Source of the DNA: an uncultured Methanoregulaceae archaeon
GTDB taxonomy: Archaea; Halobacteriota; Methanomicrobia; Methanomicrobiales; Methanospirillaceae
Length of the DNA stretch: 64,000 nucleotides
Direction: 5' to 3'
Assembly: GCA_963841015.1 (NCBI GenBank)
Contig: CAWJAX010000005.1
Location: 224,001-288,000, forward strand
Of the stretch, positions 1 through 64,000 are shown one piece after another; positions within the stretch are counted from its first letter, which is position 1, and every line of letters begins with the position of its first letter. The notes beneath the pieces are model-generated. The model was not told where the DNA came from. It ran no database searches and saw nothing but the letters and a program-made list of their open reading frames with translations. Both the position numbers and the translations under genes were made by a program.

Positions 1-137
1 GCGCCCAGCTTGCCGGTGCAAAAAACCTTGGTGTCACCAAAGCAGAGGTTGAAGAGGCGCTTCGCGTTACTTTCCTCCTGTCAGGAATGCCCGCTTACGT
101 GTATGGAAAAGCACAGCTTGATGAGGTCATGCCGTAA
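1..137 (+). CDS. Carboxymuconolactone decarboxylase (CMD/AhpD-like) family protein, 3' end only
   Basis: Manual translation from base 3: AQLAGAKNLGVTKAEVEEALRVTFLLSGMPAYVYGKAQLDEVMP*, a typical CMD C-terminal pattern (A..lG.t.eEi.Eal......G.P). Confidence 0.75.
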   Translation, partial: AQLAGAKNLGVTKAEVEEALRVTFLLSGMPAYVYGKAQLDEVMP

Positions 138-246
138 GACAAGTCGGCTGTGAAAGACTTAAGAAAATTTGATACTTTAAACCTTTTTCTCCTGATATTG
201 ATCAAAAACCAACCTTTTTTAGCGTTGCCACCACAAGAAAACTGCT

Positions 247-862
247 ATGCCGATCAAAATTCTTGCCTTTGCCGGAAGTCCAAGAAGGTATGGTAATTCC
301 GAAACACTGCTTGACTGGGTGCTTGGCAGCATGATGGCTGACCCGGACATTGTCATAGATAAAGTCCCTCTTGATGAGGCAGATATCAATCCCTGCCGGG
401 GATGCAATGCCTGTGAAAAGACTCAATAAATGTATACAGCGTGATGGGATGGACATCTACCATGACAAGATCATCGCCGCAGATATCATTCTGCTTTCCT
501 CACCTATTTACTGTATGGGGATAGCCTCACAGCCAAAAGCATTGATTGATCGTGCTCAGGTCTTCCGGTCACGGAAATATGTGCTCAGGCTCCCGGTTGT
601 CCCTCCGGAACGCAAAGGAAAACGGCTCGGCGTATTTCTTGCAACGGCCGGGCAGACCTGGAACCATGTATTTGATGCAGCAGTTCCTTCTGTCAAGTGT
701 TTTTTTCACGTGATTGACATTAAAGATGCTGACATCTCCTACCTGATGATCAACGGGGTGGATGAAAAAGGGGCGATAGATCTGCATCCAACCGCACGTG
801 CAGATGCAGAGAACCTTGGAAAATCGCTGATTGTTGATATTAAAAAGCGCCTTTCGAGATGA
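247..862 (+). CDS. Iron-sulfur flavoprotein / multimeric flavodoxin (WrbA-like), frameshifted near 418
   Basis: GSPRRYGNS and CRGCNAC in ORF 247-429 continue as NKCIQRD..SSPIY in ORF 371-862. Removing one A in GAAAAG restores the frame. Confidence 0.85.
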
Positions 863-868
863 GGTTTT

Positions 869-1480
869 ATGGAGATTAAAGTTCTTGGCATATCGGGAAG
901 TCCGCACCGGCATGGAAATACAGAAATTCTGCTTGACAGTTTTCTTGAGGGAGCCCATGCACAAGGGGCTGCCGTTGAAAAGGTTATACTCAAAACGCTG
1001 CAGTATTCCCCCTGCCGTGGATGCAATGCCTGCCACAAAACCGGTGAATGTATTGTACATGATGATGCGGTTATCCTGTACGAAAAAATACTGGCTTCAG
1101 ACTGCCTGGCAGTGGCCTCACCGATCTATACGATGGGGATTACCGCTGAGCTCAAAGGATTTATTGACCGGCAGCAATACCTTTGGGCTCGCAAGTTTAT
1201 TTTAAAAACTCTTTATTTTACTGATGACCATATCAAACGTCACAAGGGAATTTTTATCTCGACAGCAGGGCTTGGGTGGGAGAATGTTTTTGACGGGGCA
1301 TTTCCCGTGATTACCGCTCTATTCAACACAACAGGGTTTGAGTACTACGATAACGTGATTGCGAATAATATGGACGCTTATGGAGGCATAAACAAACATC
1401 CCACAGCGCTCAAAGATGCATTTGAGCAAGGGCAGAAGGTAATAATTGTGCTGGAAAAACTGAAGGCCCAAATCCCTTGA
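869..1480 (+). CDS. Iron-sulfur flavoprotein / flavodoxin family protein
   Basis: GSPHRHGNT, CRGCNACHKTGEC (CX2CX2CX5C) and ASPIY motifs; tandem paralog of the preceding gene. Confidence 0.9.
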   Translation: MEIKVLGISGSPHRHGNTEILLDSFLEGAHAQGAAVEKVILKTLQYSPCRGCNACHKTGECIVHDDAVILYEKILASDCLAVASPIYTMGITAELKGFIDRQQYLWARKFILKTLYFTDDHIKRHKGIFISTAGLGWENVFDGAFPVITALFNTTGFEYYDNVIANNMDAYGGINKHPTALKDAFEQGQKVIIVLEKLKAQIP

Positions 1481-1537
1481 AAAAAATCCTGGTATTGAAT
1501 GCAATTTTTCAATTTTTCTCTTTTGAAAAAAAAAAGA

Positions 1538-2206
1538 TTACAGTAAATTTGAGAATGTGTTTGGAGAAAATGAAGCCAGAAGTGCCCCAAATGCCACAAT
1601 TATTGTTACAACGAAAACCGCTTTGTTCCACGCCCACACTTTTCTTCCATCCAGTATACTAACAGGTAACATATTAAATGCGGCAATTATTGCGTTAATT
1701 TGTATTCCGGCAAGACCAAGTTTTGCTAGCAGACTGCCTGTAACTGCGGCAGAAAATCCTCCACCAATTAAAAAGATTACAACAAACGGGATGCACAACA
1801 GGAGGTTAATAAGTGGTCCTGCAATCGAGATTTTCCCATTCTGCTCTCTGCTGATTCCCCGGCCAGTGGTATCATAGATCACCGTTGCGCCAGGTGCTGC
1901 AAAAATCATTCCAACCAATGCTGCGAGTGCTGCCATTATTAATAGCATATTGTTATCCTTTCGGAATTCTGCCCAAAATCCAAATTTTATTGCAGTAAAT
2001 TTGTGAGCCATCTCATGTAATATAAATGCAACACCGACAGTTACAAGTGATATTCCCAAAGTCTCGAGCGCCCCAAAGGGTGTGACAGGAATGGCCGGAC
2101 CTAATATTCCGTTAGGAACAATCTGCACTATCAAAAATGCGAGAGAGATTGCGATCCAGGCTATGAACAGATCAAATTCTTCACGTCGGGATATGCGTTC
2201 GAGCAT
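1538..2206 (-). CDS. Site-2 protease family (M50) membrane Zn-metalloprotease
   Basis: HEMAH zinc motif, AGP, NMLPVSILDG motif, several TM segments. Confidence 0.9.
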   Translation of the reverse strand: MLERISRREEFDLFIAWIAISLAFLIVQIVPNGILGPAIPVTPFGALETLGISLVTVGVAFILHEMAHKFTAIKFGFWAEFRKDNNMLLIMAALAALVGMIFAAPGATVIYDTTGRGISREQNGKISIAGPLINLLLCIPFVVIFLIGGGFSAAVTGSLLAKLGLAGIQINAIIAAFNMLPVSILDGRKVWAWNKAVFVVTIIVAFGALLASFSPNTFSNLL

Positions 2207-2305
2207 ACAAACACCTGATTAAATAGGGCGTTCCTCTGTTATCTGTTTTGGTGTTGAGCCTGCAAAGGATTATGTTTATTTTGAATTATCGGATATATAC
2301 ATCAT

Positions 2306-2590
2306 ATGTCCCTGGAGAAGGTACGAGCTGATATCACCAAAGGTGACCGGGAGATTATCCGTCTTATTGCACAACGGCAGGACTATGCCAGAAAAATTGC
2401 CAAGATCAAGATTCATGCGGGAATGCCTGTCCATGATGAACACCGGACCGCAGAGGTGCTTGAATTGGTCTTTGATCTGGCGGTCGAATATAAAATTGAT
2501 CCCGTGGCAGTTCAGAAAATTTTTGAAATTCTCATCACCATGAGTGAAGACCGGCAGCGGGACTTTTCCGGAGAGGGTAATCTTCCCTGA
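2306..2590 (+). CDS. Chorismate mutase (AroQ type)
   Basis: LEKVRADI...DREIIRLIAQRQ..A.KIAKIK...PVHDEHR pattern; 94 aa. Confidence 0.85.
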   Translation: MSLEKVRADITKGDREIIRLIAQRQDYARKIAKIKIHAGMPVHDEHRTAEVLELVFDLAVEYKIDPVAVQKIFEILITMSEDRQRDFSGEGNLP

Positions 2591-2650
2591 TTGTGCTTTT
2601 AAAATACTGGTTTCGGTCATGGGTCAGTGCGCCACTGAAGATCCAGAGGG

Positions 2651-2671
2651 ATCCGGAATTTTTTTCCGGAT
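2651..2671. terminator. Hairpin between convergent genes (probable terminator)
   Basis: Perfect 8-bp inverted repeat ATCCGGAA-TTTTT-TTCCGGAT next to T-tracts. Confidence 0.5.
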
Positions 2672-2703
2672 TTTCTGTAACATTGCAAAAAACAGGGAAT
2701 TGT

Positions 2704-3795
2704 TTATCCCAACTGTCCAAGAAGGATAACTGCCCCGAGTAATACCAGTGCCACTCCTATAGCCATTCTGAGCACCCGCTTGTACTCTGCCCTCATGCTG
2801 TCGGCCCGTTCCGTGGAAATACCGTATGCAAAGAGAATGGTGATCAGGAGGAGAGGAAGTATATAGACAACGTTATACAGTACAAGCCATGGCAACCCGG
2901 ACATTACGGTCATCTCCTTTCCCATCAGACTGAGTATACCGATATAGATCCCCCCGGTACAGGCAAAACCGAGGATTCCGGCCAAGATCCCTAATACAAA
3001 TGCTGCGGGGAGCGATGCGATTCGGATATAGTTCCCGAGTAGTCCTTTTTTCGAGTCTGGTATTGACAGGATAAAGGTCTCCTTGTTCCGGAGCACATCG
3101 GTGATCGTTATAAGCCCCAGAAGAAGGGCCAGTGCTCCCCCGATTAAAGCGAAAATCCGTGAGAATCCGGAGAGAGAGAACACTGAGAACAGCCCGATTC
3201 CTACGAGAAGATGAAACAGGAACATCGCCGCGATATATGCACAACCAACAAGCAGGATGCGCTTCCTGCTCCCGGCAGCAGCTATCGGGATCAAGAGGAA
3301 GATCAGTACGGACAGACCGCAGGGATTGGCACTGTCAACTATGGCTGCGAAGATGACCAGCGGCAGGCTGAGTTGCAATGGTTCCTGCGGACAGGTGGGA
3401 TCTTTATCTGGTGTCCCTGGTTGGGCGGTGCCGTTACAGGACGCGAGACGCTGTTTCTCGATAAGGATCTGAGATTCAAACCGGTCTGTAATCTCAGTAT
3501 CGCCGACCAAGCTGCTGTTCCCGATAAAGACTACGGGAATTCCCGGATTGGTAACTCCGTACTTCCGGCTCATTTCCAACAATTTTTTCCCGTTGTCGGG
3601 ATTGTTATAGACCTCAAGCCGGATAAGGTTGAGTTCAGGATAACGGGTTTGAAGATCGGCGAGGAGAGGTTTTACCTTTTCACAATGACTGCAACCGTCA
3701 CCGTAAAAATAAAATGCACTGATAGTCGAATTTAATGATGAAACATTTCCTGATGGGGGGGATGTCTTTTTTAATTCCGTTTCATTAATTATTGC
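2704..3795 (-). CDS. Thioredoxin-like domain plus CcdA/DsbD-type transmembrane electron transporter; no in-frame start before the Trx domain
   Basis: The frame of ORF 2704-3582 stays open upstream and encodes AFYFYGDGCSHCEKVKP (CxxC). The TM part has DSANPCG and FACTGGIY cysteine motifs typical of CcdA-like proteins. Confidence 0.8.
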   Translation of the reverse strand, partial: AIINETELKKTSPPSGNVSSLNSTISAFYFYGDGCSHCEKVKPLLADLQTRYPELNLIRLEVYNNPDNGKKLLEMSRKYGVTNPGIPVVFIGNSSLVGDTEITDRFESQILIEKQRLASCNGTAQPGTPDKDPTCPQEPLQLSLPLVIFAAIVDSANPCGLSVLIFLLIPIAAAGSRKRILLVGCAYIAAMFLFHLLVGIGLFSVFSLSGFSRIFALIGGALALLLGLITITDVLRNKETFILSIPDSKKGLLGNYIRIASLPAAFVLGILAGILGFACTGGIYIGILSLMGKEMTVMSGLPWLVLYNVVYILPLLLITILFAYGISTERADSMRAEYKRVLRMAIGVALVLLGAVILLGQLG

Positions 3796-4214
3796 TTTTT
3801 TTTTATTTGTTCGAGAATGACACCTTCGAGTTGTTCAGGAATAGCACGATCCCCTACAAGGGGTGTGTTATTACCGACAACAATGACCTCAGGAACACCG
3901 GCACTTTGAATTCCCAGTTTCTTGTGCAGTGATAGCGAGAGTGCCTGGTTGGTCTCGTTGTGCCAGGTTTCGAGGATTCTGAAATCTACGTCCGGATATT
4001 TTTTTGATAAATTCTGGATAAACGGTATTACATTATGACAATGCGGGCATTCTTCCCCGTAAAAGAAATAAACAGTAACATTTCCCTCAACTGAAGTGTC
4101 CTTTGCAGCTGAAGGGGTTTGAACTGATTGCTGGGGTATGACCAAAAAAAATACCGCGCAGGCGACCAGTATCGCAATGAACACCCCTGCAACGATCTTC
4201 AGCGTATTGTCCAT
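3789..4214 (-). CDS. Membrane-anchored thioredoxin/glutaredoxin-like protein
   Basis: N-terminal hydrophobic anchor, YFFYGEECPHC, GVP cis-Pro motif; ends in an A9 run (IKKKQ*). Confidence 0.85.
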   Translation of the reverse strand: MDNTLKIVAGVFIAILVACAVFFLVIPQQSVQTPSAAKDTSVEGNVTVYFFYGEECPHCHNVIPFIQNLSKKYPDVDFRILETWHNETNQALSLSLHKKLGIQSAGVPEVIVVGNNTPLVGDRAIPEQLEGVILEQIKKKQ

Positions 4215-4283
4215 TTCTTATCCTCTGTAGGAATCTGGTTTAATGCTTTAATAAAATGCCGGTCTGTACTGTGAGGAAAACGA

Positions 4284-5159
4284 TTATTTTAAGGAAATCA
4301 TCGTCCCCACACCGTCACGGGTGAAGAGTTCGAGAATGAGGTTGTGCTCAATATTGCCATTAATAATATGGGCATAACTGACACCATTTTCCACTGCTTT
4401 AATTAACGAGCCCACCTTTGGGATCATGCCTTCGCCAATTGCTCCTGTTTTCTGCATAGAGTTCGCTTCATCAATAGTAAGTTTACGATACACCTTTGAA
4501 CGTTTTGCATCCATCACACCATCAACATCTGTCATATTGACCAGCTTGTACGCTTTGAGGGCGATTGCGATATCCCCGGCTGCAGTGTCAGCGTTGATGT
4601 TTAAACTGCTCCCAAACCTGTCGATTGCAATAGGGGCAACCACCGGAATGTAGCTTTTGTCAAGAAGGGTGTTCAGGAGGGCTGGATCTATCCATTCTAT
4701 CTCCCCCACGTGCCCAAGATCGACTTCTTTTTGTACCCCCCCGACATCCACCCGCTGGAGATCCATTTTCCGGGCAATGATCATATTCCCGTCACTCCCC
4801 GACAAACCCACGCCCCGGGCACCGCATTTTGCGATCAGTGAAACAATCCCATTGTTGATCTTCCCGACAAGAACCATCTGAGCGATCTCGAGGGTTTCCT
4901 GGTCGGTTACCCTGAGTCCCCCGACAAATACAGATTCTTTGCCCATCGCTTTCATTTTCTCTGAAATTTCCGGTCCACCACCATGCACGAGTACTACGCT
5001 GATTCCAACGTAATGCAGGAGAACTACATCCCGGATGGCATTTTCCAGCACAACCGGATCCACCATTGCATGACCGCCCAGCTTGATTACGATAGTCTTA
5101 CCATGGAACTGCTGGATGTACGGCAGTGCCTCCATAAGAACATCCTCCCGCTTCATCAT
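4284..5159 (-). CDS. argB: Acetylglutamate kinase
   Basis: [32 protein letters not shown]; ATGA overlap with the argJ stop. Confidence 0.95.
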
Positions 5160-6313
5160 GTTGTATACCTCCCGTTTATCTCGACGTAGCGTTCGGTCAG
5201 ATCGCAACCCCATGCGGTTGCTTCTTCTTTTCCGGCTGCCAGGTCAAGAATAAAGATGACTTTTTTAGCGTGCATCGCCTCTTTAGCCTTTTTCAGATCT
5301 GCGATAATCTCTCCGGATCTGACCAGAGGATACCGATTAGTACCATCGCTTATCCAGAGTGATATTGCATTCGGATCAAAATCAACACCCGCACGTCCTG
5401 CTGCCGCAACCACTCTTCCCCAGTTTGGATCTTCCCCATACACAGCAGTCTTTACCAGAGGAGACTCGATAATGGTGCGGGCAACTTTTGCGGCTGCTTC
5501 TTCTTTTTTTGCTCCCTTTACCGTCACCTCCAGTAATTTTGTAGCTCCTTCACCATCTGCTGCGATCTGTTGTGCAAGCAAACGACAGCACTCCTCCAGA
5601 GCCCCTGAAAACTCAGCAGGATTTACCCTTCCTGATTCCCCGGTTGCAGTGCAAAGCGCTATGTCATTCGTGCTCATGTCCCCATCAACGACGACGCGAT
5701 TGAATGTGCGTCTCGTAGCCAGTGTAAGGGCTTGCTTCAGGGATTTTGCACCGATATCTGCATCGGTATAGATAAATGCGAGCATTGTCCCCATATTCGG
5801 TGCTATCATCCCGCTTCCCTTGGTAATTCCCCCAATGGTGAACGTTTCTTTTTGTACGAGAGCATGTTTGGGAAACGTGTCGGTTGTCAAAATAGCCTGG
5901 GCTGCAAGTTTCTCGGCTTCCCGGGTACATTCGATCTTTCGTGCTATTTCCTCACACTGGTGTTGTATGAGGGGGAGATCGAGATACCGTCCTATGACGC
6001 CAGTACTGGCAACACCAACAAGATCCGGTTTGACACCCAGTGCAGAACCGGCAAACCTGGTCATCGCAACAGCATCTGAATATCCTCTTTTTCCAGTGTA
6101 GGCATTGGCACAACCGCTGTTTGCGATTACTGCTTCCAGAGTCCCTTTTTTTATCTGTTTGCGCATAAGTTCAATGGGAGCTGCTTTGACAAGATTTTCC
6201 GTAAATACCCCCGCTGCTGTTCCGCTTGCCTGTATAAGTGTCAACCCGAACTTTCCTTCTTTCATCCCGGATGCTTTTACACCCTTTACTGCGCAGATGC
6301 TTTGAAAGGTCAT
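5156..6313 (-). CDS. argJ: Bifunctional ornithine acetyltransferase / N-acetylglutamate synthase
   Basis: [27 protein letters not shown] autoprocessing motif, DGEGATK, DPNWGR. Confidence 0.95.
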
Positions 6314-6817
6314 TTAACTATCAGCTCCCTCGTTGTCAGAATAGGAAGACCCCACTGCATTGATAATATCTGCCCTTGCCAGAATTCCTACCAGTTTTTT
6401 CCCTCTCACTACGGGCAAGCGAACGATTCCTTCTTTGAGCATCAGTGCCGCAGCTGCCTCGATATCCATTTCTTCTGTTGCGGTGATTACGCGACGCGTC
6501 ATTACCTTTTTTGCCGGCATGTCTCCGATGTTGCGAAGTGCATGTTTTGTTTTCTCCCAGTTGATGTACTCGCGGATGGGGATCTCGATAACCTCAAAGG
6601 GAGATGGAAGCCAAAGGTCATCGGAGATCCTTTCAGATTCAAGGAGCGAGATCAGATCAGATTCTGTGAGCATACCAACAAGTTCCGAACCTTCCATGAC
6701 CGGAAGCCCACCGATATGGTGCTTCCGCATTAAACCTACTGCGTCGCGGAGGGATGTTTCCGCAGTGCATACAACCGGGTCTTTTGTCATCGCATCTTTT
6801 ACCAACATAGTATTCAC
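6314..6817 (-). CDS. CBS domain pair protein
   Basis: Two CBS repeats (VKDAMT...IGGLPV...LVGMLTESD; VMT...RLPVV...LVGILARADI). Confidence 0.9.
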   Translation of the reverse strand: MNTMLVKDAMTKDPVVCTAETSLRDAVGLMRKHHIGGLPVMEGSELVGMLTESDLISLLESERISDDLWLPSPFEVIEIPIREYINWEKTKHALRNIGDMPAKKVMTRRVITATEEMDIEAAAALMLKEGIVRLPVVRGKKLVGILARADIINAVGSSYSDNEGADS

Positions 6818-7804
6818 CTACGGTAACATTCCTGCCCCAATCAGTCCATCCTGTTCTTTCAGGCTGCACATAAGGTTCATATTCTGAATCGCCTGGCCAC
6901 TTGCACCTTTCACGAGATTGTCTATGGCAGATATTGCCACAATCCGTAATCCTTCACTTTCGACCATGACATCACAGAAATTGCTTCCGCGGACCGCCGC
7001 AAGGGAGGGCTTCTGATACCGCACAAAGTATTCACCTTTGTAGAAGTCGCGGTATAGTTTCTCGACTTCTTTTTGCTCAAGAGGTTCATTGAGCAGGATG
7101 TGGGCCGTTGTCAGGATCCCCCGATTAACCGGCACAAGATGGGGGGTGAAATAGCATTTCGCTTTTGACCCGAGCCAGGCAAGCTCCTGTTTCATCTCAG
7201 CAAGATGGCGGTGGGTTGTCCATTTGTAGGGTCCGATATTGTCACCTACATTCGGATAGTGCGTGGTTGCGGAGGGATTGTCCCCGGCACCACTCACCCC
7301 GGTTTTCGAGTCGAAGATTACCGTGTGAGCATATTTTGCCAGGGGGGCTGCCGCAAGAGTTGCCCCGGTTGGAAAACACCCGGGGTTTGCAACGAACTTT
7401 GCATTGATACAGTCCTTCCGGTGAAGCTCAGGGATACCATAGGGAGCCGGGAAATAATCCGAGTGGATGACACCGTACACCTTCTCAAAGATCTCTTTTG
7501 GTAAACGGTAGTCGGCACTGAGATCCACTACTTTTATTCCCCTCGATAACAGCCTGCCAGCATAGGTCATTGCAGCTGTGTGAGGAACTGCAAGAAATGC
7601 AACGTCCGCATCAATGGCATCAATATCCGGGTTTTCAAATTTGAGATCGGTAAATCCTTTGAGGTGGGGATGAACCTGATCAAGGGGTGTTCCCGCAAGT
7701 TTGCGGGAAGTAGCACAGGTAACCTTTGCGGTGGAGTGGTGAACGAGGAGGCGTATCAGCTCACCACCGGCATAACCGGAAGCCCCGATAATCGCAATTT
7801 TCAT
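6818..7804 (-). CDS. argC: N-acetyl-gamma-glutamyl-phosphate reductase
   Basis: [37 protein letters not shown]. Confidence 0.95.
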
Positions 7805-7892
7805 AACAGAGTATCCGATTGTAAAAATTTAATGCTTGTTAGGTACGCTGGTTTAGATCTTAAAAAAAATACATGAAATCCGAGAAATGACT

Positions 7893-8810
7893 TTACATTT
7901 GCTCCAGTTTATGCAAATAGAGGGTGTGTAACCGTTGCCCTAGGAGTTCTATCCGCTGCCGGTCTTCAAGCCCGTCCAATAAATCCGCAGGAAGTGCATC
8001 GATACCTTTTGCAGCACCAAGGTATGCACCACAGATAAGCCCGATGGTATCGGTATTTCCACCCGTATTGGCTGCTACTGTAAGGAGATCGGATGGTTTG
8101 GAATACCTGCTTATCAGGAAGATCGCAATAGGGAGGGTCTGGAAAACGGACACATCATTCCCAATTTTAAGTAATGCTGTTTCTGTGTCCATTCCTTCTT
8201 TTTCCAGCACAAGCGCATTTCTTATTTTTCCCCCAAGCACCTCATCTTCAACCTGGGCTTTATCCAAAGCTCTTTTAAGGGGATCAGGTGTATCGTGAAG
8301 CGTATGATACAGGAGCGTTACAAAAGTTGAAACTGCCGCATGTACTGCCGGATGAGTATGGGTAACATTGCACGCACGCACTGCTCGTTCACAACCCTCA
8401 TTCATGGCAGGAAACGTCAGCCCGAATGGGATTGCCACCGGAAGGCATCCGGAGGTAGTGGATTTCACTCCTTTCTGGGGTAAATTCTCTTTTACCGGGT
8501 GTTCGCATACCGAAGAGATCGATCCATCAGGAAAGCGGAATTTGCCACGATCATAGAGTTCACGGAGTGCAGTGAAATATCGTTCCTCATTGTATTTTCC
8601 ATCAGCGAGGAGTGTCGCGACAAGAATCATCAGCTGGGTGTCATCGGTATATTGTCCGGGATTTAATCCCTCGTTTGGATGGTTTTTGTACGGGCGACGG
8701 TACCCGTATTTCATTTTTTTGAGATTTGGGGATGTGCTTTCGTTGGGCATGCCGAGTGCATCACCGATTGCAGCACCAAGCAGGCATCCTTTGAATTTTT
8801 TAAGCATCAA
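7893..8810 (-). CDS. ADP-ribosylglycohydrolase (DraG-like) family protein
   Basis: GAAIGDALG, YTDDTQ, THTH, GGNTDTIG motifs. Confidence 0.9.
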   Translation of the reverse strand: MMLKKFKGCLLGAAIGDALGMPNESTSPNLKKMKYGYRRPYKNHPNEGLNPGQYTDDTQLMILVATLLADGKYNEERYFTALRELYDRGKFRFPDGSISSVCEHPVKENLPQKGVKSTTSGCLPVAIPFGLTFPAMNEGCERAVRACNVTHTHPAVHAAVSTFVTLLYHTLHDTPDPLKRALDKAQVEDEVLGGKIRNALVLEKEGMDTETALLKIGNDVSVFQTLPIAIFLISRYSKPSDLLTVAANTGGNTDTIGLICGAYLGAAKGIDALPADLLDGLEDRQRIELLGQRLHTLYLHKLEQM

Positions 8811-8906
8811 CCCTATATTAAAAAACCCTGATAGATAATTCTTCTTATACCAAAGCTAATTTGTGGATTTGTTCTTTTTCTTATGGATATTGGTTCTCAA
8901 TCAGAA

Positions 8907-8940
8907 TTTTTAAATACGTTATTAACATGATTAATAATGT
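8907..8940 (+). promoter_or_regulatory. TATA box plus palindromic operator candidate upstream of acs
   Basis: TTTTAAATA followed by ACGTTATTAA-CATGA-TTAATAATGT (9/10 inverted repeat); SD-like AGGTGG before ATG 8955. Confidence 0.55.
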
Positions 8941-8954
8941 TAAATAGGTGGGAA

Positions 8955-10850
8955 ATGACCGAGGATTTTAATGTCAGACTCGTCGAGGATGTGAAAACAT
9001 ACACGCCCGACCCACAGTACAAAAAAAATGCATGGATGGGAGACTACGAGAAAGCCTACAAGGATTTTCTGGCTGACCCTGACGGGTTCTGGAGCAAAAT
9101 GGCCTCCGAGCTGGAATGGATCCGGCACTGGAAAGCGGTGAAGGAGTGGAACTATCCGTATGCGAAATGGTTCATCAACGCACAGCTTAACATTACCGCA
9201 AACTGTCTTGACCGCCATGTGAAAAACCAGCGTCGGAACAAGGCAGCACTCATCTGGAGGGGCGAGAAGGGTGCGGAACGAATCTTCACGTACCAGCAGC
9301 TGCTCAGCAAAGTAATGCGATTTGCCAACGCTTTGAAAAAGATTGGCGTAAAGAAAGGTGATCGCGTCTGCATCTACATGCCACTCGTACCCGAACAGGT
9401 AATTTCAATGCTTGCCTGCGCCCGCATCGGTGCAATTCACAGCGTTGTGTTCGGTGGTTTTGGTCCGGCAGCACTTAACATGCGTATCCAGGATGCTTCT
9501 GCCAAGGTCGTCATCACCGCAGATATTGGCATGCGGCGTGGTAAAACCATCCAGCTGAAATCGATTGTTGAGGAGGCACTTATCAACGCTCCATCGGTCG
9601 AACATGTTATTGTGCTCAGGCGACAGGATCCCCCGGTTGATTTGAGACCAGGCCTCGAACTTGATTTCAACGAAATAATGGAGAGTGCATCGCAGGAATG
9701 CCCGCCTGAAGTCATGGATGCAGAAGACCCGCTTTTCACCTTATATACCAGCGGTTCCACCGGCAAACCCAAAGGGATTGTTCATACCTGTGCCGGATAC
9801 ATGGTCGGAACCTATTATACCAGCAAATACATCTTCGACATGAAGGATCACGATATTTTCTGGTGTACCGCAGATCCTGGCTGGATTACCGGCCACAGCT
9901 ATATCGTTTACGGTCCGCTTGCCGTAGGGGCAACAGTGTTTATTTCTGAGATGACTCCGGATTATCCTGATGCGGGAAGCTATTGGAACCTGATAGAAGA
10001 GCAGAAGATTACCATCTTCTATACAGCACCAACCGCAATCCGGATGTTCATGAAGATGGGGGAGGTGTGGCCCAACAAGTATAACTTAAGCTCGCTCCGC
10101 ATCATCGGATCCGTGGGGGAGCCGCTGAACCCTGAGGCATTTGAGTGGTATTATCATGTCATCGGAAAGGACAAGATCCCAGTCCTCGACACCTGGTGGC
10201 AGACCGAGACCGGGATGCATATGATCACCACGATGATCGGGGAACCCATGCGCCCGGGTTTTGCCGGAAAACCTATCCCCGGAGTTGAAACCGATGTGGT
10301 TGACAAGGACGGGAATTCTGTAAAACCGGGTACAGGAGGACTTCTGGTCATCAAATCCCCGTGGCCATCCATGCTCAGGACAGTGTGGAAGGATGATGAG
10401 CGGTACCGCAAATACTGGGAGACGGTTAAAGGGGTTTACACCGTCGGCGATCTTGCAGTGAAAGGCAAGGATGGGTACATTATGATCCTTGGCCGTTCTG
10501 ATGACATCATCGTGGTTGCAGGACACAATATCGGCACTGCTGAGGTGGAGAGCTCGCTTGTCTCCCATCATGCAGTTGCAGAATCGGCAGTTATCGGGAA
10601 GCCCGATGCGATGAAGGGCAACTCTATCAAGGCATTCGTTATCCTCCGGGTAGGTAATTCCCCGAGCGATAAACTCATGAATGATCTGATGTATCACGTG
10701 CGTATGACCCTGGGTCCTATCGCAGTACCTCAGGAGATAGAGTTTGTCGATAAACTCCCCAAGACCCGGAGCGGGAAGATCATGCGCCGCGTCCTGAAAG
10801 CCAAGGAGATGGGTATGGATCCCGGCGATATCTCCACGCTCGAGGAATAA
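8955..10850 (+). CDS. acs: AMP-forming acetyl-CoA synthetase (acetate--CoA ligase)
   Basis: YTSGSTGKPKG, WITGHSY, DTWWQTETG, PKTRSGKIMRR (acetylatable Lys). Confidence 0.95.
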   Translation: MTEDFNVRLVEDVKTYTPDPQYKKNAWMGDYEKAYKDFLADPDGFWSKMASELEWIRHWKAVKEWNYPYAKWFINAQLNITANCLDRHVKNQRRNKAALIWRGEKGAERIFTYQQLLSKVMRFANALKKIGVKKGDRVCIYMPLVPEQVISMLACARIGAIHSVVFGGFGPAALNMRIQDASAKVVITADIGMRRGKTIQLKSIVEEALINAPSVEHVIVLRRQDPPVDLRPGLELDFNEIMESASQECPPEVMDAEDPLFTLYTSGSTGKPKGIVHTCAGYMVGTYYTSKYIFDMKDHDIFWCTADPGWITGHSYIVYGPLAVGATVFISEMTPDYPDAGSYWNLIEEQKITIFYTAPTAIRMFMKMGEVWPNKYNLSSLRIIGSVGEPLNPEAFEWYYHVIGKDKIPVLDTWWQTETGMHMITTMIGEPMRPGFAGKPIPGVETDVVDKDGNSVKPGTGGLLVIKSPWPSMLRTVWKDDERYRKYWETVKGVYTVGDLAVKGKDGYIMILGRSDDIIVVAGHNIGTAEVESSLVSHHAVAESAVIGKPDAMKGNSIKAFVILRVGNSPSDKLMNDLMYHVRMTLGPIAVPQEIEFVDKLPKTRSGKIMRRVLKAKEMGMDPGDISTLEE

Positions 10851-10875
10851 TCAAATTTTTACCAGCTGAGGAAAA

Positions 10876-12141
10876 ATGAGCGAGGCAGTACAGGAAAAAT
10901 TATTCGGCATGGAACTGGAAAAAGGGCGCTGGATCCTTGTCATCCTTGGCATGATCATCAACCTGTGCTTAGGCGCTGTTTATTCATGGAGCGTGTTTGT
11001 CGGTCCGCTGACGAACTACTTCACCAAAGATCTGGGCCAGGTTGTCTCCGCCAGTGAAATCCTGTTGCCGTTTTCCGTCTTTCTGGCATTCTTTGCAATA
11101 GCAATGCCGTTTACCGGTAAATATATCGAAAAATATGGCCCAAGGAACATAACCATCGTGGGGGGGTGTCTTACCGGGCTTGGCTGGCTCCTCTCGTCGT
11201 TTGCAGGCTCTGTCCAGTGGCTCTACATCTTCTACGGGGTGATTGCCGGTATTGGCGTTGGCATAGCTTATGGAGTCCCGGTTGCCGTTGCAGCCCGCTG
11301 GTTCCCTGATCGCCGTGGACTGGCAGTTGGACTGACCCTGCTCGGGTTCGGATTCTCTGCACTGCTTACTGCCAATATTGCAGGATTCCTCATCGGTGCT
11401 ACAGGGGTCATGAACACATTCCGGGTGTTTGGTATTGCATTTGTTATCCTGATCGTCGTTCTCGCACTGCCCCTGAAATTCCCTTCAGCCGGGTGGAAAC
11501 CTGCCGGATGGATACCTCCTGCCCCAGCGGCCGGTCAGGCAGTCATCTGCGAATTCAAACGCGAGCAGATGCTTAAAACCACCACATTTTACGCTCTCTG
11601 GACCTGCTACTTTATTGGCTGTCTGGCCGGGCTCATGGCAATTGGCATTGCAAAGCCTGTCGGGGTCGATATCGGTGTTGAGGCTGGACTTGCTACCATG
11701 CTCGTTGGTGTCTTTGCTGTCTTCAACGGTTTTGGGCGCCCGGTCTTTGGCACCCTTACTGATAAGCTGACACCTCGCAACACAGCGATGTTATCATTTA
11801 TACTCATCGCATTCGCATCCCTTATAATCTGGCAGATTCCGTCCGTTGCGGTATATATCATTGCTTTCGCTATCCTCTGGGGCTGTCTTGGTGGATGGCT
11901 TGCTATAGCACCAACTGCTTGTGGTAGTTTCTTTGGTACCTGTGATTATCCTCGTTGCTACGGAGTCCTGTTCCTTGCATATGGTGCAGGTGGCATTGTA
12001 GGCCCGCAGTTGGCCGGTTTCATTAAAACATCAACTGGATCATACATGGGTGTGTTCCCCTATGTTCTCGTACTTGCGATAATCGGGCTGGGGATCGCAT
12101 TCGCTCTCTTAAAACCGCCAAAAGCACCCCAGAAAAACTAA
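10876..12141 (+). CDS. MFS transporter, oxalate/formate antiporter (OFA) family; possible acetate/carboxylate uptake
   Basis: About 12 TM segments, YSWSVF, WFPDRRGLA, NGFGR motifs; 25 bp downstream of acs. Confidence 0.85.
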   Translation: MSEAVQEKLFGMELEKGRWILVILGMIINLCLGAVYSWSVFVGPLTNYFTKDLGQVVSASEILLPFSVFLAFFAIAMPFTGKYIEKYGPRNITIVGGCLTGLGWLLSSFAGSVQWLYIFYGVIAGIGVGIAYGVPVAVAARWFPDRRGLAVGLTLLGFGFSALLTANIAGFLIGATGVMNTFRVFGIAFVILIVVLALPLKFPSAGWKPAGWIPPAPAAGQAVICEFKREQMLKTTTFYALWTCYFIGCLAGLMAIGIAKPVGVDIGVEAGLATMLVGVFAVFNGFGRPVFGTLTDKLTPRNTAMLSFILIAFASLIIWQIPSVAVYIIAFAILWGCLGGWLAIAPTACGSFFGTCDYPRCYGVLFLAYGAGGIVGPQLAGFIKTSTGSYMGVFPYVLVLAIIGLGIAFALLKPPKAPQKN

Positions 12142-12146
12142 TATTT

Positions 12147-13256
12147 TTATCCACGCTCTGCGTGATATATGCGTTTTCGCTGGGCCATCCGGTAGCCGGA
12201 AACCACAAGAACCGTATCGCCGAACTCAGCATCAAGCACCGGATCTCCCGTATCAACATATATTTGAGGTGTTTCACGGAGTTTGTGCGGTGTGGCAACC
12301 ACAATAATATTTCCGATTCCCACCCGTCGTACAATGCGGGCACTTATCTGCTGGTTGCCCCGGCCAAGAATGAATCCCTGTGCTCCGATTGGACTGATAA
12401 GAATTTTTGCTTCCTGTCCCTGTTCAAGTAAAGCCCAGAGGGTTTTTTCATCGATATCGAGGGCAATAGTATTCCCGTTTTTTACCGCATCTACACCAAG
12501 TAGGGTTTTATTCACCCCGAGTTCGCGGGCGATGGCTTCAGTTGTTGTCCCTGCGCCGATGATATAGAGAACATCCGGAATCATTATCTCGTGAAAAAAC
12601 CGGGCGATTTCCCCTTTTGCCCGTTCCTCATCGCTTTCTTCAAATATTTGCTTAGGGAGCTGCACCTTTCCTTCAAGAGCAGGGGTGCGGGCAATACCAT
12701 GTAATCTTGTTTTCAGCTCTCCTGCACGGTACGCATCCTCATCCACATCCATCACTTCAGAATCCCTCAGCGATTCTTTCCGATATCCGGCCACGATCTC
12801 CGCTGCTGTAACCGGATCGATGGCAAATACCGCCGAGAACATCTTGACACCCGCGGGAATCCCCAGAATCGGCAGATTCCTGCCCACCGCATCAAAGATG
12901 TGCCTCGCGGTCCCGTCACCACCACAAAACAGGATCAGATCAACACCGTCTTTCAGGAACGTCTGTGCTGCCCGCCGGGTATCCAGAGCGCTGCTTTCAC
13001 CGGTGAAATGATAAAGCACCTGATACTTTTGTATTCCTGCTTCCCCGAGAGCATCCTCACCCATTGCACCCGAACAGGTAACAAAATCCAGATTTTTATC
13101 GTGTGACAGGAGTGCAAGCGTAATATGAGCCCGGTTTTTTGCGAGCGGTAATGCCCCGCGACGGCGGGCTTCCTCCACATTGCCGTCGGTTCCCTTGAGC
13201 CCTACTGCACCCCCCATACCAGCAATAGGGTTGACGAGAAACCCGATGCGTTTCAT
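12147..13256 (-). CDS. ATP-NAD kinase / AcoX-like family protein
   Basis: MKRIGFLVNPIAGMGG..GLKGTDG, GGDGT, GIPAGVK, GRGNQQ. Confidence 0.85.
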   Translation of the reverse strand: MKRIGFLVNPIAGMGGAVGLKGTDGNVEEARRRGALPLAKNRAHITLALLSHDKNLDFVTCSGAMGEDALGEAGIQKYQVLYHFTGESSALDTRRAAQTFLKDGVDLILFCGGDGTARHIFDAVGRNLPILGIPAGVKMFSAVFAIDPVTAAEIVAGYRKESLRDSEVMDVDEDAYRAGELKTRLHGIARTPALEGKVQLPKQIFEESDEERAKGEIARFFHEIMIPDVLYIIGAGTTTEAIARELGVNKTLLGVDAVKNGNTIALDIDEKTLWALLEQGQEAKILISPIGAQGFILGRGNQQISARIVRRVGIGNIIVVATPHKLRETPQIYVDTGDPVLDAEFGDTVLVVSGYRMAQRKRIYHAERG

Positions 13257-13269
13257 AAAAAAAGAATTT

Positions 13270-14628
13270 TTAGGAAATTTTGGGTATCCGGGCAAGTGAC
13301 TCCTTGATCAGCTCATCCGGGTACTCGTAGTCCACCAGTTTGCCTTCATAATAGGCGTCATATGCTGTCATATCAAAATTGCCATGGCCGGAACAGTTGA
13401 ACAGGATTGTCTTGTCTTCTCCCGTCTTTTTGCATTTGAGAGCCTCATCAATCGCAGATTTTACAGCATGGGAAGTCTCAGGGGCGACAATGATCCCTTC
13501 CGTGCGGGCAAAGGTCTGGGCTGCATCAAAGACTTCGCTCTGGTGGTAGGCCACAGCCCGCATCACACCGTCATTCACAAGCCGGGAGACAATCGGGGAA
13601 TCGCCATGATAGCGGAGACCCCCCGCATGCATTGAAGGCGGAACAAAGTCATGGCCCAGCGTGAACATCTTGAGAAGCGGTGTATAACCAGCTTCATCAG
13701 CAAGATCGTACGTGAATAACCCTTTTGTCAGGGTGGGGCAGGATGCCGGTTCGGCCCCGATGATGTCCACATCCTTATGCTTACCAGTCAGCTTATCCCC
13801 GGCAAACGGGAACGAGATACCGGCGAAGTTGGACCCTCCTCCTACGCACCCGATCACCACATCAGGATAATCATCAACCAGTGCGAGCTGTTCACGACAT
13901 TCGAGTCCAATCACTGTCTGGTGGAGACAGACATGGTTCAATACCGAACCCAGGGCGTAGTTGGTGTTACTGTGGGATGCAGCATCTTCGACAGCTTCAG
14001 ATATGGCCATACCCAGACTTCCCGGGGTATCAGGGTCTTTTTCGAGCATGGCCCGGCCTGCATTCGTCTTGGTGCTCGGACTGGGAAGACATTCGGCACC
14101 CCAGACGTGCATCATCGACTTCCGGTAGGGTTTCTGAGTATAGCTCGATCGGACCATGTAGATGGTGCATTCAAGATCATACAGCATCGTGGCAAAGGAC
14201 ATGGCCGATCCCCACTGACCTGCGCCGGTCTCGGTTGCAATCCTCTCGATCCCTGCCTTCATATTGTAATATGCCTGAGGGATCGACGTGTTCGTCTTGT
14301 GACTCCCGGCCGGGCTGACTCCCTCCCACTTGTAGTAAATCTTTGCCGGTGTTTTTAAGAATTTTTCAAGACGGTGGGCACGGTACAGGGGGCTTGGCCT
14401 CCAGAGGCGCATTACCTCCTGGACCTCTTCGGGGATAGCAATATTTCGATCCGTAGTGACTTCCTGCCGAATCAACTCCATCGGGAAGATGGCTGAAAGA
14501 TCCTCAGGCCCAATCGGTTTCTGGGTCTTGGGATGGAGTGGCGGGTCGAGCGGTGACTTCAGATCCGCCTGGACATTGTACCACTTTTTTGGTATCTGCT
14601 CCTCATCGAGGAGGATTTTTGTCTGCAT
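13270..14628 (-). CDS. trpB2: TrpB2-type tryptophan synthase beta chain (stand-alone PLP enzyme)
   Basis: GSHKTN PLP lysine, [22 protein letters not shown]; long N-terminus typical of TrpB2. Confidence 0.9.
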
Positions 14629-14632
14629 ACAA

Positions 14633-14679
14633 AGTACTTGGTTTGTATAAATATATACATTGTGCTACAAATTTGTACA
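14633..14679. promoter_or_regulatory. Array of TRP-box-like hexamers overlapping the trpB2 promoter
   Basis: TGTATA (14644), TATACA (14654), GCTACA (14664), TGTACA (14674) at exact 10-bp period, plus AGTACT (14633); the TrpY consensus is TGTACA. Confidence 0.6.
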
Positions 14680-14873
14680 CTATAGACCAAGAGATGAAAC
14701 GGTTTACTCCCACACCCTCGAGGTATTAAAGCGCAATTTCTTATAATTGAGCGCAAGAACAACACTTTCGATTCCGCCTTCCATACCATTAATATAGTCT
14801 GGAGAAAATCTGTAATGAAGTTGTTATTCCTGCAACAACAGAAAGATCCATCATAGGATCAGGTGATTATGGG

Positions 14874-15542
14874 ATGAAACATTCACTTATTGACATTCTC
14901 ATCAGACCCGGGGAATTCTTCCAGGCTGCAATCGCAGAAAAGGAAAGTCTCAAAATTCCCGGAATTATTGTTCTTACCTTGGGGGTTGTCTCAGCTGTAT
15001 ATGCGTATTTAATCGGGGGATTAACAGGAAAAATGATGGCAGGATTGATGCCCGGAATGGATTCGATAATCGCTATATCTGCTATTCTTGGCGCATTAGT
15101 GGGGATTTTCGTGTTCTGGGGGATATGGGCTGGTGTGTTCTATCTTATATCATCATTATTCAACGGCAAAGGCACATTTAAACGAACACTTGAGTTTATC
15201 GGGTATGGTTATCTCCCTCAGATTTTCGGAGGGGTGCTGACCGTGATTGTTGCGCTTCAGTATATTCCAAAAGTCATTGTTCCTGAAATTAACTCAGCCG
15301 CAGCCCAGGATCCCCAGCTGATCCAGGAAGCGGCCAAAACACTGATGCATGATCCTGCAATGATGGAGATGACCCAGATCATCTCAATTATTTCCATCGT
15401 ATTCCTTCTCTGGAGTGCAAATATCTGGATATCCGGAATGAGAAATGCCCGACAGCTTTCTGAAAGGGATGCCGCACTCTGTGTCGGCATTCCTGTTGTT
15501 ATTTACATTCTCTATATCATCTATACCATGACAGGGATTTAA
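14874..15542 (+). CDS. Yip1 family membrane protein
   Basis: LIRPGEFF start, G.GTFKRTLEFIGYGYLP, 5 TM segments; first gene of the ABC operon. Confidence 0.8.
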   Translation: MKHSLIDILIRPGEFFQAAIAEKESLKIPGIIVLTLGVVSAVYAYLIGGLTGKMMAGLMPGMDSIIAISAILGALVGIFVFWGIWAGVFYLISSLFNGKGTFKRTLEFIGYGYLPQIFGGVLTVIVALQYIPKVIVPEINSAAAQDPQLIQEAAKTLMHDPAMMEMTQIISIISIVFLLWSANIWISGMRNARQLSERDAALCVGIPVVIYILYIIYTMTGI

Positions 15543-16709
15543 ATGAAAAACGCTCGATTTATTATTCTCACAGCTCTCTTCCTGATTTTCAGTACAGGAA
15601 CTGGTGCGGTAACCGCATTCACGACGCCGGAATCCATTGTTACCGCTGGCAATGTCTATGTTTCCAACATTACCTTTGATCCGGGATCTTTTTTTACCAA
15701 TGATGCGGGTATTGTTACGGTATATGTAACCAATGGTAACCCTGACCAGAGCGTCGTGGTAAATCATGTAACCATTGGTGACAAAAATATCAGGCTCACC
15801 AGCACACCCTACGATTCTTCATCCAATATCGGTCCTCTCCAGACGAAATCATTCGTTTTTTCCGTTGTGGGGGATGCCCCTGATGGAACGTATTATCCGA
15901 CATTCTCCCTCAGCTTCCGTGATGCAGACAGTCTTTACTCCCGGGCAACAGTCCAGGTAGATAACACCCCGCTTGAGCTGACGATTGTTGAGAAACCTGA
16001 TGCATTTTCCCAGGGAAAGAAAAAGACCATTTTCATACAAGTGGCAAATCCGCGGAAAAATGATTTAAGGAATGTCATTCTTGAAGTTTCTGGTACCGGG
16101 GTGACAGCAACTCCGGCAAGAACCTTCATCGGCAACCTTGCTTCAGGTGCCAAAATACCGCTGAACTTCACCATAACCCCGGAACAGGAGACATCCCTTA
16201 CGATCACGGCAACATACAATAATGGAAATAATCCCCATAAAGAGAGGATTGATCTCCCGATTACATTTGGGATCGATAAAAAGCAGGCAAATCCGGTTAT
16301 CAGTAATGTCCAGGTAAAATCTGAAAGCGGTGTCTATCACATCACTGGTGATGTAAACAATGCCGGGCTGGAAACGGCAAATACCGTAATGGTAACTTCA
16401 ATTTCACCAGCGATTCCGCAGGATCCGTATAAGACCTATGTTGTCGGAGCACTCAAACCTGATGATTTCGGGAGCTTTGAAGTTACGTTCTCCGCAAATA
16501 GCACTTCAAGTATCCCGATTCAACTTTCGTACAAGGATACCGATGGCAACCTGTACACCTCTGTGCAGGATGTGAACATAACAAAATCCGGAACCAGCCC
16601 ACAAAATAATTGGGGGTCAAATATTCTCTTTCCCCTTATTGCCGTGGTGATTGTAATTGTTGCTTGTATCGGCGGATGGTATTTCTACCTGAGAAGGAAC
16701 AAGAAGTGA
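15543..16709 (+). CDS. Secreted, C-terminally anchored Ig-like (COG1361/S-layer-domain) ABC accessory protein
   Basis: Signal peptide, beta-rich repeats, VGALKPDDFGSFEVTF, C-terminal TM with basic tail. Confidence 0.75.
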   Translation: MKNARFIILTALFLIFSTGTGAVTAFTTPESIVTAGNVYVSNITFDPGSFFTNDAGIVTVYVTNGNPDQSVVVNHVTIGDKNIRLTSTPYDSSSNIGPLQTKSFVFSVVGDAPDGTYYPTFSLSFRDADSLYSRATVQVDNTPLELTIVEKPDAFSQGKKKTIFIQVANPRKNDLRNVILEVSGTGVTATPARTFIGNLASGAKIPLNFTITPEQETSLTITATYNNGNNPHKERIDLPITFGIDKKQANPVISNVQVKSESGVYHITGDVNNAGLETANTVMVTSISPAIPQDPYKTYVVGALKPDDFGSFEVTFSANSTSSIPIQLSYKDTDGNLYTSVQDVNITKSGTSPQNNWGSNILFPLIAVVIVIVACIGGWYFYLRRNKK

Positions 16710-16717
16710 CCATCACT

Positions 16718-17395
16718 ATGGGCAATCCACCCGTCATGGTGTTCAAAGACGTAGTCAAAGTGTACCCGCTTCCATCGGGAGACGTTACTGCGCTTGACGG
16801 GGTATGCTTCAAGGTTGACCGCGGGGAGTTCATCTCTATCATGGGGCCTTCAGGTTCCGGGAAATCAACTCTCCTGAACCTGATGGGGTGTCTTGACACA
16901 CCTACATCCGGAGACATATATATCAGCGGTACCCGTACCGGGGACATGTCCGATAAAGAACTCACAGAACTGCGGAGGGACCGGATCGGATTTATCTTCC
17001 AGTATTTCAACCTGTTTCCGCTGTTGAACATCATCGAAAACGTGACATTTCCCATGATGCTGAAGTCCAAGAATGCGGTGGATCCGGAAAAAGCACGCGC
17101 TATGCTCCGTGCGGTTCAGCTTGATGATTCGCTCTTCACGCATACCCCCATGGAGGTTTCAGGTGGTCAGCAACAGCGGGTAGCCGTTGCCCGGGCACTC
17201 ATCAATGATCCTGATATCCTGCTTTGTGACGAGCCAACAGGAAATCTTGACTCAAAGACCGGTGCCGGCATTATGGACCTTATGACGGAACTCAATCGCA
17301 AGGGTACGACAATAATCATGGTCACCCATGATGTCAATATTGCCGCTTATTCAAAAAGGACAATCCGAATCGCTGATGGGAGAATTGTGGCATGA
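16718..17395 (+). CDS. ABC transporter ATP-binding protein (LolD/MacB type)
   Basis: GPSGSGKS, GFIFQYFNL, VSGGQQQR, LCDEPTGNLD. Confidence 0.95.
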   Translation: MGNPPVMVFKDVVKVYPLPSGDVTALDGVCFKVDRGEFISIMGPSGSGKSTLLNLMGCLDTPTSGDIYISGTRTGDMSDKELTELRRDRIGFIFQYFNLFPLLNIIENVTFPMMLKSKNAVDPEKARAMLRAVQLDDSLFTHTPMEVSGGQQQRVAVARALINDPDILLCDEPTGNLDSKTGAGIMDLMTELNRKGTTIIMVTHDVNIAAYSKRTIRIADGRIVA

Positions 17396-18579
17396 TCTTT
17401 TGGGAAATTGCCAAACGAAATATCAGGATCCATCTGCTCCGGTCCACCCTCGCCATGCTGGGAATCGTAATTGGTGTGGTTGCGATAGCATCCATGGGAA
17501 TTCTCGGAAATAGTTTAGTGCTCACCGTCTCTGACAGTCTGAAAACAGTCGGCGACAGCGTTATTGTCACCCCCCATGTCGGCGGAACTATGCGCGGACC
17601 CCCCGGGGGAACGGGGGGTCCGTCATCCCTTAGCATTACCGAACAGAATTTTCAGCAGATAAAACGTGCTTCTGCCCCAAATGTTGCTATTCCTGTACTT
17701 CAGACTTCGGATCGCATGAAACTTGGTGTGGGGAGCGATGAGATCGTTGCACCAATCTACGGCCTTAACCCGGATGATGTCCCCGATCTCCTGAAACTAA
17801 AAGAGGGGGCGTACAGCCGGGGCGATTCGGGTGTTCTCGTGGGATCAACATTCGCGACAGACAACAACGTCAAGGTCGGATCGCGGATTGCAATCGGAAC
17901 TGAGGGAAATAAGGGTACACTGCGGGTGACCGGAATCATTGAGGAACGCGGGATGGCATTTGATGTCAGCACCGATTCCGCAATAGTAGTGACGAAAGAC
18001 TGGTTCGATCAGTCATATAATCGTAACGATTACGATAAGGTGGTTGTGAAGGTAAAGAATCTGGATGACCTTCCTGCCGTTAAAAGCGCTATAGAAAATC
18101 AGATGAACAAGCGGGATAAAATCGTTGACGTTGTGGATACCCGTAAAACAATGGAAACCATATTTTCAGCATTCGGCCAGATTACCACATTTGTGTCAGC
18201 GATCGGAGGGATTTCAATGCTGGTTGCTGGAGTTTCAATTCTCAACATCATGATGATGTCAGTAACCGAGCGGATCAAGGAGATTGGCATTATGCGCAGC
18301 ATCGGAGCGCAACGAAAAGAAGTAATGTCAATGTTCCTTTATGAGGCGTTGATCCTCGGTGTTGTCGGAAGCCTGATTGGAGGCATTATGAGTCTTCTGG
18401 GGGGATATGCAATCAGCAGTGTTATGTTACAATCCACAAAGTATCTGTTCGTTCCTTCAACCATGGTCCATATTTTTTATGGTATGACATTCGGTATTGT
18501 TATCAGCCTGATCTGTGGAATATACCCCGCATGGCGTGCAGCCAATCTCAATCCTATCGATGCACTCCGGCACGAATAA
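17392..18579 (+). CDS. ABC transporter permease (MacB/FtsX type)
   Basis: RSTLAMLGIVIGV, SVTERIKEIGIMRSIGA, YPAWRAANLNPIDALR. Confidence 0.95.
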   Translation: MIFWEIAKRNIRIHLLRSTLAMLGIVIGVVAIASMGILGNSLVLTVSDSLKTVGDSVIVTPHVGGTMRGPPGGTGGPSSLSITEQNFQQIKRASAPNVAIPVLQTSDRMKLGVGSDEIVAPIYGLNPDDVPDLLKLKEGAYSRGDSGVLVGSTFATDNNVKVGSRIAIGTEGNKGTLRVTGIIEERGMAFDVSTDSAIVVTKDWFDQSYNRNDYDKVVVKVKNLDDLPAVKSAIENQMNKRDKIVDVVDTRKTMETIFSAFGQITTFVSAIGGISMLVAGVSILNIMMMSVTERIKEIGIMRSIGAQRKEVMSMFLYEALILGVVGSLIGGIMSLLGGYAISSVMLQSTKYLFVPSTMVHIFYGMTFGIVISLICGIYPAWRAANLNPIDALRHE

Positions 18580-18649
18580 TATCCATTTTTTAATGAACTG
18601 ATCCTGCACGGACAGATACCTTTAACCGGCCGTGTGCATACTCAATGCT

Positions 18650-19513
18650 ATGAGCCCTGCACCAATACAACCGCTTATAGCGCCAGACTGGAATGAGATC
18701 TGGAAGGCACGGCAGTGCTTGCACGAGTCATCGAAGCATTCCGATGATCCCTCGCATAACTGGGACAAACGGGAAAATGCTGAACGCTACGATTCCACTT
18801 CCCGCAGTGAATACGATGACCGTGTCCGGATTACAATCGCTTGTCTTGACATCACGAAAAATTCCCGGGTGCTGGATATCGGGGCGGGGCCGGGAACCCT
18901 CTCTATCCCTCTCTCCCCTCGAGTGAAGAAGATTACCGCGGTAGAGCCCGGGGCCGGCATGGTGGAGATCCTCAGGGAGCATGCTGAGCGGGAGAAATTA
19001 CACAATATCACCTGCGTGCAGAAGACCTGGGAGGAGATAGATCTCTCCTCTGACCTCACTCCCCCGTTTGACATTGTCATCGCTTCCCTCTCCCTGACCA
19101 TGCATGATATCCGGGAAGCGCTCCGGAAGATGGATGCTGCCTCCTGTGGCTCCGTTCACCTCTTCTGGTTCGTAGACATGCCCTTCTGGGAGCGGATGTA
19201 TGCCGATCTCTGGGAGCCCCTGCACGGGAGCCCGTATCATGCCGGGCCGAAAGCCGATTGTCTCTTCGGGGTCCTCTACCAGATGGGAATTTACCCGGAC
19301 GTCACCATGCTGCCGCTCTCAAAGGAGTACCGTTTCGGGAGTCAGGAGGAGATGCTCGGGTTCTTCCGGAAGCGGTTTGGGGCTAAGACACCACAGCAGG
19401 AGCGGATCGTGGATGCCTATGTCACCCCGCAAATACGTCAGCAGGGCGATGAAGTGGTTATCTCCGGGGATTCGACATTTGCACATCTGAGATGGAGAAC
19501 GACAAAGTCCTGA
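18650..19513 (+). CDS. Class I SAM-dependent methyltransferase
   Basis: VLDIGAGPG, AVEP, FDIVIAS motifs. Confidence 0.9.
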   Translation: MSPAPIQPLIAPDWNEIWKARQCLHESSKHSDDPSHNWDKRENAERYDSTSRSEYDDRVRITIACLDITKNSRVLDIGAGPGTLSIPLSPRVKKITAVEPGAGMVEILREHAEREKLHNITCVQKTWEEIDLSSDLTPPFDIVIASLSLTMHDIREALRKMDAASCGSVHLFWFVDMPFWERMYADLWEPLHGSPYHAGPKADCLFGVLYQMGIYPDVTMLPLSKEYRFGSQEEMLGFFRKRFGAKTPQQERIVDAYVTPQIRQQGDEVVISGDSTFAHLRWRTTKS

Positions 19514-19589
19514 AAACGGTTCTCGCAAATCGAACAACTCCTTTTAGAATACTTCTCCAGTCCACGACTCTGACGGACCCACATACTAC

Positions 19590-19603
19590 AAAGCGTATAT
19601 AAT
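19590..19603 (+). promoter_or_regulatory. BRE/TATA-like promoter
   Basis: AAAGCG-TATATAAT, about 20-25 nt before the structured segment. Confidence 0.55.
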
Positions 19604-19621
19604 TTTGAGAGTAATGCGTGG

Positions 19622-19791
19622 AGCAGCAGTGTGGCAATAGATCTGTGCACTCACAGGATTGTCACCGATATATTCACAACAAGGTAAGGAGCTGTTGCTA
19701 TCGAAATCTGTCAGACACAAAACAAAAACAGTGTAGCAGAGGAATACCAGCAGCCGTACGAAACCCTGGCGGGAAATAGTCGAGGCCGTCC
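19622..19791 (+). ncRNA. Candidate structured RNA or long 5' leader
   Basis: Stems read by eye: 19622-29/19692-99, 19631-38/19658-65, 19642-47/19652-57, 19707-18/19731-40, 19747-50/19766-69. Confidence 0.4.
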
Positions 19792-20271
19792 ATGACCCGC
19801 GGGAGAAGACCGCTCATGGCCCTCCGCGAAGCCGTGCTGATCGCAAAGAAGCGTGGTGAGACTAGGCAGTTCATGTACGAGCCGGGCATGATCTGCAATT
19901 TCGTGATCTACAGCCCCGGTATCGTGGCCCATGTCCGGATCAAACGGGTCACCCGCGTCCACTGCGACCATGCATGGATCGAGTGTGAGGCAGCCGATGC
20001 ACTCGCAGGACTTCGGGCCATCGCATCCGGGTCCGGGATCTCCCGCGAGCTCTGGGTTTTCCTGCCCCGTGGGGCATTCCGGTTTTACCGCGTCACGGAT
20101 ACCGGGCTTGTCGAACTCAGTCGTGATGGATTGGTGATGCCCGAGAAACCGAAGTCGGCACCCGTAGCGCTGCCACCCATAGCCGGGTTGTCAGCTATAC
20201 TCCCGGTCCAGAAACCCCTTCCGGAATCCACCGTCGGTGAAATTCCCTCAGAAAAGGGTCATGGGGAGTAG
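19792..20271 (+). CDS. Hypothetical protein, possible PD-(D/E)XK restriction-endonuclease-like fold with low-complexity tail
   Basis: ATG start, basic 159-aa ORF; helix then CNFVIY...VAHVRIKR strands resembling Hjc-like motifs II/III; RELW...FRFYRV. Confidence 0.6.
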   Translation: MTRGRRPLMALREAVLIAKKRGETRQFMYEPGMICNFVIYSPGIVAHVRIKRVTRVHCDHAWIECEAADALAGLRAIASGSGISRELWVFLPRGAFRFYRVTDTGLVELSRDGLVMPEKPKSAPVALPPIAGLSAILPVQKPLPESTVGEIPSEKGHGE

Positions 20272-20607
20272 GATCCCCCTTTCTTAAAATGCCCTGATTG
20301 GCAAACGGAGCCTGTATAACAGACTTTGCCCGCTCCCCCTTTTCGGGCATCCGAAAATAGATCGAATTGAGGGAAAAACGGTACAATGAGGTTATTTTCC
20401 TCCACGAAAAAGGCCCGGATTGATCTTCCTTCTCTCGGTACTTTGGAAATATCTAAATAGAATCAATTGGGTGGAGAAAGTCCACTGAAACCGTGCCGGG
20501 GTTTGAGTGATTTAAGGAGGATCTGAGGATCCGTCAGGTCAGGCCAAACATTTCCAAAAAATTTTAGCGCAAAAAAATTTTGTTGAATTTTTTTAAAAAG
20601 ATCTCGT

Positions 20608-21741
20608 TTACCCAACCCGCTTGATCCTTCCCATCGCTTCTTTCAACCGCTCCATCGACGTCGCATACGAAAGCCGGATCCATCCCGGTGCATAGAACGC
20701 ACTACCCGGGGTTGCTGCCACGTGGCCATTCTCGAGCCATCGGGAGGCAACTTCCATATCGTCGCCGGTAACTTTCACAAAGGCATAGAACGCCCCATCA
20801 GCAGGTGCTGTCTCGTAACCCATACGGTTCAGCTCGGCAATGATGTATTTCCGCCGCCGGTCGAACTCTTTACGCATCTCTTCGACGCAGGACTGGTCAC
20901 CTTTGAGTGCGGCAACCCCGCCCCACATCGCAAAGGTGGTCGCCTGGCTGATGGTGTGCTGCTGTACCTTGGACATCTCTGCGATGATCTCCTTGGGGGC
21001 AACTGCGTATCCGAGCCGCCAGCCGGTCATGGCATAGGCTTTCGAGAAGCCGTTGATAGTAATCGTCCGCTGCGCCATGTCGCCGATTGCGGCAAGCGAG
21101 AGGTGTTCTTTACCATAGACCATCTTCTCGTAGATCTCATCGGACATCGCATAAATGTCATAATCCGTGCAGAGATCCGCAACGAGCTTTAAGGACTTTG
21201 TGTCGAAAACAGCACCCGTAGGATTCGATGGGGAGTTGATCACGATCATCTTGGTCTTTGCATTCACCCGCTCGAGAAGAGAGTCGTCGAGCTGGAAGGT
21301 TTTTACGTTGATCGCGTGCTTCACGATCTTCCCGCCAGCGATCTGGACACAGGGCTCATACGAGACCCAGGCCGGGGTGAGGATAATCGTCTCGTCGCCC
21401 GGGTTCAGGACTGCTTCGCATGCCTCGTAGATGGCCTGCTTGGCCCCACTGGAGACGATGACCTGCTGGGGGGTGCAGGGAAATTTGTTCTCCCGGATGA
21501 TCTTCGTGACGATGGCGCTCGTCAGCTCGGGGATGCCGTTGCTCGGCGCATAATGGGTCTGGCCCCGGTTCAGGGCATCAATGCAGGCATCCGTGATATG
21601 CCGGGGGGTATCGAAATCGGGCTCGCCGATAGACATGCTGATAACATCGATTCCCTCTGCCTGCATCTTTTTTGCCCGGTTGGAGATCGCGATCGTTGCC
21701 GATTCGACAACACCTGCGATCTTCTCCGAGAGAGGCCTCAT
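20608..21741 (-). CDS. PLP-dependent aspartate aminotransferase family (class I)
   Basis: [32 protein letters not shown]. Confidence 0.9.
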
Positions 21742-22157
21742 TTCAACCGTTTGACAAGTTTGATGGCGGATTCGACAGCCCGTTTTGCATAATCGATCCG
21801 TTCGTTTGCCTCAAGGCGTGTCATGCCGGGTCCGGAAATACCAAGGGTTACCGGCTTGCCAAACTCAAGCGAGAGATCGATAATCTTCCGGGCTGCATGC
21901 TGAACGACAATATCGTCATGCTGGGTAGCGCCTTCAATAACACAACCGATAGTGACGACTGCATCAACTTTTCCCGCCTGCAGCATCTTCTTGATCGCAA
22001 GCGGCATGTCATAAGCACCCGGTACGTACAGGCACTCGGTGACTTCTGCGCCAAGAAATGCTGCATGTTCGCGGCCTTCAATTTCCATCATGTAAGTGAT
22101 GTCGCGGTTAAACTCTGCGACAACAAATCCGAGTTTTATGGGGTTGGTATCACACAT
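21738..22157 (-). CDS. ribH: 6,7-dimethyl-8-ribityllumazine synthase
   Basis: [31 protein letters not shown]. Confidence 0.95.
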
Positions 22158-22200
22158 AGTAGATCATCTCATGTAAATGGTCATAAATGCTTAGCTGGTC

Positions 22201-23789
<1,589 letters not shown>

Positions 23790-23835
23790 GTGGATCTGCT
23801 CATAGTATATCTAGATAAGCACAATATATGTTTGG

Positions 23836-24237
23836 ATGGTTAGTATGGCTGACGTGGCAGTTATTTCGGGCTCCGCTTCTGATTCAGCAATCACGGACAA
23901 GGTAAAAAAGATCCTTGAAGAAAACCAGGTTTTGTATGACGCCCAGATCATTTCAGCCCACCGTGATCCAGAGAGACTTGACACCTACATAAAAACCAGT
24001 AATGCGAAAATATTCATTGCGATTGCCGGACTTTCAGCAGCCCTTCCCGGTGTGATCGCTTCAAAGACCAATAAACCGGTGATCGGTGTCCCGGTCAGCG
24101 GGACCCTGAACGGGCTCGATGCACTCCTCGCAATTGCCCAGATGCCCAAAGGTGTACCGGTAGCATGCGTGGGGGTTGACAACGGAGATAACGCGGCATG
24201 GCTGGCGATCCGGATACTGAATTTATTAAAAAAATGA
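23836..24237 (+). CDS. purE: AIR carboxylase / N5-CAIR mutase
   Basis: [33 protein letters not shown]. Confidence 0.92.
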
Positions 24238-24243
24238 AAAATA

Positions 24244-25521
24244 TTATTTTTTCGTCTTTTTTTCGTCAAAGAGTTCGTTGACTATCTTGATTGCACAGAG
24301 ATCGCCGCACATCGAACAGGTCTCCATGTCCCCATCGCGGCAGTGGATCTTTTTTGCATGGTCTCCAAAGAGAGCCAGTCTGAACTGGGCATCCCAATCG
24401 AGTTCATGCCGTGCCTCAGCCATCTGCACCTCACGTTCCATCCGCCAGCCCTCGTGCCTCCGGACAGTATCCCCTATGTGGGCAGCGATCTTTGCCACCC
24501 GCGTTCCCTCGATGATGTCTGCAACATCCGGAAGTGCGAGGTGTTCGCTGGGAGATACCATGCAGAGGAAATCTGCCCCATTCAGGCATGCCGTTGCCCC
24601 CCCTATGGCAGCTACAACATGATCATAGCCTGGCGCAATATCGGTGACGAGGGGTCCAAGCAGGTAGAGAGGAGCATGATCGGTGATCTCTTTTATCATG
24701 TGCACATTGTAGCCAACCTGATCGAGTGGCATATGTCCTGGTCCTTCGATCATCCGCTGGACCCCCTTTGCCAGTGCCTGTTTCGCAAGCGTGCCGAGTG
24801 TGATATACTCCACCGACTTTGCGAGTTTCCCTGCATCCTGCAGGCAGCCGGGGCGCATCCCGTCCCCAAGGCTTATCGTCACATCGTACTCTGCGAGAAT
24901 CTCTAACAGGTAATCGTATTCGGCAAACAGAGGATTCTCCTCGTCACGCTGCACCATCATCGCACAGTGGAATGAACCACCCCGGCTCACCACACCCATC
25001 ACCCGAGGATCATTCCTGAGCGCTGCAAGTGCCTGCCGGTTCACCCCGCAGTGGAGTGTCAGGAAGTCAACACCCTGCTGGCAGTGTTCGCGGATGACCC
25101 GGAAGAGAAGATCGGCATCAACATCAGCGGCATTACCCGCCCTGCGGACTGCTTCATAGACTGGAACTGTCCCAACCGTGGTATCAAACGCAAGGATTTT
25201 TTTCCGGATTGCGACAAGGTCGCCACCGGTCGAGAGATCCATTAATGCATCGGCGCCATTGATGAGTGCAGCCTGTGCCTTTTCCTCTTCAAGTTCGGGA
25301 TCACAGCGTGTGCCTGATGTCCCGATATTGACATTAATTTTTACCTGGCAGCCCTCTCCTATCGCGCACTGCTGGTGGATGCGCTTTGGATTTGCCGGAA
25401 TCACAATCCTTCCTGCTGAAATACCCCGGGCTAAGCGCGCCGTATCTATTCCTTCCAACCGAGCCACCACGTCGAGTTCCTGCGGAATCCCACGGGAACA
25501 TCTGCGGATCAGGGAATCCAT
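24244..25521 (-). CDS. thiC: Phosphomethylpyrimidine synthase ThiC family (or Bza-like paralog)
   Basis: KINVNIGTS, MDLSTGG, GTVPVY, SRGGS, LGDGMRPG, EGPGH, C-terminal CSMCGDLC. Confidence 0.85.
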   Translation of the reverse strand: MDSLIRRCSRGIPQELDVVARLEGIDTARLARGISAGRIVIPANPKRIHQQCAIGEGCQVKINVNIGTSGTRCDPELEEEKAQAALINGADALMDLSTGGDLVAIRKKILAFDTTVGTVPVYEAVRRAGNAADVDADLLFRVIREHCQQGVDFLTLHCGVNRQALAALRNDPRVMGVVSRGGSFHCAMMVQRDEENPLFAEYDYLLEILAEYDVTISLGDGMRPGCLQDAGKLAKSVEYITLGTLAKQALAKGVQRMIEGPGHMPLDQVGYNVHMIKEITDHAPLYLLGPLVTDIAPGYDHVVAAIGGATACLNGADFLCMVSPSEHLALPDVADIIEGTRVAKIAAHIGDTVRRHEGWRMEREVQMAEARHELDWDAQFRLALFGDHAKKIHCRDGDMETCSMCGDLCAIKIVNELFDEKKTKK

Positions 25522-25555
25522 AAGAAACATCTGTCGGGAGTCCTTATTATTGTGC

Positions 25556-26159
25556 ATGCAGGTCAGATGGATTCCCGAACAGTCGGCTTTTGCGAACTCC
25601 TATATTTACGGCACGATTCTCGTTGACGCGGGATTGCCGCCAATGGCTGTCAAACCATTCAAAGATGAAATCGATACAATTGTCCTGACGCACTGCCATT
25701 TTGATCACACAGCCCGAATAAAAGAGATTGCCTTTATGTGTAAGGCAAAGGTCGCCATTCATAAAAATGATGCCAGAGGGCTTGTTGATGACATCCAGAG
25801 CCTGTCCATGCACTTTGGTGCACGTTCTCCCGGGATTGCTCCTGATATTGTACTTTCTGAGGGGGACATCATAGGAGAATTAGAGGTCCTGCATACACCA
25901 GGTCATACACCGGGAAGCATTTGCCTCTTTTCTGAGCGGGACCATGTTCTTATCAGCGGAGATACTGTTTTTTCCGACGGGTGTTTCGGAAGATATGATT
26001 TCCCGGGGGGTAGCAGGATTGAACTTGAACAATCACTCAACCGGCTCTCGCTTCTTGATGTGGAGGGGCTTTACCCCGGCCATGGGGAACCGGTTGAAAC
26101 CGGCTGGACGCCGTCACATCGCTTCAGCGCTGGGACTGATGAAGAGCGGTTATGGATAA
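25556..26159 (+). CDS. Metallo-beta-lactamase fold hydrolase (glyoxalase II-like), frameshift near 26105
   Basis: THCHFDH, HTPGHTPG, SGD, YPGHG; natural C-terminus (RRHIASALGLMKSGYG*) lies in another frame. Confidence 0.85.
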
Positions 26160-26608
26160 AGGAATTTACTGCCTTGTTTTTCGAAACCCCGGCTGCACTA
26201 TCAGAACTGGTGCATTGGGGGCGATTACGTTTCGGGCCGGTTGGCACATCTATATTGGATCTGCGCTGGGTAGCGGGGGGTTACAACGGCTTGAACGTCA
26301 TATCTCGCTCGCCCTCCTGCATGACAAACAACCGAAATGGCATGTTGACTACCTCTTCATTTCACCCTGTTTTTCGCTTGTTTATGCAGTCTACGCAATC
26401 ACAGGGGATCGTCTGGAATGCCAGCTTGTTCGTGAACTGAACAAGGCCGGGCATTGCAAAGTTCGGATGCAGTGACTGCTCCTGTACATCGCATCTCCTG
26501 TACCGGCAGGGTGATCCAAAGCAGGAGATCCTCGCTGCATTCTGTGGACTCCAGCTCGATCCCATCATCAAAACTATCATTAATCCACAGGTTAAGGGTA
26601 ACATATGA
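26152..26608 (+). CDS. DUF123 / Uri-superfamily (GIY-YIG-like) nuclease, frameshift near 26450
   Basis: KGIYCL, YIGSALG, RLERH, WHVDY, then FGCSDCSCTSHL in the shifted frame; ends overlapping the next ATG. Confidence 0.8.
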
Positions 26609-27159
26609 AAGTGCTTGGGATATCGGGAAGCATGCGAAAGGATGGAAATACCGCAGATCTGGTCAATGTTATCCTCAAACGCTGTGATGAGGCAGGGATC
26701 AAAACCGAATTTGTCTCGCTTGCGGGAAAAAAAATTCACCCGTGTCTGGGCTGTGAGAAGTGCAAGGAGAAGAAATGGTGTGTGATAGAGAATGATGACT
26801 GGGGCGAAGTGATTCAGAAAGTGCTCGACAGCGACGTGCTCGTTATAGGTTCACCCACCTATTATTACGATATATGCGGCCACCTGAAAAACTTCATTGA
26901 CCGCACGTATTCCCTCTATCACGACCGGAAGCTTGCGGGAAGAAAAGGGATCGCTGTAGCGGTTCAGGCACATAAAGGTGCCAGCCGGACGATCCAGACG
27001 CTTGAGGGGTTCTTAAGCACGCATGAATTCTCATCGCTGGGTTCGGTGAAAGGGAACGGGTATCATAAAGGCGAAGTGCTGTCTGATGAGGATGCAGTAG
27101 AAAAAGCTCAGAAAATCGGCGATAAAATCGTCAGGCTTGTGAAACGCAACCACGATTGA
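26605..27159 (+). CDS. Iron-sulfur flavoprotein / flavodoxin family protein
   Basis: SGSMRKDGNT, CLGCEKCKEKKWC, GSPTY. Confidence 0.9.
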   Translation: MKVLGISGSMRKDGNTADLVNVILKRCDEAGIKTEFVSLAGKKIHPCLGCEKCKEKKWCVIENDDWGEVIQKVLDSDVLVIGSPTYYYDICGHLKNFIDRTYSLYHDRKLAGRKGIAVAVQAHKGASRTIQTLEGFLSTHEFSSLGSVKGNGYHKGEVLSDEDAVEKAQKIGDKIVRLVKRNHD

Positions 27160-27180
27160 TCCTATAAAATGCTGTTTCCC

Positions 27181-27632
27181 TCAATCGTGTTTTTTTCCTT
27201 TCATCGACTTAATATCGATCCTGATTACACAAACATTTCTGATATCTTCATCGGACAACTCGTGAATCCCACTCCCATAGTGGTGCATGATGCAGTTTAA
27301 TCCGTGTTTCTTTTCCTCATGATCAGATATGAAATATGCACTGCCAAAACCGATCACACTTTTATATCGCATCTCCCATGCACACGGCTTCTCAGTGCGT
27401 ATGAGTGTTTGACACAGGTCTACCTCAAAACAACACTGTGGATTTTTCTTTAAAATTTCAATTTTTTTTCCGGACATGGCTGAATGATGGTAAATTGTTC
27501 CGTCAATGTACCCAAAACAAAGCGGATATACGGCTCAACGCCATCCGACATACCAATCCTGCAGACCTGCGCATCGTTGAGGAGAGATTCAATCTCGACA
27601 ATGTCAGTGATCTGACGATCGCTTCTTCTCAT
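27181..27632 (-). CDS. Pyridoxamine 5'-phosphate oxidase-like (NimA) FMN-binding protein, frameshift near 27525
   Basis: MRRSDRQIT...VCRIGM...PY joined to PLCFGY...HSAMSGKKIE...YKSVIGFG. Confidence 0.8.
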
Positions 27633-27676
27633 ACACCCTCTTGGGGATATTATCTATTGATAGTGCAAGGTCCCGG

Positions 27677-28765
27677 TCAGACCGGTTCATAGAGCGTCGT
27701 ACGGCGTTTGAGTGTCCGTCCGATATCCTCTGCAATCCGCTGCATCTCAGAAGGATCAAGGTAATCTGTATTGATTGCACCAGCCCCTTTTGAAATGCTC
27801 TCTTCGAACATCGTGCCGCCAAGATCGTTGGCACCTGCAACCAAACTTAACTGGGCCATCTTGATGCCTTCTTTTACCCAGGAAACCTGGATATTCTTAA
27901 AGTTGTCCAGAAAGAGGCGTGCTACAGCGACCATCAGGAGATCTTCTCTTCCTGTCGCTCCTGCCCGCGCTTTTCCAGCACGGAAGAGGGGAGTGTTCAT
28001 GTGGATAAACGAAAGAGGGACAAATTCTGTAAACCCGCGCGTTTCATCCTGAATTTCACGCAGGATTGCAAGATGGTGCACCCGGTCTTCATCAGTCTCA
28101 CAATGACCATACATAATTGTTGCAGTGGTTGGAATGCCCAGGGCATGCGCCTCCCGGATAATGCGAATCCATTCATTTGTTGAAACCTTCTGTGCACAGA
28201 TTTTTTTACGGACTGAATCAACAAGGATCTCTGCTGCCGTGCCGCACATTGACCCGAGTCCTGCCGCTTTCATGTCCATCAGCACATCATGAGTGCTCAT
28301 ATTGCTCTTTTTAGCAGCATAGGCAACTTCCATCGGATTGCTGGCATGAAGATGGATGCCAGGTGCAGCCTCATGAATCCAGCGGTAGACATCACAATAG
28401 GATTGGGCATTAAAATCCGGATGGAGCCCGCTGACCGTACAGATTTCGGATACTTCGCGCATTTTTGCGAGGGACGCCTTTTTCTGGATCTCGGACTTGT
28501 CGTGATAATAGATACCGTCATCACCAGGTTTTTTTGAAAAGCCGCAGAAACCGCAGGCATTGACGCAGAGATTGGTCACATTGATGTTCTGGTTCCTGAC
28601 ATAGGTAACTGCGTCACCAACCCGTCGTTCACGCATCTCGTCTGCAGCTGCTGCGATTTCCCAAATCTGTCGATTCCGGACCTGAAACAGATCCAGTGCA
28701 TCGTCGTTACTCATACGGTGGCCGGTTTTGATATCATCAAGCAGAGTCCGCAGCTGATTATCCAT
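27677..28765 (-). CDS. cofH: FO synthase subunit 2 (radical SAM), paralog 1
   Basis: NVTNLCVNACGFC, GTAAEIL, ATIMYGH, FTEFVPL, GANDLGGT, RTTLY. Confidence 0.9.
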   Translation of the reverse strand: MDNQLRTLLDDIKTGHRMSNDDALDLFQVRNRQIWEIAAAADEMRERRVGDAVTYVRNQNINVTNLCVNACGFCGFSKKPGDDGIYYHDKSEIQKKASLAKMREVSEICTVSGLHPDFNAQSYCDVYRWIHEAAPGIHLHASNPMEVAYAAKKSNMSTHDVLMDMKAAGLGSMCGTAAEILVDSVRKKICAQKVSTNEWIRIIREAHALGIPTTATIMYGHCETDEDRVHHLAILREIQDETRGFTEFVPLSFIHMNTPLFRAGKARAGATGREDLLMVAVARLFLDNFKNIQVSWVKEGIKMAQLSLVAGANDLGGTMFEESISKGAGAINTDYLDPSEMQRIAEDIGRTLKRRTTLYEPV

Positions 28766-28882
28766 TGCTCACTCCAGGATATTCTTCAGACATTGTAGCG
28801 TCTAAGAGAAAATTACCTGTATCGTATTCTTACCCCACATGATTATTAATCCCCCTGCACCAATCATCTCTACTGGAGAGAT

Positions 28883-29183
28883 ATGGAACAGGTTGAAGTT
28901 CAACTGACCAGAAAGGTTGCAGATGGATTTATTATTCCTCTCGGCCCGGCGAATCTTGTTGCGGTAATGACCGATGTGGGGATGGTTGGTTGTGGAGCTT
29001 TTGACGTCAGCTGCACTGGATTCTTTCAGCTATCCTGCAGCAAAGGTGAGACCCGCAATCGGACCGACAATTGCAGATACCGAAGATATCCTGAAAGGGA
29101 TAATCAAGGAGGCAAACCGATCTGCTTTGGGACGCGGGATACGGACCGGTATGACCGGACGGCAGGCGCTGGAGCTTCTCTGA
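28883..29183 (+). CDS. DUF1805 / YunC family protein, frameshift near 29008
   Basis: GMVGCGAFDV joined to AALDSFSYPAAKV...GMTGRQALELL*. Confidence 0.8.
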
Positions 29184-29236
29184 TATCTTTTTTAGAGAAA
29201 AAGGAATTCGATGGTTACATCGAGAATATTTTTTTT

Positions 29237-30322
29237 TTAGATCAGTTTATACAGGGTTGTCCGCTCCTGCAGGGTTCGCCCAATGTCTGACACTATCCGT
29301 TCCATGACCACTGGATCAAGGTAATCTGCATCGATTGCCCCTGCATTTACAGATATATCATCGGAGAACATGGTGCCGGCAAGATCATTGCCTCCGGCGA
29401 GTAACGACATCTGAGACATCTTTTGTCCAAGCTTCCCCAACGGGACCTGAATATTATTGAAATTATCGAGGAACAGCCGGGAAACAGCGGTCATCAGCAG
29501 ATCTTCCCGACCTGTCGCGCCTGCACGGGCAATACCCTCTTTAAAAAGCGAGGTATTGGTGTGGATATAGGTCAGAGGAACCAGTTCAGTAAAGCCATGT
29601 GTTTCATCCTGAATCGTGCGCAGTATGCCAAGATGCTCAGCCTGGTCCTTTGCAGTTTCACAGGAACCGTACATAATAGTCGCTGTCGAAAATATCCCCA
29701 GCGCGTGTGCTTCTTTGATAATTCGGACCCATTCAGCTGTACCCAATTTCCGGGGACAGATCACTTTTCTCACAGAGTCCACAAGGATCTCTGCCGCAGT
29801 ACCCTGTAATGACCCAAGACCAGCAGCCTTCAATCGTTCAAGAACTTCAACACTGGAAAGATTGCTTCCTGATGCCGCATAGGAGACTTCATCCGGGCTG
29901 AACGCATGGAGATGAATATGCGGTCCTACCTCATGGACCCATGAGATTAGATCACAGTAAGTGTCGATGGTAAATTCTGGATGCACGCCGCTCAGTGGAC
30001 AGATCTCAGTAACACCACGCTTGAGGGCAAGACGTACCTTTGCCTGAATTGCCAGCTTATCATTGCAATAGGCGCCATCATCATCAGCACTCCTCCCAAA
30101 GCCGCAGAAACCACAGAGATTCTTACAGATATTGGTCACATGGAGGTTCTGGTTTTTCACATACGTTACAATGTTGCCTGCTTTGCGCTCCCGAACCTCA
30201 TCTGCAGCAGATATAATTTCGAAAACATTCCGGTCCCGTATTTCCAGAAGCCGGGTTGCCTCGACCTCAGTAAGACGATGTCCACCGAGTACATCTGATA
30301 GGAGTGTTGAAATATCTGACAT
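29237..30322 (-). CDS. cofH: FO synthase subunit 2 (radical SAM), paralog 2
   Basis: HVTNICKNLCGFC, GTAAEIL, ATIMYG, RTTLY. Confidence 0.85.
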   Translation of the reverse strand: MSDISTLLSDVLGGHRLTEVEATRLLEIRDRNVFEIISAADEVRERKAGNIVTYVKNQNLHVTNICKNLCGFCGFGRSADDDGAYCNDKLAIQAKVRLALKRGVTEICPLSGVHPEFTIDTYCDLISWVHEVGPHIHLHAFSPDEVSYAASGSNLSSVEVLERLKAAGLGSLQGTAAEILVDSVRKVICPRKLGTAEWVRIIKEAHALGIFSTATIMYGSCETAKDQAEHLGILRTIQDETHGFTELVPLTYIHTNTSLFKEGIARAGATGREDLLMTAVSRLFLDNFNNIQVPLGKLGQKMSQMSLLAGGNDLAGTMFSDDISVNAGAIDADYLDPVVMERIVSDIGRTLQERTTLYKLI

Positions 30323-30337
30323 AATTACCGCAACTAT

Positions 30338-31084
30338 CTAACGCTGTTTTTTTCTGTCCTTTTTCTGCGGTTTTTTCGTTTTGTCCTCCCGGGAGTGCAG
30401 ATAGAGTTCATGGAGTACCATGATGACTATGATGATGATAGTCACTTCAACAATATGGAGTGGGAGGTACCCGACCAGCGGGATGGTGAACAGTGCCTTT
30501 CCAATGATCCATTCATCCTTTACCGGCTCGATAACACCCAAACCCTGGTAAACTGCGACCTGATCAATATTTTTGTTATTATCCCCTTTTGTGATATATC
30601 CGCCGTGAGGTTGGTAATACTTTGAAATATTTTCAAGATCCAGTTGCAGGTATTTTGGCAGGTCTGCTGTGTCAGCTTTGACCATTGCCCGGTGGATAAT
30701 AGGATGTACACCTGATGAGATGAAGGGTATTGGAACCACAGGATTCTTTGCCCCGTTTGGCTGGTAAATAATCACATCCCCGTAATCCTCGAACTTTTTA
30801 TAGCCTGTTGTATTTCCCTGGACCCAGGTCTGTAATGTACCGAACCGGTCCTTCTGGACGACGACAACAAGATCTCCCACATTCATGTGAGGTACCATGC
30901 TCTCAGATTCGATAGTGACAACCGCAGGCCAGGTACCGCTGATTAAGAACAGGGTAAGTGCGATCCCGCCAACAACCGCCACGATCCAGATCAGATCGCG
31001 CGCCAGGGACACCCCCCAGTGATCACTTTCCCGGAATTTTGAGACCAGCGTGCGGATACCCCGTTTATTATCGTTATCAGCCAT
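30338..31084 (-). CDS. Signal peptidase I, archaeal S26 (Sec11-like)
   Basis: SESMVP, GDL, IIHR, ITKGDNN. Confidence 0.9.
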   Translation of the reverse strand: MADNDNKRGIRTLVSKFRESDHWGVSLARDLIWIVAVVGGIALTLFLISGTWPAVVTIESESMVPHMNVGDLVVVVQKDRFGTLQTWVQGNTTGYKKFEDYGDVIIYQPNGAKNPVVPIPFISSGVHPIIHRAMVKADTADLPKYLQLDLENISKYYQPHGGYITKGDNNKNIDQVAVYQGLGVIEPVKDEWIIGKALFTIPLVGYLPLHIVEVTIIIIVIMVLHELYLHSREDKTKKPQKKDRKKQR

Positions 31085-31166
31085 TTTTGCTCTCATTCTC
31101 TGATTTTTTATAATATGTTTAACCCTTCATAATTAACCATGTCGGATTATAAAATGCCGGAAGATT

Positions 31167-31787
31167 TCAATGTGAGAACAGCAGGCGCGACAGGTAGTAT
31201 GCTCCAAAAAGCATAAGAAAAATTCCGCAGAGAGCAATGATTTTCTGGTATGACGTGTCAGAAACAATCGTCCTTCCTTTGGATACGCCAGTTGAAACCA
31301 GCGTTAACCATACGATATCTGAAGACCAGTGCCCGATCATAAGGGCTCCAACAAGCACCAGTCCACCCTGGAGGCCTGCAATAATCATTGCACTCCCTAT
31401 TGAGAGCCACCAGATCCAGAAGTACGGGTTTGCCGCACTGGTAACAAATCCTGCCATATAGGGGTTGGCAACCGTTTGGGTAGAAGTTGTTCTCAGAGTT
31501 GCCTTCCTGCTTCCTGCGATAGTCAGCGCCCCATATGCAATCAGCGCAATCCCGCCAATTCCTGCAATTGCTGAGGTGTAGGGAAGTGCAACCGACGCCA
31601 ATCCCATAAAGATCAGGAAAACAAGAAAAAGTTCCATGATTACATGGCCAAGAGAGACTTTCAACCCGGTCGTCCAGTCACCGGCTATCGATGCGTTGAT
31701 GGTTGCAACCAGCGTTGGACCTGGCGCGAGCGCACCAGTCAGACCGATCACAAATCCGAGGATAAACATCTGGAATATTTCAAACAT
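31167..31787 (-). CDS. LysE family translocator
   Basis: GALAPGP, GH...E, ANPYFWIWW. Confidence 0.9.
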   Translation of the reverse strand: MFEIFQMFILGFVIGLTGALAPGPTLVATINASIAGDWTTGLKVSLGHVIMELFLVFLIFMGLASVALPYTSAIAGIGGIALIAYGALTIAGSRKATLRTTSTQTVANPYMAGFVTSAANPYFWIWWLSIGSAMIIAGLQGGLVLVGALMIGHWSSDIVWLTLVSTGVSKGRTIVSDTSYQKIIALCGIFLMLFGAYYLSRLLFSH

Positions 31788-31926
31788 GGGAGGATCCTCG
31801 GATATTTCGCAATGCTAACTTCATCTGAAAAGAATATCAATCATTCACCATCAGCCAGCCTGACTTCCGGAATATTGCGATGTCAGGATAAAACCCTATA
31901 TTTTGTTCGTAACCAATATACTATTC

Positions 31927-33324
31927 ATGCTCGATGCACAGCAGATAACACTCCGGTTTCTAGAGACCAAGCTGCAGGTGCATCCCGATGTCGTGCGCTA
32001 TATCCAGGAACAGGATGAGCTGGATCTCATCGAGCGCATTATTGCGCAGGTTCCCGGAGAGACTATTGTAGTTTCGGCTAAACATATTCCCGGCATGAAT
32101 GCCACACGGGATGGGACGCGGTTCCTGTCAGACCCTTCTGTTGAAATTATCAGCGGCAGCCCGGGAACATCCGGCTGTGTGAACGGGACAAGTGATTACC
32201 TCCATTATTTCCGTGACCGGTACAACCGTCTGGGAGGTATGATCCGGAGCCGGTGCGGGGCGATGCCAATCGAGGCACTGACCCGGAACACCCGTTACCG
32301 TCAGGAAGAATGTACAATCATTGGTATGGTCGTCGAGGTGAAGACCACAACAAACGGTCACCGGATTGCCGAGATAGAGGATTCTTCTGCAAATATTCCC
32401 GTGCTCTTCAGAAAAGATCGGCCGGTCTTTTCCGATGCCGAACGCATTATCCCTGACGAAGTAATCGGGGTGAAGGGCAAACTCTCCAATGACGGGAAAC
32501 TCTTTTTTGCCGAGCAGCTGTACCGTCCGGACATACGTATCGATAACACCCCCTTTACAAGTGAACAGCCTGGCAAAGCCGTTTTTATCTCTGATGTCCA
32601 CGTCGGCAGCGACACGTTTCTTGAAGAGTGCTGGAACCGGTTCGCAGACTGGCTTTCGGATTCTGATTTCTCGTATCTCCTGATTGCCGGAGACCTTGTC
32701 GATGGCATCGGTATCTATCCGGGCCAGGAAAGCGAACTGGTGATCAAAAATATCTACGAACAGTATGATGCATTCGGAACAATGATGCGGGACCTTCCCT
32801 CCCGTATGAAGATCATCATATCCCCGGGTAACCATGATGTAGTCAGGGGTGCAGAGCCCCAACCGGTGATCCCGCAACAATTTACAAAAAAATTCCCGGA
32901 TAACTGCATGCTTGTGGAGAACCCTGCACTCGTCAACCTCCAGGGAGTGCGTGTTCTCATGTATCACGGACGATCAATCGATGACATGATTGGTCTGATA
33001 CCTGGTGCATCATACGATCACAGCGGGCTGATGATGGAAGAGATGCTCCAGCGCCGACATCTTGCCCCGGCATATGGGCGCAGGACTCCCATTGCTGCAG
33101 GAAAAACGGACAGGTTAATTATCGACCCGCTGCCGGAGATCCTGCACACCGGACATGTCCACATACGAGGACTGACGCAGTACAGGGGCGTGCTCGGGAT
33201 TAACGCCGGGACATGGCAGTCACAGACTGCATTCCAGAAACAGATGAACGTGAACCCGACACCAGCGCAGGCAGTAGTAGTCGACTTGCAGACACTGTTA
33301 CCAGAAACCTTTGCGTTTTTATAA
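31927..33324 (+). CDS. polB: DNA polymerase D small subunit DP1 (proofreading exonuclease)
   Basis: OB fold plus calcineurin-like motifs SDVHVGS, AGDLVDG, PGNHD, YHG, RRHLAP, GHVH. Confidence 0.95.
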   Translation: MLDAQQITLRFLETKLQVHPDVVRYIQEQDELDLIERIIAQVPGETIVVSAKHIPGMNATRDGTRFLSDPSVEIISGSPGTSGCVNGTSDYLHYFRDRYNRLGGMIRSRCGAMPIEALTRNTRYRQEECTIIGMVVEVKTTTNGHRIAEIEDSSANIPVLFRKDRPVFSDAERIIPDEVIGVKGKLSNDGKLFFAEQLYRPDIRIDNTPFTSEQPGKAVFISDVHVGSDTFLEECWNRFADWLSDSDFSYLLIAGDLVDGIGIYPGQESELVIKNIYEQYDAFGTMMRDLPSRMKIIISPGNHDVVRGAEPQPVIPQQFTKKFPDNCMLVENPALVNLQGVRVLMYHGRSIDDMIGLIPGASYDHSGLMMEEMLQRRHLAPAYGRRTPIAAGKTDRLIIDPLPEILHTGHVHIRGLTQYRGVLGINAGTWQSQTAFQKQMNVNPTPAQAVVVDLQTLLPETFAFL

Positions 33325-33339
33325 AAAAAAAATTGAGTA

Positions 33340-33735
33340 TCATTCGGTTTTTGGACTCTCCGCCATGGCAGGTGCTGGTTCTTTCTTCTTTGGCCCTGCA
33401 ACTGCCACTTTGTAAACTCCGCCACGTGCAGTCAGTGCACCCGGGTAAGCTGGATCCATCGTGAGGCATTTGGTCGGACAGACATCCCCGCAGGAATTGC
33501 AGATCACGCAGCGCATCCGGTCAATCTGCCACGTCTTCTCTTTTACTTCCACGCAGATTGCTCCTGTCGGGCATTTGCGCTGGCATGAACGGCAGGTGAT
33601 ACAGTTTGCAGGATCTATCACGATATGTCCACGGGTTGCCGGGGTCCGTTTTGCGGGCCTGACAGGATACATCAGCGTTGCTGGGCGGGAAAACAGACTT
33701 TTTATGGCCGTTGATGCCATTTTGAGGATTGTCAT
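33340..33735 (-). CDS. echF: Ech hydrogenase subunit F (2x[4Fe-4S])
   Basis: CITCRSCQRKCP and CVICNSCGDVCP; last gene of the operon. Confidence 0.9.
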   Translation of the reverse strand: MTILKMASTAIKSLFSRPATLMYPVRPAKRTPATRGHIVIDPANCITCRSCQRKCPTGAICVEVKEKTWQIDRMRCVICNSCGDVCPTKCLTMDPAYPGALTARGGVYKVAVAGPKKKEPAPAMAESPKTE

Positions 33736-33741
33736 CGTTCA

Positions 33742-34821
33742 TCACCTCTCCGTGCAACTGATACAGGGATCTATTGACAAAACAATTACCGGAACATCTG
33801 CGAGCTGGCAGCCCTTCAACATCATGACCAGAGGCGGAATGTTGGTGAATGTGGGAGTCCTCACCCTCGATCGAACAAGGTTCTTTTTTCCGTTTCCTTT
33901 GACATAATGGACTACTTCTCCCCGGGGCTGTTCAGCCCGCGAGAAGTATTCACCATTCGGTGCACCGGTAATCTTCACATCAATGGGACCGTCAGGGATC
34001 TTTTTTGCCGCTTGTTCTATGATATCAATGGACGAGAACAGCTCCTGTATCCTGACATTGCAGCGTGCATAACAGTCACCTTCAGTTGCAACTATCGGTT
34101 TGAAGTTGAGTTTCCCATATGCAGCATATCCCGTTTCACGCAGATCGATTGCAACCCCGCTCCCCCTTGCTGTGGGTCCCACCGCGCCGCAGTCGTATGC
34201 ATCCTGCTTTGATAACATACCCACGTTTTTTAACCGGTGTTTCACCGAGCTGTCTTCCAGAAACACCCTGGTGATGGTGTGAATATCTTTTTTAATATCC
34301 TTAAGCCGGAGGAGCATTCCCTCCAGTTGTTCACCGGAGATGTCTTTTCTCACACCCCCGACCTTGCAGGCACTCTGGATAACGCGGCCGCCCGTGGTTG
34401 CTTCGAGTTCATCAAGGATGTGCTCCCGAATCCTCCACGAGTTCATGAAAAGGTTTTCAAAACCCATCCCATCGGCAAAACAGCCAAGCCAGAGCAGGTG
34501 GGAGTGAAGTCTTGAATATTCAGACCAGATCGTTCGCAGGTAATGTGCCCGTTCGGGAACCTCAATTCCCATAATCTGCTCGACACCCTGTACATAGACA
34601 AGGCTGTGGATGAAGCTGCAGATACCGCAGATGCGTTCAGCGATGAAGGTGTATTCAGTAAATTCCCGTTTTTCGACGAGTTTTTCGAGACCCCGGTGTA
34701 CATACCCGATTGACGGGAGAACATCGACCACGGTCTCATCCTCAAGCACCAGGTCAAGGTGGATAGGTTCCGGGAGCACCGGGTGCTGTGGCCCGAACGG
34801 AACGATTATTTGTTTTGACAT
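33742..34821 (-). CDS. echE: Ech hydrogenase large [NiFe] subunit
   Basis: PFGPQHP, ERICGIC, DPCISCTER* with no C-terminal extension, as in Ech. Confidence 0.95.
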   Translation of the reverse strand: MSKQIIVPFGPQHPVLPEPIHLDLVLEDETVVDVLPSIGYVHRGLEKLVEKREFTEYTFIAERICGICSFIHSLVYVQGVEQIMGIEVPERAHYLRTIWSEYSRLHSHLLWLGCFADGMGFENLFMNSWRIREHILDELEATTGGRVIQSACKVGGVRKDISGEQLEGMLLRLKDIKKDIHTITRVFLEDSSVKHRLKNVGMLSKQDAYDCGAVGPTARGSGVAIDLRETGYAAYGKLNFKPIVATEGDCYARCNVRIQELFSSIDIIEQAAKKIPDGPIDVKITGAPNGEYFSRAEQPRGEVVHYVKGNGKKNLVRSRVRTPTFTNIPPLVMMLKGCQLADVPVIVLSIDPCISCTER

Positions 34822-35186
34822 GGGTTGTCCTCCTTAAAAGTCGGGATGGAAAACGGATATTTTACCGTTGTTTTGTAGAGTGTTCCTTTGAAATCGATAT
34901 TCATTCCTGCAACAGTGATGCCAAAGAGGTCGTGGATCTCATTTTCATAGATGAACGCCCCCCAATAGACTCCGCTGATGCTGGGCACAACAGTATCCTG
35001 TTTGACCATGATCCGAAGATTCTGGAATTTGTAGTTCCTGTCAAATGAGTAATTGATCTCGTAACCTTCTTCAACACCGGTGCAACCGATCTGGACAAGC
35101 CGGTTGCCTTCTTTTTTCATCTTTTCGACATGGGAGACCAGCTCGCTCACATCAATAGGGATGATGGTCTGTTCCTCGATTGTCAT
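34806..35186 (-). CDS. echD: Ech hydrogenase subunit D (NuoC-like)
   Basis: RLVQIGC, PSISGVY, YENEIHDLFGI. Confidence 0.9.
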   Translation of the reverse strand: MTIEEQTIIPIDVSELVSHVEKMKKEGNRLVQIGCTGVEEGYEINYSFDRNYKFQNLRIMVKQDTVVPSISGVYWGAFIYENEIHDLFGITVAGMNIDFKGTLYKTTVKYPFSIPTFKEDNPCQNK

Positions 35187-35662
35187 TGTGCTCCGCCTCC
35201 TTGTTGTAATTCCACCGGTTGTTGTTCTTTTATGCCAGACTTTGGTGCATTCAGCTTTGCTTCAAGAATTCCCAGCGCTGTCACAATTCCATCGATGATT
35301 GACTCAGGACGTGCGGCACAACCGGGAACGTATACATCAACCGGGATAATCTTGTCAATCCCACCGGCCACATTATAACATTCCCGGAAAACTCCTCCTG
35401 AGCATGCACAGATTCCAACTGCGACAACAACCTTCGGGTTGGGCATCTGTTCATAGAGATTCCGCACCACTTCACGGTTCTGTTCATTTACCGAACCAGT
35501 GATAACGAAGATATCCGCATGCTTCGGGTTTCCCGTATTGATGATCCCGAACCGTTCCACATCATACATCGGCGTCAGACTTGCGAGAACTTCTATATCA
35601 CAGCCATTACAGCTCGTTGCATCATAATGCAGGATCCAGGGAGATTTTGAAAGATAGGTCAT
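35183..35662 (-). CDS. echC: Ech hydrogenase small subunit
   Basis: SPWILHYD.SCNGCDIE, GICACSGG, VPGCAARP. Confidence 0.95.
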   Translation of the reverse strand: MTYLSKSPWILHYDATSCNGCDIEVLASLTPMYDVERFGIINTGNPKHADIFVITGSVNEQNREVVRNLYEQMPNPKVVVAVGICACSGGVFRECYNVAGGIDKIIPVDVYVPGCAARPESIIDGIVTALGILEAKLNAPKSGIKEQQPVELQQGGGAQ

Positions 35663-35665
35663 TGC

Positions 35666-36523
35666 TCACCCCACCCCCAGATAATAAAGGATGGCAAGAT
35701 TTACCACACCCACTATTGCGGCAATCACCCATGAACTTTTCATGACCAGCTGCCACTTCACCCGTGCACTTGCATTGTCAATCAGCAGTTCAAGCAGGTA
35801 GACGAGGATCACCGCGATTATACCAATTATTGGACTGAATGCAAAGAACAGGTACACGAATCCCAGCAGAAAAACAGTTTCATACCAATGGGACACTTCG
35901 ATAAGGCCCAGGGTAGGACCGGAGAATTCGGTAGTGACTCCTTTCACAATCTCCTGGTGGGCATGATGGGAGGTTGAGATATCAAACGGTGATTTGCGCA
36001 GTTTGATAGTGAGAATATAGATGAACCCTATAAAGATCGCCGGAAGGAAAAGAACCAGCGGTAGTGGATAACTGGCTATGGCACTAACGTTGAAACTTTT
36101 TGTAACGACATACATCCCCACCGCAGCGATAATGACCATCGGTTCATATGCCATAATCTGTAGTAATTCGCGTTCTGCTCCGATATGGCTGTAGGGAGAA
36201 TTTGCTGAGTACGCTCCCAGGACAAGAAATATCTGGGCAAGTGTGAGTGCGAAGATAACCAGCAGGATATCTCCTCCCGCAAAGAAGAGTGCCCCGGTAA
36301 AAATCATGAAGATAAAGTAACTAATCACGTAGAAGCGCTGTGCATCGTTTGCAACAGTCTTTTCTTTCTCAAAGAGTTTGCCGACATCATAGAATGGCTG
36401 GAGGACCGGTGGCCCGACCCGCCCCTGCATATGTGCAGTTATCTTGCGGTCAATACCCGCAATTAATCCTCCGATTATTGGTGCAAGGAGTATGAATGCG
36501 ATAAACCCTACAATCGAAATCAT
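35666..36523 (-). CDS. echB: Ech hydrogenase subunit B (NuoH-like)
   Basis: DRKITAHMQGRVGPP, KSPFDISTSHHAHQE. Confidence 0.95.
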   Translation of the reverse strand: MISIVGFIAFILLAPIIGGLIAGIDRKITAHMQGRVGPPVLQPFYDVGKLFEKEKTVANDAQRFYVISYFIFMIFTGALFFAGGDILLVIFALTLAQIFLVLGAYSANSPYSHIGAERELLQIMAYEPMVIIAAVGMYVVTKSFNVSAIASYPLPLVLFLPAIFIGFIYILTIKLRKSPFDISTSHHAHQEIVKGVTTEFSGPTLGLIEVSHWYETVFLLGFVYLFFAFSPIIGIIAVILVYLLELLIDNASARVKWQLVMKSSWVIAAIVGVVNLAILYYLGVG

Positions 36524-38424
36524 ATTATTGCCCCCGCATACGCTGCTGTAAGAACCATGATACCGATTAGTCCGGTGCAGAGATAGATGCCAAGAGTCTG
36601 AAGTTTGACTTCCCCAAACCAGGAGTTTATATAATAGTTGGAGAGTTTCATATCCCGCTTCAGGCCAATTGCTCCGTAGAACGACATGTCCGCATTGGTT
36701 GTCATACCACCCATATAGGGGGTAAGATGCCGGTGCTTGTGGCGTGGCAGGAGGATGCTTAAGGGCAGGAGCACGATCATGAAGAGCATCATGATCATGA
36801 TGATGATATTGTCCTGTGACAACTGGGTTACATTTCCATAATTCTGCAACAGGAATGGCTCGATGAGTGTGCTCGAAATCGCCGGGAAGATGAAGCAGGT
36901 TATCGCTGTCAGCCCCGCAAGGGATATCAGTGCAATCCAGATATTCGAATCAATGCGTGTTTCGAGATTCTCCTGTTCCGGAGTGACGACTAAAAGCCGC
37001 CCCATCCATTTTGCCCAGAAGAAAAGGGTAAGTGCACTGCCAAACGCAAGAATAATGACAAATACAAAACCGTACGGTGCATCAATAAATGCCTGGATCG
37101 CTGCCCATTTTGATATCAGCATACCGAACGGGGCAAGGAACATGCCGGCAATACCAATGACCATCATTGCGGCAATCCTTGGCATCCGCATGACCAACCC
37201 GTTCATATCCTCAATATCACGGCTCTCAATCTTGTGTTCAACCGTTCCGACGGATAGGAACAGGAGGGATTTGGAGATGGCATGGAAGATGATCAGGAGA
37301 ATTGCTGCCCATATCGCTTCATAGGTACCGATACCGGCACAAGCTACGATAAGACCGAGATTTGCAATGGTTGAATAGGCAAGAACACGTTTTGCATTAC
37401 TCTGGGAGATGGCAATCCCGGAAGCGAGGAGGAATGTAAGTGCACCAATAAACGCAAGGACATAGCCGGAAAATGTCGCCTGGAAAATGGGGGCAAGACG
37501 TACAACGATATAGACACCGGCCTTTACCATCGTGCTGGAGTGCAACAGTGCCGATACCGGTGTCGGCGCGACCATTGCCCCGACAAGCCAGGAAGAAAAG
37601 GGCAGCTGGGCTGCTTTTGTCAGGCCGGCAAATCCTATGAGGACAACGGGGATAAGGACGATGGCTTTACCTGAAGCAAGCACTTCATTTAGTCCCATAA
37701 TCCCGCCTCCCTGGGATGCGAGATACAGAATAGCAACTGCAAATGCAACCCCGCCAAGCAGGTTCATCCACAGCGCAGTAAAGGCATTTTTTGTGGCCTC
37801 TTCCGTTTTTGTATACCCGATCAGGAGGAACGAACAGAGTGTTGTGATTTCCCAGAAGAAATACACCCAGAGAAGGTTATTGGAAAAAACCAGACCGAAC
37901 ATAGCAGAGAGGAACACAAACATAATGAAAAAAAATACATTACGCCGATCCTGCAGTTCCTTGTGATGCTCATGGAAATCCTTCATGTAACCCAGAGCAT
38001 ATACGCAGATCAGACTCCCGATGATGCCAATAATCAGAGCCATGATGATCGAGAACTGGTCGATAAAGAGCGAGTACTTCACATCGATGGTGTGAGCGTA
38101 CACCCCCTCAAAATAAAGCATAAGTGAGGATATCAGAAGCACCAGACCGATGACAAGATAATTCTTGAATTTTATACCAAGGTACAGGAGAAAAACTGCA
38201 ATAATTATCTCGATAAAAAACATGAAACGGCCTATTGATTCGGCGTCAAACGAGTAGTATAGCGTTCCTTTGCTGTACTGGCTCACAAGAAGAATAATTG
38301 TCACCGCACCGATACCCAGTGCAGACAGTTTTACAATCCAGTTGCGTTCTGCGTCTTTGCGCACAAGAAGCATAAAGAACGCTGTGATAAGCGGTCCCAA
38401 AATGAGAAATAATAAAAGTTGCAC
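36520..38424 (-). CDS. echA: Ech hydrogenase subunit A (NuoL/MrpA-like)
   Basis: GTG start after GGAGG; FWEITT, KAAQLPF, AMVAPTPVSALLHSSTMVKAGVY. Confidence 0.95.
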   Translation of the reverse strand: MQLLLFLILGPLITAFFMLLVRKDAERNWIVKLSALGIGAVTIILLVSQYSKGTLYYSFDAESIGRFMFFIEIIIAVFLLYLGIKFKNYLVIGLVLLISSLMLYFEGVYAHTIDVKYSLFIDQFSIIMALIIGIIGSLICVYALGYMKDFHEHHKELQDRRNVFFFIMFVFLSAMFGLVFSNNLLWVYFFWEITTLCSFLLIGYTKTEEATKNAFTALWMNLLGGVAFAVAILYLASQGGGIMGLNEVLASGKAIVLIPVVLIGFAGLTKAAQLPFSSWLVGAMVAPTPVSALLHSSTMVKAGVYIVVRLAPIFQATFSGYVLAFIGALTFLLASGIAISQSNAKRVLAYSTIANLGLIVACAGIGTYEAIWAAILLIIFHAISKSLLFLSVGTVEHKIESRDIEDMNGLVMRMPRIAAMMVIGIAGMFLAPFGMLISKWAAIQAFIDAPYGFVFVIILAFGSALTLFFWAKWMGRLLVVTPEQENLETRIDSNIWIALISLAGLTAITCFIFPAISSTLIEPFLLQNYGNVTQLSQDNIIIMIMMLFMIVLLPLSILLPRHKHRHLTPYMGGMTTNADMSFYGAIGLKRDMKLSNYYINSWFGEVKLQTLGIYLCTGLIGIMVLTAAYAGAII

Positions 38425-38846
38425 GCGATGTCCTCCCTCTTTGAAATATGGGTATTTTTCATTATTAATCATATTGAATTGCACCCGATTTTGTATTTCA
38501 TTCTAAGATTTCAGACGAAACCTGAGAAAGACGGATTTACGTAGAGAAAATCCTGATTAACTTGTGACCATAGAGAGGAAGAGTTGGAAAAAATCTTTTA
38601 AATGATAAATGTTTAATGGTTGAAAAATGAACTAATAATCTCTAGGGATGGATTATGGATATGTGGGGCAGAGTCCCGATGCCATTGTTCTTCCTTTGGG
38701 TCATTTAAGCAGATTACTGCCTGTACCAATTATCTTACCTGATGGATTAGTCCGTGTATTCGCATAAGTGATGATATTCAAATGGTTCATGTGCATTGTT
38801 CCTGTCACAAAAAGAATTCCGGGCAACGTTGGAGGGAGATTAAGGA

Positions 38847-40890
38847 ATGTTTGAACTCGCAATAGTTATTGGAATAAGTGTTTTCGCACTCGTCCTCGCG
38901 GCAATACTTGCGCGTAGTGTCCTAGCACAGGATGAAGGTACGCCTAAGATGCGTGAGGTCTCCGATGCGATCAGGGTGGGTGCAGAGGCATTCATCAAAC
39001 GACAGTACTCGACAATCGCCATTCTGGCAATCGTACTTGCCGTTGTAATCTTTGGGGTTTATTTCCTCACAGGACAGCAGGGACTTGCTACCTATACGGC
39101 ACTTGCGTTCATCGTCGGGGCGACCTGTAGTGCACTTGCCGGTATTATCGGCATGTCTGTTGCCGTAAGGACAAATATCCGCACGGCAGCAGCAGCCCAG
39201 ACCAGTGACGGAAAGGCGCTTGACATCTCGTTCAGAGGCGGTGCAGTATCGGGTCTTACCATCACCGCGCTGTCGCTTCTTGGTGTCTCCCTTACCTACT
39301 ATGCACTCGGTGCAGACCCGCAGACCACCCCCTTCATTATTGTCGGATTCGCCTTTGGTGCCTCGTTTGTGGCACTCTTTGCCCAGCTCGGTGGCGGGAT
39401 CTATACCAAGGCCGCCGATGTCGGTGCAGACCTTGTCGGTAAAGTCGAAGCCGGCATACCTGAAGATGACGTCCGGAACCCGGCTGACCATCGCTGACCT
39501 TGTCGGGGACAATGTCGGGGATTGTGCCGGCCGTGGCGCTGACCTGTTCGAATCCACAGCTGCCGAGAATATTGGTGCCATGATCCTCGGTATCGCACTC
39601 TTCCCGGTCTTTGGTGCTGCCGGTGTTCTCTTCCCGCTTGTCATGTGTGCACTGGGTCTCCTTGCCAGCATGATCGGTATCATCTGCGTCCGCGGAAAGG
39701 ACGGCGCAGACCCGATGGATGCAATGAACTTAGGGTATGATATCACAGCAGCCATCTCTGTCGTGTTCTTTTACATTGGCACCATGTGGCTTCTCGGGAA
39801 CATCTGGTTCTTTTACGCAGGTATTGTCGGTATCGTGTTATCCGTTGCATTCCTCCGGGTAACCCTGTATTATACGGACCACCACTATCGCCCGGTACAG
39901 GAAATTGCCGATGCATCGGAAACCGGACCAGCGACCAACATCATTACCGGTTTCTCGGTCGCTCTTGAGACAACCGCTATCCCGGCACTCCTTATTGGCG
40001 GTTCCTTACTCCTCTCCTTCTGGCTCGGTGCCCAGAGTGGTATCCCGTTCGGAGGTCTCTATGGAACTGCAGCTGCAACCATCGGAATGCTCATGGTCTG
40101 TGCCTACGTACTTGCCATGGACTCCTTTGGCCCCATCGCTGACAACGCCGGGGGTATCGTTGAGATGAGCCAGGCACCGGAATCCGTCCGCAAGAGGATG
40201 GACAAGCTCGACGCAGCCGGCAATACAACAAAGGCACTCACCAAAGGATATGCCATAGGCAGTGCTGCACTCGCAGTCTTCCTGCTCTTAAACGCTTACA
40301 TGTCCGAAATCAGCCATCTCATCCACCAACCCTTTGAAGTCATAAATGTTGCATCAATCCCGGTATTTGTCGGCGCCCTGTTCGGAGCAATGCTCATCTT
40401 TGTCTTTGCTGGCCTTGCCATCCGTGCAGTTTCCAGGACCGCACAGTATGTGATTGAAGAGGTCCGTGTCCAGTTCAGGGACCCGGGTATCATGGCCGGG
40501 ACCAAGAAACCCGACTATGCCCGTGTGATCGATATCACTACCCTCGGTGCACTAAAGAATATGGTGCTGCCTGGTGCAATTGCCATCGCGTTTCCCATCA
40601 TCATCGGCGTGACCATGAAATATGAAGCCCTTGCAGGGTTTCTGGTGGTCGGCACAATCACCGGCATACTCCTTGCATTGATCCTCAACAACGGGGGTGG
40701 TGCCTGGGACAATGCCAAGAAATACATAGAATCCGGCGCCCATGGCGGCAAGGGCAGCGAAGCGCACAAAGCGGCAGTTATTGGTGACACGCTTGGTGAT
40801 CCCTGCAAAGACACTGCTGGACCATCCCTTCACGTGCTCATTAAGCTGCTCGCAACGCTCTCGCTCGTGCTCGCGCCACTTTTTATTTAA
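38847..40890 (+). CDS. hppA: Membrane proton-pumping pyrophosphatase, K+-independent type; frameshift near 39487
   Basis: GGGIYTKAADVGADLVGKVEAGIPEDD, DLVGDNVGD, DNAGG, GNTTK (Lys = K+-independent), GDTLGDPCKDT. Confidence 0.92.
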
Positions 40891-40982
40891 TAAATCTTTT
40901 TTTCTTGTTTCTGATTCAGATTTTCAGGAAAAATGATCCTGGGATACCCGACAATCATGTATCATTAAAATACGGATAATAC

Positions 40983-41787
40983 TCATGGATCCCCCTTCAG
41001 CATTCTCTCGTCTTCTGCAATCCATTTTTCCAGTTTCCGGATACCTTCCTCAATATCCTTAATCCGGGCTTCGGTTTCCGCAAGTTGGGCGGATGCCTGT
41101 GCTGCCTTCTCAGGGTTTTCACAGGTAGCGAGAAATGTGCGTATATGGCCCCTGCCGATCTTGAAATTCTCAAGAGCGCCAGCCGCTTTCCGGTAACGCT
41201 CATTATTGGCCTCAAGATTCTTCCGGACACGGGACCCTGTTTCCGATTGCTGCCGGAGCTTTCCCGCTTTTATCGACACCCATACAGCGTCGTGGGTTTT
41301 GCGGATCTTCTGGATGTGATCAAAACAGGATTTTTTGTGTTTTGCAATCATCTCGTGCTTGAATTTCCCCAGTATATCACCGGCATTTTTGAGGGTCTGC
41401 CCACGTTCAACCAGTTCGTGGATCTCCGGCGCCGGGGCATCGATTGGGAGCCGTGCCTGCTCCACCAGATTCATAATTTTATCAAAATGTCCCTGCGAAA
41501 GGGATTCCAGCGTCCCGTACTCGGTCTTTTGTTTCTCCTTAACTTCCCGGCAGAGGTCATGAAACTGTTTCCAGAGCAGATCCCGGTCACTCTTCGCAAG
41601 CGGCTTTCAGCTCTTTGAATAACGAGGTGATGAGTTTTGCCTGGTTCCAGAAATCCTGGTATTTTGTAATGAGAGGGAGATTATTCCGTATTGGATTGGT
41701 TAAAACCGAGAGTTTTTTGTTCTCCCGGTCAAGGAGTTCTGCATTTTTATGTGCGTTTTTGAGCCAGGGATCATCTTCAGGTTTCAT
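40983..41787 (-). CDS. Hypothetical helical/coiled-coil protein (DUF349-like repeats?), frameshift near 41605
   Basis: ORF 41587-41787 joins ORF 40983-41474 via ..KPLAKSDRDLLWKQFHDLCREVKEKQK.. after removing one A. Confidence 0.6.
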
Positions 41788-41958
41788 AAAAAAAAATCTC
41801 GAACGTTTTGGTCTATGAATTAGTGTATCTGTACTGCCAGTCGGGTTTTAAATGATACCCGATACCTGATACCAGCAATCCCCGCACGGTATTTCACGCA
41901 GGGATACTCGATAACTGACCTTCACTCCTATGAGAGGTATATACCCGGTCAATCCCCT

Positions 41959-42141
41959 TCAGGTCACACTTTTCAGATCGACATTCATATCAGTAGAAAT
42001 ACGCGAATATCTTTTCGGGTTCTCTTCAAACTTCTGTTTGCACCAGTTGCAGCAAAAGTAATACATCTGGTCTTTGTACATACTGGTGAATTTAGCATCT
42101 TCTTCATCAACAATCATCAGACAGACAGGATCGGTAGACAT
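41959..42141 (-). CDS. YHS/TRASH metal-binding small protein
   Basis: DPVC.M.V...YKDQMYYFCCNWCKQKFEENPKRY. Confidence 0.85.
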   Translation of the reverse strand: MSTDPVCLMIVDEEDAKFTSMYKDQMYYFCCNWCKQKFEENPKRYSRISTDMNVDLKSVT

Positions 42142-42468
42142 AGTGAGTTGCCTCGTTAGCTTGTAATAGAATCGGGTGTGTTTCCTTAAGTGTTATCGCC
42201 TATTATGATCCGGAATTCTGTTTATCCAACAATAAACGGTATCATCCAGGTGTTCTCCCGGTGGCATGTTTTTCAAATCGGCGGTAATAGTGGATTACAG
42301 GTTGCGGACTCATATGAGCTTTGAAGAATGATGGATATCACCCGCTTTGAGAAATTACGGGTGTTCCCAGAGAAGATTTTGGAATCATGTCTTCTGAGAT
42401 TTCGTAAAATTTTATTATATAATTTCATTCGTTGGAATGAATCGTGCCGGGTGTCCTGACAAACCAGT

Positions 42469-42657
42469 TTAACACGAAGCCCCGCCTGGGCCAATATTAA
42501 CATCTGATGGGATTTGCGAATATCTCTGTGGATTTTCATCAAACTTTTTTTTGCAGTAGTTCGTGCAGAAATGATACTTCTGACCTTTGTATGTGCTTGT
42601 GAATCGGGCCTCATCGTCATCAACTATTGCAAAACAGACAGGATCGGTAGCCATCAT
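42469..42657 (-). CDS. YHS/TRASH metal-binding small protein (paralog)
   Basis: DPVC...YKGQKYHFCTNYCKKKFDENPQRY. Confidence 0.85.
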   Translation of the reverse strand: MMATDPVCFAIVDDDEARFTSTYKGQKYHFCTNYCKKKFDENPQRYSQIPSDVNIGPGGASC

Positions 42658-42841
42658 TTATCCCTGATACTCCACATTATCTGCACTTGTTTTTAAAAAT
42701 TGTGCCAATAACTGAAAGGCAGGTCAGTACTTGAGGCAGTCCAAAAGGGAATTATCAAATAGTGCTGACATTTGAAAGATACAGAGAGTTTCAGGCCGAT
42801 CATTTATAGAGGGCCTGCACAAAATACGGTAAGGACCACCC

Positions 42842-43345
42842 ATGACAGCACGGATTCTTGTTGCGTACGCATCACGGAAAGGATCGACTGCCGGGATCGC
42901 TCAGGCAATTGGCAAGGAACTCACCATAGAAGGATATACTGTTGATGTCAGTGAAATGAAATTGATCACCTCACTTGCGGGATACAATGCAGTTGTGATA
43001 GGTGCACCTGTGTATACAGGAAAGGTAACCGGGGATGTGGCAGCATTTGTTTCAACCAATAAAGATGAGCTTTCACGGGTGCCGGTTGCAGGATTTGTTA
43101 CGGGCATTGCTCCAGTGTTTCCAAAGACTGGCGATGTGAAAGGGTTCACTGACCAGCTTGTCACCGCCTTATCTCCCGTACGTCCGGTCGCGGTAACGAT
43201 GTTTGCCGGAACTCTTGATGCTGGCAAAATGAACCTTGTTGAACGAAGCCTGACAACGCTTATGAAAGTACCGACAGGTGATTTCCGTGACTGGGATGCA
43301 ATCGCAGCCTGGGCTAAGACACTCGCTGGGAAGATGGGAATATGA
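42842..43345 (+). CDS. Flavodoxin domain protein (HemG-like)
   Basis: VAYASRKGST, IGAPVY, FAG.L, GDFRDWDAI. Confidence 0.88.
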   Translation: MTARILVAYASRKGSTAGIAQAIGKELTIEGYTVDVSEMKLITSLAGYNAVVIGAPVYTGKVTGDVAAFVSTNKDELSRVPVAGFVTGIAPVFPKTGDVKGFTDQLVTALSPVRPVAVTMFAGTLDAGKMNLVERSLTTLMKVPTGDFRDWDAIAAWAKTLAGKMGI

Positions 43346-43354
43346 GGGGGGTCT

Positions 43355-43486
43355 ATGCCCCTGACGGCACTGCGGTACGCGATAGAGCTGATGCCAAAGG
43401 AACTGAAAGTCGATGCGAAGATGACGGATTGTCAGATTCAGGAAAAATTGATGGACCACTCTTGTAACATAAACGCTGGCAAATAA
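43355..43486 (+). pseudogene. Remnant resembling the C-terminus of an AlkD-like DNA alkylation repair protein
   Basis: Manual translation MPLTALRYAIELMPKELK... resembles the family's MPRTxLRYAIEK C-terminal motif; the rest of the gene is absent. Confidence 0.5.
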
Positions 43487-43497
43487 ATCTCCCGCTG

Positions 43498-45225
43498 TTA
43501 GTTAAGGGTACATGCATTTTTCAGAGTTTTCTCATCAGAATCCGATGCTGTAGCTTTGAGAGAGAGCACAACATCCTGCCTGCTGCCAGTCCGGTACAGG
43601 GTAATCCCTTTCAAATTAAGATTCCATGCCATGAGAATGGCGTCGGCACAATCCTCCTTTGTCGCGGTTTTCGGCAGGTTAATCGTCTTACTGATTGAGG
43701 CATGGACATGTTTCTGGAATGCAGCCTGCATCAGGAGGTGGTCCTTCCAATGGATATCCAGTGCCGTCTTGAATAAAGACCGGAATTCGTCCGGGAGCCA
43801 GAAAAGGTCCTGGATGGTTCCGTTCTCATGCACATGAGTGATAACATCATCTGCCCGTTTCATTCGTTCTTCGGGTGACAACTTCATTTCAGTTATAGAT
43901 TTTTCAAGATATTCGCAGAATACCGGATTTACAATTACAAACGTCTCACCGATGGTATTCATGCGGGTGTAAACAAACGAAAATACAGGTTCTATACCAC
44001 TCGAGCACTGAGCGAGCAGGGATAATGTTCCGGTCGGAGCGAGGGAGGTCAGTGCAGCATTCCTCAAAGGGAAATCTTTCCAGATACTCTCTTTCCATGC
44101 CGGAAACTCCCCGAGTTTTTCCGCCAAAATACGCGATTCGTCAACAGCGGTATCTGTTACGTTCTGCATAACCTCTTCACACCAGGTCCTTCCTTCGGCA
44201 GAATCATACGGCAACCCTACCAAAAGAAGGGCATCGTGGACTCCCATAAGTCCCAGACCAATTTTTCGGGTTTTTTTCGTTGCCTTTTCGATTTCCGGAA
44301 TCGGATAAATATTTTTGTCAATGACCCTGTCGAGGAACCGGACTGCTGTTCGCACGGTTTTGTTCAGATCGTGTTTGTTTAAAATACCCTTTTGTACGCA
44401 TGTTGCGAGATTGATACTGCCAAGAACGCAGCTCTCATACGGAAGAAGTGGTTGTTCTCCACAGGGATTGGTCGTATCAATAACGCCAAGTCCAGGAAGG
44501 GGATTATGACGGTTGATTTCTTCATAAAATAGTATGCCGGGCTCTCCGTTCTTCCAGATCCCCTCAACAATTCCTGACCATATCTGCCCGACCGTTATTA
44601 ATTCACCAGAAGACGGATGGATCATCCAGATATTTTCATACATCTTCCGGGAAACGAGGTCCATGAATTTTTCATCGACCATGACAGAGAGGTTAAAGTT
44701 GGCAATATCCCCTTCCCGTGCTTTTGCAGAAATGAAGGAGAGAATGTCTGGATGCCAGACATTGAGTATTCCCATGTTTGCTCCACGGCGACGTCCACCC
44801 TGTTTTATGACCTCCGTCGCTGCGTTAAAGATTCCCATGAATGATACAGGACCAGAAGCAACACCATCCGTAGATTGTACACGGGAACCTTTTGGCCTGA
44901 TCTGCGAGAAATTATACCCGGTTCCTCCTCCTGCCTTGTGGATGATAGCACCGTTTTTCATTGCATCGAAGATCCCAGCGATAGAGTCTGGAACAGGCAG
45001 AACGAAACAGGCAGAGAGCTGCCCGAGATCCGTTCCGGCATTCATGAGTGTTGGGGAGTTGGGCAAGAAACGAAGAGAAACCATGATATCATAATAGTCG
45101 GTCGCCTCTTTCTCTTCATCTGCAACTGCATTTGCAACGCGGTGGCAGACATCCGCGAACGTTTTTTCTCCTTTCCGTAAGTAGCGCGCCGAGAGGATGC
45201 TGTCAACGGTTTGTGATGAATCCAT
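43498..45225 (-). CDS. nrdJ: Adenosylcobalamin-dependent (class II) ribonucleotide reductase
   Basis: FLPNSPTLMNAG, LSACFV, GGGTG, RRGANMG, TNPCGEQ, ESCVLGS, APTGT, SISKTIN. Confidence 0.93.
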   Translation of the reverse strand: MDSSQTVDSILSARYLRKGEKTFADVCHRVANAVADEEKEATDYYDIMVSLRFLPNSPTLMNAGTDLGQLSACFVLPVPDSIAGIFDAMKNGAIIHKAGGGTGYNFSQIRPKGSRVQSTDGVASGPVSFMGIFNAATEVIKQGGRRRGANMGILNVWHPDILSFISAKAREGDIANFNLSVMVDEKFMDLVSRKMYENIWMIHPSSGELITVGQIWSGIVEGIWKNGEPGILFYEEINRHNPLPGLGVIDTTNPCGEQPLLPYESCVLGSINLATCVQKGILNKHDLNKTVRTAVRFLDRVIDKNIYPIPEIEKATKKTRKIGLGLMGVHDALLLVGLPYDSAEGRTWCEEVMQNVTDTAVDESRILAEKLGEFPAWKESIWKDFPLRNAALTSLAPTGTLSLLAQCSSGIEPVFSFVYTRMNTIGETFVIVNPVFCEYLEKSITEMKLSPEERMKRADDVITHVHENGTIQDLFWLPDEFRSLFKTALDIHWKDHLLMQAAFQKHVHASISKTINLPKTATKEDCADAILMAWNLNLKGITLYRTGSRQDVVLSLKATASDSDEKTLKNACTLN

Positions 45226-45484
45226 CAGAATTCCTGAACTATCTGTACCTGTTCTCTGAAAGGGACTTAGTGACAACTGAGGTATTAAACATATTTTTTA
45301 TGTCAATTCAGCTGGTACAAACTTCCAAATGAGAATATATTTACAATTTGAAAAAGTGGGATATACTCCTAATATCCCTCAAATTTTGTAAAAATGTAGA
45401 AAAAGTTACTCCCTATCCTTATCGAATCGCCATGTTTCCAAAGGATGCCTGATTGACCTCGGGGATTCCTCTTCTTTATTGTGA

Positions 45485-45952
45485 CTACCCTCCGATGCCA
45501 AAAGCTGAGGTAATCTCAGAAAGTGCTGCCTTTTCCGGATCGCTGACTGCAACCCCGTTCTCTTTTGCCGCTTCTGCCACCTTCAGGCCGATGGCCAGGA
45601 CCCATTTTTTATATGCCAAACCCTCTTCGGGAGGGATCTTTGTCAGTGTCGTTGCTGCAGACCTGCAGGCATCTAGAGTCTTTGTCCGGTATCCAGCCTG
45701 ATCCTGTTTCCACGCATTCTGCTGATCTTTCATCAGGTCTTTAACCCGTGACTGCATCTCGGCGAGGATGAGACCCACAAGGCCACTCCCGCTTGCAGGA
45801 GCGAGGTTCGCCGGTTCCTGCATAATGGCTTTCGTTTCTCCCCACAATCCAAGGATAGAGGGGGCTGCAACCATAACAGTCATCGAAACTGCATAGGGCA
45901 GACTGACCAGGTTTTCCCATTCCGCTGGGGTAAAATTCTCTTTCATTCCCAT
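45485..45952 (-). CDS. Hypothetical protein, TerB-like fold
   Basis: FTPAEW..L...P start; C-terminal VAEAAKE...VSDPEKAALSEI..AFG pattern. Confidence 0.6.
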   Translation of the reverse strand: MGMKENFTPAEWENLVSLPYAVSMTVMVAAPSILGLWGETKAIMQEPANLAPASGSGLVGLILAEMQSRVKDLMKDQQNAWKQDQAGYRTKTLDACRSAATTLTKIPPEEGLAYKKWVLAIGLKVAEAAKENGVAVSDPEKAALSEITSAFGIGG

Positions 45953-46136
45953 AAATCATACCTTTATTTTTCAGGAAAATATAATCGATCCATTTCTCAG
46001 ATCTGTAGAATTTCTCAGGATGTCCACAACTCAAAGCAGATAACCGACTGTTGCAAGGGTTCAGGAGTTGAATTTGAACCACCGTGCTCTTGAAAGATAT
46101 GCCTTTGTGGTAATTCACCGTTATTCCTGGAGAGGG

Positions 46137-46167
46137 AAGAAGATAAAGATGGATTTTATCTCTTCTT
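46137..46167 (-). terminator. Hairpin downstream of pdxT
   Basis: Imperfect inverted repeat AAGAAGATAAA...TTTATCTCTTCTT. Confidence 0.4.
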
Positions 46168-46175
46168 ATCAGGAT

Positions 46176-46766
46176 TCAGATACCAAGTTTCTTTAAAAAC
46201 CGCTCGTGAAGACGGGTATCGCATGACAGTTCAGGATGGAACGAGAATGCCATATGCTTACCGCATTCAACCGCAACTATTCCCTGATCCATCCGGGAGA
46301 GTACTGAAACACCCCTTCCGGAAGTTGTGGCAACTGGTGCCCTGATAAAAATCGCATGGAACGGACCCCCGTCAAGTCCTTCAATCGGGAGGTCTGCTTC
46401 AAAAGATTCCCTCTGTCTCCCAAACGCATTCCGGTCCACGGTCATATCAATGAGATCCAGAGTATGGATACGGGTATCATCCACATGCGTCGCCATCAGC
46501 ACCATGCCAGCGCATGTAGCAAAAATACCTCCGGAAAACGAGCGGATCGGCCCGTACATGTGGTTTTTTTCAATGAGGCGGGAGATTGTGGTAGATTCTC
46601 CTCCAGGGATTGCAAGGGCATTGCAGGAAGAAATGTCGGCAGGGTGTCTGATTTCAAAAACTTCTGATGATTCCCCCTGCCCCATCCGGTTAAGCGCCAG
46701 CAGGAACGCTTCTACGTGTTCGCTCACATTTCCCTGGAGTGCAAGTATGCCGATCTTAACGACCAC
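46176..46766 (-). CDS. pdxT: PLP synthase glutaminase subunit
   Basis: GILALQG, PGGESTT, ATCAG, RNAFGRQ, FIRAP, FHPE. Confidence 0.95.
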
Positions 46767-47652
46767 GGGTTTGTAGCACCTCATCGTCCCTGAGGGTGTG
46801 CACATCAAGTCCCGGCATCGCATCGCCAAGACCTTTACTCACCCGTGCGATAACCTCAGGTTCATTGAAATGGTTAACTGCTTCGACAATCGCCTTTGCC
46901 ATCCGTTCAGGGCTGGAGGATTTGAAAATGCCGGATCCGACAAAAACCCCATCAGCACCCAGCTGCATCATCATCGCTGCATCTGATGGGGTGGCTATAC
47001 CCCCGGCTGAGAAGTTCACAACGGGCAGCCGCCCGCGCTCCGAACATTCTATGACCAGTTCTGCGGGGGCTTCGATATCCCGTGCATAATCGATCATTTC
47101 CTGCCGGTCCATGCCTTTCAGCATCCGTATCTCTCCCATAATATTGCGCATATGGCGGACAGCCTCGACAACATTGCCGGTCCCTGCCTCACCCTTGGTC
47201 CGGATCATCGCTGCTCCCTCGTTTATCCTGCGAAGGGCCTCTCCGAGATCCCGGGCCCCGCACACGAAGGGAACTTTGAAAAGTTTCTTATCGATATGAT
47301 ATTGCTCATCTGCCGGTGTCAGGACCTCACTCTCATCAATCATATCGACACCCAGGGTTTCCAAGACCTGTGCTTCCACAAAATGCCCGATCCGCACCTT
47401 TCCCATAACCGGGATAGAGACCGCATCAATGATCTCAATGACCTTCTCGGGATCCGCCATGCGGGCAACACCCCCCATTTTCCGGATGTCCGAAGGCACC
47501 CGTTCCAGCGACATGACTGCGACGGCACCGGCGTCCTCAGCGATCTTTGCCTGGTCGGCATTTACAACATCCATAATAACTCCCCCTTTCTGCATGGATG
47601 CAAAGCCGCGCTTGAGAAGCTCAGTGCCAAATCTCAGTTCTTCAAGTTTCAT
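46756..47652 (-). CDS. pdxS: PLP synthase lyase subunit
   Basis: [27 protein letters not shown]. Confidence 0.97.
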
Positions 47653-48590
47653 ATGCCGGTACTATTGATCCATGATCCCAATAAAATCAGAGTACTACCG
47701 GCAATAATGGTAAAGGTAATCGTTACAAACCGGCACGCCCGGATAATATCAGAGCCGGCTTCATCAAGAGTTCTTGCCCCGTCTCCAATTGTATAGATCC
47801 CTGGTTTTTCAAACCGTATTCCCATCCCCCCTGCCATAGTTGCCATCACAATACCGCCATTATAACCTGGACGTTTATGACCGTCGCGACGCATCACACG
47901 CACTGCATCCGAAAATGTCCCCTTGAAGGCAAAATACACAAGAAGCAACAATGCCGTAAACCGTGCGGGAACGAAATTCAGTAGGTCATCCATGCGAGCC
48001 GAGAACCAGCCTAAACGTTCCCTTTCATCCCGATATCCCAGCATAGCATCCATGGTGTTTGCTGCACGAAATATGGCAGCACCGGCAAGCCCGAAGAATA
48101 AAAAATAAAACAAGGGGGAGATAATGCTGTCAGTTAGATTTTCAGTCATCGATTCATACCCGGCTGACAGAATTTGTTCACGTTCAAGATATGCGGTGTC
48201 TCTCGATACCAGCATTTTAACCTTTTCTCGCCCAATCTGCACCCCATCTTTCAAAGCAGCCACAACCGCAAGAGTATGCTCTTCGAGCGATCGCCATGCA
48301 AAACAGCATTTGAGCAGGAAGGGCGCAATGATCAGGTACAGGTACCACGGGCTGAAAACTTTAAAAAAGTAAAACGGCAGCGCGAAAAGAATTGTTGTGG
48401 CAAGCCAGAAGACCACACCAAAAAAACGCTGGAACCGGGGGGAATATTTTTCCGGCTTACCCCACCACCCAATAAACCTGCCAAGGATTGCAACGGGATG
48501 CCAATGCGAATGTGGATCTCCGATAAGACGATCAATAATAAGAGCGCAGATTAATACAATGACTGTGATCGTTACTGCTGACGGTACCAT
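47649..48590 (-). CDS. cbiB: Adenosylcobinamide-phosphate synthase
   Basis: GDP...[31 protein letters not shown]. Confidence 0.92.
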
Positions 48591-49144
48591 ATGTAGAGTG
48601 CACCAACGATAAGGGTGATAAAAGCGGCAGTATTGAGAAATTCAATTTTCGTATAAAGTGATGCACTATAGAGGACTAAGGCAATTCCCATCATGATCAT
48701 CAGAAGATGCGGGCGACCATGGGCAACCGGCTGGAGGGGAGGTTCATCCTTTGCTGGCTTTTTCTCAATAGCTAATCCCTGGATGACATCAACCCGAAGG
48801 GTCGTTTTTGTTCCACCGTATCCGGTAATAATCTCCAGATCAAAGAATCCTTCTGGGCAGTCTTTTCGCAGATGAATGGTTAATTCCGTTTCATCGACCA
48901 CATACATGTTCTCGTGGAAGAAATCAGTATACATCCCTGAATTGGGAGTGGAGATGGTAATATGAGTCGGGGCTCCACGGTTTTTAAAAATTAACCGCAG
49001 GGAACCGCCTGTTTTTACCCATATGTTTTCTTTTGGGACTTCAATAAAATTAATCCCAAGGCGGTTAAGATAAAATTCAAAAGATGTTTCATTGGAGACC
49101 TGACCCGCCGCAATCAGCACGGTGAATGACAACGGGAAATTCAT
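48572..49144 (-). CDS. Conserved hypothetical archaeal membrane protein
   Basis: LNR.GIN.IE, N.GAPTHI, TGYG, two C-terminal TM segments; start uncertain. Confidence 0.6.
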   Translation of the reverse strand: MNFPLSFTVLIAAGQVSNETSFEFYLNRLGINFIEVPKENIWVKTGGSLRLIFKNRGAPTHITISTPNSGMYTDFFHENMYVVDETELTIHLRKDCPEGFFDLEIITGYGGTKTTLRVDVIQGLAIEKKPAKDEPPLQPVAHGRPHLLMIMMGIALVLYSASLYTKIEFLNTAAFITLIVGALYIWYRQQ

Positions 49145-49157
49145 TCCTGCTCCTTTT

Positions 49158-49343
49158 TTATTTTGTCGGGGGGGTCTGTGGGAGAAGATTGGGAATACCT
49201 TCATGGATAGGATAATTTACCCCACAAGCGGTGCAGAATAAGCCTCCCTCGAGGATTTCCTTTTCATCCTCTTTCTGAACCTCAAGTGTGAGATCTCCTT
49301 TGCATATCGGGCAACATAGTATGTCCATGAGTGAACGTCTCAT
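49158..49343 (-). CDS. trm112: Methyltransferase partner Trm112
   Basis: LMDILCCPICKG.L...L.C..C...YPI.EGIPNLLP. Confidence 0.9.
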   Translation of the reverse strand: MRRSLMDILCCPICKGDLTLEVQKEDEKEILEGGLFCTACGVNYPIHEGIPNLLPQTPPTK

Positions 49344-50353
49344 ACTATTTCTTTCCTCAAATCGATGATCTGGGTCATCTCAGGTCCGGTAGAGATCAGG
49401 GTAATAGGGCTGCCGATATCGTCCTCTGCTTTCTTTAAAAAGTCTTTTGCCTTCTTTGACAATTTCCCGTACTCAGTCACCCCAAAACAGTTTTTATCCA
49501 CTCGATCGATTCCGGTAATTGCTGCCTGGGTACATCCATTGATCATGGCTGAATACCGGGCCATATCCCCATCCCATCCACCAATACGCCGCTTCCGGTG
49601 GGTGACGGTTCCAAACTCCTGGATACCCATTGAATCAGATTTTTCAGCAGTCATCTCCGTACTGAACGGGCCTTCACCAACACGGGTGGGATATGCCTTG
49701 AAAACAACAATTACATCATCAATTTTTGTTGGTCCTACGCCATTATCCGCTGCAATCTGGGATGCCGAGGTATCTTTGCTTGTTACGAAAGGATATGTAC
49801 CATAGTAGAGAGAGATACCAAAACCCTGTGTCCCTTCAAGCAGTACCGTCTTTCCTTGTTTGAGCTCATCATCAATCGCTTTTGGGACGTCCAGTAAATA
49901 TTCGGCAAGCTCTGGTACATCCTTTGCCTGAGGAGAAATCCGCATCACCCGGTCAGAATTTGCAGGCCCGCATCCTGATCCGGTGCTTCCAATCTTCTTT
50001 GACAGGTGAGCACTTCCCTTATCCCTGATGATGTGATCTTCGGTAATAATACCACAGCGTTTATCAACAAATACCCGGCCTTTCACATCGAGCATTTCGA
50101 TTTCCTGTTTCAAAATGCGGGGGTCGACAAGCACACCGCTGCCAATGCAGAGTTTAGCTTGTTTATACACAAAACCTGACGGAACCATGCGGACACCATA
50201 TTCGCGGTCTCCAACCTGAACAGTGTGCCCGGCATTCGGCCCAACACCGCCGCGTGAGATGATTACCGGTTTGTCTTTGTATGCAATATGGGCAACAATT
50301 TTACCCTTTCCTTCATCTCCAAAAAATCCACCAACGATGATCGTGCAGCTCAT
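49340..50353 (-). CDS. purA: Adenylosuccinate synthetase (short archaeal type)
   Basis: GDEGKGK, GPNAGHT, EGTQG, YPFVTS, EFGTVTHRKRR. Confidence 0.96.
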   Translation of the reverse strand: MSCTIIVGGFFGDEGKGKIVAHIAYKDKPVIISRGGVGPNAGHTVQVGDREYGVRMVPSGFVYKQAKLCIGSGVLVDPRILKQEIEMLDVKGRVFVDKRCGIITEDHIIRDKGSAHLSKKIGSTGSGCGPANSDRVMRISPQAKDVPELAEYLLDVPKAIDDELKQGKTVLLEGTQGFGISLYYGTYPFVTSKDTSASQIAADNGVGPTKIDDVIVVFKAYPTRVGEGPFSTEMTAEKSDSMGIQEFGTVTHRKRRIGGWDGDMARYSAMINGCTQAAITGIDRVDKNCFGVTEYGKLSKKAKDFLKKAEDDIGSPITLISTGPEMTQIIDLRKEIV

Positions 50354-50462
50354 TGTAATATCAAGTAGTATTGATCGAATTGCAAAATAAAGTATGCTTA
50401 GGAAAAGTTCCCTGAACACAGCAGGAAGAATACATGGTTTTTTCGGGGTTTACTCCTATATA

Positions 50463-51620
50463 TCAGAGACCGTTGAGGAACGATTCCATCCGCCCGAGTG
50501 CTTCAGTAAGTTGCTTTCTGGAAACCGCATAGGCACAGCGCAGATTGTTTTCACCACCAACACCAAAGACACTCCCAGGTACCACGGCAACCTGGTGTTC
50601 TGTTAAGAGTCGTTCGGCAAACTCGGTGTCCGACATCCCGGTACCTTTGACAGATGGAAATGCATAGAATGCCCCCTCAGGAACATGAGTGGGGAGGCCG
50701 ATGCGGTTTAATCCTGCAACAAACATATTGCGCCTTAAACGGTATTCCTGCACCATATTATTTTTATCCTCTTCTGCAGAGCGAATTGCTTCAAGAGCAC
50801 CAACCTGGCCCATGACGGGTGCGCAGAGCATCACATACTGATGGATCTTAAGGATTGCTTCGCAGAGCTCTTTTGGTGCACAGAGATAGCCGACACGCCA
50901 TCCGGTCATTGCGTACGCTTTCGAGAACCCGTTGAGGGTAATTGTCCGCTGCCAAAGATCACTTACTGTTGCTGCAGCAACATGGCTTCCTTCATAGGTC
51001 AGTTCTGCATATACCTCATCAGAGATGAGCAGAAGGTCGTTATCAATAATGATATCCGCGATGGCCTGAAGATCTTTCCGGTTCATTACGGCACCGGTGG
51101 GATTGTTCGGGAAATTGATCATTACGGCTTTTGTTTTCCCGGTGATCTTTTCCTGGAGTGTCTCAGGATTGAGTTTGAACCGGTCAGCTTCTGTACATTC
51201 AACAGGAACCGGGAGGCCTCCTGCCAGGGTGACACAGGGTGCATAAGAGACATAACTTGGTTGTGCGATAAGCACTTCATCCCCTGGATCTACAATTGCC
51301 CGGATAGCGATATCCAGCGCTTCTGAAACTCCACTCGTGATAATAATTTCATCTTCGCTGCTATAAGGAAGATTATAGTGCTGATTTAAGTAGTTGGAGA
51401 GTGTTTCAAGGAGCACCGGCAAACCTTTATTGGGGGTATACGATGTCATCCCCTGTTCTATTGAGTAAATGCTCGACTCGCATATATTCCAGGGAGTGCG
51501 AAAATCAGGTTCGCCAACACCCAGGGATATGACATCCTCCATCGTCAGAGCAAGATCGAAGAATTTCCTGATTCCTGACGGTGGGATGTTCTGTGCACGT
51601 TCTGAAATAAAATTCCGCAT
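50463..51620 (-). CDS. Aminotransferase class I/II
   Basis: [34 protein letters not shown]. Confidence 0.92.
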   Translation of the reverse strand: MRNFISERAQNIPPSGIRKFFDLALTMEDVISLGVGEPDFRTPWNICESSIYSIEQGMTSYTPNKGLPVLLETLSNYLNQHYNLPYSSEDEIIITSGVSEALDIAIRAIVDPGDEVLIAQPSYVSYAPCVTLAGGLPVPVECTEADRFKLNPETLQEKITGKTKAVMINFPNNPTGAVMNRKDLQAIADIIIDNDLLLISDEVYAELTYEGSHVAAATVSDLWQRTITLNGFSKAYAMTGWRVGYLCAPKELCEAILKIHQYVMLCAPVMGQVGALEAIRSAEEDKNNMVQEYRLRRNMFVAGLNRIGLPTHVPEGAFYAFPSVKGTGMSDTEFAERLLTEHQVAVVPGSVFGVGGENNLRCAYAVSRKQLTEALGRMESFLNGL

Positions 51621-51628
51621 TCTACACC

Positions 51629-52120
51629 TTAGAAAGAGTACGGGAGCCGTTCTGCTTCCTGTTGTTCAAAGAGTATGTTGCCATTTTCCTTGTACGACTT
51701 CATGATAATGTGAGTTGCCGTCTCTCGGATCCTATCCATAGGTGCTACATGTTCAGAGACGAAACGGGAAACTTCCTGCATGTTATTTCCTGTTACAAGG
51801 AGCTGGAGATCATAGGTGCCCGTCATTAGGCGCAGGGTTTTTACCTGCCTGAACCGGGAAAGCCGTTCTGCTATCCGGTCATAGCCGAAGTCGCGTTCGG
51901 GATTTACCTTGAGTTCGATGATGGAAGATACCTCGCCGTTGCCTGCCAGCTCCCAGTTGATGACAGTTGTATATTTCCGGATAACCCCGGCAGCCTCAAG
52001 TGCATGGACCCGTGCCTCCACTTCATTGGGGGTGAGATTTGTCATCGTAGCTATTTCCGTTGCTGAGAGCCTGCTGTTATCCTCAAGAATTCGGAGAAGT
52101 TCGAGATCTTTTTCTTGCAT
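51629..52120 (-). CDS. Lrp/AsnC family transcriptional regulator
   Basis: N-terminal HTH (LEDNSR...LEAAGVIRKY) plus RAM domain (GTYDL). Confidence 0.92.
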   Translation of the reverse strand: MQEKDLELLRILEDNSRLSATEIATMTNLTPNEVEARVHALEAAGVIRKYTTVINWELAGNGEVSSIIELKVNPERDFGYDRIAERLSRFRQVKTLRLMTGTYDLQLLVTGNNMQEVSRFVSEHVAPMDRIRETATHIIMKSYKENGNILFEQQEAERLPYSF

Positions 52121-52126
52121 ACCTCA

Positions 52127-53420
52127 TCACCTGAACCATGTTTTTAACCATTTTGCTTCCATCTGCTTTACATCAAGGTCCTTTAACCCGTTCAGTCGCG
52201 AATCCTTGAGCACAACTTCACGGATCTTGCCCGTGTTTGAGTCAAACCACATCTCTTTTGTTCTGCCATACCGCCCACGGCTTACCACACGTGTGTTGAT
52301 TACACCGAGCATGTTTAACTCAGAGATGAGATCGGTAATGCGACGATGAGTGAGTACATCAAGTTCAATTCTCGGTGCAATGTCCTGATATATACGTGAA
52401 ACTTCCCCGCTGGTAAATATATTCTGTCCGAGCCTGCTCGAGTATGAGCATCGAGAACAAGATAAGTTTACTCTGGGTGGGAAGTGTTGCAATGCATTCA
52501 ATCATACTATCAGTTTCGATCTTTGCCTGTGCCTGCTTAACGTGCTCTTCTTTGACCAGATCTGATTCATCGCGATCAGCAAGTTCGCCGGAAATTCTCA
52601 AAAGGTCAAGGGCCCGACGGGCATCTCCATGTTCCTGTGCTGCAAGAGCGGAACAGAGCGGGATTACCCCTTCTGCTATGGCATCCTTCATGAATGCCGC
52701 ATCAGACCGTTGTGCAAGAATGTCGACAAGCTGTGGAGCATTGTAAGGTGGGAATACAATCTCTTCCTCAGAGAGCGATGAAAGGACACGGGGATCCAGA
52801 AAATCTTTGAAACTCAGATCGTTTGAGATGCCAATGATGCTCACCTTGGAATTTTTTAGATCGGTGTTGATTCGCGTAAGATTATACAGCGTGTCATCAC
52901 CGCTCTTTTTTACCAGCTTATCAATCTCATCAAGCACAATGACCAGCACACCGCCACCAGCTTCGAGTTGATTTTTGAGCTCGGCATATACTTGATCGGT
53001 GGGCCAGCCAGTCATGGGGATATGAAGCCTGGTCTTATCACTGGCGGCTTCATCCATTTCATCAAGACTTTTTGCTATTTGAGCAAGTACACGGTATTGG
53101 GTATCGATCACTTCGCAGTTTAAATGGACAATCCGGCATATGGTGCCCATCTTGCTACTTGCCTTTTCAAGTTCTGATCCCACATACCTGACACAGGCTG
53201 TCTTGCCGGTCCCGGTCTTTCCATAAATTAGGATATTTGAAGGGGTTTCGTTTCTCAGAGAGGGAGCGAGGATTGACGCCACATTATCAATCTGGGGCTT
53301 ACGATGGGGAAGAATCTGAGGCCGGTACGAGTGTCGGAGAACTTCGCGATCGCGGAATATCTTGTTATTGGCAAGGTATTTTTTAAATAACCCTGTTGAG
53401 GGATCTGCTGTTTCGGGCAT
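52127..53420 (-). CDS. cdc6: Orc1/Cdc6 replication initiator, frameshift near 52433
   Basis: YGKTGTGKT, VLDEID, HGDARRALDLLR; winged helix (LNMLGVI...SRGRYGRT) in the shifted frame. Confidence 0.95.
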
Positions 53421-53488
53421 AGTGACACTAAGGATCAGACACTTAGTGACATAAGACTAAAAAACGATCGGTTTATCCCTTTTATAAA

Positions 53489-53508
53489 CCCCTTTGTTTC
53501 CAGTGGAC
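53489..53508 (-). repeat. ORB1 origin recognition box
   Basis: Reverse complement GTCCACTGGAAACAAAGGGG matches the archaeal ORB consensus with G-string. Confidence 0.88.
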
Positions 53509-53674
53509 CGAGTGCAATTTACAATTGAATTCCTTAATAAAGCCCAAAAATTTTAATTTAATCTTTATTATTGATTTGATTGAAACAAAATAAAAAAGCA
53601 ATATCTGGTTTAAATGTCAGAAATAAACATGATTTTAAAGATTATCCGATTCCTTTCAATTTTTGGGGAGGGGG

Positions 53675-53696
53675 ACCCCTTGGTTTCGTGTGGAAA
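53675..53696 (-). repeat. ORB2
   Basis: Reverse complement TTTCCACACGAAACCAAGGGGT. Confidence 0.9.
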
Positions 53697-53857
53697 TCAT
53701 TAGTATGACTTAAGATCGTTTAAAATCTCAATAAAATGAGCTTATTTAGATCTGGATTTTTAAATATATAAACATTTCAACACCAGATATCCTTTTCTTG
53801 TTTGATAAAAAAGGCAATAAACAATTATTTTACTGAAAAGGAGACCCTGGAACATAG

Positions 53858-53879
53858 TTTCCACACGAAACCAAGGGGT
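53858..53879 (+). repeat. ORB3 (perfect inverted copy of ORB2)
   Basis: TTTCCACACGAAACCAAGGGGT; with ORB2 it flanks a ~160-bp AT-rich DUE. Confidence 0.9.
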
Positions 53880-53982
53880 GGCTTCAGAACTTAAACCTCC
53901 AGATCTTACTATTGAAAAATAGTAATAGGTGTCAATCTCATCATCATACTATATTAATGGAAAAAATACTAATCAACATTAA

Positions 53983-54476
53983 ATGAACCCTAAACACATC
54001 CAGACAATACCTGTTCACGCAGCAATAATTACTGTTTCAAGTACGAGGACAAAGGAAAATGATACCAGTGGAAAGACTATCTGTGATATTTTAACATCGG
54101 CAAGAATTCAGATAGAGCACTATTCAATTGTAGGTGACCGGATAGAAGAAATCCGTTCAGAGATTTTTCTGGCATTGAAAAAATCCAACTGTGTAATTCT
54201 GAATGGCGGCACCGGTCTTACCCATGATGATTGCACAATAGAAGCTGTTTTACCGCTGCTCGATAAAAAAATCGATGGGTTCGGTGAGCTGTTCAGGATG
54301 AAAGCTATCAGGAAATTGGCACTTCTTCAATGCTCTCCCGAGCACTTGCTGGCACTTGTCATGGCAAGGCAATCTTTTGCATTCCTGGTTCAACCCCTGC
54401 CGTCACCCTTGGTACAAAGGAACTTATTGTTCCTGAGATCGCGCACATTCTATCGCATGCAAATAAGATTTCATAA
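53983..54476 (+). CDS. Molybdenum cofactor biosynthesis protein MoaB/MogA family, frameshift near 54302
   Basis: ITVSSTR..D.SG, NGGTG...DDCT.EA, GFGELFR, then LSRALAG...IPGS in the shifted frame. Confidence 0.88.
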
Positions 54477-54609
54477 TATTTTTTCACTTCCCGTATAACA
54501 TCAGAAAAAAATTTTTCTTGCAATTGTGATAGATAGACTCTGAAATTATTTTTAATCAAGACCTGGCCTTTATGAATTATCACTGTCCTGATTTTTGTAA
54601 GGTTTACCA

Positions 54610-55131
54610 TTACCGGTTCACATGGAGGAGAGCGATGCGTTCAAGTATCAGGTCTTTTATTCGATCCTGACCTACCCCGCCAAGTTCTTCTTCTGTGATA
54701 CTGAACAGCATCATGAGCCTTGTTTCTTTGTCTGGCGTTATTTCATCCCAAGGTTCGGTGACAAAATACATATGATTTGAAAGATCCTTCCAGATATCCT
54801 CATTTGCCGGATAAGAACAGACGAACATTCTATTCTCTCCCTCTTGAATCCCGAATACTGCTGCAACCAGACACTGGCGGGATCCTGCCGCGAATAATAA
54901 TGCTTCCATCTCAAATGAGTTGGATATCGGTCTCTCTGAAAAAAATGAGCGATGAGCATGTTCTAGTGCAGCTTCAGCATGATCCCGCCCCGCCAGTTTG
55001 TCAGCATCAAAACAGACAATATGCGTGGAATAAGACCGTGCAATTGCCTGTATCATTTGAAGGAATCCATCACGGTTGTTAACGGTTACCTTTGCCTGCC
55101 GGATTTCGTGTGTTACTAAAGGTGGTTTCAT
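54610..55131 (-). CDS. cgi121: KEOPS complex subunit Cgi121
   Basis: CFDADKLAG..H...A, MEALLFAAGSRQC, LILERIALL. Confidence 0.85.
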   Translation of the reverse strand: MKPPLVTHEIRQAKVTVNNRDGFLQMIQAIARSYSTHIVCFDADKLAGRDHAEAALEHAHRSFFSERPISNSFEMEALLFAAGSRQCLVAAVFGIQEGENRMFVCSYPANEDIWKDLSNHMYFVTEPWDEITPDKETRLMMLFSITEEELGGVGQDRIKDLILERIALLHVNR

Positions 55132-55135
55132 ATAA

Positions 55136-57300
55136 TCACCCAAAACGATTGAGTGTTGACTGACCTGAAGATGAGTTCATATCCTCATCTTTCACAGGGA
55201 AAACACCCTTTTTTCGCAGAATCTGATCAAATATCTGCTCTGCCACACCCAGTCCCAGTAGTTTTGTCACCTCTTCAATTCCCCGCGTCAGTATCTCGTC
55301 CGGTGTTGTCATTCCGTTATTGAATAATCTTCTGGCACGGACCCTGCCGATCCCACGTAACCGGATAAGCGGCAGCAGTTCTCGCCGTGTGCCGTTTTTC
55401 ATACAAATTTCGTATTCCCTCACTTTCGGATGAAAAACCGATGCAAACATTCGCGTCAGCTCCGCGCTTGCGTGCAGAAGCCAGGTAACACTTTCCACCA
55501 TCCCATAAATATCACCTGGCCCAACAGAATATCGCTCACAGATTTTTGTGTCCGATAACTCATCTGTCCAGTCAGAAAGAAGCATCGCCGTTTTTAGCGC
55601 ACGGTAATAAGCCTCTGCAGCCTCTTCATCCTGGGGCAGCATGATCCAGAGATCTTCCCCATTATCCTCTATCATACGGGTTAGTGCTCCGATGTCAGTA
55701 TTCCGGACATAGAGTTTGGGCATATCCGGTGTACTGCAAATTACCTGAAGAAGACCCAGATCGGTATAAAATTCTTTCTCGCGCAGGGTACTGACAATCA
55801 TAGCAGCGCTCCGTGGATCGATATAGAGTTTTGAGACAAGCGTACCAAACTCAGTTGAACCAAGATGTTCTCCAACCTCTACTACCATATCTGAAGACAC
55901 GAGAAATGCCAGTGCAGCATTCACGGCACGCTGTATGAGGCGTCCCTGTCGGTTTTCGTGAACATAGAATGTCCGGTTCATAAACGAGGTGAGCTCGTCA
56001 CGGTTTTTAGCAAAACCGGATGCGATTAGGGAAAGTATATGGGTATAGAGTGCTGCAGGTTCAGCTATTTTAGAGTGCACGTCCTCTGGTGGAGCTTCGA
56101 TATACCATTCAAAGAGCTCCTCTACCTGCCCTTGATCTTTGGCAATGAGAACTGCCTCACCATAGGGATCGAGCCGTGGACGACCGGCTCTCCCTGCCAT
56201 CTGGTGATATTCGCTCGCCGGAATTGGCTGCATTCCCTCACCAGCAGTAAACCGATTGTAATCCCGGATAATCACACGCCGTGCAGGAAGGTTAAGTCCC
56301 GCAGCAAGTGTTGGGGTAGAAGAGATGCATTTGATCAGGCCCTTCCGGAACCCTTCTTCTACAACTGAACGCTCGGGCCGGCCCAATCCGGCATGGTGAA
56401 AGCTGCACCCCTTGCTACGCAGGAAGCAAGTGATTTTCCCATATCCGTCTCTGCACCCCTCTGGATCTTCTCGGCATATGCAACGAGTGCAGGATCTTCG
56501 CTTTTTATAGCCGCAGCAGCGCGTTTTGCAAACGCCTCAGCATTACGACGTGATGATACAAAGACAAGACATTGACCTCCTTCGGCTATTGTGTCAAGAC
56601 AGAGGTTGAGATCATCGTAATTCTTTGATACCGCTTTTATGGAGCGGGTATTGTCACGGAAATAAATGCAGTCATTGAAAAAGACCCCTTGTCTCAGGTC
56701 AACAGGGCGCCAGGTACTAGTCACAAGTTCCGCATCGAGCCAGCTGGCAAGTTTATCAGGATTTCCAATAGTTGCAGAAAGTCCGATAATCTGCAGCGCG
56801 GGATTCCGGAACCGCATCTTGGCAATCACCATCTCAAGTGTCGGGCCCCGTCCCAGCGAGTCAATCATGTGAACTTCATCGACGACCAGAAGGGTGATAT
56901 CTGCAATCCATTGTGCATTGTTGCGCAGGAGTGAATCCACTTTTTCACTGGTTGCAACTATGATATCATTTCTTGCCAACATATCGTCGCGACGGTCAAA
57001 ATCACCGGTCGCGATACCAACCCTCACCCCTTTATTGCCAAACTCCTCAAACTTTTCACTTGCAAGTGCTTTGAGGGGAACGATATAGAGGCATTTCCCC
57101 CCGTTTGCGATCGCGTGGTGCATAGCCATTTCGGCAACCAGGGTCTTTCCGCTTGCCGTAGGGATGGCAACGAGCGCATTTTTCCCAGTAAGGATACCTT
57201 TCTCCACGCATTCGGCCTGCGGGGGGTAAAGCTCTGAAATGCCAGACCTGGTATACCTCTGCTTGAGATTAGTTGGGATTGCAAGGTCCTGAATTTGCAT
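55136..57300 (-). CDS. hel308: Ski2-like ATP-dependent DNA helicase Hel308/Hjm, frameshift near 56399
   Basis: PTASGKT, VVDEVH, LSAT, (F)HHAGL split by the indel, [21 protein letters not shown]-terminal Hh[11 protein letters not shown]. Confidence 0.92.
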
Positions 57301-57458
57301 TTTTTATCCTTTTAATAAACCTTTAATATTCCATCAAATTGGTACGAATCACAACTTTTTTTTAAAAATAAATTATGTTTGAATCACCGGTAATTTCCAA
57401 GCGAAAGATAGCCATTTCATCTATAAGCATTGGGAATGATTGAGGGGATTTTGAGGAA

Positions 57459-58004
57459 TCAGTAATAATAACTAATCATATCCTGCTTTGCCTCTTTCTT
57501 TTTCTTATCCAGGAATGCAAAGACATTTTCATGGGGTACTCCCTCTATCAGCATATCTATCGCAGCGCGTGCTGTTTTGAGCTGCTCCGGATAACCGATC
57601 AAGGCAATCGTCTTTCCAAAGACAGAAATCTCGACATCCGTCATATCCTCAATCTGCTCACGGGCACGACCATCTTTTCCTATTATCCTGCCTCTGAGCC
57701 GATCAAGCTGTCTTGGACCTTCTGCCATACCGGAGAGATCGATAACATCGAGGAGCAGATCTTCATCCTCAATCATTTCAAAGGCACGTTCCGGTGAGAA
57801 TCCACGGTTAATAGCGTTGACAATCTCAACGGCCCGCAGCAGCGATATTGTGTGCTCCTCAGAACTCTCAACCTTTACGAGACCTTCTTTACTGTCAACG
57901 GTAATCGTTGTGTGGGTCTTTACTTCAAGTTCTTTTTTTGTTGCACCGCCTTTTCCTATCAGAACACCCACCCTGCTTCCGGCGATTTTTACTTCCTGCA
58001 TCAT
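57459..58004 (-). CDS. KH-domain ribosome biogenesis protein Dim2/Pno1
   Basis: RVGVLIGKGG, RGFSPE.A, GRIIGKDG, G.PH..V. Confidence 0.9.
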   Translation of the reverse strand: MMQEVKIAGSRVGVLIGKGGATKKELEVKTHTTITVDSKEGLVKVESSEEHTISLLRAVEIVNAINRGFSPERAFEMIEDEDLLLDVIDLSGMAEGPRQLDRLRGRIIGKDGRAREQIEDMTDVEISVFGKTIALIGYPEQLKTARAAIDMLIEGVPHENVFAFLDKKKKEAKQDMISYYY

Positions 58005-58086
58005 TTTTTTCCACCTCTAAATTTTGGATGTTATTATCATCATCATTCCACTTTTCCTATAACTATCATAACGGGGTCAGCGGTCA

Positions 58087-58863
58087 TCATGGTTCAGTGG
58101 TATCAAGCCCGGTTACTGCATTGAAAATTTCGACATCATTACGCACATCGCATCGGTTTTTAAAAAACCTGTTGATATTACGGATATCCCTCATCAGAAA
58201 CTGGTAAGCACGGGGGTGATCTCGGGTTACTGACTGACCCATATCAATGAGATATGGTTGGTCACCGTACAATATATTGAACTCGCTCAGGTCCCCATGG
58301 ACGAGTTCAGCTTTGTTGTAAAGGGTATCGATATATTTCATGATGGTTGAATAGATTCGGGCAGGGTTATCGATATCAGCATTTTTTAGCTGTGGGTATG
58401 GGATCTCTTCCATTCCTAAATAGGACATAATAAGGATATTTCTGTCCCATACAAGGGGCTCGGGAACGGGAATACCCGCCCCCCTGGCTCGTACAAGATT
58501 GGAGAACTCCTTTCTTGTCCAGGCAAATACCAGCTCTTTCCGGGATTTTTTCACACGGGAAAATCTTCGGTCACCAACTATATAGGAGCTCATGGTGGTA
58601 AAATTTGCCGTGCGGATGCGGTAGATCTTAATGGCAATCGCTGTTCCATCACGTTCACCATAAAACACATTCGCTTCTTTGCCGGTGCTAATTGATCCAC
58701 CAATTACTGAGAGCCATTTTTTATGGACAAGCTTGTAAAGTGCAAGGAGGGTAACCTCATCAAAAACATCTTCGGAAACCTTAAACTGGTTGGCATCTTT
58801 AATACGCACACCCATCTCTTCAAGTTTCTTATCAAATTGATCCATTCGTTTCTCTAAACTCAC
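58087..58863 (-). CDS. rio1: RIO1 family Ser/Thr kinase
   Basis: STGKEANVF, AIKIY, LVHGDLSEFNIL, IDMGQ. Confidence 0.93.
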   Translation of the reverse strand: MSLEKRMDQFDKKLEEMGVRIKDANQFKVSEDVFDEVTLLALYKLVHKKWLSVIGGSISTGKEANVFYGERDGTAIAIKIYRIRTANFTTMSSYIVGDRRFSRVKKSRKELVFAWTRKEFSNLVRARGAGIPVPEPLVWDRNILIMSYLGMEEIPYPQLKNADIDNPARIYSTIMKYIDTLYNKAELVHGDLSEFNILYGDQPYLIDMGQSVTRDHPRAYQFLMRDIRNINRFFKNRCDVRNDVEIFNAVTGLDTTEP

Positions 58864-58899
58864 AGAGAACCCCCGACAACCTTAAGGTATTTTTCCAAC

Positions 58900-59841
58900 T
58901 CAACGAATATATTCCCGCACAGGCTCCAGTATCTCAACAAGCGACTCACCACAGGATTTCTTGAGGTCAAGCGGATGAATTTCACCTTTGTCGTAGGATG
59001 CCTCAATCTCCCGGTAGTTCGTAAAAGTTCGGTCGCCACCGAATTTTTCCGGCCTTTTGATGGTAACCTCAGAAAGACGGGAAAATATATGAAACTGGAA
59101 TATCTGAAGAATTGGATTTTCCGGAATTTCAGGAGGACAAAACGCCTTTTGGCACTTTTTGCGAATTTCTTCTTCCGAGTCAGCAATCGATATATAATTT
59201 CCCTGCGAAGATGACATCTTTTTTCCATCAAGGCCATTAAGAATCGGTGTATGGATACAAACCGGAGCTTTATATCCGAAGTTGATCAGGTGTTCACGAG
59301 CCAGCATATGAATCTTCCTCTGATCAATACCCCCAACAGCAGCATCCACTCCAAGCATGGCGATATCTGCCATCTGCATGATCGGGTAAACCATCTGAGA
59401 AACTGTTGGATGATCCATCTGCCTCCCTACTTCATCCATACTTCGTGTTGCCCGGTTCAGGGTAATCTGTTGGGATAGCTGGAGTACAAGCAGTTCGTAA
59501 TCCCTATTCAGCTGAAGATCGGATCCAAGCACATATTTCACGTTTTTCAAGCCAAGCCCTTCAAAACAACGTTTATTATATTCCGCCAGTTCTCCTACCT
59601 TCTCCATCGTTCCTTTGCGGTTAAGGAACGCATGGAGATCGGCCAGCAGGACGGTGACTTCAAAACCGGCAGCCTGGAGATCCACAAGTTTGTTTATGGT
59701 AACGAGATGGCCGAGATGTATCTCACCACTTGGCTCGTACCCTGCATAGACTTTTTTTTGTGTTTGGCCGAGAAGTGAGCGGAGCTCGTCTTCTGTGACA
59801 ATTTCAACAGTATTTCGGGTTACCCGCTCGTGCGTATCCAT
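58900..59841 (-). CDS. tyrS: Tyrosine--tRNA ligase
   Basis: YAGYEPSG.IHLGH, YPIMQ..D, GGIDQRK, KMSSS, HPLDLK. Confidence 0.96.
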   Translation of the reverse strand: MDTHERVTRNTVEIVTEDELRSLLGQTQKKVYAGYEPSGEIHLGHLVTINKLVDLQAAGFEVTVLLADLHAFLNRKGTMEKVGELAEYNKRCFEGLGLKNVKYVLGSDLQLNRDYELLVLQLSQQITLNRATRSMDEVGRQMDHPTVSQMVYPIMQMADIAMLGVDAAVGGIDQRKIHMLAREHLINFGYKAPVCIHTPILNGLDGKKMSSSQGNYISIADSEEEIRKKCQKAFCPPEIPENPILQIFQFHIFSRLSEVTIKRPEKFGGDRTFTNYREIEASYDKGEIHPLDLKKSCGESLVEILEPVREYIR

Positions 59842-59866
59842 TAAAAATAATGGGTTATGATGGGTG

Positions 59867-60898
59867 TTAATGGTTATTCTGGATGAGGTTTAATCCCATA
59901 GCCCCGTTGGTAGCCAATATCGATTTTGTTGCGTCCTTCTCGAGTCCGACCATTGCCCGAATAGCATCGATATTTTCGACAACTACATCAGCTTCCTGGT
60001 GAATTGCCTGGAAAAAGCAGAGCTCGTTTTTATTGGCGTAGATGGACTCTTCGAAGATGCAGTTCTCCCACAGGTCAGACCGCTGCCTGCCGAGATCCAT
60101 GGCAAACTCCTTGAGTTCGGCAGTGCTTTTAATTCCCAATGTCTTTTTGATAAGCCCCAGGCGGGGATGATTTTTGATGAGATTAATTACGCTGTCACGG
60201 CTGACTGGTTTTTTGGTAGTAATCTGGATTGCATGCATGTGCATCATGGTTGTGGGTACAATCATCGCCATTGTTGTGATAGAGATGTGAGGAAGTACTG
60301 TCAGGACGTCCGGGCCGTGGTGACTGGGTACACTCACAGGATCGAGGACCACTGCATCTATCGGTCCTTTTTTGATCTCCCCTGGATCGGATCCACGCCT
60401 TACCATAATTGCATGGACATGCGCAACTCCGTACTCTTTATCTATTTCATGTATGATACGGCAGAGGCCGGTTGTGTTACAGGAAACCACTCGTACAAAC
60501 TGCCTGCCAATTGCATCCCTGTAATTGCATGACGAGTTAAAGGAGAACCCGGCGATCTCATGATCTTCGCCTCCCTGCCAGAGTGCCTTTTTCCCGAGTT
60601 TCTCGTAAAGCGGTTTATTCGTTGCTCCGACATCCCCCGGTGTTGCATCCACAATAACATCGGCAGCTTTACACATGTCTTCGACTGATCCAAGGACGCT
60701 AAGCCCGGCTTTCTCGAATGCTGCCTTTTTTGATAAGTCCGCAATATAGAGGGGGTATCCTCGTTGTTTTGCAACAAAAGCTTCTGCGTTCGGTCGGGTC
60801 TTGGATACTCCGATCACTTTCATGTCCTTCTGGGCGGCAACTGCATCAGCAACACGTTTGCCGATTGTGCCGTAACCATTGATGGCAACCTTGATCAT
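59867..60898 (-). CDS. gap: Archaeal type II phosphorylating glyceraldehyde-3-phosphate dehydrogenase
   Basis: NGYGTIGKRVADA, VVSCNTTG, PSHHGPDV, HQEA.VV.ENIDAIRA. Confidence 0.96.
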   Translation of the reverse strand: MIKVAINGYGTIGKRVADAVAAQKDMKVIGVSKTRPNAEAFVAKQRGYPLYIADLSKKAAFEKAGLSVLGSVEDMCKAADVIVDATPGDVGATNKPLYEKLGKKALWQGGEDHEIAGFSFNSSCNYRDAIGRQFVRVVSCNTTGLCRIIHEIDKEYGVAHVHAIMVRRGSDPGEIKKGPIDAVVLDPVSVPSHHGPDVLTVLPHISITTMAMIVPTTMMHMHAIQITTKKPVSRDSVINLIKNHPRLGLIKKTLGIKSTAELKEFAMDLGRQRSDLWENCIFEESIYANKNELCFFQAIHQEADVVVENIDAIRAMVGLEKDATKSILATNGAMGLNLIQNNH

Positions 60899-60956
60899 AA
60901 TCGTACATGGTGGTAGTATACAAAAAAGCTATTGGGAAAAAAAATCAGTATTTCCT

Positions 60957-62711
60957 TCACTCCAACCGTAAAATTTCCGGATAGAATGATTTTATTAAAT
61001 GTTCAATCTGTAAAAACGCTGTTTTATGATCGATAAACATTCTGAACGATTCACCCGTTTTGTTATACAGTGTCAGGAAACCTGGCAGCAGAACCGGATT
61101 CATCAATTCTATCGTTACCAGATCTTGTTTTTCAATCTCGTAGACCAATAATTTTTCAATTGTTTCGATAGTTTTTGGGCGATTATCAATGGTTGCTCTG
61201 GTACCAAAAAGGTCGTCCAGAACATAGGGTCCATACTGCATTCCCTTTGGTTTTGAAAGATCAAAATCGGGATTCTGAATAACAAATAACCGCCGGTTTG
61301 TTGCATAAATACCATAACCCCTGGGTGGTGAAGGGATGAGACCCGCAAGCGTTCCACTCGCACTCCCTCCGGCGACTTTGAGTGTAGGACTTGATATACC
61401 CCCGATATATATCTCCTTTTCTGAATATCCTGATGTTTGAGCTGCCTGCTGTTGCTCGACGACGGTAATTGTCTCGATTGCCGCAATCAACACACCTTTG
61501 CCATCGTGAACGGCGGTTCCTTTACCCCATAAAAACATCGGTTTTTCACGAATTTTGACTTTTTCCATTTCACCGATGAATGTGTTCCCCATTCGTTTTA
61601 TGCCTGGGAATTTTCCGGATTGTCTTTTATCTGTTGATATTACGATGTAATCAACCAGCATTGGTCGAGGTTCACCAAAGAATGGAATGGCATATTCACG
61701 ATTTCCTTTACCAATCATTTCTGTTGACTGAACCCCGGTCAACTCTTCCATGGCTTTATTCCAGATAATTACGACTCCGGTTTTGTCTATAGCGAATACC
61801 GGGTTCTCAAGCGTATCAATGGTTTTTGTAAATGTTTTCCACTCATCCTCAGATTCCGTACCAAAGGCAGTTGTTTGCATGGTGGAGACCACATCTTTTA
61901 CATTTTTTGAAGATTGGGTTTTATGCATCTGTTCCGGTTCGGAAACTAACCTGCCTGCTGTTTGATACTCAATGATTTCTCCATCAGTATTGAAAATTGC
62001 ACGATAATTCCATTGGACCCGGGGAGATGATCCATCCACTTTTTTAATGGCATGTTCGATGAGGATTTCGGGATTTAACGGTGATAGATTGTGTAACTGT
62101 CCTACAATTTTTTCGCGCTCATCTTCCGGTAGGAGTAACATAAAATTGTTGCCTGCAGGATCCCGATTTCCGTTCCCGATAAAATTCGTAAACGATTCAT
62201 TTCCAAAACGAATTTCTCCCTCCGGCAGGAAACGGCAAAGAAGATCGGAATTGTGTTCAATTATTGAACGATACAGACTCGCACTCTCAAGCAATGCCCG
62301 GTCAGCCCGGATTTTTCCGACACCCGCCCTTATAAAGTCAACCAGTGCCTCCATATCATTTACAATCCCACCTCCTTTTTGAATGTAATAATCCGCACCA
62401 TTATTTAACGCATCGATGGCAACATGGGCTCGATGTTTCCCGGTAATGATAATAAATAGACCGGAAAATCCCCTGCCCCGTGTTTCCCTGAGTAAATTAA
62501 TCCCGTCCATATCAGGAAGGCCAAAATCCGCGATGACGGTATCAAACTGCTGGGTTTTTAACAGCTCCAATGCATCTGTCGCATTTGAACATGCTTTAAC
62601 TGAAAACCCGGGCTCCCGTTTAAAAAAATCCTCAAAAATCTCCAGTACAAATGGTTCATCATCCACGCACAAAATTGAAATTACCCCATTTTCGGTCAAT
62701 GTAATTAACAC
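60957..62711 (-). CDS. Response regulator REC-PAS-PAS with uncharacterised C-terminal domain
   Basis: VDDE, D.VIAD..LP.MDG, TG, YIQKG; two PAS-like regions; no HisKA/HATPase motifs. Confidence 0.85.
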   Translation of the reverse strand: MLITLTENGVISILCVDDEPFVLEIFEDFFKREPGFSVKACSNATDALELLKTQQFDTVIADFGLPDMDGINLLRETRGRGFSGLFIIITGKHRAHVAIDALNNGADYYIQKGGGIVNDMEALVDFIRAGVGKIRADRALLESASLYRSIIEHNSDLLCRFLPEGEIRFGNESFTNFIGNGNRDPAGNNFMLLLPEDEREKIVGQLHNLSPLNPEILIEHAIKKVDGSSPRVQWNYRAIFNTDGEIIEYQTAGRLVSEPEQMHKTQSSKNVKDVVSTMQTTAFGTESEDEWKTFTKTIDTLENPVFAIDKTGVVIIWNKAMEELTGVQSTEMIGKGNREYAIPFFGEPRPMLVDYIVISTDKRQSGKFPGIKRMGNTFIGEMEKVKIREKPMFLWGKGTAVHDGKGVLIAAIETITVVEQQQAAQTSGYSEKEIYIGGISSPTLKVAGGSASGTLAGLIPSPPRGYGIYATNRRLFVIQNPDFDLSKPKGMQYGPYVLDDLFGTRATIDNRPKTIETIEKLLVYEIEKQDLVTIELMNPVLLPGFLTLYNKTGESFRMFIDHKTAFLQIEHLIKSFYPEILRLE

Positions 62712-62872
62712 CCCTTTTAGAATGAACCAGATTCGTTTTCCTATTGTTACTTTATTACAGGTAATCTATAATATTTTAGCCTCTTAATTTTTTTACCGGA
62801 TTGGATGAAAAGCAAAATTTCTGACTTTTTTTTAAAAAAGACCTGAAAAATACGATGATTTTAAACAAAAAT

Positions 62873-63364
62873 CTAAATATAGAGTTCCTGGATTTTTATT
62901 ACTTCAATACTATCCTTTGCGTTTGTGTACAGATCAAGCGGTTCTTTGTTTACTTCTAAAAAGCGGATACCCCAACTGACTTTCGAAAGGAGTTCAGTCG
63001 CCCTATCCTTTTCACCAATAATATATAATGCAGCAGCTAGTGCCTCAACAGATGAAAGAACACAGGGTTTGCCAAAATTTACAGGATTTGCTGCAATTAA
63101 AAAGGGAAGCGCCCGTCGTATTCGCCAGGAACGTACTTTCCCCGTATCTAGCACTACCCATGAGCAATCAAGTACAGTTATTGATTTAACGTACTTATCT
63201 GCCGGTGAAAGTGCCTGCTCTGCAGTGGGATCAAGGAGTAATGTATTTCGTGGTATTTGGGAAATTTTGTTGAATATTTTTAAAAAGCCAGCTTTTTCAA
63301 GTTTTTTTACTGTACACTTCCTGGGGTCGCAACTATTATCCCGGTATGCATACAGTGGCATCAT
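62873..63364 (-). CDS. tsr3: rRNA aminocarboxypropyltransferase Tsr3 (DUF367)
   Basis: CDPRKCT, LSPAD, LDCSW, RRALPFLIAANPVNFGKP, LSSVEA. Confidence 0.93.
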   Translation of the reverse strand: MMPLYAYRDNSCDPRKCTVKKLEKAGFLKIFNKISQIPRNTLLLDPTAEQALSPADKYVKSITVLDCSWVVLDTGKVRSWRIRRALPFLIAANPVNFGKPCVLSSVEALAAALYIIGEKDRATELLSKVSWGIRFLEVNKEPLDLYTNAKDSIEVIKIQELYI

Positions 63365-63394
63365 TGATCATCTGTGCGTGCACACACAGTATCA

Positions 63395-64000
63395 ATGTAC
63401 GTACTCTGCAGTCCCTGTGTTCTCAATCCAGCGCTGCGTGCAAAGGGTATCACAAAACCCTCGGATCTCGAGATGTTCGAGCGCACAATAGAACGGTGCA
63501 AAAAATTCAATATCGAAATGCTGCCACTTCCTTGTCCGGAGACGGTATATCTGGGACCTGACAGGAAACCCGGGACTTTTCTCGAAAGACTCAACACGCA
63601 GGAATTCACTCATCTCCTTGATGTGATGGCAAAAGAGGTTCAGGAGATCATCGAATTGCGGGGACCTCCCGCTTTTATGATAGGGGTAAATTCGTCGCCT
63701 ACCTGTGGTGTGACAAGTACCTATTATGGAAGTGATGGGACCACCCCTCCAAAGAAAGCGGGTCGGGGTATGTTTTTAAACCGATTCCCTCAAATCAGGG
63801 CTTTGGACGTTGCGTCATTCTCTCAATATCGCGTTTATCTGGCAGCACCTCTTTTTTCAGAATCGGAACGCGTTTATAATCTGTCGGTTGCCGGGCAATT
63901 GAGAAATAACTTTTTTGAGGTATATCTCCCTCAGGAAGCGGGTGATGATTCAGATACGAGGAACACAGAAGAACAGGTCCGGATCTTTTCTGAAAATCTG
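63395..64000 (+). CDS. DUF523/TudS-like domain fused to nucleoside 2-deoxyribosyltransferase domain (3' partial)
   Basis: Manual translation: CSPCVL, PCPE, NSSPTCG...GRGMF, then RVYLAAPLFSESER...VYLPQE; runs off the window end. Confidence 0.75.
   Translation, partial: MYVLCSPCVLNPALRAKGITKPSDLEMFERTIERCKKFNIEMLPLPCPETVYLGPDRKPGTFLERLNTQEFTHLLDVMAKEVQEIIELRGPPAFMIGVNSSPTCGVTSTYYGSDGTTPPKKAGRGMFLNRFPQIRALDVASFSQYRVYLAAPLFSESERVYNLSVAGQLRNNFFEVYLPQEAGDDSDTRNTEEQVRIFSENL

Follow-up and report, generated by a model that had tools for sequence, protein, structure and literature searches.

A single gene for an extracytoplasmic thiol-disulfide reductase, located on the minus strand of the 64,000-nucleotide stretch of archaeal DNA that we analysed (the window), is probably subject to programmed recoding within a conserved run of nine adenines (A9), so that it would give rise to both a thioredoxin of 141 aa and a much longer fusion protein (about 503 aa). 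Under standard decoding, translation would end at a TAA codon 4 nt past the run and release the 141-aa anchored Trx1 with its CPHC motif. In some expression events, a -1 shift of the frame would take place inside the run, either by insertion of one extra A into the transcript by RNA polymerase or by slippage of the ribosome one base back on A_AAA_AAA or A_AAA_AAG. Both routes would lead to the identical protein of about 503 aa, composed of the anchor, Trx1, a linker, Trx2 (CSHC) and a CcdA-like domain with six predicted helices. The anatomy of the sequence, its conservation, the purifying selection acting on it and its collinearity with uninterrupted homologues were observed, whereas slippage itself, its mechanism, its efficiency and the electron path served by the products are inferred. 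A sequence-only reading of the same DNA had suggested that one locus makes a short thioredoxin and a Trx-Trx-CcdA fusion by recoding, and both conservation and selection lend support to this idea.

The features of the locus are compiled in Table 1. The 3′ end of ORF1 reads ATA AAA AAA AAG CAA TAA, with A_AAA_AAG in phase. Between 3834 and 2704 (376 codons, minus strand), the -1 frame stays open; it ends with the stop codon at 2704–2706. It contains no anchor of its own, and its first ATG, GTG or TTG is a TTG at 3582, downstream of CSHC. In these points, inspection of the sequence and of the ORF listing confirmed what the sequence-only reading had described. A GAGGA motif sits 6 nt ahead of the ORF1 ATG; together with an A/T-rich TATA-like box it was assigned from the archaeal consensus, and we take the two to be the likely expression signals of ORF1. 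When the sequence upstream of the -1 ORF was read, no signals resembling this TATA-like box or GAGGA were found. A scan for sigma-70 promoters and terminators was uninformative for archaeal DNA.

Table 1. Features of the thioredoxin/CcdA-like locus in window coordinates
Feature	Position	Strand	Basis
ORF1, 141-aa membrane-anchored thioredoxin (Trx1), product of standard decoding	3789–4214	minus	ORF listing and translation
Hydrophobic N-terminal segment of ORF1 (anchor or signal), residues 7–25	4140–4196	minus	19-residue Kyte-Doolittle maximum of 3.15
Trx1 active-site motif CPHC, residues 56–59	4038–4049	minus	sequence; kept in the six-locus alignment
A9 run, proposed slippage site	3796–3804	minus	exactly nine A at the homologous position in 9/9 broken-frame genomes
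In-phase heptamers within the A9 site	A_AAA_AAA 3804–3798; A_AAA_AAG 3801–3795	minus	
Zero-frame stop TAA, 4 nt past the run	3789–3791	minus	codon and distance equal in 9/9 loci
Coding region in the -1 frame after the proposed shift, 363 codons (linker, Trx2, CcdA-like domain)	2707–3795	minus	
Part of the -1 ORF without a canonical start (linker and first half of Trx2)	3583–3795	minus	no ATG, GTG or TTG
Trx2 motif CSHC	3682–3693	minus	sequence
CcdA/DsbD-like membrane domain, six predicted helices	2707–3390	minus	two invariant Cys, Pfam matches of relatives, AF2 model
Cysteines of the membrane domain	NPC Cys 3319–3321; CTGG Cys 2959–2961	minus	
Candidate ORF1 expression signals	4221–4256 (TATA-like box 4247–4256; GAGGA 4221–4225)	minus	
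Stem-loop proposed earlier	3738–3785 (arms 3779–3785 and 3738–3744)	minus	not supported as a conserved element

Both soluble domains carry a CxxC motif (CPHC and CSHC) and are assigned to the thioredoxin fold. The window proteins scored 20.6 and 18 bits against Pfam Thioredoxin, below the cut-off of 23.5, and in alignment A2 all 17 sequences matched this family at E values up to 0.1 (best 7.4e-14). The model of Trx2 (pLDDT about 87) matched thioredoxin structures at a probability of 1.00 with a target TM of about 0.6. For the membrane domain of the window itself, no sequence match in Pfam, NCBIfam or PDB was obtained, and a PDB search with the 17-sequence profile retrieved matches for the Trx domains only. 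Among 123 relatives (29–66% identical), 80 matched SfLAP (PF11139), 44 DsbD_TM (PF02683) and nine DsbD_2 (PF13386), and the Atlas neighbours likewise belonged to the SfLAP/DsbD_TM/DsbD_2 families. Two cysteines of the domain, C24 (N-P-C) and C144 (C-T-G-G), were invariant in the 123 relatives, as were C159 and C279 of ORF2 in 17 sequences; according to the helix list of the model, the two residues fall in helices 1 and 4. In a first model, computed from the 17-sequence alignment, the pLDDT of the membrane part (about 50) was too low for use, which was mended by the 123-sequence alignment (AF2 model, pLDDT 89.4, pTM 0.83). The best PDB fold match of the improved model was CcdA (5VKV), which aligned over 233 columns at a probability of 0.94, but with an E value of 0.15 and a TM of 0.43–0.44. 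In the proposed fusion, the CcdA-like domain would take up reducing equivalents from the cytoplasm, and its pair of membrane cysteines would relay them to Trx2. After Trx2 they may reach Trx1, tethered or free, and finally envelope substrates.

The segment that lacks a start codon is clearly coding and under purifying selection. Its dN/dS ranged from 0.07 to 0.28 in those pairs for which dS could be computed (12 of 15, from six loci), flanked by values of 0.12–0.40 in ORF1 and 0.15–0.30 in the remainder of ORF2, and dS exceeded 1 between divergent lineages. Three loci with other breaks or an N gap (L006, L007 and L008) were excluded from this analysis and from the tree. Since dN/dS amounted to 0.07–0.30 on both sides of the break, decay is excluded, and we give hardly any credence to the notion that the interruption is a sequencing or assembly error (a true A10) or the mark of a decaying pseudogene. 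A9 in place of A10 would indeed be a typical homopolymer error, and further frame breaks are present in L006, L008 and L019, but the identical state was found in nine genomes, including contigs with short-read assembler-style names. The names of the contigs L001, L002 and L010 (NODE_..cov or k141_) suggest that these three are short-read assemblies. Moreover, the sequence-only reading had cautioned that this assembly contains many indel errors, which was not borne out locally: the alignment of the window with L001 (95.5% identity over 7966 nt) was free of gaps, and hence of indels, across window positions 2670–7846, all 15 gaps lying outside this interval.

The slippery motif alone is weak evidence, because the heptamer is common in the window, where AAAAAAG occurs in 42 copies compared to 14.3 ± 3.8 in shuffled sequences. 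A9 matches numbered eight, in five runs, compared to 1.6 ± 1.8 in shuffles, and eight or more were reached in 2 of 100 shuffles. Three of the other A runs (29229–29238, 33323–33332 and 41788–41796) were rejected as frame junctions as they either coincide with or follow a stop codon or fall between two ORFs, and a further one (1526–1535) lies just outside the ORF at 1538–2206 in the ORF listing. We thus place the evidential weight on conservation across genomes rather than on the motif. The layout of the window, that is, exactly A9, TAA 4 nt on and a -1 ORF that opens 6–63 nt upstream of the run, recurred in 8 of 21 loci (contigs representing one genome per species), the eight belonging to species-level Methanoregula genomes. 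The signature that the sequence-only reading had proposed to look for in orthologues, namely a poly-A site that is conserved together with an in-frame stop and a -1 ORF lacking a start, was found in these eight loci as well as in the window. A_AAA_AAA was in phase in 9/9 loci and A_AAA_AAG in 8/9, the base after the run being C instead of G in L002 (A_AAA_AAC). In seven of the eight loci whose -1 ORF extends that far, the first canonical start lies past the CxxC motif of Trx2; the exception is again L002, with a TTG 15 codons ahead of CxxC. In L006, an additional frame break terminates the -1 ORF before this point is reached. Judged by codon usage, the run of nine is maintained at a synonymous site through rare A-ending codons: the codon preceding Lys-Lys-Lys was ATA in three loci, TTA in five and CTA in one, and in 41 window ORFs ATA accounts for 16% of the Ile codons, and TTA and CTA for 8% and 3% of the Leu codons. 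Codon identity was 0.83 in the nine codons after the run compared to a background of 0.61, although the numbers are small. In the tree, the layout occurs in two clades that are starred separately. Owing to the relatedness of the nine genomes, their counts are non-independent and perhaps represent four or five deep lineages.

Natural controls are provided by loci in which Trx1 is accompanied by a second gene with a start and an anchor of its own. In these loci, the run was reduced to A8 (L009) or A6 (L013, L014), or was broken (L015, L017). A9 was present in 9/9 broken-frame loci versus 0/5 two-gene loci (Fisher p about 5e-4, without phylogenetic correction), and the decay of the run in all five loci whose second gene starts independently also fits the assumption of recoding. 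All five retain Trx1 as a free protein. Collinearity with an uninterrupted homologue, the 501-aa protein P0097, was evident as well: residues 1–139 of ORF1 aligned to residues 1–139 of P0097, while the -1 ORF, starting at KKK, aligned to residues 136–501. Other in-frame fusions showed ..QKK[KNT].. at the junction point. Among the matches listed, the 120 ORF1 homologue clusters were 74–100% identical, whereas the fused forms found were just 42–66% identical to ORF1; in the ORF2 search, proteins of at least 476 aa reached at most 66% identity, compared to up to 92% for broken-frame calls. Neither A10 nor an uninterrupted form, outcomes that the sequence-only reading had held to speak against recoding, was encountered among close relatives within the lineage in the searches for ORF1 and ORF2 homologues.

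These data bear on three further explanations. The start-less segment being clearly coding requires only that it is translated somehow, and the second ORF could be an adjacent gene translated independently, from a non-canonical start or by reinitiation past the TAA, to yield an anchor-less Trx2-CcdA protein. Such a start could be offered by ATT or ATA codons located just past the run in some loci, or by the TTG of L002, which gene callers use in relatives (P0048 and others). We regard independent translation as unlikely, as none of the candidate starts is conserved: counted from the run, the third codon reads ATT in 5/9 and ACT in 4/9 loci, and the second GTA, ATA or TTA. Its product would lack the anchor, unlike every complete homologue; an N-terminal anchor preceded the first CxxC in 102 of 120 ORF2 homologues, the remaining 18 being N-terminally truncated calls or fragments. 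Fusion would be the sole way for the second part to gain both a start codon and this anchor. Independent translation also leaves unexplained why A9 is kept up by means of rare codons and decays once a start and an anchor have been acquired.

Phase variation at the DNA level would likewise make use of the run. Replication would toggle the fusion in subpopulations by interconversion of A9 and A10, and the assemblies would display the off state. Homopolymer runs are classical sites of phase variation according to PMC3711429, and 9 of the 120 ORF1 homologue clusters listed have protein ends (K[KI]SSN) that correspond to the reading of an 8-nt run. From this scenario, mixed lengths including in-frame alleles would be expected among many independent assemblies, yet 9/9 genomes carried A9, 101 of the 120 clusters among the matches listed ended in KKK[QHR] as predicted by A9, and no fused form was more than 66% identical to ORF1, making phase variation highly improbable. 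A related scenario, which we consider improbable too, assumes adventitious rescue: an ancestral fusion lost one A, background slippage suffices to compensate for the loss and the short product serves no function under selection. Sister lineages do possess fusions that run in frame through Lys-Lys-(Lys) at the junction, and PMC5009743 recognises 'savior' indel correction as a category. The sequence predictions of such a rescue equal those of programmed recoding, and the two differ only in the usefulness of the short product. The occurrence in two starred clades, dS above 1 and selection on run length imply that the capacity for slippage is itself selected, and retention in the five two-gene loci indicates that free Trx1 is evidently useful.

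As to the mechanism of the proposed recoding, we lean slightly towards polymerase slippage, also mentioned in the sequence-only reading, rather than ribosomal frameshifting, because the full nine-A run is conserved and a 3′ structure is not. A homopolymer of about nine or more A or T at the frame junction, as expected for polymerase slippage, was present as A9 in 9/9 loci. Two hallmarks of -1 frameshifting, an in-phase heptamer and a conserved site combined with purifying selection, were also found, whereas a 3′ stem-loop 5–9 nt downstream was not. A 3′ stimulatory stem-loop or pseudoknot is usual, but not obligatory, for X_XXY_YYZ -1 frameshift sites. No conserved 3′ RNA structure was detected by alifold on nine sequences or by single folds of five, a search confined to structures other than pseudoknots: the alifold consensus amounted to -4.24 kcal/mol with compensatory pairs at 1 of 17, and the z-scores of the five folds were +1.11, -0.23, 0.00, -1.44 and +1.55. 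The stem ATGAAAC/GTTTCAT put forward in the sequence-only reading does exist at its position. Pair counts and folds gave no indication that it is a conserved element, as 82.5% of cells pair compared to 80.5% in shuffles (94 of 500 shuffles reach this value) and the middle pair is broken in 5/9 sequences. As a candidate for an upstream SD-like stimulator, we considered GAAGGTG, 17 nt ahead of the run, and rejected it, its nucleotides not being kept in L001, L002 and L018 on inspection by eye. The lack of both a stable or covarying 3′ structure and a conserved upstream SD-like element weakens the case for a -1 frameshift of the classical, stimulated type. A scan of the window and of 20 loci revealed no tRNA-Lys gene; the window contained no tRNA gene at all and the 20 loci a single one, for tRNA-Leu. 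The specific proposal that archaeal RNA polymerase slips on A9 in a programmed manner, and in this way sets the ratio of free anchored thioredoxin to Trx-Trx-CcdA transporter, is a tentative one, for which we see a real, though less than even, chance.

Several known systems resemble the present locus. In dnaX (tau/gamma), as here, a poly-A site within the gene is directly followed by a stop, in the zero frame or in the shifted one, and two products share a common N-terminus. E. coli dnaX employs -1 ribosomal frameshifting on A_AAA_AAG, and in Thermus thermophilus dnaX it is RNA polymerase that slips, at a run of nine; efficient bacterial polymerase slippage has been reported for runs of nine A or T (PMC5009743). 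In contrast to our locus, where the long product would arise from the shifted frame, tau of E. coli and T. thermophilus is, as described there, the product of one ORF decoded in the standard way. For the stimulators of E. coli dnaX (an upstream SD-like element and a 3′ stem-loop), no conserved equivalent was found at our locus, and gene family and domain of life differ. Closer in phylogenetic terms is fucA1 (alpha-L-fucosidase) of Saccharolobus solfataricus, which PMC8211752 presents as the only cellular -1 frameshift shown experimentally in Archaea. In fucA1, too, the ORFs overlap at an A-rich heptamer (A_AAA_AAT) and a -1 shift restores collinearity with full-length homologues, which have Lys or Asn at the site (PMC8211752). 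According to the same source, the fucA1 interruption is restricted to two strains, the other Sulfolobales genes being full length; the present site, by contrast, is kept in nine species-level genomes and about 100 protein clusters. Unlike in fucA1, the ORF1 product is a complete domain protein that could act alone. Overlapping magnesium chelatase ORFs with A_AAA_AAR have been described in Methanocaldococcus, Methanococcus and several bacteria (PMC3711429). Like our candidate, they have a poly-A shift site that was predicted through comparative genomics and is conserved in a cellular methanogen gene, albeit in a different gene family and archaeal order. The same paper gives efficiencies of 10%, 40% and 63% for 7, 9 and 11 A in E. 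coli reporter cassettes; neither thioredoxin nor disulfide proteins are mentioned in its main text.

With regard to domain composition, the predicted fusion is similar to DsbD, ScsB and CcdA in having a putative CcdA-type six-helix core, two membrane cysteines and linked extracytoplasmic Trx-fold domains. In DsbD, the partner domains reside on one polypeptide with the core (PMC3322552, PMC2631958). The present fusion would differ from these families in that both Trx domains precede the membrane core and follow a single N-terminal anchor. A linkage of domains by frame shift in the DsbD/ScsB/CcdA families was not described in the literature we searched.

Recoding of archaeal cellular genes has hardly been documented. 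A 2021 review (PMC8211752) reports fucA1 as the single archaeal case of -1 frameshifting and asks if other archaeal genes use this mechanism. The site described here is a candidate that has been retained throughout a genus of methanogens dominant in the environment. In-frame fusions and split genes with a decayed run serve as its natural controls, and both of its predicted products have a clear domain logic. For genome annotation this is of consequence, as gene callers report a truncated 'CcdA' of 289–344 aa and separate 141-aa thioredoxins in this lineage. The locus raises the questions of whether productive slippage on A9 occurs with archaeal polymerases or ribosomes and whether the ratio of free to tethered thioredoxin is tuned by such slippage. 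If polymerase slippage holds true, this would be, as far as the literature searched shows, the first conserved productive transcriptional realignment in an archaeal cellular gene. Within one genus, an evolutionary series would then extend from an in-frame fusion through a recoded gene to two genes, the second of which has newly gained an anchor.

The junction that the sequence-only reading had described, a candidate −1 frameshift, matched the window base for base in its ORFs, nine-A run (A9), heptamer, stop codon and start-less −1 frame. ORF1, the gene of an anchored thioredoxin (Trx1), ends with ATA AAA AAA AAG CAA TAA, while the −1 frame (ORF2) encodes a second thioredoxin (Trx2) followed by a putative CcdA-like membrane domain. 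The earliest ATG, GTG or TTG of the −1 frame is a TTG at 3582, 3′ of the CSHC motif (3693-3682). The slippery motif by itself was not remarkable in the window: AAAAAAG occurred 42 times versus 14.3 ± 3.8 in shuffles, and A9 matched eight times, in five runs, versus 1.6 ± 1.8. Three other A/T runs of 9-10 bases (29229-29238, 33323-33332 and 41788-41796) were rejected as frame junctions given their positions at or just past stop codons or between ORFs; a fourth, 1526-1535, lies just outside ORF 1538..2206 according to the ORF listing. A T8 run (4144-4151, minus strand) falls within the anchor codons of ORF1 (GTA TTT TTT TTG GTC), and no alternative-frame ORF follows it.

Features of the ORF1/ORF2 junction in the window
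Feature	Position	Strand	Length
ORF1, Trx1 gene	4214..3789	minus	141 aa
Hydrophobic N-terminal segment of ORF1	residues 7-25	minus	
CPHC motif of ORF1	nt 4049-4038	minus	
A9 run	3804-3796	minus	
In-phase heptamer A_AAA_AAG	3801-3795	minus	
ORF1 stop TAA	3791-3789	minus	
−1 frame, open	3834 to 2704	minus	376 codons

A one-genome-per-species scan returned 21 loci, eight of which (L001, L002, L005, L006, L007, L008, L010 and L018) shared this broken-frame layout, so that the conserved poly-A, in-frame stop and start-less −1 ORF proposed as a check by the earlier reading were recovered beyond the window. All eight carried exactly A9, with TAA 4 nt past the run, a −1 ORF opening 6-63 nt upstream of it and an ORF1 C-terminus of ..KKK[QH] or ..KKNR. 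No canonical start preceded the Trx2 CxxC in seven of the eight loci whose −1 ORF extends to that motif; L002 has a TTG 15 codons before it, and in L006 an extra frame break interrupts the −1 ORF ahead of it. The broken frame is thus not an error. The contigs of L001, L002 and L010 bear short-read-assembler-style names, from which alone we take them to be short-read assemblies, and alignment of the window to L001 over about 8 kb showed 15 gaps, none within 2670-7846. Extra frame breaks inside the Trx2 and CcdA-like domains (L006:4240-4800, L008:4550-4630, L019:4130-4900; contigs named contig_NNN) are probably assembly indels; they leave the junction unaffected, L006 and L008 sharing the same A9.

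Database searches with the ORF1 and ORF2 proteins found no in-frame allele among close relatives, since fusions were only 42-66% identical to ORF1 and ORF2 matches of 476 aa or more reached at most 66% (truncated 289-aa calls, up to 92%). The remaining longer proteins with an ORF1-like N-terminus (P0247-P0250, 312-321 aa) joined a Trx1-like CPHC domain, about 72% identical to the ORF1 core, to a PF01917 (archaellin type) domain in place of Trx2-CcdA. Among the best 120 ORF1 homologue clusters, 101 ended in KKK[QHR]. Nine others (P0164, P0165, P0172, P0178-P0180, P0182, P0184 and P0185) ended in K[KI]SSN, the ending expected, as read from protein ends only, if the run at this position were interrupted or had one base fewer.

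Codon substitution was compared in six intact loci (window, L001, L010, L005, L002 and L018); L006 and L008, with further frame breaks, and L007, with an N gap, were left out here and from the tree. Over the start-less 74 codons from the run to the first conserved Met, dN/dS was 0.07-0.28 (12 of 15 pairs; three had saturated dS), compared with 0.12-0.40 in ORF1 and 0.15-0.30 in the remainder of ORF2, and dS exceeded 1 between deep lineages. The start-less segment is coding, and its low dN/dS therefore excludes both a pseudogene and a protein initiated at the internal Met, upstream of which purifying selection acts.

Uninterrupted homologues were collinear with the two frames. In P0097 (501 aa), residues 1-139 align to ORF1 residues 1-139 and residues 136-501 to the −1 ORF from Lys-Lys-Lys onward; other fusions read ..QKK[KNT].. 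at the junction, or ..LKKKII.. in P0241. A hydrophobic segment precedes the first Trx domain in all 102 of 120 homologues without N-terminal truncation and is absent from the −1 ORF. ORF1 of L005 (L005:205-561) lacks about 25 thioredoxin-core residues, yet the locus still has A9 and a −1 ORF with no start, and in its tree sister P0070 (398 aa) the same anchor is fused in frame straight to Trx2, Trx1 being gone; together they suggest that the second part needs the anchor rather than Trx1. In an unrooted 34-row tree built on Trx2-CcdA, in-frame fusions formed a single clade (97% support), and sequences with the broken-frame layout fell into two clades, each starred separately, among which own-start forms were interspersed.

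In five loci Trx1 is followed by a second gene that is independently started and anchored (MEKTQK..) and has a separate upstream region. Here the homologous site reads A8 after ATT (L009), A6 (L013, L014) or AAAGAAA or GAGAAA (L015, L017), so that A9 is present in nine of nine broken-frame versus none of five own-start loci (p about 5e-4, loci counted as if unrelated). The run opens on the third position of the preceding Ile or Leu codon (ATA in three loci, TTA in five, CTA in one), codons that make up 16%, 8% and 3% of their respective families in 41 window ORFs. The run itself is thus under selection. L009 retains a relic (..AAC CGG TAA CTG AC..) of the L002-type junction, its −1 frame closing after 17 codons. 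The junction occurs in a natural in-frame form in L013 (42-455) and L014 (3216-3761), where ORF1 reads straight on into a homologous linker (..KKTGSDGQ..) and then ends before reaching the upstream region and anchor that belong to the second gene. A kinase-like gene lies upstream of the Trx locus in all eight further broken-frame loci and most own-start loci. Judging by their translations, the upstream neighbours in the window (4284-5213 and 5156-6313, minus) presumably encode an acetylglutamate kinase and an ornithine acetyltransferase-like protein, and the ORF that lies downstream on the opposite strand (2306-2590, plus) a protein resembling chorismate mutase.

We consider programmed recoding at the conserved A9 likely, the locus being a well-supported candidate for it. 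Either RNA polymerase would insert one A, or the ribosome would slip −1 on A_AAA_AAA or A_AAA_AAG; both routes would yield an identical protein of about 503 aa. The RNA downstream of the run showed no stable or covarying structure, which counts against classical stimulated frameshifting, and the stem ATGAAAC/GTTTCAT proposed earlier did not stand out (82.5% of cells pair versus 80.5% in shuffles, 94 of 500 of which reach that value). Conservation of the whole run of nine counts for polymerase slippage, as does a C after the run in one locus; PMC5009743 gives nine as the length at which bacterial slippage is efficient and as that of the RNA-DNA hybrid. Synonymous codon identity of 0.83 in the first nine codons past the run versus 0.61 overall would favour a nucleotide-level element there, on small counts. 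We lean slightly towards the transcriptional route over ribosomal frameshifting. For archaeal −1 frameshifting, PMC8211752 gives fucA1 as the only reported case, interrupted in only two strains. Recoding candidates in methanococcal magnesium chelatase appear in PMC5009743 and PMC3711429, the main text of the latter mentioning neither thioredoxin nor disulfide; among the matches listed for frameshifting or recoding with thioredoxin, CcdA, Methanoregula or Methanomicrobiales, the present site was unreported.

Both soluble domains are thioredoxin-like. Pfam thioredoxin matches of the window proteins fell under cut-offs, Thioredoxin matched each of the 17 sequences of alignment A2 that were scanned (E up to 0.1; best 7.4e-14), and a Trx2 model (pLDDT about 87) matched thioredoxin structures at probability 1.00. 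For the C-terminal 228 residues of ORF2, no Pfam model matched directly and a 17-sequence profile gave zero PDB sequence matches. Searching the full library yielded 3111 relatives with E no higher than 1e-3. In an alignment of 123 of them, two cysteines were invariant and Pfam matches comprised SfLAP (80), DsbD_TM (44) and DsbD_2 (9). The model built from it (pLDDT 89.4, pTM 0.83) had as best PDB match 5VKV, the CcdA NMR structure (probability 0.94, 233 columns, but E 0.15 and TM 0.43). On the strength of these families, cysteines and top structure match, we call the domain CcdA-like with moderate confidence. Trx1 is a free protein in all five own-start loci that have it, and the free form is therefore evidently useful. 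By analogy with the DsbD/CcdA paradigm, reducing power would pass from the CcdA-like core to Trx2, then to Trx1, tethered or free, and on to envelope targets.

Follow-up and report, generated by a model that had tools for sequence, protein, structure and literature searches.

A small Hjc-like protein of Methanoregulaceae encoded in a unit with conserved non-coding flanks

The locus described here lies in a 64-kb window, by which we mean the whole stretch of DNA that was analysed, and it occupies the 1.1 kb between two convergent genes, a class-I methyltransferase ending at position 19513 on the + strand and an aspartate aminotransferase ending at 20608 on the - strand, which confirms the convergent housekeeping flanks of the initial annotation. 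The open reading frame (ORF) between them (19792-20271, + strand) starts at the ATG at 19792, encodes 159 amino acids and contains CNFVIY..VAHVRIKR, exactly as first reported. It belongs to a unit of about 0.95 kb, composed of a consensus BRE/TATA promoter, a leader of about 170 nt, the ORF and a non-coding 3' element of about 250 nt, which is conserved as one block in three or more genomic contexts, where it adjoins variable DNA. The edges of the block are sharp, with the left edge at 19582 and the right edge at about 20505-20532. The suggested self-contained cassette is borne out as a unit of about 1 kb whose flanks are conserved in several contexts. It stands out from chance by its conservation, as the promoter, parts of the leader, the ORF and the 3' tail recur together in relatives. 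We provisionally read the locus as a single, autonomous transcription unit that encodes a small basic protein, with a predicted transcript start and end.

The left edge of the unit and its promoter (19582-19621, +) comprise an A-rich BRE, a TATA box and a conserved initially transcribed region. The TATA box TATATAAT is found at 19596-19603, where the initial annotation had placed it, with the A-rich BRE just before it. The 22-nt promoter word ACTACAAAGCGTATATAATTTT has a single occurrence in the 64-kb window at up to three mismatches, with 0 expected from 100 shuffles. The window and 21 of the 24 loci have the motif 199-227 nt 5' of the ATG, and in 19 loci the promoter is 75-95% identical to that of the window, compared with a neutral expectation of 53-79%. 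Homology with loci of unrelated left flank begins at 19582.

The median dN/dS of 0.216 (210 pairs) indicates that the ORF is a real gene under purifying selection. The search yielded 203 homologues among 460 candidates, and the family amounts to 337 cluster representatives (50% identity) at E <= 1e-3 and 198 at E <= 1e-10, so that the multicopy Methanoregula hypotheticals named in the initial annotation do exist as a diversified family. This family is unannotated and has so far been found only in Methanoregulaceae; a search from a distant member again returns Methanoregula records. The protein has no match in NCBIfam, PHROGs or PADLOC and matches 0 Pfam families at E <= 1. Fused or longer forms of 280-2000 aa were not found, which is weak evidence, and ten longer family members that were chosen carry no Pfam domain. 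The titles and opening lines of abstracts on Methanoregula hypotheticals and on inactive Hjc-like nuclease folds contained no description of the family. Invariant or near-invariant residues are M1, R3, G4, A14, A18, R21, G22, E86, W88, F99, E108 and G113.

The AlphaFold (AF2) model, built from 86 sequences, has a pLDDT of 88.3 and a pTM of 0.73, and its topology is alpha-beta-beta-beta-alpha-beta-beta-beta, with the core in the order expected for a restriction-endonuclease-like fold. Residues 1-118 form an N-terminal RGR-x-P arm and a Hjc-like alpha-beta-beta-beta-alpha-beta domain, followed by a Pro-rich, variable and apparently disordered tail (residues 119-159). The best Foldseek matches in the PDB are the Hjc structures 2wcw, 2eo0, 1gef, 1ob8 and 4tkd, with a probability of 0.99-1.00, a best E-value of 2.6e-4 and target TM-scores of 0.46-0.57; the TM-scores to Hjc are just 0.4-0.57 overall, at an rmsd of 4-6 A. 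The best viral structure matches are Hjc, RecU and PD-(D/E)XK proteins, and the nearest named Atlas clusters bear PF01870 Hjc or Mrr_cat. The nuclease-like fold proposed from the sequence is therefore recovered, and it is specifically Hjc-like, with 2wcw and its relatives on top. None of the 86 family members matches PF01870 at E <= 0.1, and the profile search of PDB sequences gives only chance matches to tail fibres, with E-values of 0.27 or worse.

In the canonical active site, according to passages of PMC3424549, core strand 2 has an Asp at its N-terminus and strand 3 has a Glu-x-Lys. The positions that correspond to these by predicted strands and spacing are N36 and R49-I50-K51. The absence of the usual acidic residues, already remarked on in the initial annotation, thus holds for this protein, and the positions are variable in the family. 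N36 is invariant in 22 of 22 close relatives, and in the window's clade both N36 and R49 are invariant. Among the 86 members, 54 have D and 12 have N at position 36. Position 49 carries R in 52 members, K in 7 and C in 7, and none of its six commonest residues is acidic; at position 51, 37 members have K and 24 have R. Helix 2 is rich in acidic residues, at positions 62 (E in 47, D in 12), 64 (E in 47), 66 (E in 39, D in 12) and 69 (E in 31, D in 23), and E86 is present in 85 of the 86. A migrated-Glu active site of the Cfr10I type (PD-XXK-E) exists in the PD-(D/E)XK superfamily (passages of PMC3424549), and the helix-2 acidic residues or E86 could provide such a site, above all in the 54 of 86 members with D36. 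On the basis of the model, we tentatively consider the protein an offshoot of the archaeal Hjc or PD-(D/E)XK fold that lacks the canonical metal-binding Asp and Glu.

The comparison with archaeal Hjc (PF01870; 2wcw, 1gef, 2eo0, 1ob8) shows a shared alpha-beta-beta-beta-alpha-beta core, a similar size of about 120 aa and retention of the lysine position of E-x-K as K51. In contrast to Hjc, the window protein matches neither PF01870 nor any PDB chain by sequence profile, carries N36 and R49 at the Asp and Glu positions, which vary in the family, and adds a conserved N-terminal MTRGRxP arm and a Pro-rich tail. Hjc is a universal archaeal housekeeping gene, whereas the window family has many paralogues and is restricted to one lineage. 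Hjc acts as a homodimer that binds and cuts four-way junctions, and a protein of its type would be expected to dimerise. Inactive PD-(D/E)XK domains such as the RecC nuclease-like domain (as described in part of PMC1185551) have likewise kept the fold and lost the metal-binding residues; they sit in larger repair machines, whereas the window protein is small, stands alone and has conserved cis elements of its own. Judged from its residues, the window protein would also be inactive. A weaker fold match is the tRNA-splicing endonuclease EndA (5x89, E 1.4e-2, probability 1.00), which ranks well below Hjc. EndA has a PD-(D/E)XK-like fold that cuts RNA without the canonical motif, using a Tyr/His/Lys site (passages of PMC3424549); this trio is not apparent among the invariant columns of the window family, and no bulge-helix-bulge-like target was identified for the window protein.

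The core of an AT-hook is Arg-Gly-Arg-Pro flanked by basic residues. The arm of the family is similar, but it mostly carries one additional residue: among 86 members, R3 is found in 79, G4 in 84, R5 in 60 and P7 in 68, whereas position 6 is P, giving an exact RGRP, in 27. The arm of the window protein reads T-R-G-R-R-P.

The predicted 5' leader of about 170 nt (19622-19791, +), whose start is placed by its spacing from the TATA box, lies in an upstream gap of 281 nt, compared with a median of 73 nt. The initial annotation had regarded its length as outstanding. The gap is long but not unique, as a gap of at least 250 nt precedes 9 of the 63 crude gene starts of the window, and a leader of 170 nt is unexceptional for a methanogen, given that 24% of the 5' UTRs of Methanolobus psychrophilus exceed 150 nt according to an excerpt of PMC5378194. 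The same excerpt reports long 5' UTRs and stems masking the ribosome-binding site for M. psychrophilus and cites M. mazei for long 5' UTRs. The present leader resembles these in its typical length and in a possible stem masking the ribosome-binding site; it differs in that the analysis gave it no defined family, no ligand and no architecture supported by covariation. The Rfam 15 scan of 19000-21000 at E <= 10 has as its sole match a chance lncRNA (E 3.7) outside the unit.

An alternative to a DNA- or RNA-binding protein with sites in its own flanks is an RNA-protein module, in which the leader would be a structured cis-regulatory RNA recognised by the protein or another ligand (a protein-binding mimic, a thermosensor or a riboswitch-like element) and in which CCGGCCGG-type alternative pairing around the Shine-Dalgarno sequence would control translation. 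We consider this unlikely. All arms of the multi-stem structure drawn in the initial annotation are present where they had been placed, namely AGCAGCAG at 19622 with CTGTTGCT at 19692, GTGGCAAT at 19631 with ATTGTCAC at 19658, TCTGTG at 19642 with CACAGG at 19652, ACAC at 19715 with GTGT at 19731, and CCAG at 19747 with CTGG at 19766. The expected covariation did not appear, as the structure as drawn has 72.9% of cells paired compared with 72.0% after shuffling, a level reached by 67 of 500 shuffles. The single-sequence fold (MFE -50.5 kcal/mol, z = -1.52) is not beyond chance either, because 15 of 200 shuffles fold equally well, and the emphasis placed on a multi-stem leader RNA is weakly supported.

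The only leader structure with some comparative support, which is modest, is a re-registered 5'-proximal hairpin (19637-19669, +), in which P2' pairs 19637-19642 with 19664-19669, P3 pairs 19643-19647 with 19652-19656 and the loop is CACT. Together with the outer stem P1 it has 80.6% of cells paired compared with 78.1 +/- 0.7% in shuffles, none of 500 shuffles reaching it, with double changes in 11 cells compared with 4.8 and a covariation score of 0.149 compared with 0.114; in such a test, related sequences can beat all shuffles without any structure. The double changes fall at pairs 20-53 and 25-48, with four sequences each, but these four are closely related rows of alignment A4, as judged by eye. 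The outer stem closes 11 of 17 group-A 5' domains in our own reading of the MFE folds, and the group-B leaders bear a different long GC-rich hairpin at the same position, which all five form in their MFE folds. The leader z-scores are negative in 17 of 22 cases (range -3.9 to +0.6), L010 shows a compensatory change in the outer stem (one double change, pair 9-80, the locus being read from alignment A4), and RNAalifold proposes a GCUGU/ACAGC stem with three double changes. Against an RNA module, the consensus fold of all 23 leaders keeps just 5 pairs at -4.6 kcal/mol, and leader identity to the group-B loci (0.52-0.59) equals the neutral expectation of 0.56-0.57. Both leader types have the blocks GGAGnTG..AT and CGCAGnnGAAC and the CCGGCCGG-type palindromes in common (alignments A3 and A4).

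The Shine-Dalgarno-like GAGG (19782-19785, +; mostly GGAGG in relatives) lies 6 nt 5' of the ATG within GC-rich palindromes, and three self-complementary GC elements surround it, which would suit the translational control just described. Compensated and broken pairs are, however, about equally frequent in the pairings that would mask or free it, as judged by eye. An upstream ORF was also considered for the leader and rejected: the 53-codon frame of the window has premature in-frame stops in 9 of 17 group-A leaders, and the variable columns have no third-position excess (47/55, 40/56, 40/51).

The conserved non-coding 3' element (20272-20530, +) is matched by an nhmmer profile at 20263-20528 of the window. 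Of 24 assessable sources, 22 have it 3' of the ORF, the paralogues L023 and L022 among them, and paralogues at about 51-53% protein identity still keep it. The element starts as a short predicted 3' UTR ending in an oligo-T run at 20340-20343 (TTTT here, five to six T in most relatives), beyond which about 185 nt more of conserved sequence follow. The tail identity is 0.65-0.76 in distant loci, compared with a neutral value of 0.53-0.60 derived from dS, L015 being an exception (0.60 compared with 0.56). By sequence comparison, the 3' element is the better-conserved non-coding partner relative to the leader, and it was under-weighted in the initial annotation.

Two kinds of repeats are found in the element. 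The first GCCCGGATTG-type box (20291-20300, +) reads GCCCTGATTG in the window, and the second (20413-20422, +) is an exact match to GCCCGGATTG. The pattern C[CG]GGAT[TCG] is strongly oriented in 20 tails, with 38 occurrences on the + strand compared with 2 on the - strand and 1.9 expected per strand, the counted copies being homologous and non-independent. The other kind is an internal repeat of about 100 nt, with box 1 at 20355-20378 (+; AAATAGATCGAATTGAGGGAAAAA), which is A-rich, TATA-like and part of direct repeat D2 and of a block conserved in alignment A5, and box 2 at 20455-20478 (+; AAATAGAATCAATTGGGTGGAGAA), which is mostly GAAATGTTTAATTAGCATCAATTGGGTGGAAAAAG in relatives. Neither strand of the tail contains a conserved ORF. 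A candidate small tail protein was rejected, as the open frames vary among loci and are shifted by 1-nt indels, and 5 of 20 lack the ATG in GGTACAATGAG. The consensus folds of the tail are weak (RNAalifold -4.5 kcal/mol on the + strand, -5.4 kcal/mol on the - strand). Two candidate hairpins do not differ from shuffles (77.3% compared with 76.6% paired), and a third after CAATTGG, with a mean energy of -6.3 compared with -5.2 for shuffles and 3 of 23 sequences at a fraction <= 0.1, was likewise discarded. As a non-coding element with oriented repeats, the tail is unexplained by any RNA or protein family.

These properties bear on a second alternative, namely that the ORF is an ordinary lineage-specific gene whose flanks are functionally unlinked to the protein, so that the 5' part would be a strong promoter and UTR and the 3' element an independent sRNA gene, a second promoter or a terminator or insulator. 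Box 2 of the tail repeat might be such a second BRE/TATA promoter by its resemblance, the oligo-T run about 70 nt past the stop would leave most of the conserved tail outside the mRNA, and a sharp promoter edge is expected of any gene with a regulatory region. The pairing of ORF and 3' element is also not absolute, because a solo copy of the element is found in L008, 5.6 kb from the ORF and after an ABC-transporter gene, and L024 has none. What makes this explanation rather improbable in our view is that the tail keeps with the ORF in three contexts and in the paralogues of 51-53% identity while the neighbours change. Furthermore, the putative tail promoter has no downstream gene that it would serve consistently, the neighbours lying on either strand or being absent, and the tail has no RNA family match or supported fold on either strand.

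The unit is found in at least three genomic settings: at the methyltransferase/aminotransferase site, where 13 loci have both flanks and 2 have one; at a thioredoxin-reductase-like/fumarate-reductase-like site, with 5 loci; and next to archaeal pilus genes (L015). The gap between the ORF and the aminotransferase ranges from 0.33 to about 2.4 kb among loci, and its contents are unrelated, including a DNA methylase, DUF5677 and unknowns. The locus thereby flags a hypervariable insertion site in Methanoregula genomes. In contexts other than the aminotransferase site, Fic, PIN and a DDE transposase adjoin the gene in L020, L023 and L024. The tree of the coding sequences (CDS) requires at least two changes of locus; L001 and L002 nest within the A-locus clade (98/98 support) yet keep the other leader type, and L015 is the reverse mosaic.

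A selfish or mobile cassette, with an active non-canonical Hjc-like nuclease that cleaves or resolves DNA at sites in the flanks, as in homing or site-specific recombination modules, would explain the several loci and the position beside hypervariable DNA. The sharp-edged block in at least three contexts, the unrelated neighbouring DNA, the locus changes and mosaics, and an active site that D36, E86 and the helix-2 acidic residues could complete all agree with it. We nevertheless consider it quite improbable. N36 and R49 are invariant in the window's own clade, the gene is present once in the 64-kb window and once per fetched locus, and a dS of 0.24-0.73 among copies speaks against recent spread. 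Comparison across loci revealed neither conserved terminal inverted repeats nor target duplications, the unit contains no transposase or integrase, and searches of phage and plasmid collections by protein and by DNA gave no match, which tells against the small mobile element considered in the initial annotation. A 14-nt terminal inverted repeat (19570-19583/20524-20537, 12 of 14 bases) was rejected, being found in the window lineage only. PADLOC adds little to a selfish reading, with two families at one member each (E 6e-4 and 7.5e-3) among the 86 members. No sign was seen of a toxin-antitoxin pair, the remaining early suggestion, or of a defence system: the PADLOC result for the protein is empty, the unit has no second conserved ORF, and a scan of 19450-20650 showed no short tandem RNA repeats.

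A bolder proposal joins a possible mobility of the locus to its tail. The Hjc-like protein and the 3' element of about 250 nt might be an undescribed two-part system of Methanoregulaceae, in which a degenerate resolvase fold is locked to oriented boxes that mark, and perhaps create, hot spots for foreign-gene insertion or exchange, serving as an archaeal recombination or integration platform or as a pair of a protein and a non-coding RNA, without relation to integrases and transposases. Mosaic combinations of leader, CDS and tail, together with the solo tail, would then be the footprints of its activity. We regard this as a speculative suggestion with a low chance of being correct.

The reading that we favour, with a rough probability of 0.4, is that the unit is a nucleic-acid-binding module rather than an RNA-guided or toxin system, consisting of a non-catalytic Hjc-like protein and sites in its own flanks. 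It builds on a real gene, its fold, the loss of the canonical motif and the co-conservation of the promoter, ORF and 3' element across contexts, from which we infer binding without cleavage, the flanks as targets and autoregulation. The protein would bind, and not cut, nucleic acid, which could be DNA in branched or palindromic form or else a specific sequence, by means of the Hjc-like core and the N-terminal Arg-Gly-Arg-x-Pro arm resembling an AT-hook. Candidate cognate sites are the oriented boxes in the 3' element, namely GCCCGGATTG and ATCnATTGGGnGnAAAAA, and perhaps also the GC palindromes in the leader, and the unit would then be a self-regulated module of a protein and its cis elements. 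If this is true, an archaeal Holliday-junction-resolvase fold has been recruited for a non-catalytic, probably regulatory or architectural role, and the flanks of about 450 bp that travel with the gene offer a ready-made candidate target. Should the module have a part in generating the variability of the site, its interest would extend to the plasticity of archaeal genomes; otherwise it adds to the orphan families restricted to one lineage, although its fold can now be assigned.

A small GGATC-N4-GATCC hairpin (20519-20532, +) lies close to the right edge of the unit, where similar GGATCC-type palindromes were observed in several loci. A terminator-like GGAGCCCG/CGGGCCCC stem seen by eye in the tail was rejected, as its register is lost across loci; the region 19400-20700 contains two terminator-like sites, compared with a shuffle mean of 1.4. 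The tail sequence GTCCACTGAAAC..GGGG was also considered as an origin recognition box (ORB) and discarded as a conserved feature, as the CCAC of the tail is not conserved in relatives and the window has only one exact match and one with three mismatches. The origin-like repeats of the window adjoin orc1, at about 53.49-53.88 kb.

The Hjc-like ORF (19792-20271, + strand, 159 codons) lies in a 1.09-kb interval separating a class-I methyltransferase gene on its left (18632-19513, +) from a convergent aspartate aminotransferase gene on its right (20608-21741, -). It is preceded by a sequence-predicted BRE/TATA promoter (TATATAAT at 19596-19603) and a GAGG Shine-Dalgarno-like motif, and is followed within the interval by 336 nt of non-coding DNA. 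All of the leader stem arms named in the initial annotation are present at their coordinates. When the single sequence is considered alone, nothing in the interval, be it the leader fold, terminators or the upstream gap, exceeds chance: the leader MFE of -50.5 kcal/mol has a z of -1.52, with an equally good fold in 15 of 200 shuffles, and terminator-like sites have the same frequency as in shuffles. The ~170-nt leader had also been described as standing out among mostly very short upstream regions; the 281-nt gap does fall in the upper tail of the window, where the median is 73 nt, but a further 8 of the 63 gene starts are alike. Long leaders are common in methanogens, with 24% of 5' UTRs exceeding 150 nt in Methanolobus psychrophilus (PMC5378194).

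The ORF is a real gene and the founder of an unannotated family, its protein having no match in Pfam, NCBIfam, PHROGs or PADLOC. A word-indexed search with this protein yielded 203 homologues among 460 candidates, the named ones all being "hypothetical protein" from Methanoregula, and a query with a distant family member led to Methanoregula records once more. The profile search of 1.84 billion cluster representatives gave 337 representatives at E <= 1e-3 and 198 at E <= 1e-10. The median dN/dS over 210 pairs of fetched genes is 0.216; residues 1 to 118 are strongly conserved, and the C-terminal 40 residues are Pro-rich and variable in sequence and length. A search for fused or longer family forms found none, which is weak evidence, and 10 longer family members of our choosing carry no Pfam domain. 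At the level of titles and abstract openings, the literature search surfaced no description of this family. Six distant paralogues in alignment A2 (P0190, P0212, P0231, P0245, P0148 and P0175) have a second short basic motif, (I/V)RYLRRRNR-like, past the Pro-rich linker, which is absent from the window protein.

The AlphaFold model was poor on 22 close relatives (pLDDT 48.9) and confident on 86 diverse members (pLDDT 88.3, pTM 0.73), predicting a helix at residues 8-21, three strands (23-26, 37-41 and 44-52), helices over residues 60-75, and three further strands (83-90, 96-101 and 106-109). The top Foldseek matches in the PDB are archaeal Hjc resolvases (PDB IDs 2wcw, 2eo0, 2wiw, 1gef, 1ob8 and 4tkd), with probabilities of 0.99-1.00, a best E of 2.6e-4 and target-normalised TM-scores of 0.46-0.57. 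The best matches in the viral model search are Hjc, RecU and PD-(D/E)XK proteins, and the nearest annotated clusters in the protein-language-model atlas are Hjc and Mrr_cat. The earlier "Hjc-like" guess is therefore upheld at the fold level, but it does not hold at the sequence-profile level.

In the canonical site (PMC3424549), the Asp lies at the N-terminal end of core strand 2 and the Glu-x-Lys in core strand 3. Judged by the predicted strands, the corresponding positions in the window protein would be N36 and R49-I50-K51, bearing out the earlier remark that the usual acidic catalytic residues are missing. All 22 of the close relatives compared have N36. Of the 86 family members, 54 have D and 12 have N at position 36; 52 have R, 7 have K and 7 have C at position 49, where none of the six commonest residues is acidic; and 37 have K and 24 have R at position 51. 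Nearly invariant in the family are M1, R3, G4, A14, A18, R21, G22, E86, W88, F99, E108 and G113, and the M-T-R-G-R-x-P N-terminus of the window protein presumably resembles an AT-hook core. Our inference is that the protein binds without catalysis; a migrated-glutamate site like that described for Cfr10I (PMC3424549) is a possible alternative, since helix 2 is acid-rich and E86 is conserved.

Our preferred reading, to which we assign a probability of roughly 0.4, is a stand-alone, probably dimeric, Hjc-derived protein, which would bind nucleic acid without cleaving it by the canonical mechanism. The sites that it binds would be the oriented boxes and palindromes flanking its own gene, and binding there may result in self-regulation. 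Fold, motif loss and co-conservation are the established parts of this reading; binding, targets and regulation are its inferred parts.

A single scan of 185,579 species genomes provided 24 loci (L001 to L024), nearly all from Methanoregula or Methanoregulaceae MAGs. The window and 21 of the 24 loci have the promoter word 199-227 nt 5' of the ATG; in this word the loci are 75-95% identical to the window. The leaders fall into two types, sharing only the islands GGAGnTG..AT and CGCAG..GAAC and GC palindromes around the Shine-Dalgarno motif. Leader identity to loci of the other type (0.52-0.59) equals the Jukes-Cantor expectation from dS (0.56-0.57). For leaders of the window's own type, identity exceeds expectation by 8-14 points in distant loci and lies anywhere from 2 points below it to 18 above in nearer ones. 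The five-helix leader of the initial annotation pairs 72.9% of cells in 17 sequences versus 72.0% in shuffles, a value reached by 67 of 500 shuffles. With the second helix re-registered (19637-19642 / 19664-19669, stacked on 19643-19647 / 19652-19656), 80.6% of cells pair versus 78.1 +/- 0.7, with 11 double-change cells versus 4.8 and a covariation score of 0.149 versus 0.114; none of the 500 shuffles reached any of these values, but related sequences can yield such numbers without structure. The double changes involve four sequences at each of two pairs, which, from inspection of the alignment, appear to be four close relatives. In leaders of the other type, another hairpin, long and GC-rich, forms at this position, and the leader search revealed neither a conserved upstream ORF nor an Rfam match. 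A 5'-proximal hairpin is plausible, and the remainder of the proposed structure is unsupported; that the unit is an RNA-protein module centred on this leader, as first suggested, appears unlikely.

The 3' element is a stronger partner of the gene than the leader. Over about 250 nt past the stop, identity in distant loci is 0.65-0.76 versus a neutral expectation of 0.53-0.60, the exception being L015, beside archaeal pilus genes (0.60 versus 0.56 expected). Its profile matches window positions 20263-20528. In 22 of the 24 sources that could be assessed, the profile places the element 3' of the ORF and on the ORF's strand; L019 lies outside these 24, as its locus ends too early. Two paralogues with proteins just 51-53% identical to the window's, L023 (E 3.6e-10) and L022 (E 7.8e-5), are among the 22, and the element is undetected by profile in L024. 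In L008 it is a solo copy displaced 5.6 kb from the ORF; this copy (12062-12212) is the second half of the element (nhmmer E 1.4e-26) and follows an ABC-transporter ATPase gene, and the L008 ORF is without the usual promoter and an adjacent tail. The element has no conserved protein on either strand, its consensus folds are weak (-4.5 and -5.4 kcal/mol) and its candidate hairpins do not outperform shuffles. It contains a short 3' UTR that terminates at an oligo-T run (20340-20343), GCCCGGATTG boxes in two or three copies (20291 and 20413), boxes of an internal ~100-nt repeat, (A/T)A(A/T)TAGnATCnATTGGGnGnAAAAA, at 20355-20378 and 20455-20478, the second being BRE/TATA-like, and a small GGATC/GATCC hairpin near its right edge. 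In 20 tails, the word C[CG]GGAT[TCG] is present 38 times on the + strand and 2 times on the - strand, against an expectation of 1.9 for each strand, these copies being homologous rather than independent. Next to this co-conservation of the unit, an ordinary orphan gene that happens to adjoin an unrelated small-RNA or promoter element seems improbable.

Both window flanks are found in 13 of the 24 loci, and the methyltransferase only in 2. Five loci share a second context: upstream are RadC, rubrerythrin, a LamG protein and a glutaredoxin/thioredoxin-reductase-like gene, and a fumarate-reductase-like gene lies downstream. One locus comes after archaeal pilus genes, and three distant paralogues neighbour a PIN gene, a DDE transposase or unknowns. 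Homology with the window begins at 19582, immediately 5' of the BRE, and extends to about 20482-20532 in each of the three main contexts, and the DNA outside is unrelated between contexts. At the window's site, ORF and aminotransferase are between 0.33 kb and about 2.4 kb apart, the spacer holding a DNA methylase, DUF5677 or unknowns depending on the locus, and some loci have insertions upstream of the promoter. The CDS tree requires the locus to have changed at least 2 times. L001 and L002, whose leaders are of the second-site type, nest among first-site genes (98/98 support), and in L015 the combination is the other way round; the cassettes are thus mosaic. Although the multiple contexts, the hypervariable adjoining DNA and the mosaicism would suit an active non-canonical nuclease within a selfish or recombination cassette, the invariant N36/R49, the lack of end repeats and of phage or plasmid relatives, the single copies (one in the window and one per locus, with 2 loci each in three MAGs) and dS of 0.24-0.73 speak against it, making it the least likely reading.

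The short contigs of L022 (labelled "Candidatus Omnitrophota bacterium") and L011 ("uncultured bacterium") are probably mis-binned, as their genes group with Methanoregula/Methanomicrobiales rows. Several neighbour genes in L013, L016, L017, L007, L010, L014 and L021 have split tblastn segments or an in-frame stop, as does the Hjc-like gene itself in L013, L016 and L017, suggesting frameshift errors of long-read MAGs rather than pseudogenes. L005 (6367-6898) and L021 (6367-6890) carry an insertion of ~530 nt in the part encoding the Pro-rich tail (window 20158-20202), MITE-like and, in L005, with nested inverted repeats (6416-6448 / 6824-6848), which alters the C-terminus and leaves the Hjc-like domain intact.

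Elsewhere in the window, an AT-rich 562-nt gap (53420-53983) beside an ORC1-type replication gene (52368-53420, -) contains three ORB-like repeats, TTTCCA(C/G)nnGAAAC(C/A)AAGGGG, at about 53490-53512, 53670-53700 and 53857-53880, and is probably the chromosomal replication origin. A Hel308-type helicase (55139-57300, -) is divided into two overlapping ORFs, 56362-57300 covering profile positions 1-308 and 55139-56386 covering 315-717, which indicates a frameshift or sequencing error. The membrane pyrophosphatase ORF (39205-40887, +; region 38484-40887) comes after a 720-nt gap, and its alignment starts only at profile position ~221; the N-terminal portion may lie in a different frame or have been lost. 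The adjacent CofH-type radical-SAM genes at 27680-28765 and 29240-30322 (27680-30322, -) both score above the CofH cut-off and thus form a tandem paralogue pair.
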